DNA of 64,000 nt, from the IMG/VR virus record IMGVR_UViG_3300025401_000016, positions 1 through 64,000 of that record; one strand, 5' to 3'. Within the stretch, counting starts at the first letter, position 1. Each line of letters opens with the position of its first letter. Below the pieces are notes generated by a model. It was not told where the DNA came from and ran no database searches. It worked only from the letters and a program-made list of their open reading frames with translations. This document shows positions 1-64,000 of this stretch, one piece after another. Source of the DNA: a virus. The translations under genes were made by a program, and so were the position numbers.

Positions 1-2132
1 ACTTGTACATTTGCAGCTTCAAAGTTATGTTTAACATTTGCATTACCAGTAGTGAATAATTCAACACCAGTACTTGGATCAAATGTAAAGTTAGCATTTT
101 GTGTTAATAAACCTCCCATATCTGCAAACACAATACTATTCAAATTCAAATCAGTATCATAAATGTTAGCAGCTTTGAATGCATGAGTAGATGTGATATT
201 ACCTGCAGTTAGTGTATTTGAATCAGTATTAAATGTTAAACTTGCACTTCCTATCAAGTTACCACTTGCATCAGAAAATACAACTTGTGTGTTGCTTAAT
301 GTGTTTACTGCAACATGAGATGCTGTTACTTGTCCGCTTACATTTGCAGCTGTTGTGAATAATGTATTAGAACTAAATGTTAAGTTTGTACTAGTAGATA
401 GATTACCGTTTACGTCAGCGATTGGAATACCTGTATTAGCAAAACTTGTAACTTGCAAATTAGCAGTTTTTAGATTAGCAGTTACATTTGCGTTTGTTAA
501 TGTCAATGTATCAGTACTGAATGATACATTTGAATCAATAATATTACCATTTGTGTTTGTAGTCAATAAATTACCTGCAGTATGTAAAGAATTGCTTAAT
601 GTTACATTACCTTGAATGTTTGCATCAGTTGATATGTCGATATTTGGTGCGCTTAATACGCTGCTCAAATATGTAAGATCACTAGCTCCATTGACTAATC
701 CAGTACTGTCATTAATGAATAAAAGTTCACCGTTATAACCACCGCCACCTGCATCAGTAATATACACTTCAGCAAAACTACCATAACCAGCAGCGTTTAC
801 ATTACCATTTGCATCAACTGTTAAGTTACCATTTGCAATGTTAGCAGTACCTTTAGCAACTAGATTACCATTTGCATCAACTGTTAAGTTACCATTTGCA
901 ATGTTAGCAGTACCTTTAGCAACTAGATTACCATTTGCATCAACTGTTAAGTTACCATTTGCAATGTTAGCAGTACCTTTAGCAACTACATTGCCATTTG
1001 CATTAACTGTAAAATTACCACCTGAGAAATTAGCAGTTCCTGATACAGTTAAATTAGCATTAGCATCAAAATTAGCATTTCCGGTTGATGTAGCAATAAA
1101 AAGTCCACTGGCATTTGCAGTAATATTAGATGTGCCGCCTTTTAATACTAATGTAGTACCTGCATTAGCAGTTACATTAGTACCGTTAATACTAGTATTT
1201 GCATTTGTTAAATTAATATCTCCACCGATATTTGCAACACCAGTGTCACCTACAAAAGTAAATTTACTACCAACAGTTACTGTATTTCTATTACCTACAT
1301 CAAACTTGAATGCATCTGAACCTGCAGTATTTCCAGTATTATCTTTGTACTGTATATCCCATGAATTACCTTTAGCTTCAATTGTAGCATTAATTGTACC
1401 AGTGATTGTACCGGTAACATTCAAGTTACCGTAAATGTTTGCATTTGCTGAATTTGCACCTGCACCACTAGCAATACCAATTGTTAAATCACCGTTTGCA
1501 GTTATACTACCGCTGGTAATTATATTGGCGTTTTGTACGCTTAAATCACCACCGTCAATAGTTAAACCTGACAATGTTCCAAGACTTGTAATATTACTTT
1601 GTGCATTACCAGTTACTATACCAGCATAACTTGCATAATTTGCATTTGCTACAGTACCTGTAACGTTAGCACCTGTAAGATTTCCTAATCCACCACCGTC
1701 AGCAGTAATAACACCAGCTGCATTTGCATGTCCTACGTTAGCTAATGCATATGTTCCAAGATTTAAATTACCATATTTGTTTACAACAACAACATCAGTA
1801 CTAATTGTTGCATCTTTAGCTAATGTAAATGTACTTGATCCTGGTAAATATCCCAAGAATGCATCTACTGCACCGCTATCATAATATGATAATTGTAAAC
1901 CGCGATCTTTACCATCTGAATTAGTTAGTGCTGTACCATTTGGACCTGAACCTTGTTGTACAATTGGACCTTCTACTTGAACTGTTGTACTATTAACAGT
2001 AGTAGTTGTACCCATTACTGTTAGATTACCAGTAACTGTCGCATTACCGGAGAAAGTTGCGTCATTAGTAACGTTTAATAAGTTATCAATATTAATATTA
2101 CCGTATACGTGCGTGTCTTTTAATTTTGCCAT
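1..2132 (-). CDS. Fibre-like virion structural protein (partial, runs off the window start)
   Basis: Open frame from ATG 2132 (MAKLKDTHVYGNINIDN...) to the window edge, with an AAGGA RBS. N/G/T/A-rich beta-repeats, a DGKDRG module shared with 4730..7936, and a 21-aa tandem repeat. Absent from the ORF track because it has no stop in the window. Confidence 0.8.
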   Translation of the reverse strand, partial: MAKLKDTHVYGNINIDNLLNVTNDATFSGNATVTGNLTVMGTTTTVNSTTVQVEGPIVQQGSGPNGTALTNSDGKDRGLQLSYYDSGAVDAFLGYLPGSSTFTLAKDATISTDVVVVNKYGNLNLGTYALANVGHANAAGVITADGGGLGNLTGANVTGTVANANYASYAGIVTGNAQSNITSLGTLSGLTIDGGDLSVQNANIITSGSITANGDLTIGIASGAGANSANANIYGNLNVTGTITGTINATIEAKGNSWDIQYKDNTGNTAGSDAFKFDVGNRNTVTVGSKFTFVGDTGVANIGGDINLTNANTSINGTNVTANAGTTLVLKGGTSNITANASGLFIATSTGNANFDANANLTVSGTANFSGGNFTVNANGNVVAKGTANIANGNLTVDANGNLVAKGTANIANGNLTVDANGNLVAKGTANIANGNLTVDANGNVNAAGYGSFAEVYITDAGGGGYNGELLFINDSTGLVNGASDLTYLSSVLSAPNIDISTDANIQGNVTLSNSLHTAGNLLTTNTNGNIIDSNVSFSTDTLTLTNANVTANLKTANLQVTSFANTGIPIADVNGNLSTSTNLTFSSNTLFTTAANVSGQVTASHVAVNTLSNTQVVFSDASGNLIGSASLTFNTDSNTLTAGNITSTHAFKAANIYDTDLNLNSIVFADMGGLLTQNANFTFDPSTGVELFTTGNANVKHNFEAANVQ
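801..1020. repeat. 63-bp tandem repeat (3 near-identical copies plus a degenerate partial copy)
   Basis: Units start at 801, 864, 927 and 990; the minus strand encodes (ANIANGNLTVDANGNLVAKGT)n. Confidence 0.95.
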
Positions 2133-2174
2133 TTTTTATTTCCTTAAATGTTTCTTAAATTTTTTATGTATTAC

Positions 2175-3077
2175 TTACGATAATACTGTTGTTTCATCAA
2201 ACTCATTACCTACTTGTATAGTTCCGTTTTTGAGCTGTTTCATTGCACCGTTATACACACTTGATAGTGGTGACGTACTACTATAAGTAGGGTTACCTAT
2301 ACCTGTAACGGTGTGTGCGCTAGCAGAGCTATCTGTTAATAAATGACCAGTAACTGCTGCATTAAGTAGCAAGACTGTATTGTCAATACTGTTAAAAGGT
2401 GCATACGGTGTACTAAAATTACTTAAATACAATGCAGCACCTTTCACAATTCTAAAATTTGTTACATATCCATCTAACCAACCAGCTGATGCAGGATCAT
2501 CATTTACTCCCAATCCACTAACTTCACCACCAATGGTTAATGCTCTTGAACCACGTGAATTATATGGATTGCTATCGGTGATAACAGATGATCCACCCAA
2601 ATATACTGTTACATGCCCCTGATGTTTTACCAAAGCAACATTGAACCAAGCACCTTGGGGTACTGTACTAGCACCACTATTAAGAATAGTACTACTACCA
2701 TTCCAATAATATAAACTACCACTTTGTACCTCTAAGTTATCACCATCAGGGAAACACCAAAGTCTTGTATACTTAGTGTTATCATTTAGATAAAACCAGC
2801 CCTCAATCGTGAAATCATTCGAATCAAATTCAAAATCACCAAGACTTCCGGTAATATTTAACTTTTGACTACTACCATTAAGTTGAATACTGCCACCTGA
2901 TGGAGCATGTGTTGCAATTGTAACTTCATCAAACTCTTTTGCAAATACATTAGTTCTTGTGAAACTAATATTGGTTTGTGTGTATTCATCTAAACCTTCA
3001 TCAATATTAGACGGTTCGTACACATATAGTGTACCATCGTTTACTAATCTTGCTCCAATTCTTGTTGGTGATACCAT
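2175..3077 (-). CDS. LamG/concanavalin-A-like domain virion protein
   Basis: DFTIEGWFY...WFNVALVK...VYLGG...LTIGG...GYVTNFRIVKG pattern typical of phage LamG-3 domains. Confidence 0.8.
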   Translation of the reverse strand: MVSPTRIGARLVNDGTLYVYEPSNIDEGLDEYTQTNISFTRTNVFAKEFDEVTIATHAPSGGSIQLNGSSQKLNITGSLGDFEFDSNDFTIEGWFYLNDNTKYTRLWCFPDGDNLEVQSGSLYYWNGSSTILNSGASTVPQGAWFNVALVKHQGHVTVYLGGSSVITDSNPYNSRGSRALTIGGEVSGLGVNDDPASAGWLDGYVTNFRIVKGAALYLSNFSTPYAPFNSIDNTVLLLNAAVTGHLLTDSSASAHTVTGIGNPTYSSTSPLSSVYNGAMKQLKNGTIQVGNEFDETTVLS

Positions 3078-3088
3078 ATTTTCCCTTT

Positions 3089-3655
3089 TTAACTATTAAA
3101 ATTAATATCTAATCCTGATGCCAATTCATTGTATGCTAGGTAAACTTTTGATGTTGTTCCACCGTTATTATTAGCTAAATGAATTGCACCCCCTACATAC
3201 AAATCTTTTTCTACCCCTGCTCCACCTTTTGTGACCAAACTGCCCGAATCTGTGGATGTGGAGTTGATACTACTATTTATCGTTAATTGATTATTTACTG
3301 ATAGGTTGTTTATATTTGCATTGCCTATATTGGCTCCATTTGCAAATACAGTATTGCTTAATATGACACCATCGTTATTGGATGATATAGTCTGAGCACC
3401 AAGATTTATGTTACCTGACAGATTTATATTGCTTGAATATACTGTTAATAATTCAAATGCAGCGTTACCAATTTGATATGTTACATTAGCGTTTGGTATG
3501 ATATTTGATACCAAATTACCAACTAAAGCAAAATTATTAACAGTTAATTTGTTACCAATATTGGCATTGTTTGCCGTTATATTCCCGGGTGCGGCATCTA
3601 ATGTAATATTTCCGGTAGTTATACCGTATCTAGCATTAAAATATTGATTAGCCAT
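3089..3655 (-). CDS. Small fibre/decoration-like structural protein
   Basis: Asn-rich beta-repeats and the STSTDSGSLVTKGGAGVEKDLYVGG motif common in phage fibres. Confidence 0.6.
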   Translation of the reverse strand: MANQYFNARYGITTGNITLDAAPGNITANNANIGNKLTVNNFALVGNLVSNIIPNANVTYQIGNAAFELLTVYSSNINLSGNINLGAQTISSNNDGVILSNTVFANGANIGNANINNLSVNNQLTINSSINSTSTDSGSLVTKGGAGVEKDLYVGGAIHLANNNGGTTSKVYLAYNELASGLDINFNS

Positions 3656-3675
3656 GGTGTTAAATAATTTCCTAA

Positions 3676-4728
3676 TTAATCCGTCACATATGTACCAATG
3701 TAGTTGACTACGGTACCTGTATTCTGTCCAGTTGCATATAATCTTACATTTCCACCAACTATATTGCTAGATAGTGTTACAATGTCCATATTATTGATAG
3801 CAGTACTAATAACACCATAAGTTGTAATAAAACTTAACATATTGTTTTGCAACAACAATATTTCCATTGATTGATATCCATCTCCATTATGAGCGTTAAT
3901 TATATATTTAGCAGTTCTGTAGGTGCTAGCCGTGAACTCATCAATCACAGTATTGACTGTTACAGAAATATTTGACTTATTTCCTACTATACTACCCAAA
4001 CTAATAGAGTTTGAAGTAATACTATTAGAGTGTATAGTATCAAGATTTGCATTGCCGTTACTGGTTATATTTCCTACTGATAATAAGCCCAAAGATGTTA
4101 CGTTACCACTACTATTACCTATAATAACATTACCCGCAGAATATCCCAATGACACATTACCTGTAACTGTTCCAAAGATATTTGCAGTTGTTGTATTTGC
4201 TATGATAGTAGCACTATTAATTGTAAGTGTGTTTCCTGTACTTGTAAAATAGTTGGCAAGAACATAGTTTGCACCAGTGACGTTACCACCTGATAGTTTA
4301 AGATTATATGTACTATCAATGGTAATGTTACCATTGACTTCTAAACTTGATAGTGTGCCTACACTAGTAATATTTGATTGATTGCCTGATGAACTGTCAA
4401 TAACCCCGTGAAAATAATTACTAGTTACTAAATTACCTAAGTTTGCATTTCCTGCACTTATATTACTTGTAACATTCAGATTTGTAGAAGATATGTTACC
4501 AGTGATAGTAAGTACATTTCCAACATAATCAAATGTGAATGCAGCACTAGCACCAATGGTAGAACCAGAATTGTATTGAACTTGTGTATTTGATCCGGAT
4601 GCGGCTACACTACCGCCACCGGTTTTACTATCAACATACTCTTTCGTGGCTGCATCGGTTGGATCAACAGGATCAACTACGTTTTTAAGTAACGTCTGTG
4701 AGGGGAAGGTGAGTGTTGCTGCTGCCAT
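3676..4728 (-). CDS. Fibre/decoration-like structural protein
   Basis: N-terminal DPTDAATKEYVD fibre motif; C-terminal IDEF...YRTAKYII domain resembling the C-terminus of 7949..8656. Confidence 0.65.
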   Translation of the reverse strand: MAAATLTFPSQTLLKNVVDPVDPTDAATKEYVDSKTGGGSVAASGSNTQVQYNSGSTIGASAAFTFDYVGNVLTITGNISSTNLNVTSNISAGNANLGNLVTSNYFHGVIDSSSGNQSNITSVGTLSSLEVNGNITIDSTYNLKLSGGNVTGANYVLANYFTSTGNTLTINSATIIANTTTANIFGTVTGNVSLGYSAGNVIIGNSSGNVTSLGLLSVGNITSNGNANLDTIHSNSITSNSISLGSIVGNKSNISVTVNTVIDEFTASTYRTAKYIINAHNGDGYQSMEILLLQNNMLSFITTYGVISTAINNMDIVTLSSNIVGGNVRLYATGQNTGTVVNYIGTYVTD

Positions 4729-4729
4729 T

Positions 4730-7700
4730 TTATGAAGTTGTTAGAATAAATGATGCTTGGGTAAACCCAGTAAACCCGTATATAGAATAATTATAACTTT
4801 GACCACCTGATGATATGGTCTGAGTACCTGTATGCCCAGTTGGATCATCAACAATATCAAACCCACCAAACACGTGTTTAAATGTATGACTAGCTAGTCC
4901 TGAACTATTACTTGGATAATTTGGTATAGCTATCCAAAGATAGTTTGTACTTGTTGTACTTGTTGTTGCACCTTGACCAAGTGCATAATTATTGCTATTA
5001 TGACTATCACTTATAGTAAATGTAGGTATTGTGCTATTAGTTGTTATCTTATAGAATAGCGGGTAGTACTTTGTAACTGCATTGATTGTACCAGTTACTG
5101 GTACTGTAGGAGTAGTTCTAGTTCCTGCTCCGTAATTTCCTGCACCTGTATAATCGCTTGTGCTTATTGTATAACTTTGTGTACTATCTAGACTTGTACT
5201 TGTTCCACTTCCTGCACCTGTGCTTGATAGTGATCCAGTTACTAATACATTAGCAACTTGTGTGTATGTTAAATTACCTGATACTGTAGTTCCTGTAACA
5301 CTAACACTCCAATTGAATCCTTGATTGATATTCCAGTATGGTACTGGATTTGCTGGGAAACTACCACTTACTGAGTTTACATTATATGGTTGAGGTGCAG
5401 TACTTGTAAGTGTGGTGCCTGTAACAGTACTCACGCCTGCTCCTGTTGAGCCTCTACTATTTGTTAAATTCGCAGTTACTGTATCAGTCACAGAACTTAA
5501 CCCATTGTATTCATCTGCATTTCTTAAGCTTGTATTAGGAATTGTAAATGTTGCAGTTGAATTACCATTTATACTTGGATAGATTGATAAAATTTGTGTT
5601 CCATTGAGTGATGTACCACCTACATTTATTGAATCACTTGATTGTATTGCAAAAGTAGCATTTGCTAATGTAACTGTTACTGTAACATTTGCAAGATTGG
5701 TTGTACCGGCTACATAGTTTGCATAAGAATTTTTAGTAGTACCAATATTAGAAGCACCTTGACTCCATTGATCAGTCATTGTGATGCTAACTGGACCCAA
5801 TTGTTGTAATGTATACACTCCACCCGGATATGATGGATTTGCGTAATTAGCAACAAAACCTAATGTTGACCCAGGCACGATTGATGGTACATTTGCTTGA
5901 ATTAAAAAGTAATTTGCAATATTTGCAAATGTTACATTACCTAAACTATCAGTAGCCGCTAATACATAATTAGTCGTACCACCTGATATTTTAGTATTGG
6001 TTACACTTGCATTAACTGTTGTTGCAGTACCACCTGTTGCAGTAATGTTTGTTAAATTGCTACCATCACCATAAAAATAACTTGCGTTTGCGATACCGTT
6101 TACATTGATACCATTACCTGTTACAACTAATACATTACTATTTCCAGATACATTAAAGTCAATGTTACCACTACTTAGTATATTGATGTTACTACTACCA
6201 TTGTTTAGTCCACTAGTACTAATTGTTTCAAATGCTAAATTGCCGGTACCATCAGTAGTAAGTATTTGACCAGACATACCGCCTGTAATTTTTACATTAC
6301 CTACATCATTCAAATTACTAGTACCTTGTACAGTTAAACTGCTTAGTGTACCTATACTTGTTAGATTGCTTGCAGTTACTAAGTTAGGTTGACTATTTGA
6401 TAGACTATCTAATGTTCCACTGATATAATTTGCACTTACTAAATTACCACCTGATACATTAGAACTAAAACTAATTGAGTTTACATTTGCAACGTTAGCA
6501 CGAATATTTGCTAATGTATTAACAGTTACGACATCACTAACCGCAGATACATTGCTTGCAAATATAAATTCACTATTTGCTGATTTCCAACCCATAAATG
6601 CATCAACTGGTTGAGTTGTATAATAGTGTAGTAATGAACCTCTATCTTTATTATCGTTACTTGTTAGTGCGGCTCCATTTGCTCCGCCACCTTGATAAAT
6701 GATTGGATCAACAATGCTAGTTGTGGTTGTATTTAAATATGATACAGTACCATCAACCGTTAAGTTACCCTTTACATCCAAATCATTTTGGATCGTTAAA
6801 CTTGTTAGTGTACCAACACTTGTAAGATTACTAGCACTGGTAATGTTTGGTTGATTGCCTGTTGTTAGTGTACCTGTATAGTAATTTGCAGTTACTAAAT
6901 TACCCAAATTAGCATTACCAGATGTTAGGTTACCATTGATGTTCAACCCTGATAATGTACCTAGACTTGTGATATTACCTTGACTTGCATTAACTACATT
7001 GCCTGCATAATTTGCATAGTTAGAACTATTGACTGCAGCGCTGGATAGTGAAAGATTTGTTAAGTTGCTACCATCACCGTATAAGAAATTTGCATTTACT
7101 ACATTAGCACCAGTTATATTACCACCAGCCAGTGTGATATTTCCGTTAACTGATAGATTTGCTAGTATACCAACACTAGTAATATTAGGTTGATTACTTG
7201 TTGTTAATACACCTGTTATATAATTAGCACTTAGTACATTTGCACCACTAACATTACCATTTAAATTACCTATAAAAGTTCTGGCTCTTATGTTTGCAAA
7301 CCCGTTTCCAGTTGCACTTGCATTTGCAACAACTACTTCACCGGTATAACTTGATACATCATATATTGCTTGAAACTCGCTATTTGCTGTCTTCCAACCA
7401 AAAAATTCGTTGATAGGTTTAGAATTAACCGTATCATAATTATGTAATAGTAATCCACGATCTTTACCATCACTTGATGATAAATTGCTATCACTATTAG
7501 AGTTAGGACCACCTATCTTTAATAAAGGATCATCAACTGTGATGCTTGCAGTATTAATATATGTTGCAACACCGGTAACTATTAAGTTTCCACCAATTGT
7601 TACATTATTGGAAATATTTAAATTTGATACATTTGCAGTACCTGTTACAGTCAGAACTGCAGGACTTGCACCAGTATCAACAAATGTTAAATTTGCAGAA

Positions 7701-7936
7701 CCTGCTAAGTGATTACCACTATTGAATTGTAATTGCCCATTTAGTCCGGCAGCTGCAGTGAAATTATACGGAGCACCATTTGCATAAAAAATATGGTCTG
7801 TTAGTAAATTTAATGCAGCTATATTACCTGCAAAATTACCAAAATTTGCAGTTACATTAGCAGTATTTGATATAACTAGCTTAGGTGTTTCTCCAACAGA
7901 GTAACCACCCGCTGAGTTAAACGTTCTTATAGCCAT
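4730..7936 (-). CDS. Large fibre-like virion structural protein
   Basis: 1068 aa; two (D/N)KDRG..LH.Y modules, repeated QPNITS.GTL motifs, Thr/Ser-rich C-terminal domain. Confidence 0.7.
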   Translation of the reverse strand: MAIRTFNSAGGYSVGETPKLVISNTANVTANFGNFAGNIAALNLLTDHIFYANGAPYNFTAAAGLNGQLQFNSGNHLAGSANLTFVDTGASPAVLTVTGTANVSNLNISNNVTIGGNLIVTGVATYINTASITVDDPLLKIGGPNSNSDSNLSSSDGKDRGLLLHNYDTVNSKPINEFFGWKTANSEFQAIYDVSSYTGEVVVANASATGNGFANIRARTFIGNLNGNVSGANVLSANYITGVLTTSNQPNITSVGILANLSVNGNITLAGGNITGANVVNANFLYGDGSNLTNLSLSSAAVNSSNYANYAGNVVNASQGNITSLGTLSGLNINGNLTSGNANLGNLVTANYYTGTLTTGNQPNITSASNLTSVGTLTSLTIQNDLDVKGNLTVDGTVSYLNTTTTSIVDPIIYQGGGANGAALTSNDNKDRGSLLHYYTTQPVDAFMGWKSANSEFIFASNVSAVSDVVTVNTLANIRANVANVNSISFSSNVSGGNLVSANYISGTLDSLSNSQPNLVTASNLTSIGTLSSLTVQGTSNLNDVGNVKITGGMSGQILTTDGTGNLAFETISTSGLNNGSSNINILSSGNIDFNVSGNSNVLVVTGNGINVNGIANASYFYGDGSNLTNITATGGTATTVNASVTNTKISGGTTNYVLAATDSLGNVTFANIANYFLIQANVPSIVPGSTLGFVANYANPSYPGGVYTLQQLGPVSITMTDQWSQGASNIGTTKNSYANYVAGTTNLANVTVTVTLANATFAIQSSDSINVGGTSLNGTQILSIYPSINGNSTATFTIPNTSLRNADEYNGLSSVTDTVTANLTNSRGSTGAGVSTVTGTTLTSTAPQPYNVNSVSGSFPANPVPYWNINQGFNWSVSVTGTTVSGNLTYTQVANVLVTGSLSSTGAGSGTSTSLDSTQSYTISTSDYTGAGNYGAGTRTTPTVPVTGTINAVTKYYPLFYKITTNSTIPTFTISDSHNSNNYALGQGATTSTTSTNYLWIAIPNYPSNSSGLASHTFKHVFGGFDIVDDPTGHTGTQTISSGGQSYNYSIYGFTGFTQASFILTTS

Positions 7937-7948
7937 GTTCTAAAATCC

Positions 7949-8656
7949 TTAATTTGCATAAATTACCGCATGTATTTTATAGTTAACTAAATTATTAACC
8001 AATGGATCAACTAATAATTCAATATATCCTAAATTATATGCAACTGAAAAATCACCTACACCAGGACTAGTAATAGGTACATCAATTGTACTAAATTCTA
8101 AGTATCCTACTTCTGATCCTAAAACAGTAGCGATCAATTTTGATGTTTGTCTATTATTACCAACTGGATCAGTTGCGATTACTGTATAGTCAATAGAACT
8201 AACAGAGAAAGAACTCAACTGATGTAGCTTTTGTCCTGTAGCATTAGTTGTTGTATTTGCAATGAGACCAATAGTTGTTGCTACTGTATTTGCACCAATT
8301 CCCAATTGAGAGTATGTTGATATTACAGGTCCGTTAACTGTAAAACTATTGCTTAAATTGTTAAAATTTATACCGGCTGCACCAGATATCACACCATTGT
8401 TATTATACATAACATCTGTGTTATTACCAGGGGCAATGATTGAACCGTTTACATTACCATTCAAATTACCAGTATATGAATTAGCAACAACATTTCCTGT
8501 AATAACTGTATCACCGGCGATTACTGCACTTCCGGCTATGGTAATGTTACCAATAACAGCAGACGGTGCTGTTATAGCACCAGTAGAATCTATTACTTGG
8601 ACTGGAGGTATCCCTATTGAATAACCCCCTACAGAATTGAATGCGTCAAGTGCCAT
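7949..8656 (-). CDS. Virion structural (decoration/fibre-like) protein
   Basis: First gene after the capsid terminator, with its own late box. N-terminus FNSVGGYSIG is paralogous to FNSAGGYSVG of the next gene. Confidence 0.65.
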   Translation of the reverse strand: MALDAFNSVGGYSIGIPPVQVIDSTGAITAPSAVIGNITIAGSAVIAGDTVITGNVVANSYTGNLNGNVNGSIIAPGNNTDVMYNNNGVISGAAGINFNNLSNSFTVNGPVISTYSQLGIGANTVATTIGLIANTTTNATGQKLHQLSSFSVSSIDYTVIATDPVGNNRQTSKLIATVLGSEVGYLEFSTIDVPITSPGVGDFSVAYNLGYIELLVDPLVNNLVNYKIHAVIYAN

Positions 8657-8685
8657 GAATATCCCTGAATTATATTTTTATTACT

Positions 8686-8693
8686 TATTTATC
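8686..8693 (-). promoter_or_regulatory. T4-type late promoter
   Basis: GATAAATA on the minus strand ~30 nt upstream of ATG 8656. Confidence 0.6.
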
Positions 8694-8717
8694 AATTTTT
8701 AACATTAGCTATCCAAC

Positions 8718-8741
8718 AAAAAAGGCTCCGTAGAGCCTTTT
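8718..8741 (-). terminator. Rho-independent terminator of the major capsid gene
   Basis: Minus strand AAAAGGCTC-TACG-GAGCCTTTTTT (cUACGg tetraloop plus U tract), ~45 nt after the gp23 stop. Confidence 0.85.
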
Positions 8742-8784
8742 AAGTAAACTTCCCATCCCGAGGGTAAAAAGTTTTTCTTTCCTA

Positions 8785-9987
8785 TTATTGGAAAGACAAT
8801 GTGTTAGCGATTGCGATCTCACCCAAATAATCAGCTGCATTACCAAATGATGATGCAGTATTTGTCAATTCGATGTAACCATAACGTGTCATGAATGATA
8901 CGACTGGTTCGAATGTTGATGGATCTAAAACAACACCAGAACTCATCAAAGGAATATATGGGCAATAGAATGCTGCTGCATCTGTCTCGCTTGTACCTTT
9001 GTATCCAACCAATACTGGTTGTGTATCTGATGCGTAGCTATTAACGAATACACGCATTGCACCATTCAATGTACCAACTAATTTTGTATTTGTTGGAGCT
9101 TCGAATGTACCTTCTGTTGTACGTGCAAAAGCCGAAGTAGTTGCAGATTGCAATACTGTCAAAGCTGCTGGACTTACAACTGCCCAGTTACCTGCGCCAC
9201 GACGTGTGCGTTGAGCAATCAAGTTAGCAACACGATTAATCAATACTGCTAAAGCTGCATGCTCGTCACCAACGAAAGTAGCTGTACCAGATACTGTAGC
9301 TTGGTTATATGTGTACTCAGTTGTAGCCAATGTTGATAGGCTCAAAAGAATCTCTTGGTCAATCTCAGCAGTAATCTCTTGTGCAAGAGCTGCCATGATT
9401 TCTGCCTCAACGTCAATGCCATGTTGTGATTGTGCGTCTTGAGCAGCTTCAAATGTCCAACGTGCTTGCAACTTACGTGATTTAGCTTCAACAGCTTGAC
9501 GTAGAATTTGTACGCTGATTTGCTTACCGCCATTACCTTCTAATACAGATGTATTAGCACCAGTATATGCAGTTGCAGAAGTGTTATCTCCTGAAGCTCT
9601 TGTTGAATAAGCTTGAGCAATTTTGAATGGGCTTAATGCCTCTTCACCTGCAGTAACTGATGTTCCTGCTGCACTATTGTCGGATAAGTTATTTGCATAA
9701 CGTACACGTAGTGTGTGAATTTGACCAACTGGTCCTGTCATTGGCTGAACACCAACCAACTCGTTAGCGATAACTGTTGGCATGACACGACGGATAACTG
9801 GAAGAATCACACGGTTTAATGTAGCGATGTTACCAGATGTTGTTGTACCAGCTGAAGACTCAGATAGTAGTGATTTGCGAGTATTCTCAAGAATAACTTG
9901 CATTGTTGAACGGCGATTACCTTTAAGACCTTCAAGTAGGGCTTCTTTGGTCTCGTCCCAACGACCTTCTAATAGAACTTGTGACAT
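8785..9987 (-). CDS. gp23: Major capsid protein (T4 gp23 family)
   Basis: LPVIRRVMP..IANELVGVQPMTGPVGQI, VEAKSRKL.A.WT.E.AQD, EITAEIDQEI, AAFYCPYIPL, F.TRYG motifs. Confidence 0.97.
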   Translation of the reverse strand: MSQVLLEGRWDETKEALLEGLKGNRRSTMQVILENTRKSLLSESSAGTTTSGNIATLNRVILPVIRRVMPTVIANELVGVQPMTGPVGQIHTLRVRYANNLSDNSAAGTSVTAGEEALSPFKIAQAYSTRASGDNTSATAYTGANTSVLEGNGGKQISVQILRQAVEAKSRKLQARWTFEAAQDAQSQHGIDVEAEIMAALAQEITAEIDQEILLSLSTLATTEYTYNQATVSGTATFVGDEHAALAVLINRVANLIAQRTRRGAGNWAVVSPAALTVLQSATTSAFARTTEGTFEAPTNTKLVGTLNGAMRVFVNSYASDTQPVLVGYKGTSETDAAAFYCPYIPLMSSGVVLDPSTFEPVVSFMTRYGYIELTNTASSFGNAADYLGEIAIANTLSFQ

Positions 9988-10020
9988 AATTATTTTTCTC
10001 CTAAATTCAATGTCTTAAAA

Positions 10021-11127
10021 TTAAATACCAGCCAAACGTCTTAGATCAATCACATTATCACGTGATGTTTCTTCAACTTCTTGTTTTGTGGTAGCTTTAT
10101 CCCCAGTTACTGCTTGTACACTTTCTGAAAGCATAGATTTTTTAGTTTCTTTTCTTTCATTAATGTTATTAAGCACCGCAGGTAGATACTTGTCGAAAGC
10201 GGCTTGCAATTTTGGTGTTTGCACACTTTCTAGTAAGTCACGCATTACTGTTGCTTTTTCTTCATTCAAAGTACTTAGCAATTCATCCATAGTTTTTTGA
10301 CGACTATTAGATTCTTTAATAATACGAACTTCACGTTCTTTACTTTCAATTAGTTTTTGAGCCTGTACAATTTTCTTCGTTGACTCTTCTAATTGTTGTT
10401 CTTTACTTTCTAATGTTGCCATTAGTTTTCTCGTTTCTGCTTTTGAATTCAAATATGTACTACTGAATTCTGTTGCAAAACTTTCAAAGATACGGCGACC
10501 AAAATCGTTTTCACGAGCAGTCTTAATATCTTCTCTTAACTGATTCATTTCACCTTTGAGATGTTTAGCTACAGCTTCATTAACACGCTTTCCACTTTCA
10601 GACACAAAACGTGCCTTCAATGCTTCCAACTGTTGACGACCTTCAGCAACTAACTTAACCTTTGCTTCAACTACTGCTTGTTTGTCTTGTGAGAATTCTT
10701 TAATTTCTTTTGCAAGAGCTTGAACAACGAATTGCTCTAACTTTTGTTGACTTTCTGTTTGTAGTTTACGCTCACTACGTAATTCTTTGATTTCTTCTGA
10801 TAATTTTGTTACCATAAAATCATTAAATTTGCTTGCGTTTTCACGCAATTTTTGATGAGCTTTAACACGGTCTTCGTTCATTGCTTTCTTTTCAGCTTGA
10901 AATTCTTCAATTTCAGCTTGTAAGCTTTCTGTAACCATACTGTCAAGGGCTTCAACCATAATTAATTTATCATGGTCATAACGTTGTGCAAACTCTTCAC
11001 GTAGTTCAGCACGTACTTGCTCACGAGCCTCATTCAACTTAGATTCCCATGCCTCATTTATCGCTTGGCTTGTTTCTTCGTTGATAATTCCGTTCTCAAG
11101 TAATGGTTTAATAATTTCCAAATTCAT
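10021..11127 (-). CDS. gp22: Prohead core scaffolding protein (T4 gp22-like)
   Basis: Glu/Lys-rich coiled coil directly upstream of the capsid gene; C-terminal LRRLAGI. Confidence 0.85.
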   Translation of the reverse strand: MNLEIIKPLLENGIINEETSQAINEAWESKLNEAREQVRAELREEFAQRYDHDKLIMVEALDSMVTESLQAEIEEFQAEKKAMNEDRVKAHQKLRENASKFNDFMVTKLSEEIKELRSERKLQTESQQKLEQFVVQALAKEIKEFSQDKQAVVEAKVKLVAEGRQQLEALKARFVSESGKRVNEAVAKHLKGEMNQLREDIKTARENDFGRRIFESFATEFSSTYLNSKAETRKLMATLESKEQQLEESTKKIVQAQKLIESKEREVRIIKESNSRQKTMDELLSTLNEEKATVMRDLLESVQTPKLQAAFDKYLPAVLNNINERKETKKSMLSESVQAVTGDKATTKQEVEETSRDNVIDLRRLAGI

Positions 11128-11753
11128 TGGATTTCCCCTTTTATAGTTGTTCCGTTTAACTCCGGATCACCGAGCATGGATGATACAAAATACCATCCAT
11201 TCTTATTAGCTTTAGCCCATCTAGATATAGTACGGGCTGAAACGTCATAAACTTTTGCACCTTCATAAGAGGTGATGTATTTTGTTCCGTTAGGATCAAT
11301 ATAGTATCCACTCCATGTAGGATTTTTTATTCCTAATTTTTGTTCTCTTAATATTTTTCTAGTTTCAATAGTAACAGGGTTTCTTTTTTGTCCCTTTCTA
11401 CTAATTGAAATTTTTGTTTTCTGCTCTGATGACAACGACAATCCTTTATTATAAGAAGGGATACCAATCGTGCAAAATTTACCATCACCATTGTGCTGAT
11501 TAAAACTTCTAGAATCATTCTTTGCATCAAATAGTTTTAGAATTTCTGCCTCTAAATTTCTCATTTCTATAGGATTACCGGTTGCAATTATTTCTCGTTT
11601 CCATTGAGTTTTATCATTAATTATTAAAGGTTTTACTATTCTACTAGAACAAATATAACCATCTTCAACATGAGACTTTTTGCTAGTACGTGATCCAATA
11701 TACCATTTCATTGTTGGTAAGTGAGTCCATTTATATACGTAAGCGGTTGTCAT
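11124..11753 (-). mobile_element. Free-standing GIY-YIG homing endonuclease with NUMOD3-like motifs (Seg-like)
   Basis: AYVYKWT...WYIGSR...Y..SS...E...N catalytic pattern; NKG..LS.EQKTKIS.SRKG DNA-binding repeat; lies between gp21 and gp22, and its stop overlaps the gp22 start (ATGA). Confidence 0.85.
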
Positions 11754-11762
11754 TTTTAATTC

Positions 11763-12398
11763 TTATTTAATTTTAAGATCTTTAATAAGACGAGTTACCT
11801 CATCCTTTAAGTATCTTTGTACTTTACTGTCGTTCTGTGCATCTTTTGCTATACCTAACAATTTATGACCATGACGCATATTCATCATGCCTTCATATAT
11901 TGCTTTGGGGTATGCATTAGGTGCTGAGGGTTGAGCCACAATATCCACAGTGACTATTTCAAAGTCACTAACCTTTCCTGTTGCATCATCAACGTTACCG
12001 CTGCCTCTGCTGGATACTCCTAATTTGACACCACTGTCCAACATAGTCGATACTAATTGTCCCATTGGTGTTGGTAATATCTTTAGTTTTCCAAATCCAT
12101 TTGCACCATCCATCCACATAGATGTGATCATGTGTGAAACTCGGTCTAAATTTATTTTAAGATCATCTGGGTGATCTACTTCTCCAAGTACTGAATAACC
12201 AGATGTTATTTGTTCGTTTAATGAATTAACTGCAATCTCAATTTCAGACACAGGGTAAACACGCTCATTTGCGTTTTTTACCCCGCCCTGAATAAAGATG
12301 CCCTTCATATAAAGGCTCTTTTTAGATCCTTCACCTTCACTCTCGACCACGATATTGGCGCGGTCGAAAGTTAGATGTTCTTTGAGATACAAAGCCAT
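11763..12398 (-). CDS. gp21: Prohead protease (T4 gp21 family)
   Basis: GIFIQGGVKNANERVYP, LGEVDHP, GVSSRGSG, TVDIVAQPSAPNA motifs. Confidence 0.95.
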   Translation of the reverse strand: MALYLKEHLTFDRANIVVESEGEGSKKSLYMKGIFIQGGVKNANERVYPVSEIEIAVNSLNEQITSGYSVLGEVDHPDDLKINLDRVSHMITSMWMDGANGFGKLKILPTPMGQLVSTMLDSGVKLGVSSRGSGNVDDATGKVSDFEIVTVDIVAQPSAPNAYPKAIYEGMMNMRHGHKLLGIAKDAQNDSKVQRYLKDEVTRLIKDLKIK

Positions 12399-12412
12399 TA
12401 CCTCAGTTTACC

Positions 12413-13204
12413 TTACTTAACAATCTTCTTTGTAGTCTTTTTAGACTCAATCACAGATTTTGTGTTTGCACCATCATCACCATGCTTTGGCTTAGGTGCT
12501 GTTTCTGTTTTGCTACCGTCTTGTCCAGGAGCATTTTTGTACTTACCAGGAATTGTAGCTGGAGCTTTTACTGTACCACCTTTTTCGTCACCACCAAATG
12601 CATTAACTGCTTTAGCACCATTGCCTTGAACTTTAGGTCCACTGCTTACTGTACTTCTTGTTTGTGCACCATTGTCACCGTGTGTTACAGAAACTTTTTT
12701 CATTTCAACGGCTTCCATCATAGACTCTTCGTCATCAGATGCTTCCATCATGTCCTCATCGCCCATGTCTTCGTCACCCATGTCTTCTTCGCCCTCTTCA
12801 TCGTGACCTTCTTTACCCATGATTTGTTCAAATTCGGCCATCAATTCGTCTAACTTGTCTTCTAAGTCAACAACACGGTCTTCAATGTCATGTTCTGTTT
12901 CATTACCATCTTCCATGTCATCGCTATCTAATTCGATGTCATCAGTATCACCCATACCGTCATCAGTTTCGATGTCGGCAAAGTCTTCGTCTTCTTCGGT
13001 CATACCTTCTTCTTCAGCGGAAATCTCATCAAGTAGTCCACCTACTTGTCCGCCCATATTTTCGTCCATACCTTCTTCGTCCATCATTGATTCATAGATT
13101 TCGCGGCTTTTTTCAACTACGATATCATGGAATAATGCACGTGCTTTATCTTCGTCTTCATTGATAATCAAATCAATAAGTTGCTCAAATTTTTTGTTGT
13201 CCAT
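12413..13204 (-). CDS. Acidic prohead core protein (gp67/gp68-like position)
   Basis: Very Asp/Glu-rich with a basic C-terminus, between portal and protease; GGAGA RBS. Confidence 0.6.
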   Translation of the reverse strand: MDNKKFEQLIDLIINEDEDKARALFHDIVVEKSREIYESMMDEEGMDENMGGQVGGLLDEISAEEEGMTEEDEDFADIETDDGMGDTDDIELDSDDMEDGNETEHDIEDRVVDLEDKLDELMAEFEQIMGKEGHDEEGEEDMGDEDMGDEDMMEASDDEESMMEAVEMKKVSVTHGDNGAQTRSTVSSGPKVQGNGAKAVNAFGGDEKGGTVKAPATIPGKYKNAPGQDGSKTETAPKPKHGDDGANTKSVIESKKTTKKIVK

Positions 13205-13239
13205 TGTTTGTCTCCTGAATTAAAATGGCTTTGTAGAGT

Positions 13240-13246
13240 TATTTAG
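13240..13246 (-). promoter_or_regulatory. T4-type late promoter for the head operon
   Basis: CTAAATA on the minus strand ~35 nt upstream of ATG 13204. Confidence 0.65.
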
Positions 13247-13315
13247 TGTGTAGTCACTAAAACATATCAATAACTGCTATTTTTTTGCGTTTTTATCGCA
13301 AATATGCAGTTTTGA

Positions 13316-13549
13316 TTACAATCCAGGAGCTGCTGCACCTTCTGCTTGAGCAGGTGCATATTGTTTTCTTAATTTTTTAAGATTATTTGATCGCTCATAA
13401 TTGCGAACATCTAACATTCTACGCAACTTTCGTAATTGACGTAGTGTTAATTTTGATTTGCGTAACTCATGCCATTTAGGTGCGCTGTTATCAGAATCTG
13501 TATCCTGATACCCATCTATAGCTTTGTCAAACATTTCAAGTAATTTCAT
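13316..13549 (-). CDS. Small head-assembly protein (hypothetical)
   Basis: 77 aa, basic LTLRQLRKLRRM helix, between portal and core genes; GATAAATA at 13556-13563. Confidence 0.7.
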   Translation of the reverse strand: MKLLEMFDKAIDGYQDTDSDNSAPKWHELRKSKLTLRQLRKLRRMLDVRNYERSNNLKKLRKQYAPAQAEGAAAPGL

Positions 13550-13561
13550 ATAAGGTATTTA

Positions 13562-15364
13562 TCACATATTTGGTGAACCAGCAGGAGCTCCTGCTCCACC
13601 TGCTGGCATCGCTTCAGGTCCTGCTACTGCAGCACCCAATTCATTAGGTGGCATTTCTTGTCCTGGTTGTGGAGCAAGATTTTCCATATTGTCTTTATCA
13701 GTTTCCAAGTCACCCGGACTTATACCAATACTACGTAAGTCACTACCTGATGTTTCACTATCTTCTGGCTTCTCACGTTCTTCAAACCACATACTTTGAT
13801 TCTTTTCAATTTCTTCTTGTGTTAAGCCTAAGAAACGTTCCATTGCAAAACGTTTTGCAATATACGGAAATGCTTCCATAGTTTGAAATACTGAAACACG
13901 TGCATTATCTAATTCACTTTGTCGATATGCGGCAAAGTTTTGCGGTGGATTGAATGTAATGTCAAACAAACTTGAATCAATATTAAACCCTCTCCAACGC
14001 ATGAATAACTTAAACTCTTCATTCAATTTCTTACTCATGTAGTTTTGCAAACGTTCACAATATTGATTAAAGCGAAACTCTTGAATCATGGCTGTACCAA
14101 CACGACCATCGCTCAACGGAGTTGGACTATCTTCTGGTCCTTGAGGTAAATATGAACTTGGGACACGTAAACCACGTGCTAATCTATTATTGAAATAACG
14201 TAAGTCATCAATTTCACCCAAATTCTGACCACCGGGTAATGTCGTAACTGTACTTCCGCGCCCATCAGCGGTTTGTGGGAAAAAGTAATCTTCGTTCATA
14301 CTTAATGGATTATATGTAGCATCCATTATACTTGCACCACCTTGTACACTTGGGATGCGTCTTTGATGAATTTCATTTTTAATACGATCTACAAACGCCA
14401 TAGCCATGTGGCTTGGCATATTACCTACGTCAATCGTAAATACCCTACGTTCTGGGGCACGTTGTACACGATAGATTAGAATCGCATCTTCAAGCAATTC
14501 TTTTTGTTTATATACTTTAAAAATATTTTCTAAAACTGATTGTCCAAAAGGCCAATATCTATCTAAACCTTCCGTCAAGCTTAGATGTACGACATGTTTT
14601 GCATCTATTGCGGCTTCATTTAATCCTAGTCTAAAGCGACTTCCAGCAGTCCCATTTGGCATACTAGGAACTGTATAACCTTGAGCAGAACCACCGCCAC
14701 CTGTACCACCAAAGCCAGTTGCAGGGCTCATTGCAAAGTCTGTGCTAACTTTTTCAGCAATACTTAAGTTTTGTAAATTTGGATTAATATCTTTGATAAC
14801 ATACTGTTCTGGGAGCTTTCCTTCGCTCTCATTAACAATAACTTTAGTCACTTTAGTCATATCAACCCAGTATAACTTAAAGTTTTCTGGATCTCTTACG
14901 AATACTTGATCACCGTATTTGATTGTATTACGGAAGATTTTGAATGCTCTAGTATCAAATTCATTGAGTTTACACCACTGTTGTAGTTGTGTTTTAATAA
15001 TATTAACTTCATGTGGTGTTGGATCTTCTGTGAATATTATCTCAAAAGGTGTCTTGTTTTGTTCGTTTTTTTGTGTACTGAACTCAGCAATAATGTCTAA
15101 ACATGCATTAATTTCAGCATCTACATCCATCATTTCATACTGATTATAGCGTTCAATACGATTTGGATGTCCTGTATACACCTCAGGCAAACGGCTTTGA
15201 TAATTTTTATATCCAAAATCATTATTATGATATTCTTCCGAACTACCTGAATTTTTATAATTTTTAGGCATACCATTCCAGGCGCCGTAATTGTTATTGG
15301 ATCCTGATATAGGACTTAGGGCGCCGGTTGTATTTGGGGCGGAAAAACGCTTTTTATATGACAT
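13562..15364 (-). CDS. gp20: Portal vertex protein (T4 gp20 family)
   Basis: LLEDAILIYRVQRAPERRVFTIDVGNMP, EDYFFP...GRGSTVTTLPGGQNLGEIDD motifs. Confidence 0.96.
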   Translation of the reverse strand: MSYKKRFSAPNTTGALSPISGSNNNYGAWNGMPKNYKNSGSSEEYHNNDFGYKNYQSRLPEVYTGHPNRIERYNQYEMMDVDAEINACLDIIAEFSTQKNEQNKTPFEIIFTEDPTPHEVNIIKTQLQQWCKLNEFDTRAFKIFRNTIKYGDQVFVRDPENFKLYWVDMTKVTKVIVNESEGKLPEQYVIKDINPNLQNLSIAEKVSTDFAMSPATGFGGTGGGGSAQGYTVPSMPNGTAGSRFRLGLNEAAIDAKHVVHLSLTEGLDRYWPFGQSVLENIFKVYKQKELLEDAILIYRVQRAPERRVFTIDVGNMPSHMAMAFVDRIKNEIHQRRIPSVQGGASIMDATYNPLSMNEDYFFPQTADGRGSTVTTLPGGQNLGEIDDLRYFNNRLARGLRVPSSYLPQGPEDSPTPLSDGRVGTAMIQEFRFNQYCERLQNYMSKKLNEEFKLFMRWRGFNIDSSLFDITFNPPQNFAAYRQSELDNARVSVFQTMEAFPYIAKRFAMERFLGLTQEEIEKNQSMWFEEREKPEDSETSGSDLRSIGISPGDLETDKDNMENLAPQPGQEMPPNELGAAVAGPEAMPAGGAGAPAGSPNM

Positions 15365-15371
15365 GATGTTA

Positions 15372-15379
15372 TATTTATC
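15372..15379 (-). promoter_or_regulatory. T4-type late promoter for the portal gene (near-leaderless mRNA)
   Basis: GATAAATA with only 7 nt between it and the ATG at 15364; no Shine-Dalgarno. Confidence 0.65.
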
Positions 15380-15381
15380 AA

Positions 15382-17937
15382 TTATCCCACATGGGTGGCT
15401 ATTTTATTACTGACATCAATAAGTGTACTTATTTCTGATGCTATAACTTGCAATTCATTTAAAAGATCACCTAAGTTAACACCGTCTCTGATTTGATTTT
15501 GTATTGGTTTTGTAGATTCATCTACTTTATTAGCTTTAGCTGTTGCATCTTCTACTATTTTTTGAACCAAGCTTGCTACTGCTTGATTGTCAACTTTTTG
15601 GTTTACTACGGGAACAGTTGGTGCAGATTTATTATCATTTGTATTATCAGCCGATGTCATAGGTGGGTTAGTTAACTCCCAATGCACAGGATCTTTTTTA
15701 GGAAAGGGTTGTGTAAATCCTTTTTCTTGTAATAATTTACGAATTTCAGGATGTTTATATAGATACTCAGTTGGTACGTCTATTGCTTGACCTGTTTCAT
15801 GTTTGCTTGCACCTGGTTCAGCTACTGGATTAGGATTATTTCCTCTATTTTTATACAATTGTTCTTGTTGCTCATGAGTTCTAAATCCACCATATGTCCC
15901 AATTGGTATATTGTATTTTTTTGCAAATTCATTAATTGTTAAACCATCTACTAATCCTGTTTGATTAGGTTTTTGCTCTGTTGGTTTATTTTCAGGTAAA
16001 TTGTTTGTTTGGTTTGGCGCCGGTGTAGTATCAGTTGATTGTTTATTCTCATCTTCTTTTTTTTCCAAAGCTAAATATTTATTAGCCTTCTCTACCAATT
16101 GTTTACTTTTATAGAGTGCTAATTCATTATCTCTTTGATCTGCTCGTATCTCATTTATTTTTTGATTGAATGTCTTTACATCCTCATCGTATGCCCTGAT
16201 ACCAGGACCGTAACCATTCGCTTTTAGTTTTTCTAGACTATCTATTTTCTCTTTTACTGCTTTATTATATTTTTCTTGTAATTCGTTTTTTTCTTTTTCT
16301 AATTCTTTTTTTGTTTGTGCTTCTTCATCTATTACTGTATTAGCATCTTTTGTTGACTCAATTGTTCTCCATAAATCTGTAAAATCTATTTTACCAAAAG
16401 TTATAAATTTAACAAATTTAGCAAGGCCGTATGAAGCATTATCCAACATATCAGTAAATTTTTTGATAATATCCATTGATGTTTCAAATGTGCTATCTGC
16501 AAGTTTGTCTAGTTTTTGCCTCGCTATCATACTATCATATTCTGCCTGAGCAGCTTTTATTACTTTTGGATCACCTTTTCTTTTAGCTTCTTCTAAATTA
16601 GCTTTTGCCACTAATACACTACTCATATTTCTTAATTTATTTTCTGCTTCCATTGTCTGTAATGTAGTACCTAGTGCAGCTCCGGCTTCATTACTTGCTA
16701 ATGCAGTTTCTCTATTTGCTCTATTATTTGCAGCCAACGCCGGTAGTGTTTGCTTTTTTAGTACATCAGCCATACCTAAGAATGCGTTACCACCGCCACG
16801 TACAACGTTTTGAAATCCAACAATGGTAGGTAACAATAGTCTTTGATAATTTGCTGCTAATTCAGTAGTTGCCCTACCGCCGTTTGCAATCAATGACATA
16901 GCTGCAGCACTCATTGTTGTACCAACTTGTTCTTGCATCAACAACATTGCGTTACTTGCTTGTTGTGCTAATGCAGGACCATTTGGTCCTGACTCTCTGA
17001 GTTTTTGTAGATATATTTGAAAATCTAAACTTGCTTGTTGTTCTTGTATTTTTTGTTGTGCAACATCTTTGCTCTGACCAGTTAACTGACTTAGTTCAGT
17101 TAATTGTTCAATATATTCTTTTGTTTTTGCAGTTACATCTGCTATATTATTAGATTCTAATTTACCAAATTTAGTTTGGTTTGCGATACTTAGTCCGGCA
17201 AATTTTATAATTTCTTGTTCAGTTACGCCCAGTGCTTTGAAATCAAAAAAATTATCTTTATCTGTTAATAAATGTTTTACTACCTGTTCAAAGTTTTTTC
17301 CACCTGCTGTAATGCTACCACCAAATGCACCTAAATCAGGCGCAATTCCCCTAAGTGTATTAGCAAAAAACGCTAAATTTTCTGATGATGAGCCTGTATC
17401 AATCTTAAGTTCTTGCATCAAGTTGGAATAATTACCAAACTCATCAACTATATTAGTAAATCTAACACCAACATCACTTAGTGTGTTATAAGTTTTTAAG
17501 TACTCATCATTGTTCTTCAATCCTAAGGCAACAAGACCACCAAATACTTTAATGAGTTCACCGGCAACAACACCTAAAAGTCCTAATTTTGATGTCATTG
17601 ATGCAATTGTGTCCGTAACACCTTCAACTGCACCGCCATATTTACCAACACCCTGTTCAGAACTGACCATCGCAGATCCAAAACGTTTGGTCAATGCGAC
17701 TAGTTGTTCAGTTGCAAGAGTAAGATTTGACTTTGATTTCTCTTCTTTTTTGGATGCCTCAGTTACACCTTCGGCAGCCCGATCTAGATCATTGAGTTCT
17801 TTACCAAAAGAGCCGGCGTGTTTACCAATAACTTTAAAAGCTTTTTCTAGGTCATTGGCTGCATCCTGATTACCTTCAACTAGTCTTTTAACAAATTCAT
17901 TGAATTCACGGGACACATCTTCATTATTATCTGCCAC
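15382..17937 (-). CDS. Tape-measure-like protein with C-terminal M15 (VanY-like) peptidase
   Basis: Long Ala/Leu/Gln-rich helical body, then GFRT..QQ..LY...PGASKHETGQAID...DPVHWE. Start GTG 17937 (AAGGA RBS) preferred over ATG 17970. Confidence 0.75.
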   Translation of the reverse strand: MADNNEDVSREFNEFVKRLVEGNQDAANDLEKAFKVIGKHAGSFGKELNDLDRAAEGVTEASKKEEKSKSNLTLATEQLVALTKRFGSAMVSSEQGVGKYGGAVEGVTDTIASMTSKLGLLGVVAGELIKVFGGLVALGLKNNDEYLKTYNTLSDVGVRFTNIVDEFGNYSNLMQELKIDTGSSSENLAFFANTLRGIAPDLGAFGGSITAGGKNFEQVVKHLLTDKDNFFDFKALGVTEQEIIKFAGLSIANQTKFGKLESNNIADVTAKTKEYIEQLTELSQLTGQSKDVAQQKIQEQQASLDFQIYLQKLRESGPNGPALAQQASNAMLLMQEQVGTTMSAAAMSLIANGGRATTELAANYQRLLLPTIVGFQNVVRGGGNAFLGMADVLKKQTLPALAANNRANRETALASNEAGAALGTTLQTMEAENKLRNMSSVLVAKANLEEAKRKGDPKVIKAAQAEYDSMIARQKLDKLADSTFETSMDIIKKFTDMLDNASYGLAKFVKFITFGKIDFTDLWRTIESTKDANTVIDEEAQTKKELEKEKNELQEKYNKAVKEKIDSLEKLKANGYGPGIRAYDEDVKTFNQKINEIRADQRDNELALYKSKQLVEKANKYLALEKKEDENKQSTDTTPAPNQTNNLPENKPTEQKPNQTGLVDGLTINEFAKKYNIPIGTYGGFRTHEQQEQLYKNRGNNPNPVAEPGASKHETGQAIDVPTEYLYKHPEIRKLLQEKGFTQPFPKKDPVHWELTNPPMTSADNTNDNKSAPTVPVVNQKVDNQAVASLVQKIVEDATAKANKVDESTKPIQNQIRDGVNLGDLLNELQVIASEISTLIDVSNKIATHVG

Positions 17938-17948
17938 AATTTTATCCT

Positions 17949-17980
17949 TATAAATACGATTACGGTACATAGTATTTATA
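17949..17980. promoter_or_regulatory. Pair of face-to-face T4 consensus late promoters
   Basis: TATAAATA on plus at 17949-17956 and on minus at 17980-17973. Confidence 0.85.
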
Positions 17981-18000
17981 GTAAAAAATAGGAGCTAAAA

Positions 18001-18828
18001 ATGGAATCATCAAACCCACTACAACAATATTTTCGTAGACCATCAATTTATTTGAAATTACCCAGTCAGGGTCAGGGATACCCTGAGGGTGCAATCGATC
18101 TTCCTGAAAATTTAGAGATTCCTATATATCCCATGACTGCTATCGATGAGATAACTACTAGAACTCCTGACAGTTTATACAATGGTATGGCTGTAGTAGA
18201 ACTTATTAAAAGCTGTGCACCCAATATCAAAGATCCATGGAGTATACCATTAACTGATTTAGATCCAATATTAGTTGCAATACGTATTGCTACAAACGGT
18301 ACCTTTATGGAGATAGATACTAGTTGCCCAAGTTGCAGCGAAGGTGCAAAATTTGATCTTAATTTAACCGCAGTACTGAATGATTTTCAAGCAGGTGACT
18401 ATAGCACACCGTTGACCATTGGAGATTTAAACTTTAAGTTTAGACCTTTACAATACAGAGAAATCAATGAAACGAATTTAATACAATTTGAAGTTCAAAA
18501 GTTGATTAGTATAGTGCAACAAACAGAAGATCAAGAATTAAAAAATCAAAAAACACAAGAATTGTTACTAAAGATCAATGGGATCGCTTCCAGTGTTATA
18601 ACCAAAACCATTGAATACATACAAACACCAAATAGTACTGTGTTTGAAAAAGAGTATATTAAAGAATTTTTAGATAACTGTGATAAGAATACATTTGAAA
18701 CTGTAAAAGACTTTTCTGTAAAAATCAGAGAACTATCTGAAAATAAACCACTGGACATTACTTGTACTAGTTGCCAACACCAATATAAACAATCATTTGC
18801 TATTAACCCATCAACTTTTTTCGAATAA
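18001..18828 (+). CDS. gp26: Baseplate hub / tail assembly chaperone (T4 gp26-like)
   Basis: P.IYLKLPS.G, P+TA.DE, D+D.IL+AIR.A+ and two CxxC pairs (CPSC, CTSC); AGGAG RBS. Confidence 0.8.
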   Translation: MESSNPLQQYFRRPSIYLKLPSQGQGYPEGAIDLPENLEIPIYPMTAIDEITTRTPDSLYNGMAVVELIKSCAPNIKDPWSIPLTDLDPILVAIRIATNGTFMEIDTSCPSCSEGAKFDLNLTAVLNDFQAGDYSTPLTIGDLNFKFRPLQYREINETNLIQFEVQKLISIVQQTEDQELKNQKTQELLLKINGIASSVITKTIEYIQTPNSTVFEKEYIKEFLDNCDKNTFETVKDFSVKIRELSENKPLDITCTSCQHQYKQSFAINPSTFFE

Positions 18829-18868
18829 GGCTCCATTCTTTAGACTCCGAGGGAATCAAGGGCCTTAT
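18816..18868 (+). other. Putative -1 ribosomal frameshift signal
   Basis: In-frame slippery heptamer T TTT TTC (18816-18822) one codon before the stop; hairpin ATAAGGCTC(18825-33)/GGGCCTTAT(18860-68) with inner ATTCTTT/AGGGAAT. Confidence 0.75.
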
Positions 18869-19052
18869 CGCACAATACGAAAAAGAATGTGATGATATCA
18901 AGACTGGAGCAATGAAAATGGCTTGGTATATGAGAGGTAGTGTATCATATACTGACATACTCAACATGAGCATATCTGAGAGAAAAGCCATAAACAAATT
19001 GATTGATGATAACTTAGACACTACTAAGAAGTCCGGACTACCATTCTTCTAA
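18822..19052 (+). CDS. gp51-like ORF, probably the -1 frameshift extension of gp26
   Basis: The -1 frame is open from the slippery site to TAA 19050-52: RIRLHSLDSEGIKGLIAQYEKECDDIKTGAMKMAWYMRGSVSYTDILNMSISERKAINKLIDDNLDTTKKSGLPFF. First ATG only at 18912/18918. Not in the ORF track. Confidence 0.75.
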   Translation, partial: RIRLHSLDSEGIKGLIAQYEKECDDIKTGAMKMAWYMRGSVSYTDILNMSISERKAINKLIDDNLDTTKKSGLPFF

Positions 19053-19100
19053 AATATTTTTATTTTATCCATAGTTATTCATTTATCATAACTTAGGGTT

Positions 19101-19174
19101 ATCTTTAAAGATTACCTTCGGTAATCTAATACCTTCACTCATACTTCGCTTCGCTCAGTCTATCGTTCGGTATT
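19101..19174 (-). other. Hairpin cluster with cGAAg/GCGAAGC triloops (possible ssDNA origin or primase signal)
   Basis: AGATTACC-ttc-GGTAATCT (19109-27); AATACC/GGTATT stem (19128-33/19169-74) enclosing GCGAAGC on the minus strand (19154-48); palindrome ATCTTTAAAGAT. Confidence 0.45.
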
Positions 19175-19224
19175 GTTTTTATTCACATCTATTCTTTTTT
19201 GTACTTTATTTCTTTTAGGAATAC

Positions 19225-19590
19225 TTGCCGATTTGACTCCATGGTAGTGCTGTTTCAGCACTACCAAAAGTTTTGATCTTGCACGACCGTCATCCTTGCC
19301 ATCTGTTCCCCACATGATCAGCTATTATTGCTATCACGTGCCACCGGTTGCTCTGTAAGGTTCTTTATGGGATTGTAGTTGAATATACGTCCGTTCAGTT
19401 AGGATTTCATTCAGCAACGCATGTTTTATATCATCAAGATAGAATAGATATAAACTCATTGAAGGTTCGCTTTGACGATTGCCTTCTCGGTGTTTCATAG
19501 TCACAAGTATGTGACTACGCTGACTCCAGAATCTGACGGCACAGCACGATCTGTACAATCTCAAGGAGAGCTAACAAACTTAGCTAACGA
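19225..19590 (-). ncRNA. Large structured non-coding RNA-like element, family unassigned
   Basis: GC-enriched gap with at least six local hairpins and four 6-7 bp long-range complementarities, two of them crossing; a G-U versus A-C asymmetry favours the minus strand. Confidence 0.65.
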
Positions 19591-19594
19591 ATTG

Positions 19595-20173
19595 TCAAAC
19601 TGTTAGAGTTAAAATGTTATTGGACTTTGTGTCTGTTTGGCTAAGTGGTTTTGACTTTGTGTCTGTGGAGCCTGCGTATGCTCTAACGAGTTCTTTGTTT
19701 AATTTGAAGAAACTATCAAATTCAGTGATTACCCAATCACCATGTTTTTTACTAACATAGAAAAAAAGATTGTCTATAGTCCATGTTAGTTTGGGTTGTA
19801 CTGCAATGTAACGTCCAATACGATTGAACTTCATTATAAGCATGTTCAAATCGCCATCATCTTCTACATCAAGTAATTGTTCTATCCAACTGTCTATTAT
19901 CTTACATTCGCCTGATAATAGCAAGTGAAAAGGGAAGTCTGCATATGACTTGCACTCGCAATTAAATTTAATCCAAGAATCAGGGGCTATTATATCTCCC
20001 TTAAAGGACTTAGCTTGATTTCCGTCTAAAAAGTTTTTTCGGTGAGAATTGGATCCTCCGATATATGCACCTGAATTAGGAACACGAACAAAAGGCTCGC
20101 CGTACGTTTCACTAAGAAATTTTGCAATTTCCCTTTCATACGAGCTACCTTTTGTTTTACTTTTTGAAGACAT
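19595..20173 (-). CDS. Holliday junction resolvase, PD-(D/E)xK Hjc-type
   Basis: KG.SYEREIA..L...RVPNSGA...GDII...ECKSY motif; adjacent to gp46/gp47. Confidence 0.8.
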   Translation of the reverse strand: MSSKSKTKGSSYEREIAKFLSETYGEPFVRVPNSGAYIGGSNSHRKNFLDGNQAKSFKGDIIAPDSWIKFNCECKSYADFPFHLLLSGECKIIDSWIEQLLDVEDDGDLNMLIMKFNRIGRYIAVQPKLTWTIDNLFFYVSKKHGDWVITEFDSFFKLNKELVRAYAGSTDTKSKPLSQTDTKSNNILTLTV

Positions 20174-20189
20174 ATAGTACTTAGTCGGT

Positions 20190-20258
20190 TTAGACAGTCC
20201 TTAAATTTTTACAATTAGAACCGTGCCAGCGAGTAAAATTAGCAGGATCTGCATAGAA
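20190..20258 (-). pseudogene. Relic C-terminus of a homing endonuclease
   Basis: Start-less frame FYADPANFTRWHGSNCKNLRTV*; N..RWH..NCK resembles the C-terminal half of the Zn ribbon ending many phage GIY-YIG/NUMOD3 endonucleases. Confidence 0.55.
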
Positions 20259-20263
20259 TTAGA

Positions 20264-22336
20264 TCACTGTATTGAAGTGGAAAAATCAATAGTTGTAAAA
20301 CCATTTTCCTTAGTAACTTTTAATACATTTGGTACTCTGCCTACCAACTCTTCACGGTGACTTATTAACCAAATTGACTTACTGCGACGCCTAGACATAT
20401 CCTTAAGTATAGCAACACTATTTTCCACTCCAGTTACATCCATTCCGGAGTCCACTAACTCGTCAATAAACAATGTATTGATTGGTTGATATAAGTTCTC
20501 CCAAACATCTCTGAAAGCAAAACTCAATCCTAGAATCAATCTATTTGCTTCACCTCTAGATAAGTTACCAAAGTCAAGTTCACGTCCTAACTCTGTGATT
20601 TCAACACTCAAATCATTTTTGAATACAACTTGATGCGGTAAACCAATTTTATCTAGGTAGTGTGTTAATCTACTGTTAAGATAACTTAGATTCTGATCTA
20701 CAATCTTTTTACGAACGAAACTATCTTTACTAGTTAGTATGTCTAATAAGAACTTTTGGTGTTCTAACACTTTGGTTAGTTCATTAATCTTATCAAAGTT
20801 AATCTCTTGTATACCGTTACTTTCCATATCACTAATCTGTTCTAGATATGGACTAGTTTCAGAATACATTTTTGTAATCTGTTCAAGTAAATTAATCAAC
20901 TGACTGCTATGCTTGATTGCTTGTGCCTCTGTATCATATATCGTACTTGGTCTAATACCTGGTTCAGGTACCACTTCAAGTAACTGTTCAGCAAATGGGC
21001 TTTCTTCACTTTGCTTTGATACAATATTTTCAAGTATGGTTGCAATTTTGTTACTATGTGTAATAGCTTCGGCTTCTGTTTTATAGAATGTTGTTGGTTC
21101 TGGTTCAATAACAAATATATCATTGGCTAACAATATATTTTGTTCAATAACTTTAGTATCTAAAATTTGTTGTGTATCTGATAACAAACTTTGTTTATCT
21201 GATAAAACTTTGGTATGCTGTTCATCGTGGAAATCCTGTCCACATGCATAACACTTATGATCTTCTAATGTAGCAATTTCATTTGTGAGTTTGTTGACTA
21301 GTTTTTGTTGGTTAGTAATATCTGTTTTAAGACGAGATAATTCTTTATCTCTATCAGTTTTTGCCTTTAACTGAATCGTTCTAGTAGCTTTATCTTTATG
21401 TGCCTGTAGTTCAACTGTAATATCAATATGGCTCAATTGATCATATGTTTTCTGAAGTTCAGAAACTTCTCTATCACGCTTTTGAGTCCATGCAACATCC
21501 CTAGCAACTACTGCATTATATGCATCATAAGCAGACTTCTTTTGATTATAGAGAGTTAAATCTCTATGTGCAAGTAGTTCAGATTCAATATCAATTTCTG
21601 ATAATTGATCATGTTGTTTAACCAAATACTCTAAGTCACTAGCATGTTTCTTTTGCCAAAGTTCATGCCTACGTTTCATACTATCAACTTGTGTAAGTAC
21701 ACGCTTATTGGCTTCTTCTACTGCTTTGATACGAAACTCTTCAGCTTGCATATCATCTTTAGTAACTTTATTCATTACTTTAATGAGTTCAGCTTTCTCA
21801 CTAAGCAAAGTGATACCCAATAACTGTTCAATGATATTGCGTTGATCATTGGCTTTCATTGCCAAAAAAGGTTCACTATAAGTATTGAGTGCAACAATAT
21901 GATTGAACATATCACTACTCATATTGATTACTTTTTCAATCTCTGCTTGTGTTTCTTTGTTTTCACCTTGTGCATCATCAACCACTTTTTGTTGTTCATC
22001 ATTTACATAGAATCTAAGAATATTTGGCTTACGCCCACGCTCAATCTTATAGTTTATACCATTCACACTAAACTCAAGTGTGACTAACATATTTTTAGTA
22101 TTGGTACGATTAACTAAATTATCTTTACGAATGTTATTGATAGCAACACCAAACAATGCATAGCTTAGACCTTGAATTAGGGTAGTCTTACCAGTACCAT
22201 TTCTAGCACCGTCACCACCCATGTCTAAGTTCTCACCTAGAATAAGTGTCAAGTCAGACTTATCTAAGTCAACCCCCTGTGTTACTGCCCCGATTGATAA
22301 AAAATTCTTTAATGTTATGTTTTTAAGAACGATCAT
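20264..22336 (-). CDS. gp46: Recombination endonuclease ATPase subunit (gp46/SbcC/Rad50)
   Basis: Walker A NGTGKT, zinc hook CYAC, signature LSRGE, Walker B LFIDELVD, ISH switch. Confidence 0.95.
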   Translation of the reverse strand: MIVLKNITLKNFLSIGAVTQGVDLDKSDLTLILGENLDMGGDGARNGTGKTTLIQGLSYALFGVAINNIRKDNLVNRTNTKNMLVTLEFSVNGINYKIERGRKPNILRFYVNDEQQKVVDDAQGENKETQAEIEKVINMSSDMFNHIVALNTYSEPFLAMKANDQRNIIEQLLGITLLSEKAELIKVMNKVTKDDMQAEEFRIKAVEEANKRVLTQVDSMKRRHELWQKKHASDLEYLVKQHDQLSEIDIESELLAHRDLTLYNQKKSAYDAYNAVVARDVAWTQKRDREVSELQKTYDQLSHIDITVELQAHKDKATRTIQLKAKTDRDKELSRLKTDITNQQKLVNKLTNEIATLEDHKCYACGQDFHDEQHTKVLSDKQSLLSDTQQILDTKVIEQNILLANDIFVIEPEPTTFYKTEAEAITHSNKIATILENIVSKQSEESPFAEQLLEVVPEPGIRPSTIYDTEAQAIKHSSQLINLLEQITKMYSETSPYLEQISDMESNGIQEINFDKINELTKVLEHQKFLLDILTSKDSFVRKKIVDQNLSYLNSRLTHYLDKIGLPHQVVFKNDLSVEITELGRELDFGNLSRGEANRLILGLSFAFRDVWENLYQPINTLFIDELVDSGMDVTGVENSVAILKDMSRRRSKSIWLISHREELVGRVPNVLKVTKENGFTTIDFSTSIQ

Positions 22337-23346
22337 AAGTTAGTGTAAATGTCCAATAATATTTTCTTGTCAAATGTATTTGATTCAATTGAGTTGATCT
22401 GATCAATAACGATTTGGTCAACACTCTCAAATTTCAACCCATCAAATCCGTTTTGTTCTTGTTGATCTACCATCATTGGGATCAATGTCATCTCACGCAA
22501 TTTGTATTGAGGGATATATGTTTCTCTTAGAAAGTTTGCTTCTTCATATGAAATTGCAAAGTCTAAGTGTACTCTATTATAGCTACCAGGTAATAGTAAT
22601 CCGGACTCATTAGCCATAATATCACTTAACTTTTGTACTCTGAATCGAGGTTGATCGGGCCAACTATGAAACTCTGGCTCTTCACCCCATTCTAGTATCA
22701 TCATTCCCCTTGCATCATCTCCTGCATCTGCAAAGTTATGTGGAAAGGCATTGCCCATGTACCAAATATTTTTATTTGCTTGTCGCTTATGAAAGTGACC
22801 ACTGAATACCCTATCAAACCCTGTAAAGTGTTCTCGTTGAATAGTACCATGATCCGGCATTGCAATCATAGCATTCATGTAAAAGCTGGGCAGTTCAAAA
22901 TGACCAAACATGTATTTGCCACTCATTGACCTAATTTGTTTGTAATCATCTCCTACTAACCATGGAGCAATAACCACGTCCCCATCAACGAACCAATCAT
23001 TACAAATAACAATATTTTTAAGATGTTTTGCAAATTCAACACTTTGAATGTCACGACGGTCACGATAGTATAAGTCGTGATTACCAGGAATAAAATAAAC
23101 AGTGGTAAAAGCGTCATTGAGTTTCTCCAAAGCCCTCAAGCTATAGTTAAGTGTAACAATGTTAAGATTTGCACGATTGTTATGCCAATCACCTAAAAAG
23201 AAACATGTTTCACATCCTTCTTCTTTGGCTTTGGATATAAACCAATCTACAAAATTTAAACAATCTTCATTATGAATAGTGCTATTTGACTTAAGACCAA
23301 AATGCAGGTCTGTGAAAAACGCGGCTTTTTTAAATAAATTACTCAT
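22333..23346 (-). CDS. gp47: Recombination endonuclease nuclease subunit (gp47/SbcD/Mre11)
   Basis: Metallophosphoesterase motifs DLH, GD, GNHD, GHF, SGHFH. ATG 23346 (MSNLFKK) preferred over the TTG at 23382. Confidence 0.93.
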   Translation of the reverse strand: MSNLFKKAAFFTDLHFGLKSNSTIHNEDCLNFVDWFISKAKEEGCETCFFLGDWHNNRANLNIVTLNYSLRALEKLNDAFTTVYFIPGNHDLYYRDRRDIQSVEFAKHLKNIVICNDWFVDGDVVIAPWLVGDDYKQIRSMSGKYMFGHFELPSFYMNAMIAMPDHGTIQREHFTGFDRVFSGHFHKRQANKNIWYMGNAFPHNFADAGDDARGMMILEWGEEPEFHSWPDQPRFRVQKLSDIMANESGLLLPGSYNRVHLDFAISYEEANFLRETYIPQYKLREMTLIPMMVDQQEQNGFDGLKFESVDQIVIDQINSIESNTFDKKILLDIYTNL

Positions 23347-23352
23347 CTGTGT

Positions 23353-23382
23353 ATTATATAGGAAAAGGAGCCGCAAAAGCAA
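23353..23382 (-). promoter_or_regulatory. Sigma70-like promoter for gp47 (leaderless)
   Basis: TTGCTT-18 nt-TATAAT; the A of ATG 23346 is 7 nt downstream of the -10 box. Confidence 0.55.
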
Positions 23383-23405
23383 CTCCGTTGGTTAAATGAA
23401 ATATG

Positions 23406-24308
23406 TTATTCTTCGTATACGGTACTACTACCGCTACCTTGTCGTGACCAACTTGGATTTAATCCATTGATCTCTAAAATATCATCACGAATGTTTTGAT
23501 TTCGTTTTTCACTATTCAAAACACGACAGAAACTATTGGTAATAGCGGCTGTGTAGTATGCGAATGGGTTAGCACTTTTGGCTTCGTTAAAGCGTAATCC
23601 AACATATGTCAGTTGTAGAATAGCACTATTACGCATTTCATCATTGTATGTATATCCACGCCAATTGTACTTCATTGCATATTTTTCACACATCATAATA
23701 TACATTTTGGCTAGTTTGTTTGTGATGATTCCATGATCCTTACTAAACTCACCGGACTCTAAATCACCCATCCAATGACTCTTTCCAATACACTTAAATG
23801 TATTTGTTTCATCTAATCTGTAGTGTTGGAATGGGGGAAAATTAACCTTGACATGCACCATGTCATCAATTTCTTTTGCAGTAGTTGGATCTTCCAAGTC
23901 AGCAAAGATTTCTTCGGTATCACCCTCAAATTCAAAGAAATCTTTAGCAGTTTTCTTTTTATCTACTTTGCGGGGTTGTTTTGGTGCAACTGGAATATGA
24001 TCCCAAGTCATAACACGAAAAACTAAATCAGTTACGGGGATAGAATCAGGGCTTACTGAATCTTTTACCCCTGCTTCCAAACTCAATCTTGTAGCACGAG
24101 TTTCTTTAGCAATTTGAATGGTTTCGGGTTTAAGCGCATACTCTAAGCTTTTTTCTAATGATTCAGTGGGCATATCTACAATAAAATCATAGCGATGATC
24201 TTCTGGGTTTAAGTATGAACAATATGCATTTTTACTGGTATGGATCTCTTTGAGAATATCTTTGTTATTTAAATAATTTACTGTTTTTTTGGTAGTTGTT
24301 ATAGTCAT
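23406..24308 (-). CDS. gp55: Late-transcription sigma factor (T4 gp55 family)
   Basis: NYLNNKD+L, NWRGYTY.DEM, F...KS.NPFAYYT....NSF.R....EK motifs. Confidence 0.9.
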   Translation of the reverse strand: MTITTTKKTVNYLNNKDILKEIHTSKNAYCSYLNPEDHRYDFIVDMPTESLEKSLEYALKPETIQIAKETRATRLSLEAGVKDSVSPDSIPVTDLVFRVMTWDHIPVAPKQPRKVDKKKTAKDFFEFEGDTEEIFADLEDPTTAKEIDDMVHVKVNFPPFQHYRLDETNTFKCIGKSHWMGDLESGEFSKDHGIITNKLAKMYIMMCEKYAMKYNWRGYTYNDEMRNSAILQLTYVGLRFNEAKSANPFAYYTAAITNSFCRVLNSEKRNQNIRDDILEINGLNPSWSRQGSGSSTVYEE

Positions 24309-24332
24309 ATGACTCCGTTATTGTATAACATA

Positions 24333-24361
24333 AGTATAACACTATTGTTGTAGCATTGCAA
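24333..24361 (-). promoter_or_regulatory. Sigma70-like promoter for gp55
   Basis: TTGCAA-17 nt-TATACT with an extended -10 TG; GGAG RBS follows. Confidence 0.65.
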
Positions 24362-24394
24362 CAAATAGCGGTAAAAAATGGTGATTTTTGTTGA

Positions 24395-24402
24395 GATAAA
24401 TA
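24395..24402 (+). promoter_or_regulatory. T4-type late promoter for the baseplate operon
   Basis: GATAAATA 25 nt upstream of ATG 24428. Confidence 0.7.
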
Positions 24403-24427
24403 GTATTTAGTAAAGGTATCTATGTAA

Positions 24428-26374
24428 ATGGCAAACCCAATAAGTAACGGCACAGTAAATCTTGGCACAGTAGGTGGCTATCCTAATGGCATGCCAATTA
24501 TAAATCAAACAGTTCTTGGTGCCGCCGGAGTAGGGGATACGTTAGGTGTAGGTAAGTCAGATGCAAGTGCATCACTAGAAGGTCAATCAACTTCAGATCA
24601 ATTATTATTAAATGCAAAAAAATTAATAGATAGCGGAAAATCCAATCTAACTCAACAAGCAAGCGATTTTGGAGTAAGCCCAAATCAATTGCAAAAGGAT
24701 ATTTATGCAGCTCAAGTTAGGACCGGAACAGGTTTAGGTAGTGGAAATTTTGATACTGCACCAACCCCTATAGACATCCCGTCTCCAAACAAGACCCCTA
24801 CACCCGATGCTGTAAAAACTCCAAGTCCCACTACTAATTACAAGCCCGGTGAGGTAGGTAGCGGTACACTTGATACTGCACCTAAACCGTTAGAGTTCAT
24901 ATCTACACCAATCTCAAATTCAAACTCAACACCGACAACTCCTTCACAAGAACAATCTGCTACTAATACAGGTGTGAATAGCAACTCAACCAGTAACGGA
25001 TCTTCTAATTCAGGAATTGTCTCTTCAAGTTCAGTGGGTAATGGTAACGGTAATGCAGATGGTAACGGTGCGGTAGGTAGTAATTCAGGCAATGGATCAG
25101 GCAATGGATCAGGCAATGGACAAGCTAATAGTTTAGCTACAGGTAATGCAACTGATAATGGAACTAGTATAAATGGTACAGGTGCAACAAACGGCACTGG
25201 GGTAAATCAAAGTATAGTAGGTAATGGTGGTGGTAATGCAGATGGTAATGGAGGTAGTAATGGTGGCAATGTACAAGATGCAAATCAAAATGCGGTTGTT
25301 ACACCCCCAACGCAAGCATCAAATCCTGTTGCAAATGTAACAGTAAATTCACCATCTACTGCACCTGCACAACAAGAAACTCCTGCAGCTGATAACTCTC
25401 CCGTTACAGCTACATTACCACCAGTATCAATATCTGCTCAAAGACCCGCCGCAGATCCCAGTGCTTCGACACCTGCTCCAGTACCAACACCTGCTCCGGC
25501 AAATACCGATACTCAAAATCAAAATCAAAATCCTACACCATTAACAACAGTTGGTAATACTCCACAAGTAACACCATCACCAGATTGGAGATTAAAATTA
25601 TCCTTGGCTCCACATGCTACCTATTTATATAAAGATCCTGCAGCTGCTAATGATAGAACAAATATATTGAATCCTTTAGTTGCAACCAATGGCATAGTAT
25701 TTCCCTATACTCCTACTATCAACGTTGGCTATAAAGCAAACTATGATGCCGCAGAGATTGTACACAGCAATTACAAAATGTATTTTTATAAAAATAGTAA
25801 TGTAGATGAAATACAAATAACTGCTGACTTTACAGCACAGGATGTCAATGAAGGTAAGTATGTATTAGCAGTATTACATTTCTTTAGAAGTGTTACCAAA
25901 ATGTTCTATGGACAAGACACCGACCCTATTGCAGGAACACCCCCTCCTTTATGTTATTTGAGTGGTTATGGACAATATCAATTTTCTAACCATCCAGTAT
26001 TAGTTAGTTCATTTACTTACTCATTACCAAATGAGGTAGATTATATAAGAACTGGTATAGGATCTGCTTGGTCCGGTACATCAATAACCTCAGTGATACC
26101 TCAAACACTAACAAAAACAAGTACTGCGAGTGCTATTAGATTAGCGCTGTCAAATTTATTCAGCGGTGGAAAATCAAAAGGTGCAGTATTTACTACACCT
26201 TCAAACAGTACTAGTACACAATCTTTAACGACTGATGAGACATTAAGTTATGTACCAACAAAAATGCAAATAACAATTACATTGTTACCAATCATTACTA
26301 GAGCAAATATTTCTAAAAACTTTAGTGTAAAAGATTATGCGTCTGGAAAATTGCTTAAGGGAGGTTACTGGTAA
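24428..26374 (+). CDS. Baseplate tail-tube initiator/cap (gp48/gp54-like) with long low-complexity N-terminus
   Basis: C-terminal DWRL.L...G+VFPYTP...HSNY...FTAQ...FFRS.TKMFYG...PPP+..L.GYG tube-fold-like domain; first ~385 aa G/N/S/P/T-rich. Confidence 0.65.
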   Translation: MANPISNGTVNLGTVGGYPNGMPIINQTVLGAAGVGDTLGVGKSDASASLEGQSTSDQLLLNAKKLIDSGKSNLTQQASDFGVSPNQLQKDIYAAQVRTGTGLGSGNFDTAPTPIDIPSPNKTPTPDAVKTPSPTTNYKPGEVGSGTLDTAPKPLEFISTPISNSNSTPTTPSQEQSATNTGVNSNSTSNGSSNSGIVSSSSVGNGNGNADGNGAVGSNSGNGSGNGSGNGQANSLATGNATDNGTSINGTGATNGTGVNQSIVGNGGGNADGNGGSNGGNVQDANQNAVVTPPTQASNPVANVTVNSPSTAPAQQETPAADNSPVTATLPPVSISAQRPAADPSASTPAPVPTPAPANTDTQNQNQNPTPLTTVGNTPQVTPSPDWRLKLSLAPHATYLYKDPAAANDRTNILNPLVATNGIVFPYTPTINVGYKANYDAAEIVHSNYKMYFYKNSNVDEIQITADFTAQDVNEGKYVLAVLHFFRSVTKMFYGQDTDPIAGTPPPLCYLSGYGQYQFSNHPVLVSSFTYSLPNEVDYIRTGIGSAWSGTSITSVIPQTLTKTSTASAIRLALSNLFSGGKSKGAVFTTPSNSTSTQSLTTDETLSYVPTKMQITITLLPIITRANISKNFSVKDYASGKLLKGGYW

Positions 26375-26679
26375 TGGCAACAGTTTACTCAGCTACTAGT
26401 CCGTACTACTCAACTTCAGTAGTTAATAATTTATATTTAGATGTAATGCAAAATAGAAGCGTTCCTTATAATGCAACCGATGTATATTGGGAAATAACAC
26501 TAACATATAATATGAGACCTGATCTACTAGCATATGACTTATATGGTGATAGTAGATTATGGTGGGTTTTTGCACAACGTAATCCAAATAGACTTAAAGA
26601 TCCTGTATTTGATTTTGTGCAGGGTATTAGCATTTATATACCTGAAATTACGAACTTAAAAACTGCATTAGGAATCTAA
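26374..26679 (+). CDS. Baseplate wedge LysM-like protein (gp53-like)
   Basis: RPDLLAYDLYGDSRLWWVFAQRN motif; TAATG overlap with the upstream gene. Confidence 0.85.
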   Translation: MATVYSATSPYYSTSVVNNLYLDVMQNRSVPYNATDVYWEITLTYNMRPDLLAYDLYGDSRLWWVFAQRNPNRLKDPVFDFVQGISIYIPEITNLKTALGI

Positions 26680-26680
26680 T

Positions 26681-28663
26681 ATGGCACTCAAACCACCAAG
26701 GCCAAATCCTTTATCGGAGTTTTCTAGTTATACATACAATATAAGTTTGTATCTAATTAACCCAGAAACATATAATCAATATGCTTCTGGTGGACCAAAT
26801 ACACCTAAAGATTGGAGATTGATTGCGCAAAGTGGCGGAATCAATAATAATGGTTCTACTAAACGTGCTGAAGGATTTGATTTTGACTATTACATTGATA
26901 ATTTGAAAATAGTTACTAATACCAATTTTAAATTAACTTCATCACCGTCAAACAGTTTCAGTTTCAATTTTCAAATCACCGAACCCAATGGATTTAAATT
27001 TCCTACTGACTTAGTTAAGGCTGTGCGTGAAATGCAACAAACTAGCGGGTTATATAGACCAGATAGAATAAATGAAACGGTTGTTGCACTACAGGCATAT
27101 TTTTTGTTAGTAATTAGATTTTATGGATATGACAAAGATGGCAATATAGTAACTAGTACAAGTACACAAGATCCAACAGTAACTGATAGCTCTGCAACAT
27201 TAGAAAGAAGTTGGCCCATAACAATAACTGGTTTTAATTTTAAAATAAATGATAGAATGATAGTATATAATGTTGAGGCAAAATTGATTGCTGAAACTAT
27301 GGCTATGGGTAGATTACGAGGTGTATTAGGTAGTGAAGTAAATATATCAGGTACTACAGTGGGTGAAATATTACAATCATTAACAGATGCATTGAATGCA
27401 CAACAAAAAGTTTTAGTAGATACAAAAATATACAACGTAGCAGACAAGTATGTTATTAATTTTGCACCAAATTCGGGTATTGACTCAGCGGCTTTATTAG
27501 ATTTGAAAACTGCTTACAATAAAACAACTCCAATGGCTTCAGTCACTGGTCCAGAGCAAAGCAATGTGCGAACAGGGGCAAATTCGTCAACTGTGTTGTT
27601 TGAAAAGAAAACATTAGCGGTAAGCAATCAACCTATTATTAATATCATTGACCAAGTTATTACTCAAAGTGCATATGTATATGATACATTGAAATATTTA
27701 TTCAAAGAGGAAACTCAGCCTGTTACAGGATCAGATTTATCAGACTCAACTTTAACCAATTCTGATTCAGGAAAAAAACCACTTAAGTGGTTCATGGTAA
27801 CACCATCGATTCAATTGAATGAAGTAGATGTACAAAGGGGAAACATACCAAGTTGTACAATCACCTTTACCATACAACCTCATAGTATACCTGATATCAG
27901 AGGCAGTAACATAGGAAAAACAGATACATATCTCGGACCTTATAAAAGATATCAACATACTTATTTGTCTGGTGTTGGTAAAGAAATTCTTAGTTTTGAA
28001 CAAAATTATAACTTGCTATTTTTTAATTTACTAGGTGAAAATATTAGTTCAGTTTCTAGTACAAATAATGACCCGACTGCTCCTGCAGGCGTAGGTTCTG
28101 CTGATGTAAATAATCAAGGAAAACTTCCTACATGGTTTAATAAAGCGATTGGTCCAATAAAATCATACTTGTATGGACCAAGCAGTCAACTAGCAACTAA
28201 GATGACAATACTTGGTGACCCTGATTATCTAATGACTTGCACGGCACAGGGATATGATGCAATTACAAATCCATATTATGGTACAGATGGATGGAGTATT
28301 AATCCAACTACTGGACAAATATTTGTTGAAGTAGATTTTAGAGATGCAAGTGATTATGACAATAATATTGGTTTACTAAATGTAGCAAAAGATGACGATA
28401 TATTCTTTTATAACTATCCACCTGAATTAGGCATAAAAGGATTAGCGTTGACAGTGTGGCAAGTTACAAGTAACTTTAGCAAAGGACAATTTACACAAGA
28501 CATGAAATTTGGTGTACCTGCATTTCCAGACGATGAGGCAAAAACAGGTATAGGTAATATGAATAGTGCATCACTTAATCCAGCAAATGGATCAAGTGCA
28601 ACTACTATACCCAGTGGAGCAACCATAAAAGCACCTGCGTCTGCCGCAGAACCAAACAATTAA
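26681..28663 (+). CDS. Baseplate hub protein (gp27/gpD-like)
   Basis: Lies between gp53-like and gp5; TILGDP and V..+.S.F..G.FTQ C-terminal motifs. Confidence 0.6.
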   Translation: MALKPPRPNPLSEFSSYTYNISLYLINPETYNQYASGGPNTPKDWRLIAQSGGINNNGSTKRAEGFDFDYYIDNLKIVTNTNFKLTSSPSNSFSFNFQITEPNGFKFPTDLVKAVREMQQTSGLYRPDRINETVVALQAYFLLVIRFYGYDKDGNIVTSTSTQDPTVTDSSATLERSWPITITGFNFKINDRMIVYNVEAKLIAETMAMGRLRGVLGSEVNISGTTVGEILQSLTDALNAQQKVLVDTKIYNVADKYVINFAPNSGIDSAALLDLKTAYNKTTPMASVTGPEQSNVRTGANSSTVLFEKKTLAVSNQPIINIIDQVITQSAYVYDTLKYLFKEETQPVTGSDLSDSTLTNSDSGKKPLKWFMVTPSIQLNEVDVQRGNIPSCTITFTIQPHSIPDIRGSNIGKTDTYLGPYKRYQHTYLSGVGKEILSFEQNYNLLFFNLLGENISSVSSTNNDPTAPAGVGSADVNNQGKLPTWFNKAIGPIKSYLYGPSSQLATKMTILGDPDYLMTCTAQGYDAITNPYYGTDGWSINPTTGQIFVEVDFRDASDYDNNIGLLNVAKDDDIFFYNYPPELGIKGLALTVWQVTSNFSKGQFTQDMKFGVPAFPDDEAKTGIGNMNSASLNPANGSSATTIPSGATIKAPASAAEPNN

Positions 28664-28677
28664 TTTAATAATTAGAT

Positions 28678-31392
28678 ATGGCATTTAATAGTAACGAAAA
28701 TGTAGTCAAAACATTTGGTGGATTTAGTAGTAATAAAGATACTAGAGGTGGAGCCACAACTATACCTAGTGCAGTTATTGGTATTGTAAAGAACAACGTA
28801 GATCCTGCTCGCAGCGGAAAACTTCAGGTATATTTAGTTAGACAAGACAGTGCACTTGATCCAGATAATCCAGCTGGATGGAAAACAGTCAACTACATGA
28901 GTCCCTTCTTTGGTTATACTGCAACAACAAGTAGTGTGTCAGATGATGGAAAATTTGTAGGTAATCCAAATAGTTATGGCATGTGGATGACACCTCCTGA
29001 TATCAATACTGAAGTTATATGTGTATTTTTGAACGGTGACCCAAGCCAGGGTTACTATATAGGTAGTTTACCTAATCCAGGTATATCTCAAATGGTGCCT
29101 GCTATTGGTAGTAGCAGTAGTATTATTGCAAATGCAGGTGAAGCTAGTGGTTACGGTGGTGCAACAACATTACCAGTCAGCGAAATTAATAATGCTAATC
29201 CTGCACATAGTCAAAACCCAAATTTAATCAATCAACCTAGAACTGTTCATAGCTATCAAGCAGCAATATTGAATAAACAAGGATTAATTCGTGATCCTGA
29301 TCGTGGTACAATTTCTAGTAGTAGTACACGTGAAAGTCCTAGTCAAGTATTTGGTATTAGTACTCCTGGTAGACCAATATATAAAGGTGGTTACACCAAT
29401 GATACAATTAAAGATGCAATTAATAATAGCTCAACACCAGATGATAAATTTAAAATTATAGGTAGATTGGGTGGCCATACATTTGTAATGGATGACGGTG
29501 ATGTGACTGGTAAAGACCAATTGATGAGATTGCGTACTGGTACTGGTCACATGATTATGATGAATGATAAAGCACAAACTTTATTCATTATTCATGCTAA
29601 TGGTAAAAGTTATATTGAATTAGGTAAAGAAGGTACGATTGATATGTACGCTATGAATAGCGTTAACATACGTACTCAAGGAGATTTGAACTTACATGCA
29701 GATAACAATGTTAACATCAAAGCTACAAAAAGTGTAAACATTAGTGGTGAAAATCTTGCAACTGAAAGTTTAAAACAAACTACTAGTTTTGTAGGTACTA
29801 CGTATAATGGATATGTTAAAGGTAACTATACATTAAAGACTGAAGGTAAAATGTCAACTGAAACTACAGGTGAGTTTGGTATTAAAAATAAAAACGCTGC
29901 CATAGTACTTGACGGAAAAAATGTTAAACTTAATAGCGGTAATCCAACACTAGTGCCTGACACGGTAAATCAAATACCAATCGTACAACATCCCGACACA
30001 TTATATAGTTCTAGTGTAGGATGGGCAGCTGCCCCGGGTAAACTATCTAGCATAGTATCTAGGGCACCAGCACATAGCCCTTGGTCTTATGCAAATCAAG
30101 GAGTAGATGTAAATATTAATCCAGATAGTAGTAAAGCTTTTCCAAGTCCCCCAAGTGCTAGTGTTCAAGCGGCAAATGCATCTGTTCCGGCTGCACCAAT
30201 TTCAGTAACATCACCTACTATAGCATCAACCTCACCTCCTATGCTTGGCACGTCCAATATGCTTGATTCAGCTACTACTCGCACTATTGCAAGTCAAGTA
30301 GCAGTTAACGCACAAACAGACCCAGTTACTGGAGCAGCAGCAGTTGCAGGTGCAGGAATCGTTGGAAATACGGCAGTGATTGGACCATATGGATTAAGTC
30401 CGCAACAAATGGATGATGGTGGATTTATTAAACCCGGAGCAAGCAGAGCAGTACAACAATGTTTGGATACTGGAAAATCACTAACTGATAGTTTTCCAGA
30501 TGCTATTTTTACTGGTAAAAACGGAATTACCAATATCAATCAATTTATAAATGATACCGCATCACAAGCTAGTTGTCTGAATACATTGCTTCAAAAAGCA
30601 CAAACTGACTTGACAAATGTTGGAGTATTAGATGGTACTGAAAGTGCATCACAAACAGGTGGATTAATTGCTAGTAGTGCAGTACACGGTGTTACTTCAA
30701 CATTAAATGCAGCGGGATTAAAAGGGGTAGACTCATCTAGTGTAACAGGGGCATTAAATGCTAAACCACCTGCATCAGTAACTGCAATATTAGGTATGAT
30801 TGCAGGTGGAAATTTTGCTGGATCATTGGTTGATAAAGCAATGAATGCATTCAGTGGGCTTGGTGGACTTGACATAACTGCAAAATTTCAAACCACTGCA
30901 GCCTCATTATTTGCTACTGTGACTGCTAAGTTTAAGGGATTCTCCGCTAATGTTCCTCAAGACTTATCTGCACTTAGTAGTGCGGCTGGATCAAATCTCG
31001 CTGACGTAGCATCAAATGCTAGCGGATTGAGTAATCTACCTGGTGGTGCAAATGCAGTAACTGGTATAGTAGGTAACGTAACCGCCGGCGTGTCAAATGC
31101 AATATCAGGTACGTCACAATTAAATAGTATTGCAAACTCAGCGGCAACTGCATCAACACAACTAGCAGCATTGACAAATGGTGGTGCATCAAGTATAACT
31201 AGTTTAGCTACTGCGGGTTTACCTGCATCTGCCGTGAATGCATTAAAAGGTGCAGTTAATTCATTCTCTACTGGATCAGTAAGTGTTAAATTACCAACTG
31301 TTGCAAGTAACACAGTAGATTTTAGTAGTTTAGCTAAACAGTCTAAAAATCTATTAGGTGATGATAGAATACCCCCAGTGGATGTAGGTTAA
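28678..31392 (+). CDS. gp5: Baseplate central spike (gp5/VgrG-like)
   Basis: N-terminal OB fold (G+VKNN.DP.RSG+LQV...PPD+..EV+..F..GD), R..GH.F+MDD, beta-helix repeats, then a lysozyme-like segment and an Ala/Ser-rich tail. Confidence 0.8.
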   Translation: MAFNSNENVVKTFGGFSSNKDTRGGATTIPSAVIGIVKNNVDPARSGKLQVYLVRQDSALDPDNPAGWKTVNYMSPFFGYTATTSSVSDDGKFVGNPNSYGMWMTPPDINTEVICVFLNGDPSQGYYIGSLPNPGISQMVPAIGSSSSIIANAGEASGYGGATTLPVSEINNANPAHSQNPNLINQPRTVHSYQAAILNKQGLIRDPDRGTISSSSTRESPSQVFGISTPGRPIYKGGYTNDTIKDAINNSSTPDDKFKIIGRLGGHTFVMDDGDVTGKDQLMRLRTGTGHMIMMNDKAQTLFIIHANGKSYIELGKEGTIDMYAMNSVNIRTQGDLNLHADNNVNIKATKSVNISGENLATESLKQTTSFVGTTYNGYVKGNYTLKTEGKMSTETTGEFGIKNKNAAIVLDGKNVKLNSGNPTLVPDTVNQIPIVQHPDTLYSSSVGWAAAPGKLSSIVSRAPAHSPWSYANQGVDVNINPDSSKAFPSPPSASVQAANASVPAAPISVTSPTIASTSPPMLGTSNMLDSATTRTIASQVAVNAQTDPVTGAAAVAGAGIVGNTAVIGPYGLSPQQMDDGGFIKPGASRAVQQCLDTGKSLTDSFPDAIFTGKNGITNINQFINDTASQASCLNTLLQKAQTDLTNVGVLDGTESASQTGGLIASSAVHGVTSTLNAAGLKGVDSSSVTGALNAKPPASVTAILGMIAGGNFAGSLVDKAMNAFSGLGGLDITAKFQTTAASLFATVTAKFKGFSANVPQDLSALSSAAGSNLADVASNASGLSNLPGGANAVTGIVGNVTAGVSNAISGTSQLNSIANSAATASTQLAALTNGGASSITSLATAGLPASAVNALKGAVNSFSTGSVSVKLPTVASNTVDFSSLAKQSKNLLGDDRIPPVDVG

Positions 31393-31407
31393 ATATAAGG
31401 AAATATC

Positions 31408-31869
31408 ATGGCTACTTTTATAGGTTTTAGTACACAACATGCAGACAATGTAGTAACAAATGGATATACTCCGGGTTATACAAATACGATTGGAAATCAA
31501 AATCAGGGTACTTCTGTGCGTAGTGGTAACAAATATACAACTACCGATCAAGATTTAGTTATACAAGATTTTATCAATAGTTTGAATATACAACAAGGAA
31601 CATTACCTGGACGCCCTGATTACGGTACCAATATTTATAGTTATATATTTGAACCAAATACAACTGAAACTAAATTAGCAATTGATAACGAGTTAAAAAG
31701 AATGGTATCATTAGATCCAAGAATTGTATTGAATACAATTCAATTAACTTCAACAGATACTGGGATTATAATTCAAATGGAAATAGCAATTAATCCTTTT
31801 TTAGATCCCTTAACATTATCAGTTTATTTTGATCAAGCATCTAGCAAAGCTAATTTAGTTACAGGCTAA
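31408..31869 (+). CDS. gp25: Baseplate wedge protein (gp25/GPW family)
   Basis: D+.N.LN...G...GRPDYGT.I..Y+FEP...DPRI motif; TTAAATA late box at 31389-95. Confidence 0.9.
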   Translation: MATFIGFSTQHADNVVTNGYTPGYTNTIGNQNQGTSVRSGNKYTTTDQDLVIQDFINSLNIQQGTLPGRPDYGTNIYSYIFEPNTTETKLAIDNELKRMVSLDPRIVLNTIQLTSTDTGIIIQMEIAINPFLDPLTLSVYFDQASSKANLVTG

Positions 31870-31892
31870 TCAAAAACGCCGGTTTTTGTTAC

Positions 31893-31900
31893 GATAAATA
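31893..31900 (+). promoter_or_regulatory. T4-type late promoter for gp6/gp7
   Basis: GATAAATA 17 nt upstream of ATG 31918. Confidence 0.7.
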
Positions 31901-31917
31901 TAATACAGAGAAAACAT

Positions 31918-34900
31918 ATGGCAACAAGTTCTAGACAATCAAATTTATTTGGTGTAAATGATTGGAAATCAATATACCAAACTTATAATCAAGCTGATTT
32001 TCAAAGCTATGACTTTGAAAGCCTGCGTAAAAATTTCGTAGATTACTTACGTGCCTACTATCCTGAAACATTCAACGACTATACTGAATCTAGTGAATAT
32101 GTAGCATTACTAGATTTAATGGCTTTCATGGGCCAAGCAATGAGTTTCCGTGATGACTTAAATACACGTGAAAATTTTATTGATACTGCACAGCGTAGAG
32201 ATAGTGTTGTCAAATTAGCAAACTTAGTTGGATACACACCAAAACGCAATCTTGCAGGGCAAGGATTATTAAAAATAACAAGTATACAGACATCTGAAGC
32301 AATTAGTGATATTAATGGTATTAATCTTAGTAATTTGTCTGTTATATACAATGACCCAGCTAATTCAAATTGGCAAGAACAATTTAATACAATTATAAAT
32401 TCAGCATTGGTAAGCTCACAAAGAATAGGGCGCCCGGGTAATAGTCAAACTTTACTAGATATCAAAACAGATGAATACGGAATAAGTATCCCTTCTGGTA
32501 GCACTCCAGTTGGTAAGTTTTCTGCTAAAATCGACAATTTAAGTATGAATTTTGAATATGTTAGTGCGACTAGTGTTAACTCAAATAGTTTATATGAGCC
32601 TGGCCCCGCACCTTCAAATAGTTTTAATATTTTATATAGAAATGATAAATTAGGTTACGGTAGTGCTAATACTGGTTTCTTTATGTATTTTAAACAAGGT
32701 GGACTGCAACAATACTTCTTTACTATAGCAGAACAAACTGTAAACAATGTTGTTAGCATAGGAAATATCGAAGGTATTAATAACACAGACACATGGTTAT
32801 TTCAAATCGATCCTACTACTGGTGCATACACACAATGGACACAAGTAGAAAATATATACAATACACAAAATAGTTCAACAATTGGTAGCAAATTAAAAGT
32901 GTTTAGCGTAACTTCTGGGTTTAATGACACAGTTAGTTATAATTTTGGTGATGGTGTATTCAGTGAAATTCCAGTTGGTAATTTTGTGGCACTGGTCCGT
33001 TCAAGTAATAGACTAACATATACGATCAATCCAAGCGAAATGCGTGGTATCACCGTACAACTTAACTATATAAGCAAGTATAATAGAACAGAAACATTGT
33101 CTATGTCATTAGGATTGCAATTACCAGTTAGTAATGCACAAGCTCCTGAGACCATTGCAGATATAAAAAGTAGAGCACCACAAAGTTTCTATACACAAAA
33201 CCGTATGGTCAATGGACAAGACTATAATAGTTTTCCTTTTACATTATACAATTCAATCATTAAAAGTAAAGCACTTAATCGTGTGAGTGTTGGTGTAAGT
33301 CGTAACTATGATTTATTAGATCCAAGTGCAAAGTATTCTAGTACAAATGATTTTGCAGATGATGGTGGGTTATATGTAGATGAGACCTCAGGGTTTGTCA
33401 ATTTCACATCAACTGGTAGTAGTGATATCATTAGTTTCTTTACTGGTACATTGGCAACAATATTAGGTGGTCATCGTGCACAACAATATTATGTTCAACA
33501 CTATCCATGGGTTAATTTTCAAGTTACAGACTTAGCAAGCGTGTACTATTGGAATCAAACAACTAGAGACAATGAGCAAACAACTGGTTTCTTTTACACA
33601 GAGAATGGCCCAGTGAGTATAGGTGTTAATAGCTCCGGGTATGTACAATACTTAACTGAAGGTGCGTTGTGTAGATTTGTTCCTCCGGCAGGATACTATT
33701 TTGATAAAAACAATTTGTTAGTAGAAGGATTGCCTGGCCCTAGTGATATAGTTTATATTTGGACTAATGTAGTAAGTGTTAACGGTGACGGTGCTAACAA
33801 TGGATATGGTAATTTAAGCAATGGCACAGGACCAGTTGTATTAAGTTCATATGTACCAAATGGTTGTAGAATTACTACAGTAATACCTTCATTTACGAAC
33901 GTAATTGGAACTACAGTAGTACAAGAAGCAATACAACAAATTAATTTAAATAATAATTTTTCATTGGTGTACAACAATACTTTAGGTGCAAATGTAACAC
34001 GCTGGAGCCTGAGTACATATGAAGATAATTCCGCTTTTGTAACATTTCAAAGTTTAGGGAGTGGTAATTATTTAGTAACATACAATAGTACTGCATATTA
34101 TTTTGCAAGTGCAAAAGAAGTTCGTTTTGCATATGATCAAGGCAAAGTAATTTATGATCCACTAAGTGGAAAAGTAATGCAAGATACAATTACTATATTA
34201 AAAAGTAATAGTCAACCAATCAGTAATAGTCCATTGTTCAATGATATAACATTATATGTTGTTGGGCAGCCAAAAGAAAGTGATGGCTATCCAGATGACT
34301 ATAGTGTTGAAGTAAGTACAATGAATGGCAGTTTAACTGATGTTATTCGTGATCCGGACTTCTTTACTAAGGTTACCAACTATACATCAGGTAATAGCAA
34401 CTATCAATACTTTGTTTTCTTACAACAAATTACTGATACTAATTTGTTATCACGTTATGTAATGATTCCTACAAGTGAAATAGTTTATCAATATGGTACA
34501 TTAAGTGACATTGAAGTTGTTAAATATCAATTCCCAGTTAATACTGTATTCTATGCACCATTTGAAGATAAATTTTATACAAGTGCACAAAGTGCAACTT
34601 ATGGAACTGTGTATACTGTGCAAGAATTGACCACATATAGTGCGAGAACAGGTCGTCAAGGTTTGTATTTTCAATATCAACATGTATCTGGGGATACAAC
34701 ACGTATAAATCCTGCTACTACAAATATTATTGATTTGTATTTGGTTACAAGTGGATATTATACTGCATATACAAATTATATAACTGACACTACAGGTACT
34801 GTTACACAACCTCCGGTACCCACATTAGAAGAATTAACAACAACTTATAGTAACTTAAATAACTTTAAAATGCTCACTGACAATATCATTATGAATAGTG

Positions 34901-35277
34901 TTCAGTTTAAACCCTTGTTTGGGGCTAAAGCAGACCCAAGTCTACAAGGCACAATTAAAGTGATTAGAAATGCTAGCAGTACTGCGAGTGACAGTGAAAT
35001 TGCAACAAGTGTATTATTAGAAATTAACAATTATTTCAGTATAGAAAATTGGAACTTTGGTGATACATTTTATTTTAGTGAGTTGAGTGCATACTTGCAC
35101 AGCGTATTAGGTGACTATGTTAGTAGTGTTGTATTAGTACCGAAAGATCCAAACTTAGTATTTGGTGATTTGTATGAAATTCGTAGTGCACCTTATGAGA
35201 TTTTTGTAAATTGTGCGGTTGCAACAGATATTGTTGTTATCTCATCACTTACACCTAGCGTATTACAAACAGGATAA
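31918..35277 (+). CDS. gp6: Baseplate wedge protein (T4 gp6-like)
   Basis: DFES+R...F.DY.ESS...LLD+.A...ENF+DTA.RRDSV..LA..+GY.P, FGDG.F, ET+..IK.RAP.......RMV...DY. Confidence 0.9.
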   Translation: MATSSRQSNLFGVNDWKSIYQTYNQADFQSYDFESLRKNFVDYLRAYYPETFNDYTESSEYVALLDLMAFMGQAMSFRDDLNTRENFIDTAQRRDSVVKLANLVGYTPKRNLAGQGLLKITSIQTSEAISDINGINLSNLSVIYNDPANSNWQEQFNTIINSALVSSQRIGRPGNSQTLLDIKTDEYGISIPSGSTPVGKFSAKIDNLSMNFEYVSATSVNSNSLYEPGPAPSNSFNILYRNDKLGYGSANTGFFMYFKQGGLQQYFFTIAEQTVNNVVSIGNIEGINNTDTWLFQIDPTTGAYTQWTQVENIYNTQNSSTIGSKLKVFSVTSGFNDTVSYNFGDGVFSEIPVGNFVALVRSSNRLTYTINPSEMRGITVQLNYISKYNRTETLSMSLGLQLPVSNAQAPETIADIKSRAPQSFYTQNRMVNGQDYNSFPFTLYNSIIKSKALNRVSVGVSRNYDLLDPSAKYSSTNDFADDGGLYVDETSGFVNFTSTGSSDIISFFTGTLATILGGHRAQQYYVQHYPWVNFQVTDLASVYYWNQTTRDNEQTTGFFYTENGPVSIGVNSSGYVQYLTEGALCRFVPPAGYYFDKNNLLVEGLPGPSDIVYIWTNVVSVNGDGANNGYGNLSNGTGPVVLSSYVPNGCRITTVIPSFTNVIGTTVVQEAIQQINLNNNFSLVYNNTLGANVTRWSLSTYEDNSAFVTFQSLGSGNYLVTYNSTAYYFASAKEVRFAYDQGKVIYDPLSGKVMQDTITILKSNSQPISNSPLFNDITLYVVGQPKESDGYPDDYSVEVSTMNGSLTDVIRDPDFFTKVTNYTSGNSNYQYFVFLQQITDTNLLSRYVMIPTSEIVYQYGTLSDIEVVKYQFPVNTVFYAPFEDKFYTSAQSATYGTVYTVQELTTYSARTGRQGLYFQYQHVSGDTTRINPATTNIIDLYLVTSGYYTAYTNYITDTTGTVTQPPVPTLEELTTTYSNLNNFKMLTDNIIMNSVQFKPLFGAKADPSLQGTIKVIRNASSTASDSEIATSVLLEINNYFSIENWNFGDTFYFSELSAYLHSVLGDYVSSVVLVPKDPNLVFGDLYEIRSAPYEIFVNCAVATDIVVISSLTPSVLQTG

Positions 35278-35288
35278 GAGTTTAACAC

Positions 35289-38200
35289 ATGGTAACAAGA
35301 ACTAGAACGATTGATTTCTTACCAGAAATTTTTCAAACACGTACCAACCAATTATTTTTAAATGCAACATTGGATCAACTTGTCCAACAGCCTGACTTTA
35401 AAAAAGTGCAAGGTTTTATTGGTAGTAAGTTTGGTTACGGAGTAAAAAGCACAGACACATATCTCGTAGAACCAGATAGTGTTAGAAACAATTATCAATT
35501 AGAACCCAGTGTTGTATTTCAAAAAACTGGTACCAGTCAGGCAATAGATTTAATTACCTATCCTGGCATCATTGATGCACTTAGAACTGAGAGTGGAATT
35601 AATGTCAGTGATAACAAACTTTTTAATAATCAATTTTATAGTTGGGATAGTTTTGTTGATTTAGATAAAATTATTAATTATGGACAATACTATTGGATCC
35701 CAACAGGTCCTGAAAGTGTAAACATAACAACAGAAAAGTTGTTACTAGATAGCACATATACTATTATCAACAATCCTAATACATATGATTTTTCAATCAA
35801 TGGTGCAACACCTATTGTTGGAAATCCAGAAATAACACTAGTCCGCGGTGGTACTTATACTTTTCTAGTTAATCAAGATACACCCTTTTATATTCAAACT
35901 ATGCCTGGCATCAGTGGTGTAGATCCTACAAAAACAAATGTAAGCACAAGAGAAATATACGGAGTCACCAATAACGGCGTGCCAAATTCTGTGATGACAT
36001 TTACAGTACCAATGGCAGATGCAGAAGATGGATATCGCTATCCAGTGGGCATAACTATAGATGTAGTTACTACATTAGATTTTAATCAAGTCAATGGACA
36101 GTATGTATTTGCTATTGATGGTGTAACAGATTTAGAGAATAAACTATTGATGTTCTATGGTCAAGATCCAAACGCTACTAGTTCAGTAGATGGTAGTATT
36201 CTCAATCAAAATCTATATAGAATTAATTATGTACCAACAAGTGATCCTTTACAGTTTTTAATTCAATTGACTGCTTATACATCAATACCAACAGAAATTC
36301 GCATTGATGCTAATTCAGGTAAACAGTTTATTGGTAAAAGTTTTGTTAAAAATGCAGTTGGTGAAATTATACTATTGCCACAAATCACATCAAATCTAAA
36401 CACATTGTATTATGTCGATGGCACCAATGATAAAAAATACGGTATCATTAAATTGGTTGATGATGTTTTTAGTAGTGTATTAAATGTAAATGATATATTA
36501 GGTAGCACAAATTATGTAAGCCCAAATGGTATTACATTTAGTAATGGATTAAGAGTTACTTTTACTGGGTCAGTATATCCAGAAAATTATTTGAATGATA
36601 GTTATTATGTTGAAGGAGTAGGCACTAGCATTAATTTAATACCTAGTAGTCAGCAAATTGTAACAGAACCGTTTGGTCAGTATATTGATCAACCTTTTGA
36701 TGAGGCATATTTTGGTACAACACCATTTGATAATAGTAAAGACTTGCCTAACGTTCAAGACTATATAACAATCAATCGTAACTCACGTGACAAAAATGCA
36801 TGGAGTCGTAGCAATTGTTGGTTTCATGTTGATGTATTAAAAACAATTGCTAACAACAATAATATTAGTCCTATTGCAAGCGCTGCACTAGCCAGTACCA
36901 CAAATCGTGCAAAACGTCCTATCATTGAATTCTATCCTAATCTAAGATTATTTGATCATGGAATCAATGGTAAAGATACAATCGATTATTTTGACAATAT
37001 TACTCCAAATGCATTGTCTACTATAGCAGGTGGATCATTAAATGTATATTATCCTGATGGCCCAACAAGTGCACTATTTGATGGTGCTAGAGTTGTTTTT
37101 GCTGCAGACAACGATATCAATGTTAGAAATAAAATATATACTTGCCATGTAGCAACTATCAACAACAAACAAATCATAACATTGAGTGTTGCATTCGATG
37201 GTAATATCGAATACTTAGACAATGTACATGTATCTAGAGGTGAATCAAATGCAGGCTATAGTTTTTACTTTGATGGTAACCAGTGGTTAAATTGCCAAGA
37301 AAAACAAACAGTAAATCAATCACCTTTGTTTGATTTGTTTGATAAAAATGGTAACAGTTTAAGTGATCAAGAATACTATCCTGGTAGTGATTTCAAAGGT
37401 TGCACATTATTTGAGTATCTATTGGGATCAAATCCATTAGATCCAGTACTGAACTTACCTATTAGCTATAGCGGAGTAGGTAATTTAAATGACATTGTAT
37501 TTCAAACTTCATTGAATGCAAATACATTCAATTATGTTATAAACAATACCAGTTATAATGAACAAGTAAACATTGGTTATGTACACTCATATGATAAAAA
37601 CAATCAATTGGTAAGAAAAATTGGGTGGAATACTGCGGTTGAACGTAGTTTTCAATATCAAATTTTTAACTTTGTGTATAATTCTGTAACAATGCCTAAT
37701 GGTCCTATATTTGTTGCTGATGTAATGATTAAAGATAGTATGTCAACAATGTGGCCCACTATTGTAGTCTATGTTGACAATTCAGTTGTTGATAGTACTA
37801 ATTATACAGTTACAAATACAAATGATACAACTTCAATTACAATAACATCAAGTATCAGTGATGGTACACACGTTGATATTATGTTATATAGTGATCAAAC
37901 TAGTAATATAGGATACTATGATATACCAACTAATTTAGATCACAATCCATTCAATGAAACCATCACTACTCTTACAAGTGGTGATATCAGAGGACATTAC
38001 AAAAGTATTTGTAACAATTTAGCAGGTAATTTAATTGGTACTAGTTTTGGTGCAAACAACTATAGAGATTTAGGTGATGTTACAGGTTATGGAACAAGAA
38101 TCATACAGAATAGTAGTAGTTTACCTATTGCCGCTGCTTTTATTCGTAAACAAAGTGCAAACTTCTTTAATGGTTTAATATACAATAGCAATGAATATGT

Positions 38201-41200
38201 AAAATTTAAATCAACATTGGTTTATACTGTAGATCAACAAAATTATACACCATACGATAGTGCCGCATATATGCTAGATGATACATTGAGTATCATGGTT
38301 GGGGTAAAATCACCAGATAACAGCTTCTTCTGGAGTGATATGATACCTAATCAGAATCCAACCATTAGTAATAGCTATGCGTTTAGAATTGGTTTAAGTA
38401 AAGCATTATTCCCATTATCTAGAGTATATGATTTTACAGTTGCAAATTATTATGGTGTATTAGCATATGTTAATAGAACAGTAGACGGATTGCCTGTACA
38501 ATTACAATTAGCAAAAGATATTGATTATGTTATTGTAGACAATTATCTTGAAATTATAGTACCATTAAATGACGGTGATGTAATTACGGTTAATGAATAT
38601 GACCAAACATATGGTAGTTATATACCTAATACTCCTACTAAGTTAGGATTTTATCCAAAGTACGTACCTACAGTTATATTAGATGATACATATTCAACAC
38701 CTACATATTTTATCATTGGGCATGATGGAAGTTATACTAAGTTGTACGGTGAATACAATAACGGACTGTTACAAGATTTCCGTGACAAAGTATTATATGA
38801 ATTTGAATTGCGTGTTTACAACAACATGAAAGTAAACACTACATTTGCAATTCAGCCAAATGATATTCGTCCTGGATTCTTCAGAGATACAGGTTACTCA
38901 TATGATGAGTACATGTCAATTTATACTACCAACTTTTTAAATTGGGTTGGATTAAATCGTATTAATTATACTAATCAGTTCTATGATAGTACTGATGATT
39001 ACACATATAATTATAATACTGCAATCAGTAGTTTAAGTAATACAACATTCAACAGTGGTAATTGGAGAGGTATATTCTTAAATCTATATGATACTTGCAA
39101 TCCACATGATAGACCATGGGAGATGTTAGGCTTTGTTATAGAACCAAGTTGGTGGCAAACACGTTATGGTGCTGCACCATATACAAGTGATAACTTATTG
39201 TTATGGACAGATTTAAGTAATGGATTCATTTACAACAATGGTAATAGTTATATTGATAAAAACTATGTAAGAGATGGATTACTAAAAATTATTCCAGTTG
39301 ATGAGAATGGAAATCTATTAAGTCCATTCAGAATCAAAGGATTGATTAAGCGTTATAAAATCACTGATTTCAAAAATAATTGGAGTGTAGGTGATGTTGG
39401 CCCTGCTGAATATAGTTATATAAAAAGTAGCTCATACCCATTCGATTTAATGCGTATATACGCATTACTAAAACCAAGCGATTTCTTTTGTTTAGGTTTA
39501 GACTTAGATGGCTACCGATACAATACTGAGTTCAACCAATTTTTAACTGATGATCGCTATAGAACATCATTGACAAATATTAATGTATATGGGAATGGTC
39601 AAGGCTTAGCCAGATCACTGCAGGATCAGTATGCAAAGCATAGTTATTTGAATTGGTTAGTTGATTATCTCAATCAATATGGTGTTGGTAGTAGTGAAAC
39701 TATTGCAAATACATTGGCAAGTCTAGATGTTAGATTAGCATATAGAATGGCTGGATTTAGCGATCAAAATCAACTACAATTTTTAATTGAAAAAGGTAGT
39801 CCAAATAGTACTAGCAATTCATTATTGATCCCGGACGATAGCTATAGTATATTGTTGTACCAAAACGAACCTAATGACATCATTGTTTATAGCTCTGTTA
39901 TTGTGCAGAAAACACTAACAGGATATAAAGTATTTGGTAACAGTCAAAACAAAGCATACTTCTTAAGTTATGCACCTTACTATAACAACCTAGTAAACCC
40001 AATCACAGTAGCTAACACAACAGTTAATATCCCAATAACTTACACAACAACTGTGATTACTACTCCATATGGAACAGAATTCTCTAGTGTACAATTATTA
40101 TGTGAATTCTTAAAAGGATATGGTAATTATTTAGAATCTCAGGGTATGCAATTTAATGACATTGAAAATAATGTTGCTATTACATGGGATCAAATGATTG
40201 CTGAAATATTGTATTGGTATAACAGTGGATGGGAAGTTGGTAGTACTATTAATGTTAACCCAAATGCAAATACACTTACAATTGATACTGGAAGTACAGT
40301 AGTTCAACCTCTTACCGATTATACACATAATTTTGTATTGAATCAAAATTTGGTTCAATTTCCATTAGAAAGTCTAGCAATCACACGTATTGATACACAG
40401 TTTACTGTAAAATCATTAAGTCAAGCCGACGCTATAAGTTATTTTAAGAGTACATTGAGTAGCGTAGAACATGCAGTTGTATTCAATAATGTAACTGTGT
40501 TTAACGATGTTGTGTTTAACTTACTTACTGGATTGAGACAACAACGACTTTATCTAAGAGGCACAAAGAGCAATAATTGGAATGGTACATTGTACGCACC
40601 TGGCTTTATCATCAATCAAAGTAATGTAGAACCTTGGACTCCAAATACGCAATACTACAAAGGTGATACAGTATTGTATAAAAATAGTTACTACATGGCT
40701 AACATTCCTGTGATAATTCCAAGTGACGTATTTACAGCTAGTAATTGGATTAAAACCCAGTACCAAAATATACATAAGGGGTTAATTGCTAATCCAAATA
40801 CCAGAGCCAGTGAAAGTCAATTGTATTATGACACACATTCTAGTAATTTACAAAATGATGCGGACTTGTTAGGATATTCATTGATTGGATATAGACCCAG
40901 ATCGTATCTAAGTGATATTAATCTAACGGATCCAAGTCAAGTTAATTTATATCAATCAATGATTGCACTTAAAGGTACTGAAAATGCACTAAACATATTA
41001 CAAAGTATTGATTTGAATGCGATTCAATTCAATTATAGTATGTACGAGAATTGGTTAGTACAAAAATCAGAATATGGTGGTATATTAAACCAAAACTTCA
41101 TTGAATTCACACTAGATGGTGGAATGTTAACTGGTAATCCAGCAATCGTTAGTGTCATTGTTGATAAACCAGTTAGTGCAAGTCAACAAGAAGTGCCACT

Positions 41201-44200
41201 ATATAGTCTAACCAATTACGGAAGACTATTAGATAATACAAATATATTGCCACTCAAGACAACTCAAAATACAAAAGGTCTACCAAGTGCAGGTTATGCT
41301 AACTTGAATGACACAACATACTATAGTTATAACTTAAATCAATTACCAAATAGTACAATTTATAATTTATACGGAGATGATTATATATACCTAGCCGATT
41401 CCAATGGTGATTGGGGTATGTATTGTGCAATACCTATCAAAGATGTAAGAGTAACACATGTCATTAATAATCTCAATGGAACAGTAACAATAACATTTAC
41501 TAAATCACCTTTACTAAATGTTGGTGATATGATTGGTATATTGAATTTTGATACTAGAGTGGATGGTTACTATACAATAGATGTAGTAGTAAACAATACC
41601 ACATACATCATAACATTAACATTAAGCAATAATGTGACACAGGTAACTAGTGGTACTGCATCGTTTGTATTCAATTTAGAATCTGTTAGACTTTCTAGTC
41701 CTATAGGATTGTTAAACCTAAGTTTACCATATGAGTACTCAAATAATTTAGTATGGGTAGATAGTGATAAAAATAACAATTGGGCAGTACTAGAGAAAAG
41801 TTTAAATTATACTAAACAAAATTTCTTAGGTAGCATCAGTGGTAATGAAACATACGGTGATAGTGTTAACTATGTACCGGGAGTAGGTTATGTTGTTGGT
41901 GATAGTACATTAGGTAATGTGTATACCTATGCAAAAACAGACAACGGATACATACTAAGAAATACAATTTCACATACTCCACCTTTTGGTAAAACCATTG
42001 CTAGAAATGATGAGTTTTTATTAGTTTCTAGTCCAGATAGTTCACTAACATACATCTACATATATAGAATTGTTCAATCACCTGAGATTGAAGCATTGGT
42101 TCCAGAACAAATACTTAGCTTTGCATTGGATACACCTGTTGGTAATACAATGACTGTATCCGGTGACGGGCAGTTGTTGTTTTTAAGTATTGATGGATAT
42201 AGAACAAACAGTTTGTCTGATACCTGGGTGATTCCTCCTACTGTATTAGTATATAAACGCAATCCTTCATATACATATCAACACATTAAATCTACACAAG
42301 AAATTACAATCAATGGTACACCAGTGTACGAATTGATGCGTTTATCTGAAGCAACATTACCTGATAAAAAGTATTTCAAAGTAATGGGTGATCAAACTGT
42401 TAATGGTGATATTCATACAGGTGCTAGAGTAACATTCTATCAATATACACAGTTTGGTACATCATCAATATATTCATTTGGTTATATACCACAAGCATAT
42501 ACTAAACCTGCAGTTGTTGTGACAGGTGGTAGTGGCACTAGTGCGTCATTTGATGTAACTCTAAATCAAACACGATATACTGCTGCTATACATGCAGCTG
42601 GTACAGGTTATACAGTTAATGATATATTGACTATACCTTATACTATTTTAGATGGCTTAAGTACAACAAATAATTTAGTAATCAAAGTAGTAACAGTCAG
42701 TAGTACCGGCCAAATAACAAGTGCAAGTATAGTTTCTGGTGTTGCAAACGGATATAATTTAAATACAGATCCTGCTGATTCTCAATCAGTATTATTTAAA
42801 GCAACCGGATTCCCAAATTCAAGTAATAATTACTTACAACAATATAGAAAATATTATTTGAAATTAACAGGTACTATCCCAGTTGGTACAGTAATTAGTT
42901 TTGACCCTACTGCTGATATTGTGGATTATACATTGACTGCAAATAACACATATTATGGTACTTTGTTGACAGGTATAACTGCTACAAATAAAGTAAGCAC
43001 AAGCGGAACAGGTACAGTAAAATTTGATGTAGATGTAAATGGAGCAACATATTTAAATGCAACACCAAGTCTTGGTTACTTAGGAACTGGTTATGCAGTA
43101 AATGATACATTAACTATATTAGGTTCTAGTTTAGGCGGTGTTGATACAACTAATGACTTAGTTTTACAAGTTACTGCAATTGGTACCTCGGGTAGTATAG
43201 CACAAGTTGAAATAGTATCTGGTACAGCAGTATCCTCTGAATATACAACATTATATCTTGATAACAGCAATTTACAAGCAACATTGTTTGCAGAAACATT
43301 CATTGCATTAGATTACGGACCTAGCCATGTATCATCTTACATATTATCTGACACTAGTAATGCAGTATATGTATATAAAAACATGTTGCCAAATTATGTA
43401 ACAATAATCACATCAAAGTATGATATTATAAGTGATGTGACTACATATTTTACAGTAGAATATATTGGTTATAGTGTCACTGGAGTCAATACATATGTAA
43501 GATCGGTTAACAATCAGTTTTCATTGGTTGGTAATTTAAATAACGCAATATCACAAGACCCTGCAACAGGTTTATATTCATTAGGTCAAGTACCTACTAA
43601 TAGCTTTGGAAGCAGTATTGCTAATAGCTATAATGGGGATAAGTTGTTTATTGGATCCCCCACAAGTAATTTCAATGATGCAATTGCAAATGTTGGATAT
43701 GTTTATATATACACACGTTTGAGCGAAACTTGGGAAGTTCAGTATGATGTTGCAAGTACTGATTTTTATACTTTGATATTACCTTGGGTACCAGACCCAA
43801 GCAGTTCAGTATACATTAATGGAGCTATGTTAGAGACAAATCAATATGTAGTATTGAACTTATTGTCACAAGGTTGTTTCTTATTGATAGGACCTCGTGT
43901 ACATGCAGGCGATATCATTACATTAAGTAGCCCAAACTTTGTATTAGATGCAAGAATAGCCAGTTATGATTCATTGGCACAATTACATCAAGGGCAAAAA
44001 TTTGGTTCAAGTTTAGCATGTAATATTTCAGGTAGTGAACTATTAGTTGGTACTCCATATGATGTAACTGTTAAGGGCCAAGAAGGTGCAGTATACCGTT
44101 ATACAAATGAAGGTAAAAAGTTTGGTACAATAACTGCACTGATTGCTGCAAACAATCAATTAGGTGCAACTTATATATTGTTGAATGGCTATCGTGTTAC

Positions 44201-47200
44201 GATCCCAGCAAGCGCTGATGCATATGATGTTGCAAATGCTATCAATGAGTTTGCTGTTCCTAATATTATAGCTTATGTATATGATGCACCCACTGGAGAG
44301 AATTTATTAAGAATTAGATTGCTTAACCAGGACTTAATAAGCGGTGACAATAAATTAAACATAGCAGTATTCAATGGTAATTTCTTGTATGAATTAGGAA
44401 TTAGTTCATATATAAAAACACAAACTATTCGTGAACCGCATCCACAGAATAGCAGTCGTTTTGGATTAAAACTTGCATTCAATGAAGCAAGTAGTTTTGT
44501 TGTAACTGCCCCAAGAGCAACTAGATACCTAAATACAGTATTTGATCTGATTGATGCAAATAATTCACATAACAATACTGTATTTGATAATAACTTAACA
44601 ATATTTGAAGATAGTTTCTCTAACGCAGGTGCAGCATATGTATACGATTATGTTACACCTTATAAAGAAACGTTATTGAATACTGGACAGTTTATATTTG
44701 GACAAGCAGTTAACGATACTATTATTGATTATGGTCCTACACCAGAATATGGATTAAGTGTTGCGTTTAGTAATAATATTATTATGGTTGGTAGCCCTAA
44801 CTTTAAGTCCAACACACAAATACAAACATTGACATTTATGGGTGATGGCACAACAAAACGTTTTGGTCCATTAGCTGATGGTATTACTATATTCCAGTTG
44901 TTAGTAAAAGTAGATGGACTACCACTAAAAGCAATTACAGATACAATGTATTATAATGGTGACGGAGTAAGAACAATATTCCCTATACCTGGTCAACTAC
45001 AACCTAGTGATTTGTTAGTAACAGTTAATAATGCACAAAAAGTACCTTATACTGATTACATTACATCAGGTAATAATCTAACTTTCACAACTGTACCGGG
45101 TTCAGGAAGTGTAGTAGCTATTACTGGTTTAAGTTCAAATACATTTAGATTAGATAGTAATATGAGTGGTGGATTGCATATATTATTCTATAGTGCACCG
45201 TCTAATAATAGTGTTATAACTGTTGTAGAAAATTTGACATCTAGTGTAAATGGTTATGCAGCTGAAAATGGTAGTGTGATAATATATGAAAATACTAAAG
45301 GTATTACAAATTGGCACACATATCGTAGTCCATGTGAAATTGTAGATGTAGCAAAGATCAACAAAGTTCAATTGTATAATAATATAGACAATACTAATTT
45401 AGATTCACTAGATTATTTTGACCCATTGAATGGTAAACTATTAGGTGCAGTAAAAGAAAATATTGATTATATTTCAAGCAACGATCCTGCAGGATATAAT
45501 TCAGATGTTTCACATGCATCGGGTAAAAATACATGGGGACAAGATCATGTAGGTAAATTATGGTATGATACATCAACCTCAAAATACCTAGACTATCACC
45601 AAGATGATTTATCATATAACAGTAGTTATTGGGGTTATTTATTCCCAGGTAGTATTGTTAGTGTATATACTTGGATAAGTAGTTCAGTTGATCCATCAAT
45701 GTATAAAGGTCCTGGTACAGTATATAATACCAACTTATATGCAGTATCATATAGTACAACAAGTGCATCACAACTAAATGCAACATACTATTTCTGGGTA
45801 AGAAATACAAATACATTATACGGTGATAAAACTCTTACTGATACAGTATTAGAAAACTACATTAGTGATCCACAAAATAGTGGTATCACATACTTTGCAC
45901 CATTAACAAGCAATACATTTGCATTATATAATAGCCGTGATAATATCAATGGATTGAATACAAATATACATATTGGATATAGTTCTGGTAATGGGCAAAG
46001 TGTATCACATGCAGAATATGAACTAATTCGTGCGAATTTTGCTGATGATTTCTTACCGGGCTTTATTGATAATAACTTAGGTATAACCAGCCCAACTGGA
46101 CTATACTCTGTATTATTAGATAGTTTTGCAGGTGCTGATGAGGCTGGAGAAATCGTTCCTAACTTTAGACTACCTGCATATTTGCAAGTAGGTATCAATG
46201 TAAGACCTAGACAAAGTATGTTTATCAATCGCTTTAATGCATTGAAAAACTATTTGACATACGCTAATAATATAATCATACAATATCCTATCAATGATTA
46301 TAGTGCCCCTTCATTCTTATATACAACTGGTGAATACTATAATACAAGTAACTACTGGTATAATGTATACTGGTGGCAAACAGGTTATGATAATAATACA
46401 AAGACAGCAGTAGAAGTCAGTACATATAGTGATTTATTGAAACTAACACCTACATCTGGTTTGATTGTTGGTGTAAGACAAAACAATAAAGGTAAACGTG
46501 AAATTTACATATACAACAATAATATTTGGTCACGTATTGGTTTACAAGATGGCACTATACAATTTAGTAGTGCGTTGTGGGATTACACAAATAATTTAAT
46601 TGGATTTGGTAACAGTTTCTTTGACACTACTCCCTTTGGATATTTCCCTAGTATTGAAACACGCTACATCATACGTGCATTGAATGAACAAATTTATGTT
46701 AATGAGTTGTTAGAACATCGTAACAAGAGTTTGATATTGATATTTGAATATATTCAAAGTGAAAATATTGCAGGACATAATTATTTGCCGTGGCTTAATA
46801 AATCAAGTTTTGTTGATATTGATTATGTAGTACGTTCATTGATACAGACACCTAACTATCGCCCAGATAATGATATATTGATAAGTGGATATGTTGATGA
46901 AATAAAACCTTATCATAGTGTAGTTAGAAATATTGAATACAAATATACTGTTCAAGATAATACAGAAACATATAGCACAGACTTTGATTTACCTCCCTTG
47001 TATAATAAAACAAGTGGTAAATTTACCAGTCCTAACCTAGTCTATAATGTTAAGCAATTAGGTACAGGTAATTATTTGGCATCTGACCCTATATGGCAAA
47101 ACACCAATTATAGTGATTGGATTAATAATTACGGGCTTAGTTTAGTTGACTCACCTAATTATATTGTATGTCTACTAAAAACATATGCATCTGCAGCTGA

Positions 47201-50200
47201 TAGTATACTTTATGTTAATAATGCTAGAGGATTACCAATCGAAGGTATAATGAAAATTGACAATGAAGTTATTGCATACAATACAATAGATATAGAACAT
47301 GGTACAATTTCAGGACTAACACGTGGCTTAAATCAAACAGTGGTAGTAGAACATTTTGCCGGCGCAAGCGTAATAATGGATTTACCTGCAATCGTAGTTC
47401 TTGATAGCGGAAGAGGTTATATTGACCCACCTACAGTTACCGCAGTTATTGACACAACAATATATCCAGCTCCTATTGTACCTGCAGTATTAAAACCAAT
47501 TATGTCCGGTGATAGAGTTGTAGGAGTTACTGTAGTAAATCCTGGAAAGAACTATCCAACTGTTCCTGAAATTGTTATAAGTAGCAGTTATAATGTTTCC
47601 TTTACTAGCGACCAAATTAATTATGCTGCCAGTACAATTGTATTACCCACAACATATTTGGTTACAGGTGATCTAATAAGAAGTACAAGTGACAGTTCAA
47701 CACAAACAACAGTCGCTGATGGATATTATTACATATATGTACTTGCTCAATTAGTAGGTGGAGAGTTAGTAGAAATTACATTACATAAATCATTTTCAGA
47801 TAGTTTAGCAGGTAACGGAAAGGTTCAACTTGTTCCACCTACTAATCTAGTGACATATACATTTGGATTAACTGCTCAAGCAGTACCTCAAGTAAGTAAT
47901 ACTGTTGTGCGTGGTTTAAGTCCTAAGTTACGCTTTGATAGAACAAGTTACGAACCAAAAATAGTGCCTTGGAAACCTAGCTTATTTTACAGTAGTCCTT
48001 ATGCAGGAGTAGGATCAGATATAAGTCAGACACTTGGTTTAAACTATGGCACAGTTATCAATACAATACCAGACTCTGGTACAGTATCACCTAGTGGTGG
48101 CACAGGCGCCACATTTACAATTTATAACATGTTACTTGGTGGAACATACGATGCAGTTATTGTTCATTCTGGTACCGGGTATCATGTAAATGATGTTATA
48201 ACTATTGCCGGTAACTTATTGAATGGTGCAACCACTGCCAATGATTGCAGAATAACTGTAACAGCGGTAAAGAACATTTATAATAATGGTCAGGGTATGA
48301 ATCAAGATAGTACTAGTGGTTCTGGTACTGGTGCATTGTTTATTATAACCAGTAATGGATCTACTTATACTGTTACTAGTGGTTATCATTATGGTACTGG
48401 ATATGTTGCAAATGATACAATTACATTTGTAGGTACACGATTTGGTGGTGCAACACCTGCTAACGACTTAGTAATTACTGTAACATCGGCAAATGCTTCG
48501 GGTGCTATCGCACAAGGTGGATTTACATATGCAGGTACACCTGTTAATACTGGTTCAATCACATCAGTCTCAGTTGCAGGTATTCCTATTACTGCAAATA
48601 TAGGAGCTAGTGCTACAGGTGTATTGTTACCGATTACTAATTCTACAACTGATGGTAATGGTGATATTGTAGTTAGTTTTAATTATGCAGTTAGTGGAAT
48701 GACTCCGGCACAAATTCAAGGTTCACCTATATATTTCTACAATAGCAATGAATACTATACATATGATGACACTCTTAATAGTGGTGCTAAATTAGAAATT
48801 TATAGACCTAGATTTGATCCATACAATCTTAGAGAAGAATATACAGTAAAAGTTATAAGTTCTGGCAATATTTACAATGACAATAGTGTGATTGTAATAG
48901 CAGGTACAAATTTAGGAGGAACAAGTCCTGCTAATGATGCTACAATATTCATAACAACAGGAGAGGCTACAGGTAATCATCCTATTAGCACTGTACGTGT
49001 TACAGGTGTAAGTTATGATGCATTTGACATATATTATGCTAAACCTGTAAACAACACAGATGTACAGGTATATGTTGATAGTACGATGAAGATACCATTG
49101 AAAGCATCACACTATACATATACCAATTATGTTAGTTTAAGTACCGGTACTAATCCAGTATCATATGCATACATACCAGAGCCAATCTATGCAGGTGAAA
49201 GCTATATCTATGATGAAAGCAGTTATGTCATATACAATGACATTGCATATCGTTGTATACAAAGCAACAATGATAGTACATTCATTGCTTCAAAATGGGT
49301 AAAAGTAAATCAAGATGATGTTAATCTTAATGCATTAGATAGAATTGCAACATACTATAGTCCTACTAGTAACATGTTACCTAAAGATATCAAACAATTG
49401 ATAGCAGGTGTTTCTTATCCTGATAATGTTTACTATGGTAATAGTTTTAGTCCAGAAGACAGTTATCCAATTGATGTAGTGGTTGCTGGACAAGAGTTCT
49501 ACCCAACAAATGTAAATATCATTTCACTAATATATGACGGAACACATTATATTGGCTTATCTGAAAACTCACAACATAGTAGTGTGTTGTCTAGTACAGA
49601 TGGAATTCATTATAACAACAACACAGTTAGTACACAACCATTATCGGTTACAAGTATAACATATTATGATCCATATCAACAATACTTGGTAACAACAGGT
49701 GTTGCAGAAAATCCAATCATGTTGAGTTACGATTTGGAGAATTGGGTCACAGTTGGTGCTACTGTTAATAAATTTGGTGTATCACATTTTGATGAAACAC
49801 CATTTGATGTAAATCAAATATCATGTCCACCTGGTGTGTTGAATAGCATAACAGTCGCACAAGGTTATTATTATGCAGCCGGAGAAACAATATTAAGTAG
49901 TCCCGATGGAACAACATGGACAACAGTTTCACCATCTGATAATTCAACTAGAATGTTGTATTGCATCAAGAATATTGTAACATCACATTTTGATGGTTTT
50001 GTAGCAGTTGGCGGAGAAACAATAGTAACATCTGATGCAGGAACAAGTGCACCAGCAACCACAAATGCAAGCACTATCATTTATAGTACAGATGGTGTCA
50101 CATGGACAGTATTGACTCCATATATAACAACCAATACATTATATACAATATGTTCTTCACCAACTACAATAGTAGTTGCAGGTGATAATGGATGTGTATA

Positions 50201-52172
50201 TACTACATTAAATGGAACTACTTGGTCTACTCCTACAATAACACCTACCGTTACTACAAAATTAAATAGTTCAACTTATGCATTAGGTAAATTTGTAATT
50301 GTAGGTGATAATGGTACTATACTAACCTCAAGTGATGGGTTAACATTTGATAAAGTAATAGTTAATGTAAATTATAATTTCAATTCTATTACATTTGATG
50401 GTACATATTTGTATATAGGTGCAGATGGCGGCAATATTTATCGCAGTAACAATCCATCTACAACTTGGTTGGATGTTAGTGTTATTGGACAACCAAGCAA
50501 TCAAATAGATCCATTAGAAAAATTACCTTATGTAACAGTTAAAGGTAATGATTTCTTATTTGGTTATGGACCAGAAGAATTAGTTCCTGGTGTAATGACA
50601 GACATCGTATCGATACGTGTAATCACAACCCCTGGCAGTCATTGGGATGATAATGACTTGATACTTCAAAATGTAGGCGGTTCATATATTGGATATACAA
50701 ATTTCAATAAAGCGCACCAACTAGTTACTGTTACTGCACAAAAATTCAGTTTTTCTAATTTAGTTGTAAATCCTGCACAATTAAGTGTTTTCTTGTTTGA
50801 TTCAACTGATGGTACAGGAACAGGTACACGATTATATCAAACTATAGATTATACGATCAATTGGATTACTAAAGTAGTTACATTAGTTAATTCTGTAGAT
50901 TCAATGAAATCAATTGTAGTTGAAGTATATGAAATTGGTAATGGTAATCAATATGCTCGTGGTACATCTGATAATATTCCATTACAGACAAATAGTTTAA
51001 CTGGTCTTAGTGAAATACATATACAACATGCATATATACCGCAAGATAATAACCCGGTCTGTTACCATAATGGAAATAAACTTGTATATGAAACCGACTA
51101 TTTTGTCACCTATAGTGGCGGTGAGTACAACTATACAATAATAAGTTTTGCAAATACATATGATCAATCAATAGATTTCATTTCTTTTGCATTATTAGAT
51201 ACTAGTAAAAATCATCTTAACTTGTATGAAATTGGTTATTCAATTCCTGAGACACAAGTATTCAGTTATACATCTAGTAGTGTGTTTAATTTGTCAAGTA
51301 ATATTACTGTGAATACACCAAATGCAACAAATGCAATTGTTGAAAAGAATGGATTAAGATTAGCATCTAGTGATTACACAATTGATACGACAGCCAATAC
51401 ATTAACCATATCTGCATCATTGAGTGCAGGTGATCATGTTGCGATTACAACATTCAACGAAACGAAACGCTTATTCTTGAATACCAAAACAAGTACATCA
51501 TTGAGTGGAAGTAGCGTTACATTGACAATGGACCAACCAGTTGATTCCGGTACATATCCTGATGTCACTCCTTATTACTATACCAATGCATTAGTGTATA
51601 TCAATGGAAAAATAATAAGCCCTGACTTATACTCATTCCAAACTGGTACTAATACAATTACTATTACTCCTAAAACTTCTGTTAGTAGCGGGGACGTGGT
51701 AACAGTATTAGCGATGGTTACAGGAGCAACACCAAATAGCAATACATTCACGATTGATATTGATAAAAACTCAAATATGAGTATATATAGGGATAATGAT
51801 GTTGATGGCACTTGGTTAGTTCAAGATTTACTATTAACTGATGATACCATATATGTAAATGATGTTTCACGAATTGTAGATATTACAACGACTGATACTA
51901 ATATTGTACAGATTAACGGTGAGAAAATAAGATTTTTATTATTAGATCCTATCAATAATGCATTGGTTGGGTTAGTCCGCGGGGTATTAGGTTCAGCAGT
52001 CTCAGAAACTCATTCAAAATATGACATTGTTTATGGTAGAAATAATAAAGTAAAACTAGATCCAATGTACTATACAGAGACATGGGAAAGTAAAAACATC
52101 AATAGCAAGGGTGATCCATTACAATTAAGCACTGGTTCAGTACCCAATTTCTTAAATTACGGACATTATTAA
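35289..52172 (+). CDS. Giant baseplate wedge/structural protein (gp7-like), 5627 aa
   Basis: Follows gp6; N-terminal FLP.+F.T..N..FL..+; Y+.E+KPYH motif; FG-GAP-like propeller repeats, S.DG.TW (Asp-box) repeats and five GTG...ND modules. Confidence 0.75.
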   Translation: MVTRTRTIDFLPEIFQTRTNQLFLNATLDQLVQQPDFKKVQGFIGSKFGYGVKSTDTYLVEPDSVRNNYQLEPSVVFQKTGTSQAIDLITYPGIIDALRTESGINVSDNKLFNNQFYSWDSFVDLDKIINYGQYYWIPTGPESVNITTEKLLLDSTYTIINNPNTYDFSINGATPIVGNPEITLVRGGTYTFLVNQDTPFYIQTMPGISGVDPTKTNVSTREIYGVTNNGVPNSVMTFTVPMADAEDGYRYPVGITIDVVTTLDFNQVNGQYVFAIDGVTDLENKLLMFYGQDPNATSSVDGSILNQNLYRINYVPTSDPLQFLIQLTAYTSIPTEIRIDANSGKQFIGKSFVKNAVGEIILLPQITSNLNTLYYVDGTNDKKYGIIKLVDDVFSSVLNVNDILGSTNYVSPNGITFSNGLRVTFTGSVYPENYLNDSYYVEGVGTSINLIPSSQQIVTEPFGQYIDQPFDEAYFGTTPFDNSKDLPNVQDYITINRNSRDKNAWSRSNCWFHVDVLKTIANNNNISPIASAALASTTNRAKRPIIEFYPNLRLFDHGINGKDTIDYFDNITPNALSTIAGGSLNVYYPDGPTSALFDGARVVFAADNDINVRNKIYTCHVATINNKQIITLSVAFDGNIEYLDNVHVSRGESNAGYSFYFDGNQWLNCQEKQTVNQSPLFDLFDKNGNSLSDQEYYPGSDFKGCTLFEYLLGSNPLDPVLNLPISYSGVGNLNDIVFQTSLNANTFNYVINNTSYNEQVNIGYVHSYDKNNQLVRKIGWNTAVERSFQYQIFNFVYNSVTMPNGPIFVADVMIKDSMSTMWPTIVVYVDNSVVDSTNYTVTNTNDTTSITITSSISDGTHVDIMLYSDQTSNIGYYDIPTNLDHNPFNETITTLTSGDIRGHYKSICNNLAGNLIGTSFGANNYRDLGDVTGYGTRIIQNSSSLPIAAAFIRKQSANFFNGLIYNSNEYVKFKSTLVYTVDQQNYTPYDSAAYMLDDTLSIMVGVKSPDNSFFWSDMIPNQNPTISNSYAFRIGLSKALFPLSRVYDFTVANYYGVLAYVNRTVDGLPVQLQLAKDIDYVIVDNYLEIIVPLNDGDVITVNEYDQTYGSYIPNTPTKLGFYPKYVPTVILDDTYSTPTYFIIGHDGSYTKLYGEYNNGLLQDFRDKVLYEFELRVYNNMKVNTTFAIQPNDIRPGFFRDTGYSYDEYMSIYTTNFLNWVGLNRINYTNQFYDSTDDYTYNYNTAISSLSNTTFNSGNWRGIFLNLYDTCNPHDRPWEMLGFVIEPSWWQTRYGAAPYTSDNLLLWTDLSNGFIYNNGNSYIDKNYVRDGLLKIIPVDENGNLLSPFRIKGLIKRYKITDFKNNWSVGDVGPAEYSYIKSSSYPFDLMRIYALLKPSDFFCLGLDLDGYRYNTEFNQFLTDDRYRTSLTNINVYGNGQGLARSLQDQYAKHSYLNWLVDYLNQYGVGSSETIANTLASLDVRLAYRMAGFSDQNQLQFLIEKGSPNSTSNSLLIPDDSYSILLYQNEPNDIIVYSSVIVQKTLTGYKVFGNSQNKAYFLSYAPYYNNLVNPITVANTTVNIPITYTTTVITTPYGTEFSSVQLLCEFLKGYGNYLESQGMQFNDIENNVAITWDQMIAEILYWYNSGWEVGSTINVNPNANTLTIDTGSTVVQPLTDYTHNFVLNQNLVQFPLESLAITRIDTQFTVKSLSQADAISYFKSTLSSVEHAVVFNNVTVFNDVVFNLLTGLRQQRLYLRGTKSNNWNGTLYAPGFIINQSNVEPWTPNTQYYKGDTVLYKNSYYMANIPVIIPSDVFTASNWIKTQYQNIHKGLIANPNTRASESQLYYDTHSSNLQNDADLLGYSLIGYRPRSYLSDINLTDPSQVNLYQSMIALKGTENALNILQSIDLNAIQFNYSMYENWLVQKSEYGGILNQNFIEFTLDGGMLTGNPAIVSVIVDKPVSASQQEVPLYSLTNYGRLLDNTNILPLKTTQNTKGLPSAGYANLNDTTYYSYNLNQLPNSTIYNLYGDDYIYLADSNGDWGMYCAIPIKDVRVTHVINNLNGTVTITFTKSPLLNVGDMIGILNFDTRVDGYYTIDVVVNNTTYIITLTLSNNVTQVTSGTASFVFNLESVRLSSPIGLLNLSLPYEYSNNLVWVDSDKNNNWAVLEKSLNYTKQNFLGSISGNETYGDSVNYVPGVGYVVGDSTLGNVYTYAKTDNGYILRNTISHTPPFGKTIARNDEFLLVSSPDSSLTYIYIYRIVQSPEIEALVPEQILSFALDTPVGNTMTVSGDGQLLFLSIDGYRTNSLSDTWVIPPTVLVYKRNPSYTYQHIKSTQEITINGTPVYELMRLSEATLPDKKYFKVMGDQTVNGDIHTGARVTFYQYTQFGTSSIYSFGYIPQAYTKPAVVVTGGSGTSASFDVTLNQTRYTAAIHAAGTGYTVNDILTIPYTILDGLSTTNNLVIKVVTVSSTGQITSASIVSGVANGYNLNTDPADSQSVLFKATGFPNSSNNYLQQYRKYYLKLTGTIPVGTVISFDPTADIVDYTLTANNTYYGTLLTGITATNKVSTSGTGTVKFDVDVNGATYLNATPSLGYLGTGYAVNDTLTILGSSLGGVDTTNDLVLQVTAIGTSGSIAQVEIVSGTAVSSEYTTLYLDNSNLQATLFAETFIALDYGPSHVSSYILSDTSNAVYVYKNMLPNYVTIITSKYDIISDVTTYFTVEYIGYSVTGVNTYVRSVNNQFSLVGNLNNAISQDPATGLYSLGQVPTNSFGSSIANSYNGDKLFIGSPTSNFNDAIANVGYVYIYTRLSETWEVQYDVASTDFYTLILPWVPDPSSSVYINGAMLETNQYVVLNLLSQGCFLLIGPRVHAGDIITLSSPNFVLDARIASYDSLAQLHQGQKFGSSLACNISGSELLVGTPYDVTVKGQEGAVYRYTNEGKKFGTITALIAANNQLGATYILLNGYRVTIPASADAYDVANAINEFAVPNIIAYVYDAPTGENLLRIRLLNQDLISGDNKLNIAVFNGNFLYELGISSYIKTQTIREPHPQNSSRFGLKLAFNEASSFVVTAPRATRYLNTVFDLIDANNSHNNTVFDNNLTIFEDSFSNAGAAYVYDYVTPYKETLLNTGQFIFGQAVNDTIIDYGPTPEYGLSVAFSNNIIMVGSPNFKSNTQIQTLTFMGDGTTKRFGPLADGITIFQLLVKVDGLPLKAITDTMYYNGDGVRTIFPIPGQLQPSDLLVTVNNAQKVPYTDYITSGNNLTFTTVPGSGSVVAITGLSSNTFRLDSNMSGGLHILFYSAPSNNSVITVVENLTSSVNGYAAENGSVIIYENTKGITNWHTYRSPCEIVDVAKINKVQLYNNIDNTNLDSLDYFDPLNGKLLGAVKENIDYISSNDPAGYNSDVSHASGKNTWGQDHVGKLWYDTSTSKYLDYHQDDLSYNSSYWGYLFPGSIVSVYTWISSSVDPSMYKGPGTVYNTNLYAVSYSTTSASQLNATYYFWVRNTNTLYGDKTLTDTVLENYISDPQNSGITYFAPLTSNTFALYNSRDNINGLNTNIHIGYSSGNGQSVSHAEYELIRANFADDFLPGFIDNNLGITSPTGLYSVLLDSFAGADEAGEIVPNFRLPAYLQVGINVRPRQSMFINRFNALKNYLTYANNIIIQYPINDYSAPSFLYTTGEYYNTSNYWYNVYWWQTGYDNNTKTAVEVSTYSDLLKLTPTSGLIVGVRQNNKGKREIYIYNNNIWSRIGLQDGTIQFSSALWDYTNNLIGFGNSFFDTTPFGYFPSIETRYIIRALNEQIYVNELLEHRNKSLILIFEYIQSENIAGHNYLPWLNKSSFVDIDYVVRSLIQTPNYRPDNDILISGYVDEIKPYHSVVRNIEYKYTVQDNTETYSTDFDLPPLYNKTSGKFTSPNLVYNVKQLGTGNYLASDPIWQNTNYSDWINNYGLSLVDSPNYIVCLLKTYASAADSILYVNNARGLPIEGIMKIDNEVIAYNTIDIEHGTISGLTRGLNQTVVVEHFAGASVIMDLPAIVVLDSGRGYIDPPTVTAVIDTTIYPAPIVPAVLKPIMSGDRVVGVTVVNPGKNYPTVPEIVISSSYNVSFTSDQINYAASTIVLPTTYLVTGDLIRSTSDSSTQTTVADGYYYIYVLAQLVGGELVEITLHKSFSDSLAGNGKVQLVPPTNLVTYTFGLTAQAVPQVSNTVVRGLSPKLRFDRTSYEPKIVPWKPSLFYSSPYAGVGSDISQTLGLNYGTVINTIPDSGTVSPSGGTGATFTIYNMLLGGTYDAVIVHSGTGYHVNDVITIAGNLLNGATTANDCRITVTAVKNIYNNGQGMNQDSTSGSGTGALFIITSNGSTYTVTSGYHYGTGYVANDTITFVGTRFGGATPANDLVITVTSANASGAIAQGGFTYAGTPVNTGSITSVSVAGIPITANIGASATGVLLPITNSTTDGNGDIVVSFNYAVSGMTPAQIQGSPIYFYNSNEYYTYDDTLNSGAKLEIYRPRFDPYNLREEYTVKVISSGNIYNDNSVIVIAGTNLGGTSPANDATIFITTGEATGNHPISTVRVTGVSYDAFDIYYAKPVNNTDVQVYVDSTMKIPLKASHYTYTNYVSLSTGTNPVSYAYIPEPIYAGESYIYDESSYVIYNDIAYRCIQSNNDSTFIASKWVKVNQDDVNLNALDRIATYYSPTSNMLPKDIKQLIAGVSYPDNVYYGNSFSPEDSYPIDVVVAGQEFYPTNVNIISLIYDGTHYIGLSENSQHSSVLSSTDGIHYNNNTVSTQPLSVTSITYYDPYQQYLVTTGVAENPIMLSYDLENWVTVGATVNKFGVSHFDETPFDVNQISCPPGVLNSITVAQGYYYAAGETILSSPDGTTWTTVSPSDNSTRMLYCIKNIVTSHFDGFVAVGGETIVTSDAGTSAPATTNASTIIYSTDGVTWTVLTPYITTNTLYTICSSPTTIVVAGDNGCVYTTLNGTTWSTPTITPTVTTKLNSSTYALGKFVIVGDNGTILTSSDGLTFDKVIVNVNYNFNSITFDGTYLYIGADGGNIYRSNNPSTTWLDVSVIGQPSNQIDPLEKLPYVTVKGNDFLFGYGPEELVPGVMTDIVSIRVITTPGSHWDDNDLILQNVGGSYIGYTNFNKAHQLVTVTAQKFSFSNLVVNPAQLSVFLFDSTDGTGTGTRLYQTIDYTINWITKVVTLVNSVDSMKSIVVEVYEIGNGNQYARGTSDNIPLQTNSLTGLSEIHIQHAYIPQDNNPVCYHNGNKLVYETDYFVTYSGGEYNYTIISFANTYDQSIDFISFALLDTSKNHLNLYEIGYSIPETQVFSYTSSSVFNLSSNITVNTPNATNAIVEKNGLRLASSDYTIDTTANTLTISASLSAGDHVAITTFNETKRLFLNTKTSTSLSGSSVTLTMDQPVDSGTYPDVTPYYYTNALVYINGKIISPDLYSFQTGTNTITITPKTSVSSGDVVTVLAMVTGATPNSNTFTIDIDKNSNMSIYRDNDVDGTWLVQDLLLTDDTIYVNDVSRIVDITTTDTNIVQINGEKIRFLLLDPINNALVGLVRGVLGSAVSETHSKYDIVYGRNNKVKLDPMYYTETWESKNINSKGDPLQLSTGSVPNFLNYGHY

Positions 52173-52187
52173 TAGATAAATAACATA

Positions 52188-52334
52188 ATGAGTGAAAAAG
52201 AACCAGAAAAAATTGAAGTTGAAGAACAAAAAAAGCCGGTTGACGAACAATCCGGCATATACTTTAGCTCCAGCGTAAAGATTTACGATCCTAACACCAG
52301 TGAAGTGATAGTTCAAATTAGAGGCGATAATTAA
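52188..52334 (+). CDS. Small hypothetical protein (48 aa)
   Basis: MSEKEPEKIEVEEQKKPVDEQSGIYFSSSVKIYDPNTSEVIVQIRGDN*; GATAAATA at 52175-82; TAATG overlap with the next gene. Confidence 0.75.
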   Translation: MSEKEPEKIEVEEQKKPVDEQSGIYFSSSVKIYDPNTSEVIVQIRGDN

Positions 52335-52951
52335 TGTTTAATAGCATACCATTTACAATTAGAGGATTTCTAAAAATATATGATCCTGTGACACAGGAAG
52401 TATTTTTAGAAAAAGACAACGCTATTCACTATGAAAATATGAGCATTGCAATTGCTGATAGTCTTAGTAATAGGGGTGTAGGTACCATTTATCAAATGGG
52501 GTTTGGTAACGGTGGTAGTAGCGTGGATACTACTGGTATTATCACATATTTACCAACCAATACAACTGGACAAAATGCTAGTTTGTATAATCAAACATAT
52601 GCAAAAATCATTGATGATACAAACATATTAAACACCAATCCAATTAGAAATAAAATGAGTAGCAACCATTCAACAGGTAAAGTCTACACAGATATTATTG
52701 TTTCTTGTTTATTAGATTATTCAGAGCCATCTGGACAGACAGCTTTTGATAATGGTACATACATGCAAAGTGATTTTGTTTTTGACGAAATCGGATTATT
52801 AGCAAATTACGGAACAGATAGTAATGGTGGAAAAATAACTAAACTACTAACTCATGTTATTTTTCATCCAGTACAAAAAAGTTTAAACCGTCAAATTCAA
52901 GTTGACTATACAGTTCGTGTACAAAGCTTGACTAATATGGTTACAATTTAA
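52334..52951 (+). CDS. Baseplate-associated structural protein (gp8-like position)
   Basis: Follows the gp7-like gene; FVFDEIGL...LLTHVIFHPVQKS...DYTVR resembles baseplate/fibre-attachment domains. Confidence 0.55.
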   Translation: MFNSIPFTIRGFLKIYDPVTQEVFLEKDNAIHYENMSIAIADSLSNRGVGTIYQMGFGNGGSSVDTTGIITYLPTNTTGQNASLYNQTYAKIIDDTNILNTNPIRNKMSSNHSTGKVYTDIIVSCLLDYSEPSGQTAFDNGTYMQSDFVFDEIGLLANYGTDSNGGKITKLLTHVIFHPVQKSLNRQIQVDYTVRVQSLTNMVTI

Positions 52952-52978
52952 CATAAATATATAACGGAGAGACATTAA

Positions 52979-54232
52979 ATGGCGGCACAATATACAATAT
53001 TACGTAGCAATGGTCAAGTATTGACTACGATTCAAGATGGAACAATTAATACAACAAGCACATCGCTTTCATTGTTTGGCAGAAATTCTAGTCAATATGG
53101 AGCCGCACTTGATACTAACTTTGTTCAGTTGCTAGAAAATTTCAGTTCTCCCACACCACCTGCGAATCCAATCAAGGGTCAATTGTGGTTCAATAGTTCA
53201 CAGAATACATTGAATGTATGCCCTGCTGACAATACAAGTACTGCTACTGCATGGATTACATTAACAAGTACAAATTCAGGTGGAACTGCAACATTAGGTA
53301 ATTTAGTAGTAACTGGTAATGTTACATCTGGAAATGCAAGTTTAGGAAATATTGCAACTGCAAACAACTTTACAACAGGCAATGCTACGATTACTGCAAA
53401 TGTTACGGCAGCAAATGCATCATTTACAAACGCAAATATAAGTACACTTAAAACACAAATTCTTACTGCTGGTGGAACTAGTGTAACAGGAACATTAACA
53501 GGATTATGGTCTGCCGTAGGCACAAGTTCAGGAAATGCATTAACCATTCAAACTGGAAACTTAGCAGTTAACAATACTGGAAATGTATATGGTATCTTAT
53601 GTGACAAATATATGTACGCAAATGGACAACCTTTTAATCCAAGTGGAACATACAATGATGCAAATGTATATACTTTCTTAACTGGAAGTAGCCCAGGTGG
53701 TGCACCAAGTAGCCCATTCAACGGAGCATTGACTCCTTCTTCATTAACAACTAGCAATATATCAGCTGGTCTTACTGCTGCAGCAACAGGCAACATCACA
53801 GGTACATGGACATTGACTGCAGGATCTACAATTCAAGCAACATATGCTGACTTGGCAGAACGTTTTGAATCAGATATGACTTATGATGAAGGAACAGTAG
53901 TTGAATTAGGCGGTGACAAAGAAGTTACTGCAGTGGTAGATGAATTGAGTGACAGAGTATTTGGTGTAGTTAGTATGAAGGCTGCCTATGTTATGAATAG
54001 CCAACATGGATATACTAATGAAACACATCCAGCAATCGCACTAAGTGGTCGTGTACCAGTTAAAGTTATTGGACAAGTTCGCAAAGGTGATAGATTAGTG
54101 AGCGCTGGTAAAGGTAAAGCTAGGTCTGCTACAAAAAATGAAGCAAATGCATTTAATACAATAGGTCGTGCATTAACAGATAAAGATACTTCAGATGAAG
54201 GCATAATTACAGCGTTTGTAACAGTTAAATAA
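52979..54232 (+). CDS. Tail fibre with C-terminal autocleaving chaperone (Peptidase_G2-like)
   Basis: N-terminal NFV.LLENF....P.NPI.GQLW attachment domain; C-terminal YADLAE...GTVV...GVVS...+AL.GRVPVKV.G.V.KGD.LV; CATAAATA at 52952-59. Confidence 0.75.
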   Translation: MAAQYTILRSNGQVLTTIQDGTINTTSTSLSLFGRNSSQYGAALDTNFVQLLENFSSPTPPANPIKGQLWFNSSQNTLNVCPADNTSTATAWITLTSTNSGGTATLGNLVVTGNVTSGNASLGNIATANNFTTGNATITANVTAANASFTNANISTLKTQILTAGGTSVTGTLTGLWSAVGTSSGNALTIQTGNLAVNNTGNVYGILCDKYMYANGQPFNPSGTYNDANVYTFLTGSSPGGAPSSPFNGALTPSSLTTSNISAGLTAAATGNITGTWTLTAGSTIQATYADLAERFESDMTYDEGTVVELGGDKEVTAVVDELSDRVFGVVSMKAAYVMNSQHGYTNETHPAIALSGRVPVKVIGQVRKGDRLVSAGKGKARSATKNEANAFNTIGRALTDKDTSDEGIITAFVTVK

Positions 54233-54242
54233 GGATTTAGTA

Positions 54243-57200
54243 ATGACATATAAATCAAAGTCATTAGTACAAGCTATTGATTATAATACCATAATTGGTA
54301 CTGGTACTACAACTTCTAGTTCCACTGCTACAATTAATGTTGTAACATATTCTGATATCAATTATGGTACTGATAATTTACAGACAGTAGATATTTTAGT
54401 TCCAAGTACTTGGGATATCACAACTAATATTGGAACTCCACCAAAAGGTGTTGTACTTTGGATTCACGGTGGCGGTTGGATTATTGGTGATAAAAGCCAA
54501 GAACTTGGTGTTACTGTATCAAATGTACAACTTGAATACTTAGTAAAAGCCAATTATATAGTTGTAAATGCAAATTATAGACTAGCCGCAAGTACATCAC
54601 AAGATCCAACTCCTACTGGATTCTTCCCTAATAATGTCACTGACATACAACAAATTGTTAATTTTCTATTATCTGATGGTGCAGGATATACCAATGCACC
54701 TAATATTGGAGCTAGTAGAAATATGTGGAGATATACACGTGCTGCGGCTAAATCATTTGGTTTGATGGTTGCCGGTGGTTCTGCTGGTGGTCACTTGGCA
54801 ATAATGGGTGTAATGCAGAATGCATTGAATAACGGAGGCATTTTCCCTACATCTGTGTTAAGTATTGTAGGACCAATGAATCTAGTAACAGCCGGTGCAT
54901 CAGATGCACAGAATCCAGCTGGTACGGCAGCAGTAGGATTAATAAACACATACATGAATGGCGGAAATCCTGCATCAGCAAGCCCTTATTATCAACTATC
55001 AAATTGGTTAGCTAATAGCACTCTTGTTAATACAAATTGTAAATTTTACTTTTGGTATAATGATGCAGACACATTGGTACCAAATACAAGTATTGTTCCT
55101 TTCGCCACAAATTTACAAGCTGGATTAGCCAACGCAGCTAATGTCACACTTATTGAAGTCAATGTTGATAGTTCAGGTAATACAGGTGGTGCAGTTACAA
55201 GACCTGCAGGTAGTGATGGATATCCTACTATATACGCAGCCTCACATAACATTCCTGGTTTGGGCCCATATTCAATACCTTCTACATTAATTAATATAGC
55301 AACACAAGCGTTTCCTACAACATATACTCCTACTGTATTACCTAACTCAATAAATGCAGTATGGGGAACAGGCGTAGGTCCATCTGGTTATGGTCAAGCA
55401 CAATTAACGCCTATCGCAGATCCAACACTCAGTCATACAATTACTACAATCAGTGCCAAAGATTGGGAAAATGTAATAGCAGTTACTAATTTAATTGCAA
55501 ATCAACAGGGTACTACGATTCCTTCAATTACACCGCCTGTGATTGGTAGTAAAATTACAACAGATGCAAATTTAATAGCAGCCTTGCATTCAATCTATAC
55601 CAATAGAAATAATAGTGTACAACAAGGTACTCCATTAACCAATACAAAAACTAGTGCAGATACATGGAATAATATAATTGTATTTCAAAATGATTTAACA
55701 TTTACAGATCCAGATAGAACAAGATATTTTTTCAATTTAGGTGGACAAATAGAATTACAATTTAGTGCTACCGATGGTGCCTCAACTAGTATAGACCACA
55801 TATTCAATCAATTAGCAAGTAGTTGCGGATCTTTATACATTTCTGGTGTTAGTACAGGAACAGAAAACATTAATGGTGTTGTATATACTGGAGTAACGGT
55901 AGTAGGTGGTATACCTCCGACAACATCCAGTGGTAATATATTATTTACTACCGGTGGTTATTATGGTCTAACAACAGCTTATACTGAAATCTTTAGACGT
56001 ACTGTAGGCGGATCAGGTAGCGGAGCTGGTTCATATATAAGCGTATTAGCAAAAACAAACGGAACACACGGTAATAATGGTGATAATGGTACAGTAATCA
56101 ATATACAAACATGGTTTGTGCAAGTACCTAGTGGTATACACAATGTATCTGCTGGTACCACTGTTACATGTACAGTTATACCACCTTACTTAAACCCTAA
56201 CTCATATCCTGATATAACTAAATTACCGGCACATTATAGTCAAAGCGCAAGTGTTTATAAATTTAGCCAATCATGGGATGTACCAAGCAATTCATCAACT
56301 TATACTATTAATAACAAAACACTTGTAGCGGCAACATTAGGTGCCATCACATTTACTCCAACTACACAGGTTTCAGGAAAGCAATTTAGTATTAGTGTTG
56401 ATGCAAGTAATGGGTATGGATTAACATGGGCTATGACAATTGTTGGTGCTGCAAGTGCAACAAACTTGTCATACTCTGGTGCAATATCAACTGCATCAAC
56501 ATATACAATAAAGAAAGACGTACTTGCACCGTCAAAACCTGATACTTTGGTAGTTACTGTTACTATAGGTACAGGACCAAGTGCAGTCGTACAAACAGCT
56601 AATTATACAGTTACTGCTCCTGTATATACTAATACAGTAACAATGCCAACTAACAATAGTATAAACACAGGTGATACACTAACTATCGTTTTTGCTGGTT
56701 CGCCTAACGATACAATTACTGCTACTGGTTTATATCCGCCAGATCCACAAGACGATCCTACACAAGCTTATATAGTACCATCAATACCTCAAATATTTAA
56801 ACTAGATGCAACAGGTGCATATACATATACACATTCAAATTATGCATCACTCGTACCAGTAAGCCCATTCAAATTTACATTTGTATTTGGAAATGATTCT
56901 AAAACAATTATATCTAAAACATTAACTATAACACAAAGCGGTTCTAAACCAGTTAAAACTTATAATCTATATGCACAAGATCCTCAAGGTAATCCTAGTA
57001 GTGGAGTAAAACCCGGGGATAGCATATATTTTATATTAAAAACTACAAACGTACCTTATCAAACTCAAGTACCATTTACTATTGGTGGTATTAGTGCTCC
57101 GGCGGACGGAAGTATTGCATTAGCCGCAAGTGATTTTTCAAATATTAATCTAAATGGAAAAGATGAATCAATAGTAACAATTAGCGGAACACAAAATTTT

Positions 57201-60200
57201 ATAGTTGACAGTAATGGTACTGCTGTAATTATATTTACCACTAGTAAAAATATTACTATTAATAAAAGTATAACAATAACACTAACACCGAGCGTACCTA
57301 ATGGTATTGGTCATGTAGTGGCTAATTCATTAACCTTAGCTAAAGGTATACCTGCTGCAATACATTTTAGCGCATTAAGTTATAGCTTTGACTGGGCAGT
57401 ATCCGGAACTAATCAATTAGCTAAACCAGTGACTAGTATAGATTTACCTCCTGATTGGGCACCTGCTGCTAATTTTGCACCATTGACAGACATAAATTCA
57501 TTACCAATAACATTTACTCTTGTTGGTTTTATAGGTGCAACAGTAGTAACATTTGGTGTAGCAGTAGTAGATCCGTTAACTGCAGCTATAGTAGGTAAAA
57601 CTAAATCTTCGGTAATTGATCCAGGTGTAGGTACTGCAACAGTCGTAATATCAGCAAGTGATTTACCTACTACACCTAATATTGGTTCTAATAAAGCTGC
57701 AATTTATTTCTTATCGGCTACAGTAGATAATACTATTTCTCCAGGAACAGATGGTCCTGGAGGCGGTGGCAAATATCCTTGGCAATATTATGGTAAAATG
57801 TCTATTGGACCAAATGCAAATATAATACCTGTGTGGTATGTAAATGGACCATACAGTACAGTGAACAACACTCCTTTTGAAATGTTCCCTGCTACACCAA
57901 ATAACATAGGTACCTATGCACTACCTCAAGCAACTGTGGGCACACCTTATAGCCCACAATTAATTTATGTACAAAATGGTGAATTTGATTTAGGTTATGC
58001 ATTCAATGCTTCAGGTACATTGCCACCGGGGTTGAGTATTACTACTAATCCCGCATCATCTGATCCTGTTACTGGTTATAAGCAAAAACAAATAACATTA
58101 TCTGGTACACCTACAACGGCAGGAACATATACCGGATCAGTATCTTGTGTAAATGGTAATAATACACTAACACAATCATATTCTATAGTTGTAGCGGCAC
58201 ATGTACAGGTTGGATTTGATTCTAACTATGTTGATGGAAAGCAAAATTCAAACATAGGTTTTAATTTCATTGTATCAGGCGGATTGTCAGGAGATACAAT
58301 AACTATAAGTGGCTATTCAACACCTAATAATGGTCCTGATTTAACTTATCAAAGACCATATGGCCCCTTTACATACACATTGGATAATAATGGAGCACTT
58401 ACACTTCCATTAAATGGTGCACCAAATACAGATGGAACTAATTCTGGTGCATTAGATCCTGGAAAATATTATTCAACAATTAGTTTTAAGAACTCAGGTT
58501 CCCCTGTTAATATAAATTTTAGAATAGAAGGGACTAGTCAAGTAATTGCTACAAAACCAAAAACTACTACACCTGTAACACAAACTGCTACATTAGTAAA
58601 TCATGATGGTAGTGGATATAATTCAGGTGGAGAATATACATCAGTACCAGTAGATATAAAATTAGTAGGAAATCCAGGTGATGTAGTATTACCATCATTA
58701 GTAGGTGGAGGAACTATCCCCACATATCAAGTAACATTAGGCAGTACAGGAAAATATACATATAGTGCACTAACAATGCCTGCAGGTACATTTCAAATAC
58801 AATTTCAATTTACTACAACTGACGGAGTTGTAACAACTATTCCGTTAGATCCTGCAACAGTTACATTTACTACACCACCAAATACCGTCACAGAAACAGT
58901 AGCATTATCACCAAATCAAACTAGTTATGTTCAGGGTGGACCAGTATTTGTAATCTCTATATCAAATGCAACACCACATGATTATGTAACCATTACATGT
59001 AATTATGCTAGTTTCTTTACTGATTTAAATATATATGATGCATCTGCAAATCCAACTGGTACGGTACCCAATCCTTTTACTGTAGATGCTAATGGTAATT
59101 TCACTTCAGATCCTTTGCAAGGTATATCTATTAATGATAATTATACTGTAACATTTACTTTTCTAGCAACTGGGCATTCAAAATCTGTTTCTTTCTCAAT
59201 TAAGGCGCAGTCACAAACAGTTATATATAATGATACAGCATCGTTAACTGGATATCAGTATACAGGAACAGGTACAACCGCTGCAACAACTAATTCAACA
59301 ACTACTGTTACCAAAGCATATAACATGAGTATTATACTTACTGGAGCCCCCGGTGATGTAAGTATGGCAAGCGTATATACACCATTGACTGGTTCACCAG
59401 TAACAACAGCTAGTAGGGTGATTGCAACTATTCCTACTCAAGTAGGTACTCCCACATCAGCAGGCGGAACAGTTACATATCAGCCTACTGGTTATCAGGT
59501 AGGCACATATACATTTACATTCACATTTAGTGACGGTACTGTAGTAAATAATTTTAACGGTGCTGGATCAGATTTGTCAAATGGAATACAAATTATTGCA
59601 GATCCAATAACTGCGGCTCCAGTACTAACTGTTACTCCATCAGGTCCATATAAACAAACTGATGCAATTACAGTAACAATGAGTGGTGCTACTCCTAGTA
59701 GACAATATTATCTTAGTGGAAAAAATGGAATAATAGCTCAAGGTCAGAGCAATGGACAAGGAGTTGTGACTTTCTTAAGTAATTTTGATCCACAGTCTAT
59801 TATTCATATATCAGATTTAGGTGATAACCCCGGAGACCATGATACACTAACTACAAGCTCATCGTATAATCCACCGCTTCCGGTTGCATCAATTAATATT
59901 ACACTTGCTAGTACACCCACAACGTATAATAATGTTGTAAACTTAAATAATTTTACTCAAACTAATAATGATCCCTTGCAATATTCAACAACAGATTCAA
60001 CTGTATTATTGAGTTCAACATTTAGTGGTGCGCCAGGTGATGTATATTTAAGTGGTGTTATTGCAGGAAAACAACAAACTGTAGGTACGTTATTTGTAAC
60101 TATTCCACCCGGTGATCCCCCAACAGGTGGAACAATAACTTCACAGCCTCAAGCTTTCGCTGCTGGTTTATATAATCCTATTTGGACTTTTAGTGACGGC

Positions 60201-60959
60201 ACAACAGTAAAAAACTTTAGTAATGATCCTTATACAAATGGTGTAAAAATTAATACAGTATCAGTTGTAATACCACCAGGAGTACCAACTTTGATATTAG
60301 ATACATATGGTCCATTTGTATCTACTGACTCTTTTGTTGCAAGTATGACAGGTGGAACAGAAGGTGCAACTTATACACTTACAAGTATCAATAATCCAAA
60401 TCTTACTACTGCACTTGTACAAAGTAGTAAAGGAGCATTTGGTGTAGTATTAATTTCAAATCTTAATGATCCACTAACATCTGCATTTACTGATACACTG
60501 GTAGCAACCGGAAGCGATGGTTTAACAACTAACTCAATTAATATTCAGATAGCTGCAACGACACCAACCCCAACACCAACCCCTACTCCAGTGACATATA
60601 CTAATATGGTTCAATTTCAGGATCAAAACAGTAATTATAATTACGCACCATGGTACGGTACAATACCTATAAATATGGCATTGAGTATAAAATTTAATGG
60701 TACACCTGTAACAGGTCCAATAATTGGAAATGTTTATTCAGGTGGACCAGGTAATTGGGTATTAACTCAGTATACTAACTTAAACTTTGGTAATTTAGAT
60801 CCTAATGGATTTTTACAATGGGATTATGCAGCAGGCATATCAGATATAGGTAGTTTTAAATTGTCTGTAACTTTTTCTATAGGTTCACCTGCAACTATAG
60901 ATTTATATTTTACTACAGTTGATCCTAATAGTTTTAATTCTGATACAAATTCAGGATAA
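54243..60959 (+). CDS. Large tail fibre-like protein with alpha/beta-hydrolase (HSL-family esterase) and Ig-like repeats
   Basis: HGGGW, NYRLA, GGSAGGHLA, D.LVP and a late His; then Thr/Pro-rich Ig-like repeats including LPQATVGTPY...LPPGLS...SGTPTTAGTY. Confidence 0.8.
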   Translation: MTYKSKSLVQAIDYNTIIGTGTTTSSSTATINVVTYSDINYGTDNLQTVDILVPSTWDITTNIGTPPKGVVLWIHGGGWIIGDKSQELGVTVSNVQLEYLVKANYIVVNANYRLAASTSQDPTPTGFFPNNVTDIQQIVNFLLSDGAGYTNAPNIGASRNMWRYTRAAAKSFGLMVAGGSAGGHLAIMGVMQNALNNGGIFPTSVLSIVGPMNLVTAGASDAQNPAGTAAVGLINTYMNGGNPASASPYYQLSNWLANSTLVNTNCKFYFWYNDADTLVPNTSIVPFATNLQAGLANAANVTLIEVNVDSSGNTGGAVTRPAGSDGYPTIYAASHNIPGLGPYSIPSTLINIATQAFPTTYTPTVLPNSINAVWGTGVGPSGYGQAQLTPIADPTLSHTITTISAKDWENVIAVTNLIANQQGTTIPSITPPVIGSKITTDANLIAALHSIYTNRNNSVQQGTPLTNTKTSADTWNNIIVFQNDLTFTDPDRTRYFFNLGGQIELQFSATDGASTSIDHIFNQLASSCGSLYISGVSTGTENINGVVYTGVTVVGGIPPTTSSGNILFTTGGYYGLTTAYTEIFRRTVGGSGSGAGSYISVLAKTNGTHGNNGDNGTVINIQTWFVQVPSGIHNVSAGTTVTCTVIPPYLNPNSYPDITKLPAHYSQSASVYKFSQSWDVPSNSSTYTINNKTLVAATLGAITFTPTTQVSGKQFSISVDASNGYGLTWAMTIVGAASATNLSYSGAISTASTYTIKKDVLAPSKPDTLVVTVTIGTGPSAVVQTANYTVTAPVYTNTVTMPTNNSINTGDTLTIVFAGSPNDTITATGLYPPDPQDDPTQAYIVPSIPQIFKLDATGAYTYTHSNYASLVPVSPFKFTFVFGNDSKTIISKTLTITQSGSKPVKTYNLYAQDPQGNPSSGVKPGDSIYFILKTTNVPYQTQVPFTIGGISAPADGSIALAASDFSNINLNGKDESIVTISGTQNFIVDSNGTAVIIFTTSKNITINKSITITLTPSVPNGIGHVVANSLTLAKGIPAAIHFSALSYSFDWAVSGTNQLAKPVTSIDLPPDWAPAANFAPLTDINSLPITFTLVGFIGATVVTFGVAVVDPLTAAIVGKTKSSVIDPGVGTATVVISASDLPTTPNIGSNKAAIYFLSATVDNTISPGTDGPGGGGKYPWQYYGKMSIGPNANIIPVWYVNGPYSTVNNTPFEMFPATPNNIGTYALPQATVGTPYSPQLIYVQNGEFDLGYAFNASGTLPPGLSITTNPASSDPVTGYKQKQITLSGTPTTAGTYTGSVSCVNGNNTLTQSYSIVVAAHVQVGFDSNYVDGKQNSNIGFNFIVSGGLSGDTITISGYSTPNNGPDLTYQRPYGPFTYTLDNNGALTLPLNGAPNTDGTNSGALDPGKYYSTISFKNSGSPVNINFRIEGTSQVIATKPKTTTPVTQTATLVNHDGSGYNSGGEYTSVPVDIKLVGNPGDVVLPSLVGGGTIPTYQVTLGSTGKYTYSALTMPAGTFQIQFQFTTTDGVVTTIPLDPATVTFTTPPNTVTETVALSPNQTSYVQGGPVFVISISNATPHDYVTITCNYASFFTDLNIYDASANPTGTVPNPFTVDANGNFTSDPLQGISINDNYTVTFTFLATGHSKSVSFSIKAQSQTVIYNDTASLTGYQYTGTGTTAATTNSTTTVTKAYNMSIILTGAPGDVSMASVYTPLTGSPVTTASRVIATIPTQVGTPTSAGGTVTYQPTGYQVGTYTFTFTFSDGTVVNNFNGAGSDLSNGIQIIADPITAAPVLTVTPSGPYKQTDAITVTMSGATPSRQYYLSGKNGIIAQGQSNGQGVVTFLSNFDPQSIIHISDLGDNPGDHDTLTTSSSYNPPLPVASINITLASTPTTYNNVVNLNNFTQTNNDPLQYSTTDSTVLLSSTFSGAPGDVYLSGVIAGKQQTVGTLFVTIPPGDPPTGGTITSQPQAFAAGLYNPIWTFSDGTTVKNFSNDPYTNGVKINTVSVVIPPGVPTLILDTYGPFVSTDSFVASMTGGTEGATYTLTSINNPNLTTALVQSSKGAFGVVLISNLNDPLTSAFTDTLVATGSDGLTTNSINIQIAATTPTPTPTPTPVTYTNMVQFQDQNSNYNYAPWYGTIPINMALSIKFNGTPVTGPIIGNVYSGGPGNWVLTQYTNLNFGNLDPNGFLQWDYAAGISDIGSFKLSVTFSIGSPATIDLYFTTVDPNSFNSDTNSG

Positions 60960-60976
60960 CAAATCTTTAATAAATT

Positions 60977-62347
60977 ATGACATTACCTACAAATAACATA
61001 TCAATGTCAAACGTAGATGTTGAATTAAGTAAAGCATCTACTGCAACAATATCACTTAACGATAGTGGCCCAAGAACATTAGCAGTTAAACCTTCTGGTC
61101 AAATTTCAATGGCTGATTTAGAAGGTAAGGCAGCTTATACACCCAAATTATATGAATATAGTCAAAACACTGGATACTCACCTGGTGTTTCCTACTCAGT
61201 TACTATACCTTCAGGTGTAACAAGTATTGCAATATTAATGGTTGGTGGAGGTGGAGGTGGAGGATCAAGTAATGCCGGTGCAGGCAAGTGGGACGGCGGG
61301 GGTGGTGGAGGCGGCGGCGGAGTTATATATGTGCCTAGTTTTTCGGTACATGCCGGACAAGTGTTAAAACTAACAATAGGTGCAGGTGGCACCGGAGGTG
61401 TTAATACTGCTGGTGTATCTGGTGGAAATTCTACTATCATCGATGGTAACGGTACTACATACTACACAGCTCCGGGTGGCGGTGGTGGTGGTGGCGGAGA
61501 CTGGAATAATCCAACTGTTGCAACTGCTAATGGACATACCGGAAACGCAAGAAGTGGATTACCCGGGGGTTCAGGTGGTGGTGCTAGTGGACAAGACTAC
61601 AATATACAAGGTGCATTTGGTGGACAAGGTTTTTATACTTATCCAGGATATACTGCCTCTACATACGGTAATAACGGCGGGTCATCAATGAATAACGGAT
61701 TCAATGGAGGAGGCGGTGGCGCCGGAACTACTACAAATAATGCCAATACAGTAAGCATAGCGGTTAACACAGGAGTGATACCAGGTACAAACAAAGTAGT
61801 ATCACAATGGCCTAATTCTAGTTCATCACCACCTTATATCGTACTTGTAAACAACAATTTATTAAATCCATGGGCACCAGTTAATAATGGTGGTGCAACA
61901 TTTTTTCAATCTAATACAGGAAATCCACCCTCGAGTATTACACTAACTACGCTTAACGGTGCTGGGCAAGGTCAAAATGGTTATATTTCAGGATATGGTA
62001 CTAGTGGTTATTTAGGATTAGGTTTTAGTGGTGCAGGTGGAGATGGTATTACAATTAATATAGGTGGCACCAATGTGACAATGGGTGCAGGTGGCGGTGG
62101 CGGTGGCAGTTATGAAATGGGCGGAAGTAGTGTTCAAACTGCTTATTGTCCGGCAAACGGTGGTGCAGGTCCTGGTGGCGCCGGCGGCGGCGGAGCTGGA
62201 GGGGGCGGTGGCAATTCATCTGGTGCAGCCCCTGGATCCGGAGCTACTGGATATGGTAATGGCGGTGGTGGTGGCGGGGGAAGATATCCTGCCACTATAG
62301 CTGCAGGTGGTTCTGGATCACCTGGTGCAATATTCGTATACGGTTAA
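60977..62347 (+). CDS. Glycine-rich tail fibre tip/adhesin-like protein
   Basis: Short N-terminal module (ISMSNV..EL....ISLND...LA....G.ISM.D+.GK) followed by many poly-Gly runs separated by loops. Confidence 0.7.
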   Translation: MTLPTNNISMSNVDVELSKASTATISLNDSGPRTLAVKPSGQISMADLEGKAAYTPKLYEYSQNTGYSPGVSYSVTIPSGVTSIAILMVGGGGGGGSSNAGAGKWDGGGGGGGGGVIYVPSFSVHAGQVLKLTIGAGGTGGVNTAGVSGGNSTIIDGNGTTYYTAPGGGGGGGGDWNNPTVATANGHTGNARSGLPGGSGGGASGQDYNIQGAFGGQGFYTYPGYTASTYGNNGGSSMNNGFNGGGGGAGTTTNNANTVSIAVNTGVIPGTNKVVSQWPNSSSSPPYIVLVNNNLLNPWAPVNNGGATFFQSNTGNPPSSITLTTLNGAGQGQNGYISGYGTSGYLGLGFSGAGGDGITINIGGTNVTMGAGGGGGGSYEMGGSSVQTAYCPANGGAGPGGAGGGGAGGGGGNSSGAAPGSGATGYGNGGGGGGGRYPATIAAGGSGSPGAIFVYG

Positions 62348-62368
62348 TTAAAATAAGGGGTAACAACT

Positions 62369-62482
62369 ATGGATGATAATGTTTTATTGTTTTTAATTAT
62401 AGTTATCATCATAGGTGGTTGCTATTGTTATGATTGGTATCAAAGGACTCACAAAGATGACATCGGACTCAAAGAAGACTGA
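62369..62482 (+). CDS. Small putative membrane protein (37 aa)
   Basis: AAGGGG RBS; MDDNVLLFLIIVIIIGGCYCYDWYQRTHKDDIGLKED*. Confidence 0.55.
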   Translation: MDDNVLLFLIIVIIIGGCYCYDWYQRTHKDDIGLKED

Positions 62483-62498
62483 TACTGATCAGGATGAT

Positions 62499-62618
62499 AT
62501 GAAACAAGTTTGGGCTAGCTATAATGAAGCTCAACAAGCTTGGAAAGAGTTGATGTATCATAAAAAGAATACAGAACAAACTGATATTTCCAAAACAGTT
62601 GACGATTCAAAGAAATAA
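62499..62618 (+). CDS. Small hypothetical protein (39 aa)
   Basis: AGGA RBS before ATG 62499; same frame and stop as the listed 62415..62618 ORF. Confidence 0.4.
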   Translation: MKQVWASYNEAQQAWKELMYHKKNTEQTDISKTVDDSKK

Positions 62619-62626
62619 ATATATAG

Positions 62627-62910
62627 TGTAAGTTATTGCTGTATGAAGCAAAGAGAAAGGTGTTCTGGACCCGGGTTCGAGCCCCGGCACTTCCACCAAG
62701 AGTATATTAGATTAGTGTATTCTTGACGGGGGTGAGCATGGTTTCGACAGGGCAAAGAGTAACAGAGTGGACAGCACATCAGCAACGATGTAAAAAGAAG
62801 AAAATCTATAAAGGCAAACGATTCAGTTTTCCAATTAGCAGCCTAAACACTGCTTAGGGTAAGACATACCTCGTAACAGAAATTCAGGACCTGCTTCGGC
62901 AGGTTTCCTT
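62627..62910 (+). ncRNA. ssrA: Circularly permuted (two-piece) tmRNA
   Basis: T arm CCGGG-TTCGAGC-CCCGG and CACTTCC-A-CCA end at 62698, before the 5' end GGGGGTG...TTCGAC at 62728. G3-U70 Ala determinant. Tag GCA AAC GAT TCA GTT TTC CAA TTA GCA GCC TAA (62814-46). The 5' boundary is estimated from the late box at 62615-21. Confidence 0.93.
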
Positions 62911-62912
62911 TT
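62889..62912 (+). terminator. Rho-independent terminator after tmRNA
   Basis: ACCTGC-TTCG-GCAGGT followed by TTCCTTTT. Confidence 0.8.
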
Positions 62913-62960
62913 GTCAACTAAAACACATACTACCGCGTTATATATGTATAGGAGTAATCT

Positions 62961-63119
62961 ATGCAAGAACAAAAAATGTGTTATAGTGGATCGGGTAAAG
63001 ATGATAAAAAATATTACATACCTAGATGGACAACAAATCAAAGTTACCCAGACTATGACAAAAAACGAACCCATAAATGCAAAGACTCTAATTCTATACT
63101 AACCAAAAAATCTACATAG
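62961..63119 (+). CDS. Small hypothetical protein (52 aa)
   Basis: Strong AGGAG RBS; MQEQKMCYSGSGKDDKKYYIPRW...KKST*; different frame from the listed 62911..63102 ORF. Confidence 0.5.
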   Translation: MQEQKMCYSGSGKDDKKYYIPRWTTNQSYPDYDKKRTHKCKDSNSILTKKST

Positions 63120-63187
63120 AAATGTGATTATCGTCACAGACAAACTAAATATAAAGTGTATAATCACACACTTTATAAAGGAAAATT

Positions 63188-64000
63188 ATGACAACAACAG
63201 TAACAATTGGTGTAACACCAATCAACACAACATACACGGCAGTAACTGGAGCAACAGGTGGTTCAGGTTTAGGAGCTAAATTTGATGTAACAAAGACTAA
63301 TGGAGTTTATGCTACAACAGTTGAATCTACTAATACAGGTACAGGATATGCATTAGGTGATACAATTACTATTCCAGGCACAAGTCTTGGTGGCGCTGCC
63401 CCTGCTAACAATGATGTTATCATTGTGACAGGTATTGGCACAAACGGCACAGTTAAAACATTTGCAACCGCAGGTGTTGGTGCAATTGGTAATGGCATCA
63501 TTAATACAACTATTAATGTAACACCAGATGGTAATGCCGCAATCAATACATATACATTAAATGACAAGTCAGTTGACTATACAGTTGTTAATGATACAAC
63601 AAACAATGTTCTTAAAGTTACCAGTGCACTTGATACACTAGTAAGTTTTAACTTAAACAACTACCAACGTATCAACTATACAGACAAGTCAACCGCGTTT
63701 GATTTGAATGGACATGCAGGTGATGTATATGCATTGTTGAAAGCAGGATTGGGCGGTACAGTTAACACTACGTACGAAGGTCTTGGTATCAAATTGGAAG
63801 ACAGTGGTTCAACAAGTGCACAAGTAGCACAAATAATTGCAAGTTCAAGTGTATTTGCAACTGCGGCCGGCGGTAGTGATTATGCAAGTTTTGTTAATTT
63901 TGTATATACAAATGTAGTTGGTACTGCACCAACTCCAGCACAAGCATTACCCTATGTAACACAATTGGCAACTGGTGCAACTACTGAAGGTGCGATGTTA
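63188..64000 (+). CDS. DUF4214-like (S-layer anchor-like) domain protein, partial
   Basis: CTAAATA at 63145-51 and AAGGA RBS. N-terminal GSG.GA.FDV...GTGY..GDTITI.GT.LGG..PAN module, then QRINYTDKSTAFDLNGHAGDVYALL...VAQ....S..F.......FVNFVYTNVVG.AP. Open to the window end. Confidence 0.7.
   Translation, partial: MTTTVTIGVTPINTTYTAVTGATGGSGLGAKFDVTKTNGVYATTVESTNTGTGYALGDTITIPGTSLGGAAPANNDVIIVTGIGTNGTVKTFATAGVGAIGNGIINTTINVTPDGNAAINTYTLNDKSVDYTVVNDTTNNVLKVTSALDTLVSFNLNNYQRINYTDKSTAFDLNGHAGDVYALLKAGLGGTVNTTYEGLGIKLEDSGSTSAQVAQIIASSSVFATAAGGSDYASFVNFVYTNVVGTAPTPAQALPYVTQLATGATTEGAML

What the first reader, a model, noticed from the sequence alone, without database searches (positions are those of the whole stretch)
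18816..19052. Probable -1 programmed frameshift making a gp26-gp51 fusion (lambda G/GT-like) in a T4-like phage
Seen: a correctly phased X XXY YYZ heptamer (T TTT TTC) at the very end of gp26 and a two-part hairpin directly 3' of it (9 bp + 7 bp with G-U pairs). The -1 frame stays open for 76 codons, and its first 30 codons have no ATG. Predicted products are 275 aa and 350 aa. Known: long-tailed phages make tail chaperones G and GT by such a frameshift next to the tape-measure gene, whereas T4 gp26 and gp51 are treated as separate genes. Inference: gp26/gp51 here are the G/T equivalents. Caveat: GGAG at 18906 could start a 44-aa protein at ATG 18918.
Basis: partly seen in the sequence, partly recalled or inferred. 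Interest (0 to 1): 0.8.

Follow-up and report, generated by a model that had tools for sequence, protein, structure and literature searches.

The report
Frameshift in phage baseplate-hub chaperone gene
One tail-baseplate assembly gene of this uncultured giant T4-related phage very probably makes a 275-residue and a 350-residue protein because some ribosomes slip back one base on a strictly conserved TTTTTTC, doing with one gene what phage T4 does with its two related genes 26 and 51.

Summary
The gp26-like hub gene (18001-18828, Pfam T4_baseplate) ends ACT TTT TTC GAA TAA. T_TTT_TTC (18816-18822) is in phase. A two-part hairpin follows. The -1 frame is open for 76 codons to 19052 and has no start codon in its first 30.

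Comparison with relatives makes a programmed -1 ribosomal frameshift the best reading (about 85%).
- All 201 distinct relatives examined keep T_TTT_TT(C/T) at this spot. They span three metagenomic clades and 15 cultured jumbo phages, down to about 25% protein identity.
- The base before the run is always T, although that codon encodes ten different amino acids.
- The 0-frame stop lies 1-14 codons downstream, while the -1 ORF always starts at the heptamer and keeps its length and sequence.
- No start codon is conserved.
- The hairpin covaries within the window's clade.
- The extension folds confidently as a helical domain.

T4 gp51 is itself a gp26 paralogue with a C-terminal tail, and the frameshift product aligns with it end to end. 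Complete jumbo genomes have one such gene; T4 has two. Equivalence to lambda G/GT is an analogy only: no chaperone-like fold was found.

I found no published report. This scan has noted the same frameshift in at least 121 other genomes.

The parts
17949..17956 (+). TATAAATA, matching the T4 late-promoter consensus, 45 nt upstream of the hub gene start
   Evidence: Read directly from the sequence. That TATAAATA is the T4 late-promoter consensus is from my own knowledge. Not tested.
17990..17994 (+). Shine-Dalgarno AGGAG, 6 nt before ATG 18001
   Evidence: Read from the sequence.
18001..18828 (+). gp26-like baseplate-hub assembly gene, 0 frame. It gives the short product of 275 aa, ending ...STFFE.
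   Evidence: Pfam PF12322 T4_baseplate, 63 bits (cut-off 24.5), and phrog_150 'baseplate hub'. AF2 model pLDDT 94.9. BFVD fold matches are to T4-like baseplate hub and assembly proteins.
18816..18822 (+). Slippery heptamer T_TTT_TTC, in phase, with Phe-Phe in the ribosomal P and A sites
   Evidence: It is invariant (TTTTTTC 197, TTTTTTT 4) in 201 distinct relatives. The preceding wobble base is always T, while that codon encodes 10 different amino acids.
18823..18828 (+). Spacer: GAA plus the 0-frame stop TAA
   Evidence: In the window's clade the conserved stem starts 6 nt after the heptamer.
18826..18867 (+). Two-part stimulatory hairpin. Outer stem 18826-33 with 18860-67 (plus 18823-24 with 18868-69). 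Inner stem 18835-41 with 18850-56. Loop 18842-49. Bulges at 18834 and 18857-59.
   Evidence: Fold of -15.6 kcal/mol. In 58 relatives 80.4% of cells are paired, against 39-54% when the partners are slid. There are 61 double-change cells against 30 expected (0 of 500 shuffles). Mean z = -2.6 in this clade.
18822..19052 (+). -1 frame extension: 76 codons plus stop (RIRLHSLDSEG...GLPFF). It is joined to residue 274 to give the long product of 350 aa.
   Evidence: protein conservation starts at the first codon. pN/pS is 0.33-0.49 in this frame and 0.9-1.5 in the other two. AF2 pLDDT is 91.2, with four helices.
15382..17970 (-). Divergent neighbour: an 862-aa protein with a VanY peptidase domain, a putative tape measure or tail lysin
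   Evidence: Pfam VanY at residues 681-736. The RaK2 counterpart is annotated as similar to a tail tape measure protein, and the PA5oct and CBB counterparts as virion structural proteins. No similarity to T4 gp29. The assignment is an inference.

Best explanation
The hub gene is read in two ways.

Most ribosomes translate 18001-18825, add Glu and stop at TAA 18826. This gives a 275-aa gp26-like protein.

A fraction pauses with tRNA-Phe on UUU (P site) and UUC (A site), held up by the hairpin that begins 3-6 nt downstream. Both tRNAs slip back one base onto U_UUU_UU. Translation then continues in the -1 frame for 76 codons to 19052. The result is a 350-aa protein: the same 274 N-terminal residues plus a four-helix C-terminal domain.

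The short form has the architecture of T4 gp26. The long form has the architecture of T4 gp51, a gp26-like domain with a C-terminal tail. T4 lists both as hub assembly chaperones.

Shown: the signal, its conservation, coding in the -1 frame, the covarying hairpin, and the gp26/gp51 paralogy.

Inferred: that slippage really occurs and at what rate; that the long form does what gp51 does; and that the pair acts on the neighbouring tape-measure-like protein as lambda G/GT does.
For: (1) The heptamer is phased and invariant in 201 distinct junctions: 197 TTTTTTC and 4 TTTTTTT. These come from the window's clade (65 distinct), two further IMG/VR clades (115 distinct) and 15 cultured jumbo phages. 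The cultured set includes Atu_ph07, Phosso, Ecwhy_1, PA5oct, SCTP-2, RaK2, CBB, Serratia BF and XacN1. Hub protein identity falls to about 25%.

(2) The wobble base before the run is T in 201 of 201, while that codon encodes D, S, N, T, H, A, Y, R, V or G. In the window's own long ORFs, TTT TTC is a minority Phe-Phe spelling (4 of 27).

(3) The 0-frame stop lies 1-14 codons after the heptamer. The -1 ORF, by contrast, always begins at the heptamer, is 72-91 aa long (78-79 in 110 of 111 complete metagenomic cases) and starts FFR.(R/K)LL.

(4) There is no conserved start.
- 0 of 65 have ATG/GTG/TTG in the -1 frame upstream of the heptamer.
- In 36 of 65 that frame is closed by TGA right before the heptamer.
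- ATG at the junction occurs in only 8 of 65; the other junction codons are TTA, CTA, ATA and GTA.

(5) pN/pS in the -1 frame is 0.48-0.49 upstream of the window's ATG and 0.33 downstream. In the other two frames it is 0.87-1.5.

(6) The hairpin covaries and folds better than shuffles in 93% of the clade.

(7) The extension is predicted as one folded helical domain from residue 2 on (pLDDT 91.2). Its long helix 11-39 spans the window's ATG codons.

(8) T4 gp51 is PF12322 plus a tail, and gp26 is PF12322 only. The frameshift-product profile aligns colinearly with the gp51 profile (33-364 to 8-259, E 1.5e-4), including the junction. The extension matches the gp51 tail at E 2e-5 and 7e-4.

(9) T4 has two PF12322 genes. 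The complete genomes of Atu_ph07, RaK2, PA5oct and CBB have one each.
Against: There is no experimental evidence: no peptide, western blot or reporter assay.

The hairpin is weak or absent by simple folding in one relative clade (mean z about 0), and RNAalifold returned no consensus structure.

The C-terminal Phe-Phe is also conserved in T4 gp26, where it is written TTC TTT and there is no frameshift. Part of the conservation is therefore protein-level.

About one relative in eight has an ATG overlapping the stop, which could allow translational coupling in those phages.

The homology of the extension to the gp51 tail is modest (hhalign probability 26-77%).

The CBB hub protein is annotated as a virion structural protein. 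This does not fit a pure chaperone.
Confidence: 0.85

Rival explanations
1. The extension is a separate small gene with no recoding. It would be translated from the internal ATG 18912 or 18918 (46 or 44 aa, GGAG at 18906), or by termination-reinitiation at a non-canonical codon beside the hub stop. The heptamer would then simply be how the conserved Phe-Phe is written.
For: GGAG lies 9 nt before ATG 18918. GenBank annotators call such small ORFs from internal ATGs. In Phosso, Atu_ph07, Ecwhy_1 and 8 of 65 clade members an ATG overlaps the hub stop (ATGA or TAATG), the classic coupling arrangement. Phe-Phe is conserved even in T4 gp26.
Against: The internal ATGs are not conserved: codon 33 in 21% and codon 35 in 51% of relatives. 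The junction codon is usually TTA, CTA, GTA or ATA. The 30 codons upstream of the ATG are under purifying selection in the -1 frame and belong to a confidently predicted helix. The always-T wobble base before the run, and TTT TTC in 197 of 201 junctions, are not explained by protein conservation.
Confidence: 0.06
2. The long form arises by transcriptional slippage. RNA polymerase adds one extra U on the T6 run, giving a subpopulation of mRNAs in which the extension is in frame.
For: The outcome, a shift into the -1 frame, would be the same. The always-T base lengthens the run. Ralstonia phage RsoM2USA has a T9 run, and the Xanthomonas and Stenotrophomonas phages have T7. From general knowledge, runs of about 9 do slip in bacteria.
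Against: In 197 of 201 junctions the run is only six T, closed by a conserved C. From general knowledge this is too short for efficient polymerase slippage. A covarying hairpin 6 nt downstream is the hallmark of ribosomal, not polymerase, slippage.
Confidence: 0.06
3. The extension is a non-functional remnant or a chance open frame. It would be a decayed gene fragment downstream of the hub gene that is not expressed.
For: No experimental data exist. Pfam has no family for the extension.
Against: It is conserved in length and sequence in more than 200 relatives, shows purifying selection, and gives a high-confidence fold.
Confidence: 0.02

Closest known systems
Phage T4 gp26 (208 aa) and gp51 (249 aa), hub assembly chaperones (Leiman et al. 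2010, PMC3004832, Table 2; Pfam PF12322 T4_baseplate)
   Same: The window's hub protein is a PF12322 member with the same two Cys pairs and the same C-terminal Phe-Phe. The short product has the gp26 architecture. The long product has the gp51 architecture (PF12322 domain plus C-terminal tail) and aligns with gp51 end to end. According to the review, gp51 is required for assembly but absent from the particle.
   Different: T4 encodes the two forms as two divergently transcribed paralogous genes and has no slippery site: gene 26 ends GAG TTC TTT GAG TTA CTA TAA. Here, and in complete jumbo-phage genomes, there is one gene. The extension (76 aa) is longer than the gp51 tail (about 48 aa), and their similarity is modest.
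Lambda gpG/gpGT and the conserved -1 frameshift of tail assembly chaperone genes in long-tailed phages (Xu, Hendrix and Duda 2004, Mol Cell 16:11; known to me, cited in PMC9024508)
   Same: There is a phased heptamer near the 3' end of the upstream frame. Short and long products share their N-terminus. The gene lies beside a tape-measure-like gene. The proteins take part in tail assembly.
   Different: The protein family is unrelated. No solved-structure match of any kind was found. The hub protein is twice the size of gpG and carries a zinc-ribbon-like pair of CxxC motifs. The gene is divergent from, not upstream of, the putative tape measure. Binding to the tape measure or the tube protein is untested.
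Phage P2 gpE/gpE+E' (Christie et al. 2002, J Bacteriol 184:6522; from memory, not read here)
   Same: A contractile-tailed phage with a -1 frameshift on a T-run heptamer (TTTTTTG) close to the end of the short frame, extending a tail chaperone.
   Different: The protein family and the Z base differ. P2 E is about 90 aa.

Membership tests
Programmed -1 ribosomal frameshift site | X XXY YYZ heptamer in phase with the upstream frame | tested here: met
   T_TTT_TTC at 18816-18822. Phased in all 201 relatives.
Programmed -1 ribosomal frameshift site | Stable RNA structure 5-9 nt downstream, supported by covariation | tested here: met
   A 17-bp two-part hairpin of -15.6 kcal/mol. In 58 relatives 80% of cells are paired against 39-54% when slid, with 61 double changes against 30 expected. 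The structure is weak in one other clade.
Programmed -1 ribosomal frameshift site | The -1 frame is open, coding and conserved from the shift site, with no start of its own | tested here: met
Programmed -1 ribosomal frameshift site | The trans-frame protein is actually made | not testable with these tools
   This needs a reporter assay, a western blot or a junction peptide by mass spectrometry.
Pfam PF12322 T4_baseplate (gp26/gp51 family) | HMM score above the gathering cut-off | tested here: met
   63 bits against a cut-off of 24.5, E 4e-17. The six-frame search of the record gave 62.6 bits.
Pfam PF12322 T4_baseplate (gp26/gp51 family) | Shared fold with annotated T4-like hub or assembly proteins | tested here: met
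   BFVD top hits have TM 0.88-0.92, E 1e-22 or better, and are named 'Baseplate hub assembly protein, bacteriophage T4-like'. Aeromonas phage 25 gp26 is also hit.
T4 gp51-type long form (PF12322 + C-terminal tail, PF28602 in the large database) | C-terminal tail homologous to that of gp51 | tested here: inconclusive
   hhalign of the extension against the gp51 family gives E 2.2e-5 (probability 76.5%) and E 7.3e-4 (probability 26%), in the same register each time. The fused profile is colinear with gp51 at E 1.5e-4. PF28602 gave no hit in the Pfam copy at hand. It is probably missing from that copy.
Lambda G/GT-type tail assembly chaperones | Gene located immediately beside the tape measure gene | tested here: inconclusive
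   The gene is adjacent to, but divergent from, the 862-aa VanY-domain protein. That protein's tape-measure role rests on annotation of relatives. It shows no similarity to T4 gp29.
Lambda G/GT-type tail assembly chaperones | Tail-assembly-chaperone fold | tested here: inconclusive
   Foldseek against PDB gave no match with E <= 0.001. VIA-align wide gave only helical-hairpin matches to residues 146-219. The PDB sequence profile search found nothing. The domains were not searched separately.
Lambda G/GT-type tail assembly chaperones | Binds the tape measure (short part) and the tube protein (extension), and is absent from virions | not testable with these tools
   No binding test was run. The CBB homologue is annotated 'structural protein', while T4 gp51 is absent from particles (PMC3004832).

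The most novel reading that the evidence does not exclude
The frameshifting single gene is the ancestral state of the whole T4 superfamily. On this reading, T4's genes 26 and 51 are a duplicated, 'hard-wired' short form and long form of it. They would then be the long-missing T4 counterparts of lambda G and GT, making the tail-chaperone frameshift universal among tape-measure phages. The low-abundance, 'catalytic' behaviour of gp51 would be explained as the legacy of a low-frequency frameshift product.
Probability: 0.4. Interest if true: 0.75.

Novelty: new member of a known kind. Interest (0 to 1): 0.6.

Why it matters
Programmed -1 frameshifting in tail-assembly genes is regarded as nearly universal in long-tailed phages. 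T4 and its relatives are the textbook group in which it was not seen. A strictly conserved frameshift in the gp26-type gene of giant T4-related phages would fill that gap, especially given that T4 gp51 is a gp26 paralogue with the architecture of the frameshift product.

It would also give the poorly understood T4 proteins gp26 and gp51 a testable rationale: two forms of one chaperone, made in a set ratio.

In practice, it corrects the annotation of hundreds of jumbo-phage genomes, several of them therapeutic candidates against Klebsiella, E. coli and Pseudomonas. In those records the extension is currently called a separate 'hypothetical protein' from an arbitrary internal ATG.

Tried and rejected
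- RNAalifold on the 58-sequence alignment returned an empty consensus. I therefore specified the structure by hand and counted pairs.
- Foldseek against PDB gave no match with E <= 0.001 for the extension or the hub.
- VIA-align against 48,161 chains gave only generic helical-hairpin matches, Z about 9 or below.
- The PDB sequence profile search gave nothing. An earlier scan note's statement that the shared part folds like lambda-type chaperones was therefore not reproduced.
- Rfam found no family at 18500-19800.
- No terminator-like site was found at 17800-19700.
- blastn of the locus against the phage collection gave no match.
- BLASTP of the 862-aa neighbour against T4 gp29 gave no similarity.
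- A 33-sequence hub alignment was too diverse to seed a locus search, so it was split into A6 and A7.
Representatives that end before the Phe-Phe motif, such as P0098 and P0168, could therefore not be inspected at DNA level.
- Nine literature searches found no report of this frameshift. One scan note says the 26/51 link was published in 2022. The only 2022 paper that my searches returned, PMC9024508, merely calls gp26 and gp51 proposed chaperones. Subscription journals are not covered.
- No complex-prediction job was run, because I make no binding claim that it could settle.

Full report
**What is in the window**

The ORF 18001-18828 (+) encodes a 275-aa protein. It belongs to Pfam PF12322 T4_baseplate (63 bits, cut-off 24.5) and to phrog_150 'baseplate hub'. 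A TATAAATA motif (17949-17956) and AGGAG (17990-17994) precede it.

The surroundings are those of a T4-related phage.
- A T4-type portal gene lies at 13562-15364.
- A divergent 862-aa protein with a VanY peptidase domain lies at 15382-17970.
- Giant ORFs of up to 5627 aa are present.
- The window is part of a 100.8-kb IMG/VR record that CheckV rates 28% complete. That implies a genome of roughly 350 kb.

**The observation**

The gene ends ...TCA ACT TTT TTC GAA TAA. T_TTT_TTC (18816-18822) is a phased X XXY YYZ heptamer, two codons before the stop.

The -1 frame is open from 18807 to 19052. From 18822 it runs 76 codons. Its first ATG/GTG/TTG is ATG 18912, at codon 31.

The RNA after the heptamer folds into a two-part hairpin:
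- 10 + 7 bp, three of them G-U;
- an 8-nt loop;
- -15.6 kcal/mol, z = -1.8 against shuffles.

On its own the heptamer is not remarkable in this AT-rich DNA.

**Relatives: the heptamer**

A tblastn search with the -1 frame translation hit jumbo phages from its first residues on, across the annotated end of their 'baseplate hub' genes.

I collected three sets.
- 65 distinct sequences of the window's own clade from IMG/VR.
- 115 distinct sequences of two further clades, seeded from a search of 1.8 billion protein representatives. That search found 1085 family members, nearly all ending 0-6 residues after a conserved Phe-Phe.
- 15 cultured phages: Atu_ph07, Phosso, Ecwhy_1, PA5oct, SCTP-2, Vibrio 2.275.O, RaK2, RAS14, RsoM2USA, CBB, Serratia BF, fHe-Yen9-04, 7t3, XacN1 and Xoo-sp13.

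Pooled, these give 201 distinct junctions, and every one has the phased heptamer: 197 TTTTTTC and 4 TTTTTTT. The wobble base before the run is T in all 201, although that codon encodes ten different amino acids. In the window's own genes Phe-Phe is mostly written TTC TTT; TTT TTC accounts for 4 of 27.

**Relatives: the two frames**

The 0-frame stop lies anywhere from 1 to 14 codons after the heptamer. The -1 ORF behaves differently.
- It always begins at the heptamer.
- It keeps its length: 78-79 codons in 110 of 111 complete metagenomic cases, and 72-91 in the cultured phages.
- It keeps its sequence from the first codon: FFR.(R/K)LL...E.I..L......IK.....W(Y/F)MRGG.SY.D......ER..I..I..N.E.TK....P(F/L)(F/I).

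No start codon is conserved.
- None of 65 has ATG/GTG/TTG in the -1 frame upstream of the heptamer.
- In 36 of 65 that frame is closed by TGA immediately before it (T GAT TTT TTC).
- An ATG overlapping the stop occurs in 8 of 65. Elsewhere the junction codon is TTA, CTA, GTA or, as in the window, ATA.
- The window's ATGs (extension codons 33 and 35) are present in only 21% and 51% of relatives.

Selection points the same way. pN/pS in the -1 frame is 0.48-0.49 for the codons upstream of the window's ATG and 0.33 downstream. In the other two frames it is 0.87-1.5.

AlphaFold2 with 101 sequences predicts the extension as one helical domain (pLDDT 91.2; helices 2-8, 11-39, 45-49, 53-73). Initiation at the internal ATG would cut the long helix.

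**The hairpin**

In an ungapped alignment of 58 clade members, the stem begins 6 nt after the heptamer. The spacer is therefore the last sense codon plus the stop.

For the two-part stem (columns 20-33 with 41-56), one search gives:
- 80.4% of cells paired, against 39-54% when the partners are slid by 1-3 columns;
- 61 cells with changes on both sides, against 30 expected (0 of 500 shuffles);
- inner pairs with three or four Watson-Crick types.

The window's own stem is shifted by one nucleotide on its 5' side.

Folding energies beat shuffles in 93% of this clade (mean z -2.6). The signal is weaker in a second clade (mean z -1.6) and absent in a third (mean z about 0), so the stimulator is not uniform across the family. 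RNAalifold gave no consensus, and Rfam has no matching family.

**Relation to T4**

In T4, genes 26 and 51 are divergent, and gene 26 is followed by gene 25. Gene 26 ends GAG TTC TTT GAG TTA CTA TAA, so Phe-Phe is kept but the sequence is not slippery.

The important point is that T4 gp51 is itself a PF12322 protein.
- gp51: PF12322 over residues 1-201, E 4e-52, plus a C-terminal tail.
- gp26: PF12322 only.
- On the 282-position phrog_150 profile, gp51 covers 13-280, gp26 covers 14-235 and the window's short product covers 3-232.

The extension profile matches the extreme C-terminus of the gp51 family in the same register in every test:
- BLASTP, weak;
- hhalign E 2.2e-5, probability 76.5%;
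- hhalign E 7.3e-4, probability 26%, with a broader alignment.

A profile of conceptually frameshifted products aligns colinearly with gp51 (33-364 to 8-259, E 1.5e-4). That alignment includes the junction, where FFR.RLL.L...EI lies on gp51's FKLLLNPDEIF.

T4 carries two PF12322 genes. The complete genomes of Atu_ph07, RaK2, PA5oct and CBB carry one each.

The review of T4 tail assembly lists gp26 and gp51 as 'hub assembly chaperones'. It states that gp51 is required for assembly but absent from the particle (PMC3004832).

The simplest reading is that jumbo relatives make a gp26-like and a gp51-like form from one gene by frameshifting, while T4 makes them from two paralogues. Which state is ancestral was not tested.

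**What is not shown**

There is no experimental evidence for the slip or for its frequency.

The analogy with lambda G/GT rests on gene logic and on the neighbouring putative tape measure. That neighbour's role is itself inferred from annotation of relatives, and it has no similarity to T4 gp29.

The hub model is confident (pLDDT 94.9). It matches only other gp26/gp51-type proteins in BFVD and nothing in the PDB. Membership in the lambda-type chaperone fold is therefore unproven.

CBB's homologue is annotated as a virion structural protein.

**Rivals**

- An independent small gene, or coupling at the stop. This is plausible only for the minority with ATGA or TAATG junctions. It does not explain the conserved wobble T, the coding upstream of the ATGs or the hairpin.
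- Polymerase slippage. A run of six T closed by a conserved C is short for this, and the spaced hairpin argues for the ribosome. RsoM2USA (T9) and the Xanthomonas-phage group (T7) leave some room for it.

I put -1 ribosomal frameshifting at about 0.85, the separate-gene and polymerase-slippage rivals at about 0.06 each, and a non-functional remnant at about 0.02.

**Novelty**

None of the 15 GenBank records inspected annotates a joined CDS. They call the extension a 'hypothetical protein' from an internal ATG.

Nine full-text searches found no report of this frameshift. The only 2022 paper that my searches returned (PMC9024508) merely mentions gp26 and gp51 as proposed chaperones.

This scan has already noted the same frameshift in at least 121 other genomes. 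One of those notes claims a 2022 publication, which I could not find.

The mechanism and the gene logic are a known kind. The protein family and the phage group are new for it.

Noticed in passing
window 15382-17970 (-): An 862-aa protein divergent from the hub gene. It has a VanY D-Ala-D-Ala carboxypeptidase domain (residues 681-736) in a long, largely helical protein. This is probably a tape measure with a cell-wall-degrading domain. Its counterparts in PA5oct and CBB are virion proteins detected by mass spectrometry.
   Followed up: partly
window 19053-19594: About 540 nt between the end of the extension and the PDDEXK/RusA-like resolvase gene (19595-20173, minus strand). It has no long ORF, no Rfam match and no terminator-like site. 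First-stage notes e1-6001236 and e1-6001237 propose structured elements here.
   Followed up: partly
L107 701-1576 (Yersinia phage fHe-Yen9-04, NC_042116): The gp26-like hub gene is annotated as 'Lead, cadmium, zinc and mercury transporting ATPase; Copper-translocating P-type ATPase'. This is probably a mis-transfer triggered by its CxxC motifs.
   Followed up: no
L104 about 1965-1980 (Ralstonia phage RsoM2USA); L103, L109, L110: At the same site RsoM2USA has a run of nine T. The Xanthomonas and Stenotrophomonas phages use T_TTT_TTT instead of T_TTT_TTC, and their -1 product starts FFY instead of FFR. This is a sub-lineage in which polymerase slippage is a more serious option.
   Followed up: no
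L018 7803-8429 (T4 gene 26) and 8480-9229 (gene 51): T4 gp26 ends EFFELL and gp51 reads ..FKLLLNPDE.. at the aligned place. Both resemble the trans-frame junction FFR.RLL of the jumbo phages. T4 gene 26 also has an annotated internal in-frame start (26'), a second way of making two related products.
   Followed up: partly
window 35289-52172 (+): A single 5627-aa ORF, followed by ORFs of 2238 and 1119 aa. These are very large virion or baseplate-fibre proteins, typical of RaK2-like jumbo phages.
   Followed up: no

What the first reader, a model, noticed from the sequence alone, without database searches (positions are those of the whole stretch)
19225..19590. Unassigned ~360-nt highly structured, pseudoknotted RNA downstream of the resolvase (best candidate for a new system)
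Local stems seen (plus coordinates): 19569-74/19580-85, 19498-505/19510-17, 19461-65/19482-86, 19425-32/19447-54, 19311-18/19333-40 (G-U on minus, A-C on plus) and a perfect 11-bp 19242-52/19256-66. Long-range pairs on the minus strand: UCCUUG 19567-62 with CAAGGA 19298-93, GAUUGUA 19560-54 with UACAAUC 19377-71, CCGUCA 19539-34 with UGACGG 19292-87 (adjacent to the first, crossing) and GUUGCU 19418-13 with AGCAAC 19352-47 (crossing). UGGAGUCA occurs twice. I see no group I/II intron, RNase P, tRNA or tmRNA core. Inference: a large phage ncRNA co-transcribed with gp47-gp46-resolvase. With the A tract and DNA hairpins right behind it, one hypothesis is a folded pre-primer RNA (ColE1 RNA II-like R-loop origin); a ribozyme or protein scaffold is the alternative.
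Basis: partly seen in the sequence, partly recalled or inferred. Interest (0 to 1): 0.85.

Follow-up and report, generated by a model that had tools for sequence, protein, structure and literature searches.

The report
New doubly knotted jumbo-phage RNA
The gene-free gap behind a nuclease gene of this uncultured giant T4-like phage encodes a real, intricately folded non-coding RNA of about 365 bases that well over a hundred related phages keep at the same spot, that matches no catalogued RNA family, and whose job is still unknown.

Summary
Verdict: real, and not in any catalogue I could search.

The minus strand of 19224-19586 encodes a ~365-nt structured non-coding RNA.
- 88 non-redundant copies from uncultured jumbo T4-like phages support 87 base pairs in 15 helices. 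95.6% of cells are paired and 66 pairs show compensatory changes. No shuffle (0 of 500) or slid control comes close.
- There are two pseudoknots and one G:G/U:U tertiary pair.
- No ORF is conserved.
- Rfam 15 gives no match. That covers RNase P, group I, GOLLD, ROOL and Polynucleobacter-1.

The other three long-range pairings are not conserved; the real pseudoknots lie elsewhere.

The RNA is single-copy in five complete 352-525 kb genomes. It is absent from 185,579 prokaryote genomes.

New here:
- A second subtype shares the 5' domain.
- The pseudoknot core of that subtype is recognised by a model built from an unannotated ~600-nt element. That element is present in five copies per genome in cultured Rak2-like phages (CBB, XaC1, 121Q relatives).

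Function is untested. My best guess is a stand-alone, trans-acting folded RNA, either a protein scaffold or a ribozyme. The R-loop origin idea has no specific support.

This scan has already found the same family on other DNA.

The parts
19224..19586 (-). Conserved core of the ncRNA (about 363 nt), from P1 to the 3' box
   Evidence: Conserved at 60-98% nt identity in relatives. 87 pairs, 95.6% of cells paired, 66 pairs with compensatory changes. MFE z-score -5.16. No Rfam match.
19587..19597 (-). Conserved 5' leader GACAAUUCGUU. Relatives read uAA(A/C)AAUUnGUU. It may be a -10-like promoter box that places the start at P1.
   Evidence: Position profile over 88 copies: A at -10 in 87 of 88, T at -6 in 79 of 88. 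The promoter role is inferred, not shown.
19569..19585 (-). P1 hairpin (AGCUAA/UUAGCU)
   Evidence: All 6 pairs have compensatory changes (helix 1).
19524..19568 (-). P2 domain. CUCC 19568-65 pairs with GGAG 19527-24. An internal loop UUGA / AGAUUCU follows. GAUUGUACAG 19560-51 pairs with CUGUGCCGUC 19544-35.
   Evidence: helices 2-3: CG to UA switch in 3 sequences; pair 43/68 reads UA:28, AU:26. In subtype 2 the same helix reads CGCC/GGCG and CCCG/CGGG.
19496..19519 (-). P3 hairpin. In most relatives it is capped by a GNRA tetraloop (GCAA, GUGA, GCGA, GUAA).
   Evidence: All 7 pairs covary (helices 4-5). Loops read from alignment A2.
19488..19492 (-). P4 5' strand (CACCG). It pairs with CGGUG 19346-19342 and closes the central multi-helix junction.
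   Evidence: UA:55, CG:24, AU:5 at the outer pair; 99.8% of cells paired (helix 6).
19461..19486 (-). P5 hairpin (GAAGG ... CCUUC, inner UCG/CGA, loop with invariant AAAG)
   Evidence: helices 7-8 (AU:45, GC:43 at one pair).
19421..19459 (-). P6 hairpin. Its loop 19442-19437 (CUAUCU) forms pseudoknot PK-a with AGAUGG 19304-19299.
   Evidence: P6: 10 of 11 pairs covary. PK-a: 5 of 6 pairs covary (UA:53/CG:31, AU:50/GC:32, CG:58/UA:23) (helices 9-10).
19413..19418 (-). S1 5' strand GUUGCU. It pairs with AGCAAC 19352-19347.
   Evidence: helix 11. The same helix covaries in subtypes 2 and 3 (GUUAC:GUAAC, GUUGU:ACAAC, GUUGC:GCAAC).
19382..19412 (-). P8, a hairpin of variable length inside S1
   Evidence: Variable in length and sequence, with base pairs kept (helix 12).
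19353..19381 (-). Conserved junction ACUACAAUCCC ... CUUACAG. ACUAC and the ACAG just before S1 3' are nearly invariant. UCC 19372-19370 forms pseudoknot S2 (PK-b) with GGA 19309-19307.
   Evidence: Invariant columns. S2 pairs: UA:55, AU:11, GC:8, CG:7 (helix 13).
19311..19340 (-). P9 hairpin
   Evidence: 10 of 11 pairs covary (helix 14).
19285..19295 (-). Box 1, GGAUGACGGUC. U19286 covaries with U19231 of box 2 as G:G or U:U.
   Evidence: GG:62, UU:25, GU:1. 15 changes on the tree, 11 independent pairs all in the same direction, sign test p about 0.001.
19242..19266 (-). P11, a nearly invariant 10-11 bp hairpin (GGUAGUGC ... GCACUACC)
   Evidence: helix 15. Used as a search pattern: more than 118 viral contigs, 0 prokaryote genomes.
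19225..19241 (-). 3' tail with box 2 (UGGAGUCAAAUCGGCAA)
   Evidence: AAnCGGCA is nearly invariant. Covaries with box 1.
19128..19174 (-). Tail hairpin T1 (AAUACC ... GGUAUU) with a purine-rich GAACGA ... GAAG interior. It follows a variable A-rich linker (19175-19223).
   Evidence: The GA(A/G)CGA ... GAAG hairpin is present 40-100 nt after the core in 65 of 85 relatives.
19109..19127 (-). Tail hairpin T2 (AGAUUACC GAAG GGUAAUCU) followed by UU. This is the probable transcript end, between the converging genes.
   Evidence: An equivalent 8-bp hairpin with a tetraloop and a short U run is visible in the relatives printed. The generic terminator scan did not call it. The role is inferred.
19595..20173 (-). 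Upstream gene, the 'resolvase': a PD-(D/E)XK nuclease of Pfam PF24608. It is context, not shown to be a partner.
   Evidence: Pfam E = 3e-28. It lies directly upstream in nearly all type-1 loci. In subtype-2 loci L209 and L218 the gene directly upstream of the RNA is a SegE GIY-YIG gene, not a PDDEXK_15 gene, and in L219 it is an unrelated ORF.

Best explanation
This is a gene for a stand-alone, highly structured non-coding RNA. The core is about 365 nt. With the conserved tail hairpins the transcript would be about 490 nt.

Shown:
- The RNA strand is the minus strand.
- It folds into 15 helices. A central junction is closed by helix P4.
- It has an H-type pseudoknot. S1 is GUUGCU:AGCAAC and S2 is UCC:GGA, with an invariant ACAG just 5' of the S1 3' strand.
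- A second pseudoknot joins the P6 loop to the 3' domain.
- A non-Watson-Crick G:G/U:U contact links two CGG boxes.
- It is one copy per genome in jumbo T4-like phages of 350-525 kb.
- It is found in no cellular genome and matches no catalogued family.

Inferred:
- It is transcribed from its own -10-like box just before P1, or else processed from the end of the gp55-gp47-gp46-nuclease operon.
- It ends at the T2 hairpin.
- It acts in trans during infection as a compact three-dimensional RNA.
- The invariant unpaired nucleotides clustered around the S1/S2 pseudoknot are the working site. It would be either a binding platform for a phage or host protein (my first choice) or a ribozyme active site.
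For: Conservation and structure:
- Blastn finds the element in related loci.
- Alignments A1 and A2 show invariant blocks alternating with covarying hairpins.
- RNAalifold: 39 of 56 pairs have compensatory changes.
- My full structure with both pseudoknots: 95.6% of cells paired, 66 of 87 pairs with double changes, 0 of 500 shuffles as good, slid controls only 30-45% paired.

Not protein-coding:
- 85 of 88 copies have stops in the frame of the 76-aa ORF.
- Lengths are not multiples of three, and there is no codon periodicity.

A gene in its own right:
- The position is the same in essentially all type-1 loci fetched: 166 loci have the nuclease gene directly upstream, 164 the baseplate gene converging downstream.
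- It is single-copy in five complete genomes.
- A conserved -10-like box with A2 and T6 sits 6-7 nt before P1.
- The tail hairpins are conserved.
- The RNA persists where the gene directly upstream is a SegE gene rather than the nuclease gene.

Tertiary-fold hallmarks:
- Two pseudoknots.
- GNRA loop on P3.
- The G:G/U:U pair, with 11 independent co-switches.

Wider family:
- The type-1 5'-domain model finds subtype 2 (E = 1e-5 and 3e-3).
- The pseudoknot-core model from cultured phages CBB and XaC1 finds all 11 subtype-2 loci before any noise.
- In CBB the syntenic copy has its own promoter-like signal. It matches the divergent RpoD-like class described for CBB (PMC5259590; sequence).
- In phage UE-S1 the depositors annotated terminators on both sides of the element.
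Against: - No expression data.
- Trans action, protein binding and catalysis are all untested.
- The promoter reading rests on a short A-rich motif that could simply be part of the RNA. The generic promoter and terminator scan found nothing above background.
- The type-1 core model does not detect subtypes 2 or 3, and the type-3 model does not detect type 1. The link between type 1 and the cultured-phage elements is therefore indirect. It rests on subtype 2, a shared motif, shared topology and synteny.
Confidence: 0.6

Rival explanations
1. Pre-primer or R-loop origin RNA. The folded transcript would stay hybridised to the A-rich DNA behind it and prime leading-strand synthesis, as in ColE1 RNA II or T4 oriF/oriG.
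For: - The RNA sits at the boundary of the replication/recombination module and is followed by an A-rich stretch.
- In cultured Rak2-like phages the possibly related element occurs in five copies spread 34-94 kb apart. This recalls the several origins of T4.
Against: - Type 1 is single-copy in complete 352-525 kb genomes.
- The A-rich linker is not conserved in sequence or length. What follows it is a pair of conserved RNA-type hairpins that look like a tail and terminator.
- The composition profile shows no skew inflection at the locus.
- As far as I know, known R-loop origins do not need a 15-helix, doubly pseudoknotted RNA with invariant junction nucleotides.
Confidence: 0.1
2. Cis-acting end of the operon: a 3' UTR structure that stabilises, processes or terminates the gp55-gp47-gp46-nuclease mRNA. 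In the co-directional arrays of Rak2-like phages it could instead be an antitermination or leader element.
For: - It always follows the last gene of a leftward operon within 7-72 nt.
- In CBB the other four copies lie inside co-directional gene arrays.
Against: - The complexity, two pseudoknots and invariant unpaired nucleotides far exceed what known 3'-end or antitermination elements need.
- The RNA persists when the upstream gene is replaced.
- There is a -10-like box before it.
- Terminators are annotated on both sides of the UE-S1 copy.
Confidence: 0.12
3. RNA partner of the adjacent PD-(D/E)XK nuclease. The two would form a ribonucleoprotein, by analogy with the omega RNAs that sit directly behind IscB and TnpB genes.
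For: The RNA lies directly behind a PF24608 nuclease gene in nearly all type-1 loci and in most subtype-2 loci, although the genes further downstream differ between the two subtypes.
Against: - In L209 and L218 the gene directly upstream of the RNA is a SegE GIY-YIG gene, not a PDDEXK_15 gene; in L219 it is an unrelated ORF on the other strand.
- In the cultured Rak2-like phages the neighbour is an endonuclease VII gene on the opposite strand, and four further copies have unrelated neighbours.
- No variable guide-like segment is evident.
Confidence: 0.06
4. Relic or free-standing derivative of a mobile ribozyme, such as a group I-like intron that has lost its exons.
For: - T4-like phages carry group I introns and homing endonucleases, and a SegE gene sits next to the RNA in some relatives.
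- The order S1 5' - hairpin - S2 5' - S1 3' - hairpin - S2 3' recalls the P3/P7 pseudoknot of group I introns (my own knowledge).
Against: - No hit to Intron_gpI or any other ribozyme family, even at E up to 10 on a 901-nt query.
- There is no interrupted gene and there are no flanking exon halves.
- The RNA is strongly conserved at a fixed locus in hundreds of phages, with ongoing compensatory evolution, which is not how a relic behaves.
Confidence: 0.05
5. A small protein gene: the 76-aa ORF at 19334-19564 on the minus strand, or another short ORF.
For: An open frame of 76 codons exists in this window.
Against: - 85 of 88 relatives have 1-8 stops in the homologous frame.
- Region lengths are spread evenly over the three classes mod 3.
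- Column entropy is flat over codon positions: 0.757, 0.783, 0.748.
- Several relatives have no ORF of 60 aa or more in the gap.
Confidence: 0.01

Closest known systems
Unannotated ~600-nt multi-copy element of cultured Rak2-like jumbo phages (Pectobacterium phage CBB, Xanthomonas phage XaC1, Cronobacter GAP32, Escherichia 121Q/PBECO4/UE-S1 and others). I found no description of it.
   Same: - One copy lies at the syntenic place, after gp55-gp47-gp46 and before the converging baseplate-hub gene, on the gp46 strand.
- It has the same H-type pseudoknot: S1 GUUGY:RCAAC, S2 GGAAG:CUUCC, ACMG just before S1 3', then C(C)G, with both helices covarying.
- A model of that core finds all 11 subtype-2 RNAs tested.
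- It has no Rfam match.
   Different: - It is about 600 nt rather than 365.
- It has four or five paralogous copies per genome, against one copy for type 1.
- No recognisable type-1 5' domain: model R2 finds nothing.
- The type-1 core model does not reach it, so the relationship to this window's RNA is indirect.
GOLLD (RF01998) and ROOL (RF03087), large ornate RNAs often carried by phages and prophages. Cryo-EM shows RNA-only multimers (bioRxiv 10.1101/2024.12.08.627333, also PMC12286853).
   Same: - A large, phage-borne, intricately folded RNA with pseudoknots, found by comparative analysis, with no known function.
- It contains the palindrome CCAUGG and a symmetric G:G/U:U pair, which could in principle serve self-association. 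That is speculation.
   Different: - No sequence or structure match: no Rfam hit at gathering score or at E up to 10.
- It is smaller than they are (they are roughly 580-800 nt, from my own knowledge).
- It is not next to tRNA genes: ARAGORN finds only a tmRNA 43 kb away.
- It is restricted to virulent jumbo T4-like phages.
Large pseudoknotted ribozymes: bacterial RNase P RNA and group I introns
   Same: - Similar size (330-400 nt).
- Long-range helices closing a multi-helix core.
- Pseudoknot topology, a GNRA tetraloop, and invariant unpaired nucleotides at junctions, including an ACAG motif that superficially recalls the ACAGAA of RNase P.
   Different: - None of the RNase P or intron covariance models scores, even at E up to 10.
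- My by-eye comparison with the RNase P conserved regions CR-I and CR-V, recalled from memory, fails at several required positions.
- There are no exons or splice sites around it.
ColE1 RNA II and T4 oriF/oriG R-loop primers
   Same: A transcript next to an A-rich DNA stretch at the edge of a replication/recombination gene block.
   Different: No origin signature was found. The downstream hairpins are conserved as RNA-type tail hairpins. The RNA is far more elaborate than is needed for R-loop formation. See the rival explanations.
Polynucleobacter-1 motif (Rfam RF01718; Weinberg et al. 2010, PMC2864571). Earlier notes of this scan named it as closest known.
   Same: It comes from fresh water and Burkholderiales according to the paper's table. 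That is the same kind of habitat as the likely host of this phage; the phage carries a beta-proteobacterial-type tmRNA.
   Different: RF01718 finds nothing at E up to 10 in this phage record. It also finds nothing at E up to 1 in three subtype-2 records or in CBB and XaC1.
ncRNA001-004 of Pseudomonas phage PA5oct (Lood et al. 2020, PMC7318152). PA5oct is the closest cultured relative by its gp46 and nuclease proteins.
   Same: Abundant unexplained ncRNAs of a related jumbo phage, found by RNA-seq.
   Different: No similarity by blastn, by the shared motifs, or by any of my three models.

Membership tests
Any Rfam 15 family (4227 models) | Covariance-model score at or above the family's gathering score | tested here: not met
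   The whole window at gathering score gives only the tmRNA at 62585-62909. Region 18900-19800 at E up to 10 gives only chance hits of 10-21 bits. Relatives L002, L006, L008, L010 and L013 give nothing at E up to 0.1.
GOLLD / ROOL | Match to RF01998 or RF03087; frequent adjacency to tRNA genes | tested here: not met
   No hit. No tRNA gene in the window.
RNase P RNA | Match to an RNase P model; the P4 pseudoknot with conserved regions CR-I and CR-V | tested here: not met
   No RNase P model scores at E up to 10. The CR-I/CR-V comparison was done by eye from memory and is only a lead.
Group I / group II introns | Match to the intron models; an interrupted host gene with exon halves on both sides | tested here: not met
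   No hit. The nuclease ORF ends before the RNA and the next gene converges.
Polynucleobacter-1 (RF01718) | Score of 37 bits or more against RF01718 | tested here: not met
   No match at E up to 10 in the phage's own record. No match at E up to 1 in five related records.
Protein-coding gene | A conserved open frame, indels in multiples of three, third-position variation | tested here: not met
   85 of 88 copies have stops; lengths mod 3 fall 34/24/30; entropy is flat over codon positions.
R-loop / pre-primer replication origin (ColE1 RNA II, T4 oriF/oriG type) | A persistent RNA-DNA hybrid and initiation of DNA synthesis at the site; a promoter feeding a DNA-unwinding element | not testable with these tools
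   Only indirect points: single copy, no skew inflection, and a variable linker followed by conserved hairpins.
The new jumbo-phage RNA family itself (type 1) | P1-P11 architecture with pseudoknots PK-a and S1/S2, boxes 1 and 2, and a position between the PF24608 nuclease gene and the converging T4_baseplate gene | tested here: met
   The window sequence is row 1 of A2 and forms every helix. For synteny.
Superfamily with subtype 2 and the Rak2-like multi-copy element | Shared 5' domain and/or shared S1/S2 pseudoknot core, detectable by covariance models | tested here: inconclusive
   - Type 1 to subtype 2 through the 5' domain: E = 1.1e-5, 0.0029 and 0.37.
- Type 3 to subtype 2 through the core: 11 of 11 loci, E = 0.0065-0.48.
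- Type 1 to type 3 directly: no hit either way. Only motif, topology and synteny agree.

The most novel reading that the evidence does not exclude
The RNA is the founding member of a widespread class of jumbo-phage RNAs. The class spans hundreds of uncultured lake phages and, in diverged multi-copy form, cultured coliphages of the 121Q/Rak2 group. Its conserved S1/S2 pseudoknot with the invariant ACAG would be the active site of a new ribozyme, or the core of a new phage ribonucleoprotein needed for infection.
Probability: 0.25. Interest if true: 0.92.

Novelty: categorically new. Interest (0 to 1): 0.78.

Why it matters
Large RNAs with many covarying helices, pseudoknots and invariant junction nucleotides have almost always turned out to be ribozymes, ribonucleoprotein cores or, recently, self-assembling RNA cages. 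New classes of this size are rare.

- **Reach.** This one is universal at a fixed locus in a large clade of 350-525 kb phages and absent from cells. It therefore points to an unknown RNA-based step in the life of giant phages.
- **Testability.** The probable link to an unannotated five-copy element in cultured E. coli, Cronobacter, Pectobacterium and Xanthomonas jumbo phages, if it holds, makes the question testable at the bench. Expression, deletion, probing and cryo-EM could all be done.
- **Annotation.** It also shows that the roughly 700-nt 'empty' gaps in those published genomes are not empty.

Tried and rejected
**Rfam.** Gathering score on the window, E-value mode on the locus, on five relatives and on two cultured-phage loci all gave nothing.

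**Searches of the 'phages' collection and of prokaryote genomes.**
- Blastn of the locus against 50,697 'phages'-collection (GenBank) records: no match.
- Pattern scan of 185,579 prokaryote genomes for the P11 hairpin: 0 hits.

UCCUUG/CAAGGA, GAUUGUA/UACAAUC and CCGUCA/UGACGG are rejected on comparative grounds, although the single-sequence MFE draws them.

**Ideas dropped.**
- Anti-Shine-Dalgarno reading of the invariant CCUCC: rejected, because it is a helix strand that covaries with GGAG and reads CGCC or CCCG in subtype 2.
- Reading the 3' end of P11 as a tRNA-like ACCA end: rejected, because the CC is paired.
- Strict partnership with the nuclease gene: weakened by loci where a SegE or unrelated gene, not the nuclease gene, lies directly upstream.

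**Similarity checks that failed.**
- PA5oct ncRNA001-004: no similarity.
- Polynucleobacter-1 (RF01718): no match.
- Type-1 core model R1 against subtypes 2 and 3: no hit.

**Not conclusive or not available.**
- The generic promoter and terminator scan was at background.
- The Fremin et al. 2023 catalogue of phage structured RNAs (PMC10690425) could not be checked, because its supplements are not held. Its candidates average 67 nt.
- Literature searches found no description of this RNA.
Full report
**Setting.** The window is the first 64 kb of a 100.8-kb IMG/VR phage record estimated to be 28% complete. Around the finding the minus strand carries four genes in a row:
- a gp55-like late sigma gene (23406-24308);
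- gp47 (22333-23382);
- gp46 (20264-22336);
- a 192-aa 'resolvase' (19595-20173), which Pfam places in PF24608, the phage PD-(D/E)XK nucleases (E = 3e-28).

On the plus strand a T4_baseplate-family gene (18001-18828) and a 46-codon ORF (18912-19052) converge on them. The 540-nt gap between the two blocks holds the finding. The nearest cultured relatives by gp46 and by the nuclease are jumbo phages: PA5oct (42-47% aa identity), Atu_ph07, and the Rak2/121Q/CBB group (about 36%).

- Relatives of the nuclease gene in IMG/VR carry, directly behind it, a stretch matching the minus strand from about 19593 to 19225 at 68-98% nucleotide identity. They have no shared ORF there.
- I cut these copies down to 88 that are less than 93% identical to one another.
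- The alignment shows invariant blocks separated by hairpins whose two sides change together. RNAalifold finds 56 pairs, 39 with compensatory changes.
- My own covariation scan adds the P2 and P3 helices and two pseudoknots.

On the full structure, 87 pairs in 15 helices, the counts are:

| Measure | Observed | Control |
|---|---|---|
| Cells forming a standard pair | 95.6% | 30-45% when partners are slid by 1-3 columns |
| Pairs with changes on both sides | 66 of 87 | 23-32 when partners are slid by 1-3 columns |
| Shuffles reaching the observed values | - | 0 of 500 |

The window's own sequence folds 5.2 standard deviations better than its shuffles.

**It is not a protein gene.** Region lengths fall evenly into the three classes mod 3. 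There is no codon periodicity.

- All six local stems are real (P1, P3, P5, P6, P9, P11).
- Of the long-range pairs only GUUGCU 19418-13 with AGCAAC 19352-47 (my S1) survives.
- The other three are drawn by the single-sequence MFE but are not kept in relatives. CUCC 19568-65 pairs with GGAG 19527-24, with a CG to UA switch in three sequences. GAUUGUACAG 19560-51 pairs locally with CUGUGCCGUC 19544-35.
- The real long-range contacts are these:
  - P4, 19492-88 with 19346-42;
  - PK-a, the P6 loop 19442-37 with 19304-299, where five of six pairs covary;
  - S2, UCC 19372-70 with GGA 19309-07.
- S1 and S2 together form an H-type pseudoknot with a nearly invariant ACAG just before the 3' strand of S1.
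- One further contact is unusual. Position 19286 (in GACGG-N-C) and position 19231 (in AA-N-CGGC) are G and G in 62 copies, U and U in 25, and mixed in one. There are 15 changes on the tree and 11 independent pairs, all going the same way (p about 0.001). That pattern points to a symmetric non-Watson-Crick pair. Earlier notes of this scan describe 'two boxes that mutate together' in relatives; I found the pair independently.
- P3 is capped by GNRA tetraloops in most copies.

**Ends of the gene.**
- *5' side.* Eleven nucleotides before P1 are conserved, uAA(A/C)AAUUnGUU. The near-invariant A and T are spaced like positions 2 and 6 of a -10 hexamer ending 6-7 nt before P1. There is no conserved -35, and the generic scan is at background. 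'Own promoter' is therefore an inference.
- *3' side.* Behind the core comes a variable A-rich linker and then two hairpins that relatives keep.
  - T1 (19128-19174) has a purine-rich GAACGA ... GAAG interior, present in 65 of 85 relatives.
  - T2 (19109-19127) is an 8-bp stem with a tetraloop and a short U run, which I read as the terminator between the converging blocks.

**Distribution.**
- The RNA sits at the same place in essentially all type-1 loci.
- It is single-copy in five complete genomes of 352-525 kb.
- It is absent from one genome each of 185,579 prokaryote species.
- It is absent, at blastn sensitivity, from the 'phages' collection (50,697 GenBank records).

**A wider family.**
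- *Subtype 2.* More distant nuclease relatives (about 50% aa identity) carry a different-looking ~400-nt conserved gap. It begins with the same module: P1, then CUCCUUGA, a hairpin, then GAUUCUGGAG. The closing helix there reads CGCC/GGCG or CCCG/CGGG. A covariance model of the type-1 5' domain finds it at E = 1.1e-5, 0.0029 and 0.37. Its core is the same pseudoknot written differently: GUUGY ... GGGRG-UACAGGRYAACCG-CYUCC. In this subtype the gene directly upstream of the RNA can be a SegE homing endonuclease or something else. The converging baseplate gene stays. The RNA is therefore not tied to the nuclease.
- *Type 3, in cultured phages.* The Rak2-like jumbo phages CBB and XaC1 have the same module, gp55-gp47-gp46, then an endonuclease VII gene on the other strand, then a ~790-nt unannotated gap before the baseplate hub gene. 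That gap holds a ~600-nt element conserved in 65 cultured phage genomes, with four or five copies per genome. All copies lie in ~700-nt unannotated gaps, and none has an Rfam match.
  - The element contains the same S1/S2 pseudoknot, and both helices covary among paralogues.
  - A model of that core, built only from CBB and XaC1, ranks all 11 subtype-2 loci above any noise (E = 0.0065-0.48).
  - It does not reach type 1, and the type-1 core model reaches neither.
  - So type 1 to subtype 2, and subtype 2 to type 3, are each supported by a model. Type 1 to type 3 rests on motif, topology and synteny.
  - The CBB copy is preceded by a signal like the 'divergent RpoD-like' promoter class described for CBB (TGAAACG-like -35 plus TATAAT; PMC5259590).
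  - In phage UE-S1 the depositors annotated terminators on both sides of the element. Both points fit separate transcription units.

**What it is not.** No Rfam family matches at any threshold used. That includes RNase P, group I/II introns, GOLLD, ROOL, 6S and tmRNA. It also includes Polynucleobacter-1, which earlier notes of this scan named as closest; I tested it directly with negative results. PA5oct's four RNA-seq-defined ncRNAs (PMC7318152) are unrelated. I found no paper describing the RNA. The 2023 catalogue of phage structured-RNA candidates (PMC10690425) could contain fragments of it, but its supplements are not held.

**How it most likely works.**
- *Shown:* a conserved, compactly folded, doubly pseudoknotted RNA encoded once per genome at the end of the recombination-nuclease operon.
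- *Inferred:* it is a stand-alone transcript that acts in trans. Its invariant unpaired nucleotides around S1/S2 (ACUAC, ACAG, the CGG boxes) would form a binding or catalytic site.

I put about 0.9 on 'genuine structured ncRNA of an uncatalogued family' and about 0.6 on 'stand-alone and trans-acting'. Within the trans-acting reading I lean to a protein-binding scaffold over a ribozyme, without direct evidence. The remaining weight is spread over these rivals:
- cis-acting operon end: 0.12;
- R-loop origin: 0.10;
- partner of the nuclease: 0.06;
- relic of a mobile ribozyme: 0.05;
- protein gene: 0.01.

**Novelty and value.** This scan has already met the same family in other genomes and reached the same basic verdict. 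I score on what I tested here. The RNA matches no known family and no known functional class, so I file it as categorically new. The caveat is that large ornate phage RNAs of unknown function (GOLLD, ROOL) are a known phenomenon.
- the corrected structure for this window;
- the phylogenetically tested G:G/U:U pair;
- single-copy status in complete genomes;
- the negative test of Polynucleobacter-1;
- the model-supported chain to a multi-copy unannotated element in cultured Rak2-like phages, which makes the function testable at the bench.

Noticed in passing
L232 (Pectobacterium phage CBB, NC_041878.1) 174345-175130, 32395-32853, 94327-94871, 258185-258770, 336372-336834; L231 (Xanthomonas phage XaC1) 209074, 48743, 14887, 303307, 117439: Cultured Rak2-like jumbo phages carry four or five paralogous copies of a ~600-nt conserved, structured, unannotated element. 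Each copy fills a ~700-nt 'empty' gap. 65 records of the 'phages' collection have it, and it has no Rfam match. Its pseudoknot core is recognisably the same as in subtype 2 of the RNA studied here.
   Followed up: partly
L008/L193 3085-3480, L013 4505-4960, L213 3185-3620, L209 (minus strand) around 2346-2576: A second subtype of the RNA (~400 nt) occurs in 22 or more viral contigs. It has the same 5' domain and a compact GGGRG-UACAGGRYAACCG-CYUCC pseudoknot. L213 is intermediate between the two subtypes.
   Followed up: partly
window 62585-62937 (+): The phage encodes a permuted (two-piece) tmRNA of the beta-proteobacterial type (124.7 bits; tag peptide ANDSVFQLAA). This hints at a Burkholderiales-like host.
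   Followed up: no
L008 4972-5679 (+) and its equivalents in L193, L196, L199 and L202: In subtype-2 loci the gene right after the RNA encodes a 235-243 aa protein. It has a weak, sub-threshold match to the C-terminal domain of arginyl-tRNA-protein transferase (ATE_C, E = 1.7e-4), a family that uses aminoacyl-tRNA.
   Followed up: no
L209 2743-3810 (-), L218 6462-6896 (-): SegE-type GIY-YIG homing-endonuclease genes sit directly upstream of the RNA, in the slot that the PD-(D/E)XK nuclease gene fills in most relatives. The site looks like a hot spot for mobile endonucleases.
   Followed up: partly
window 17949-17956 (+) and 17973-17980 (-): Two exact T4-type late-promoter boxes (TATAAATA) face away from each other in the 30-nt gap between the 862-aa gene and the baseplate gene. 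This fits the gp55-like sigma gene at 23406-24308.
   Followed up: no
window 19128-19174 and 19109-19127 (-): The hairpins that another first-stage note (e1-6001236) reads as a DNA origin module are kept, as an RNA-type hairpin pair, behind the RNA in most relatives (T1 motif in 65 of 85). I read them as the RNA's tail and terminator.
   Followed up: partly
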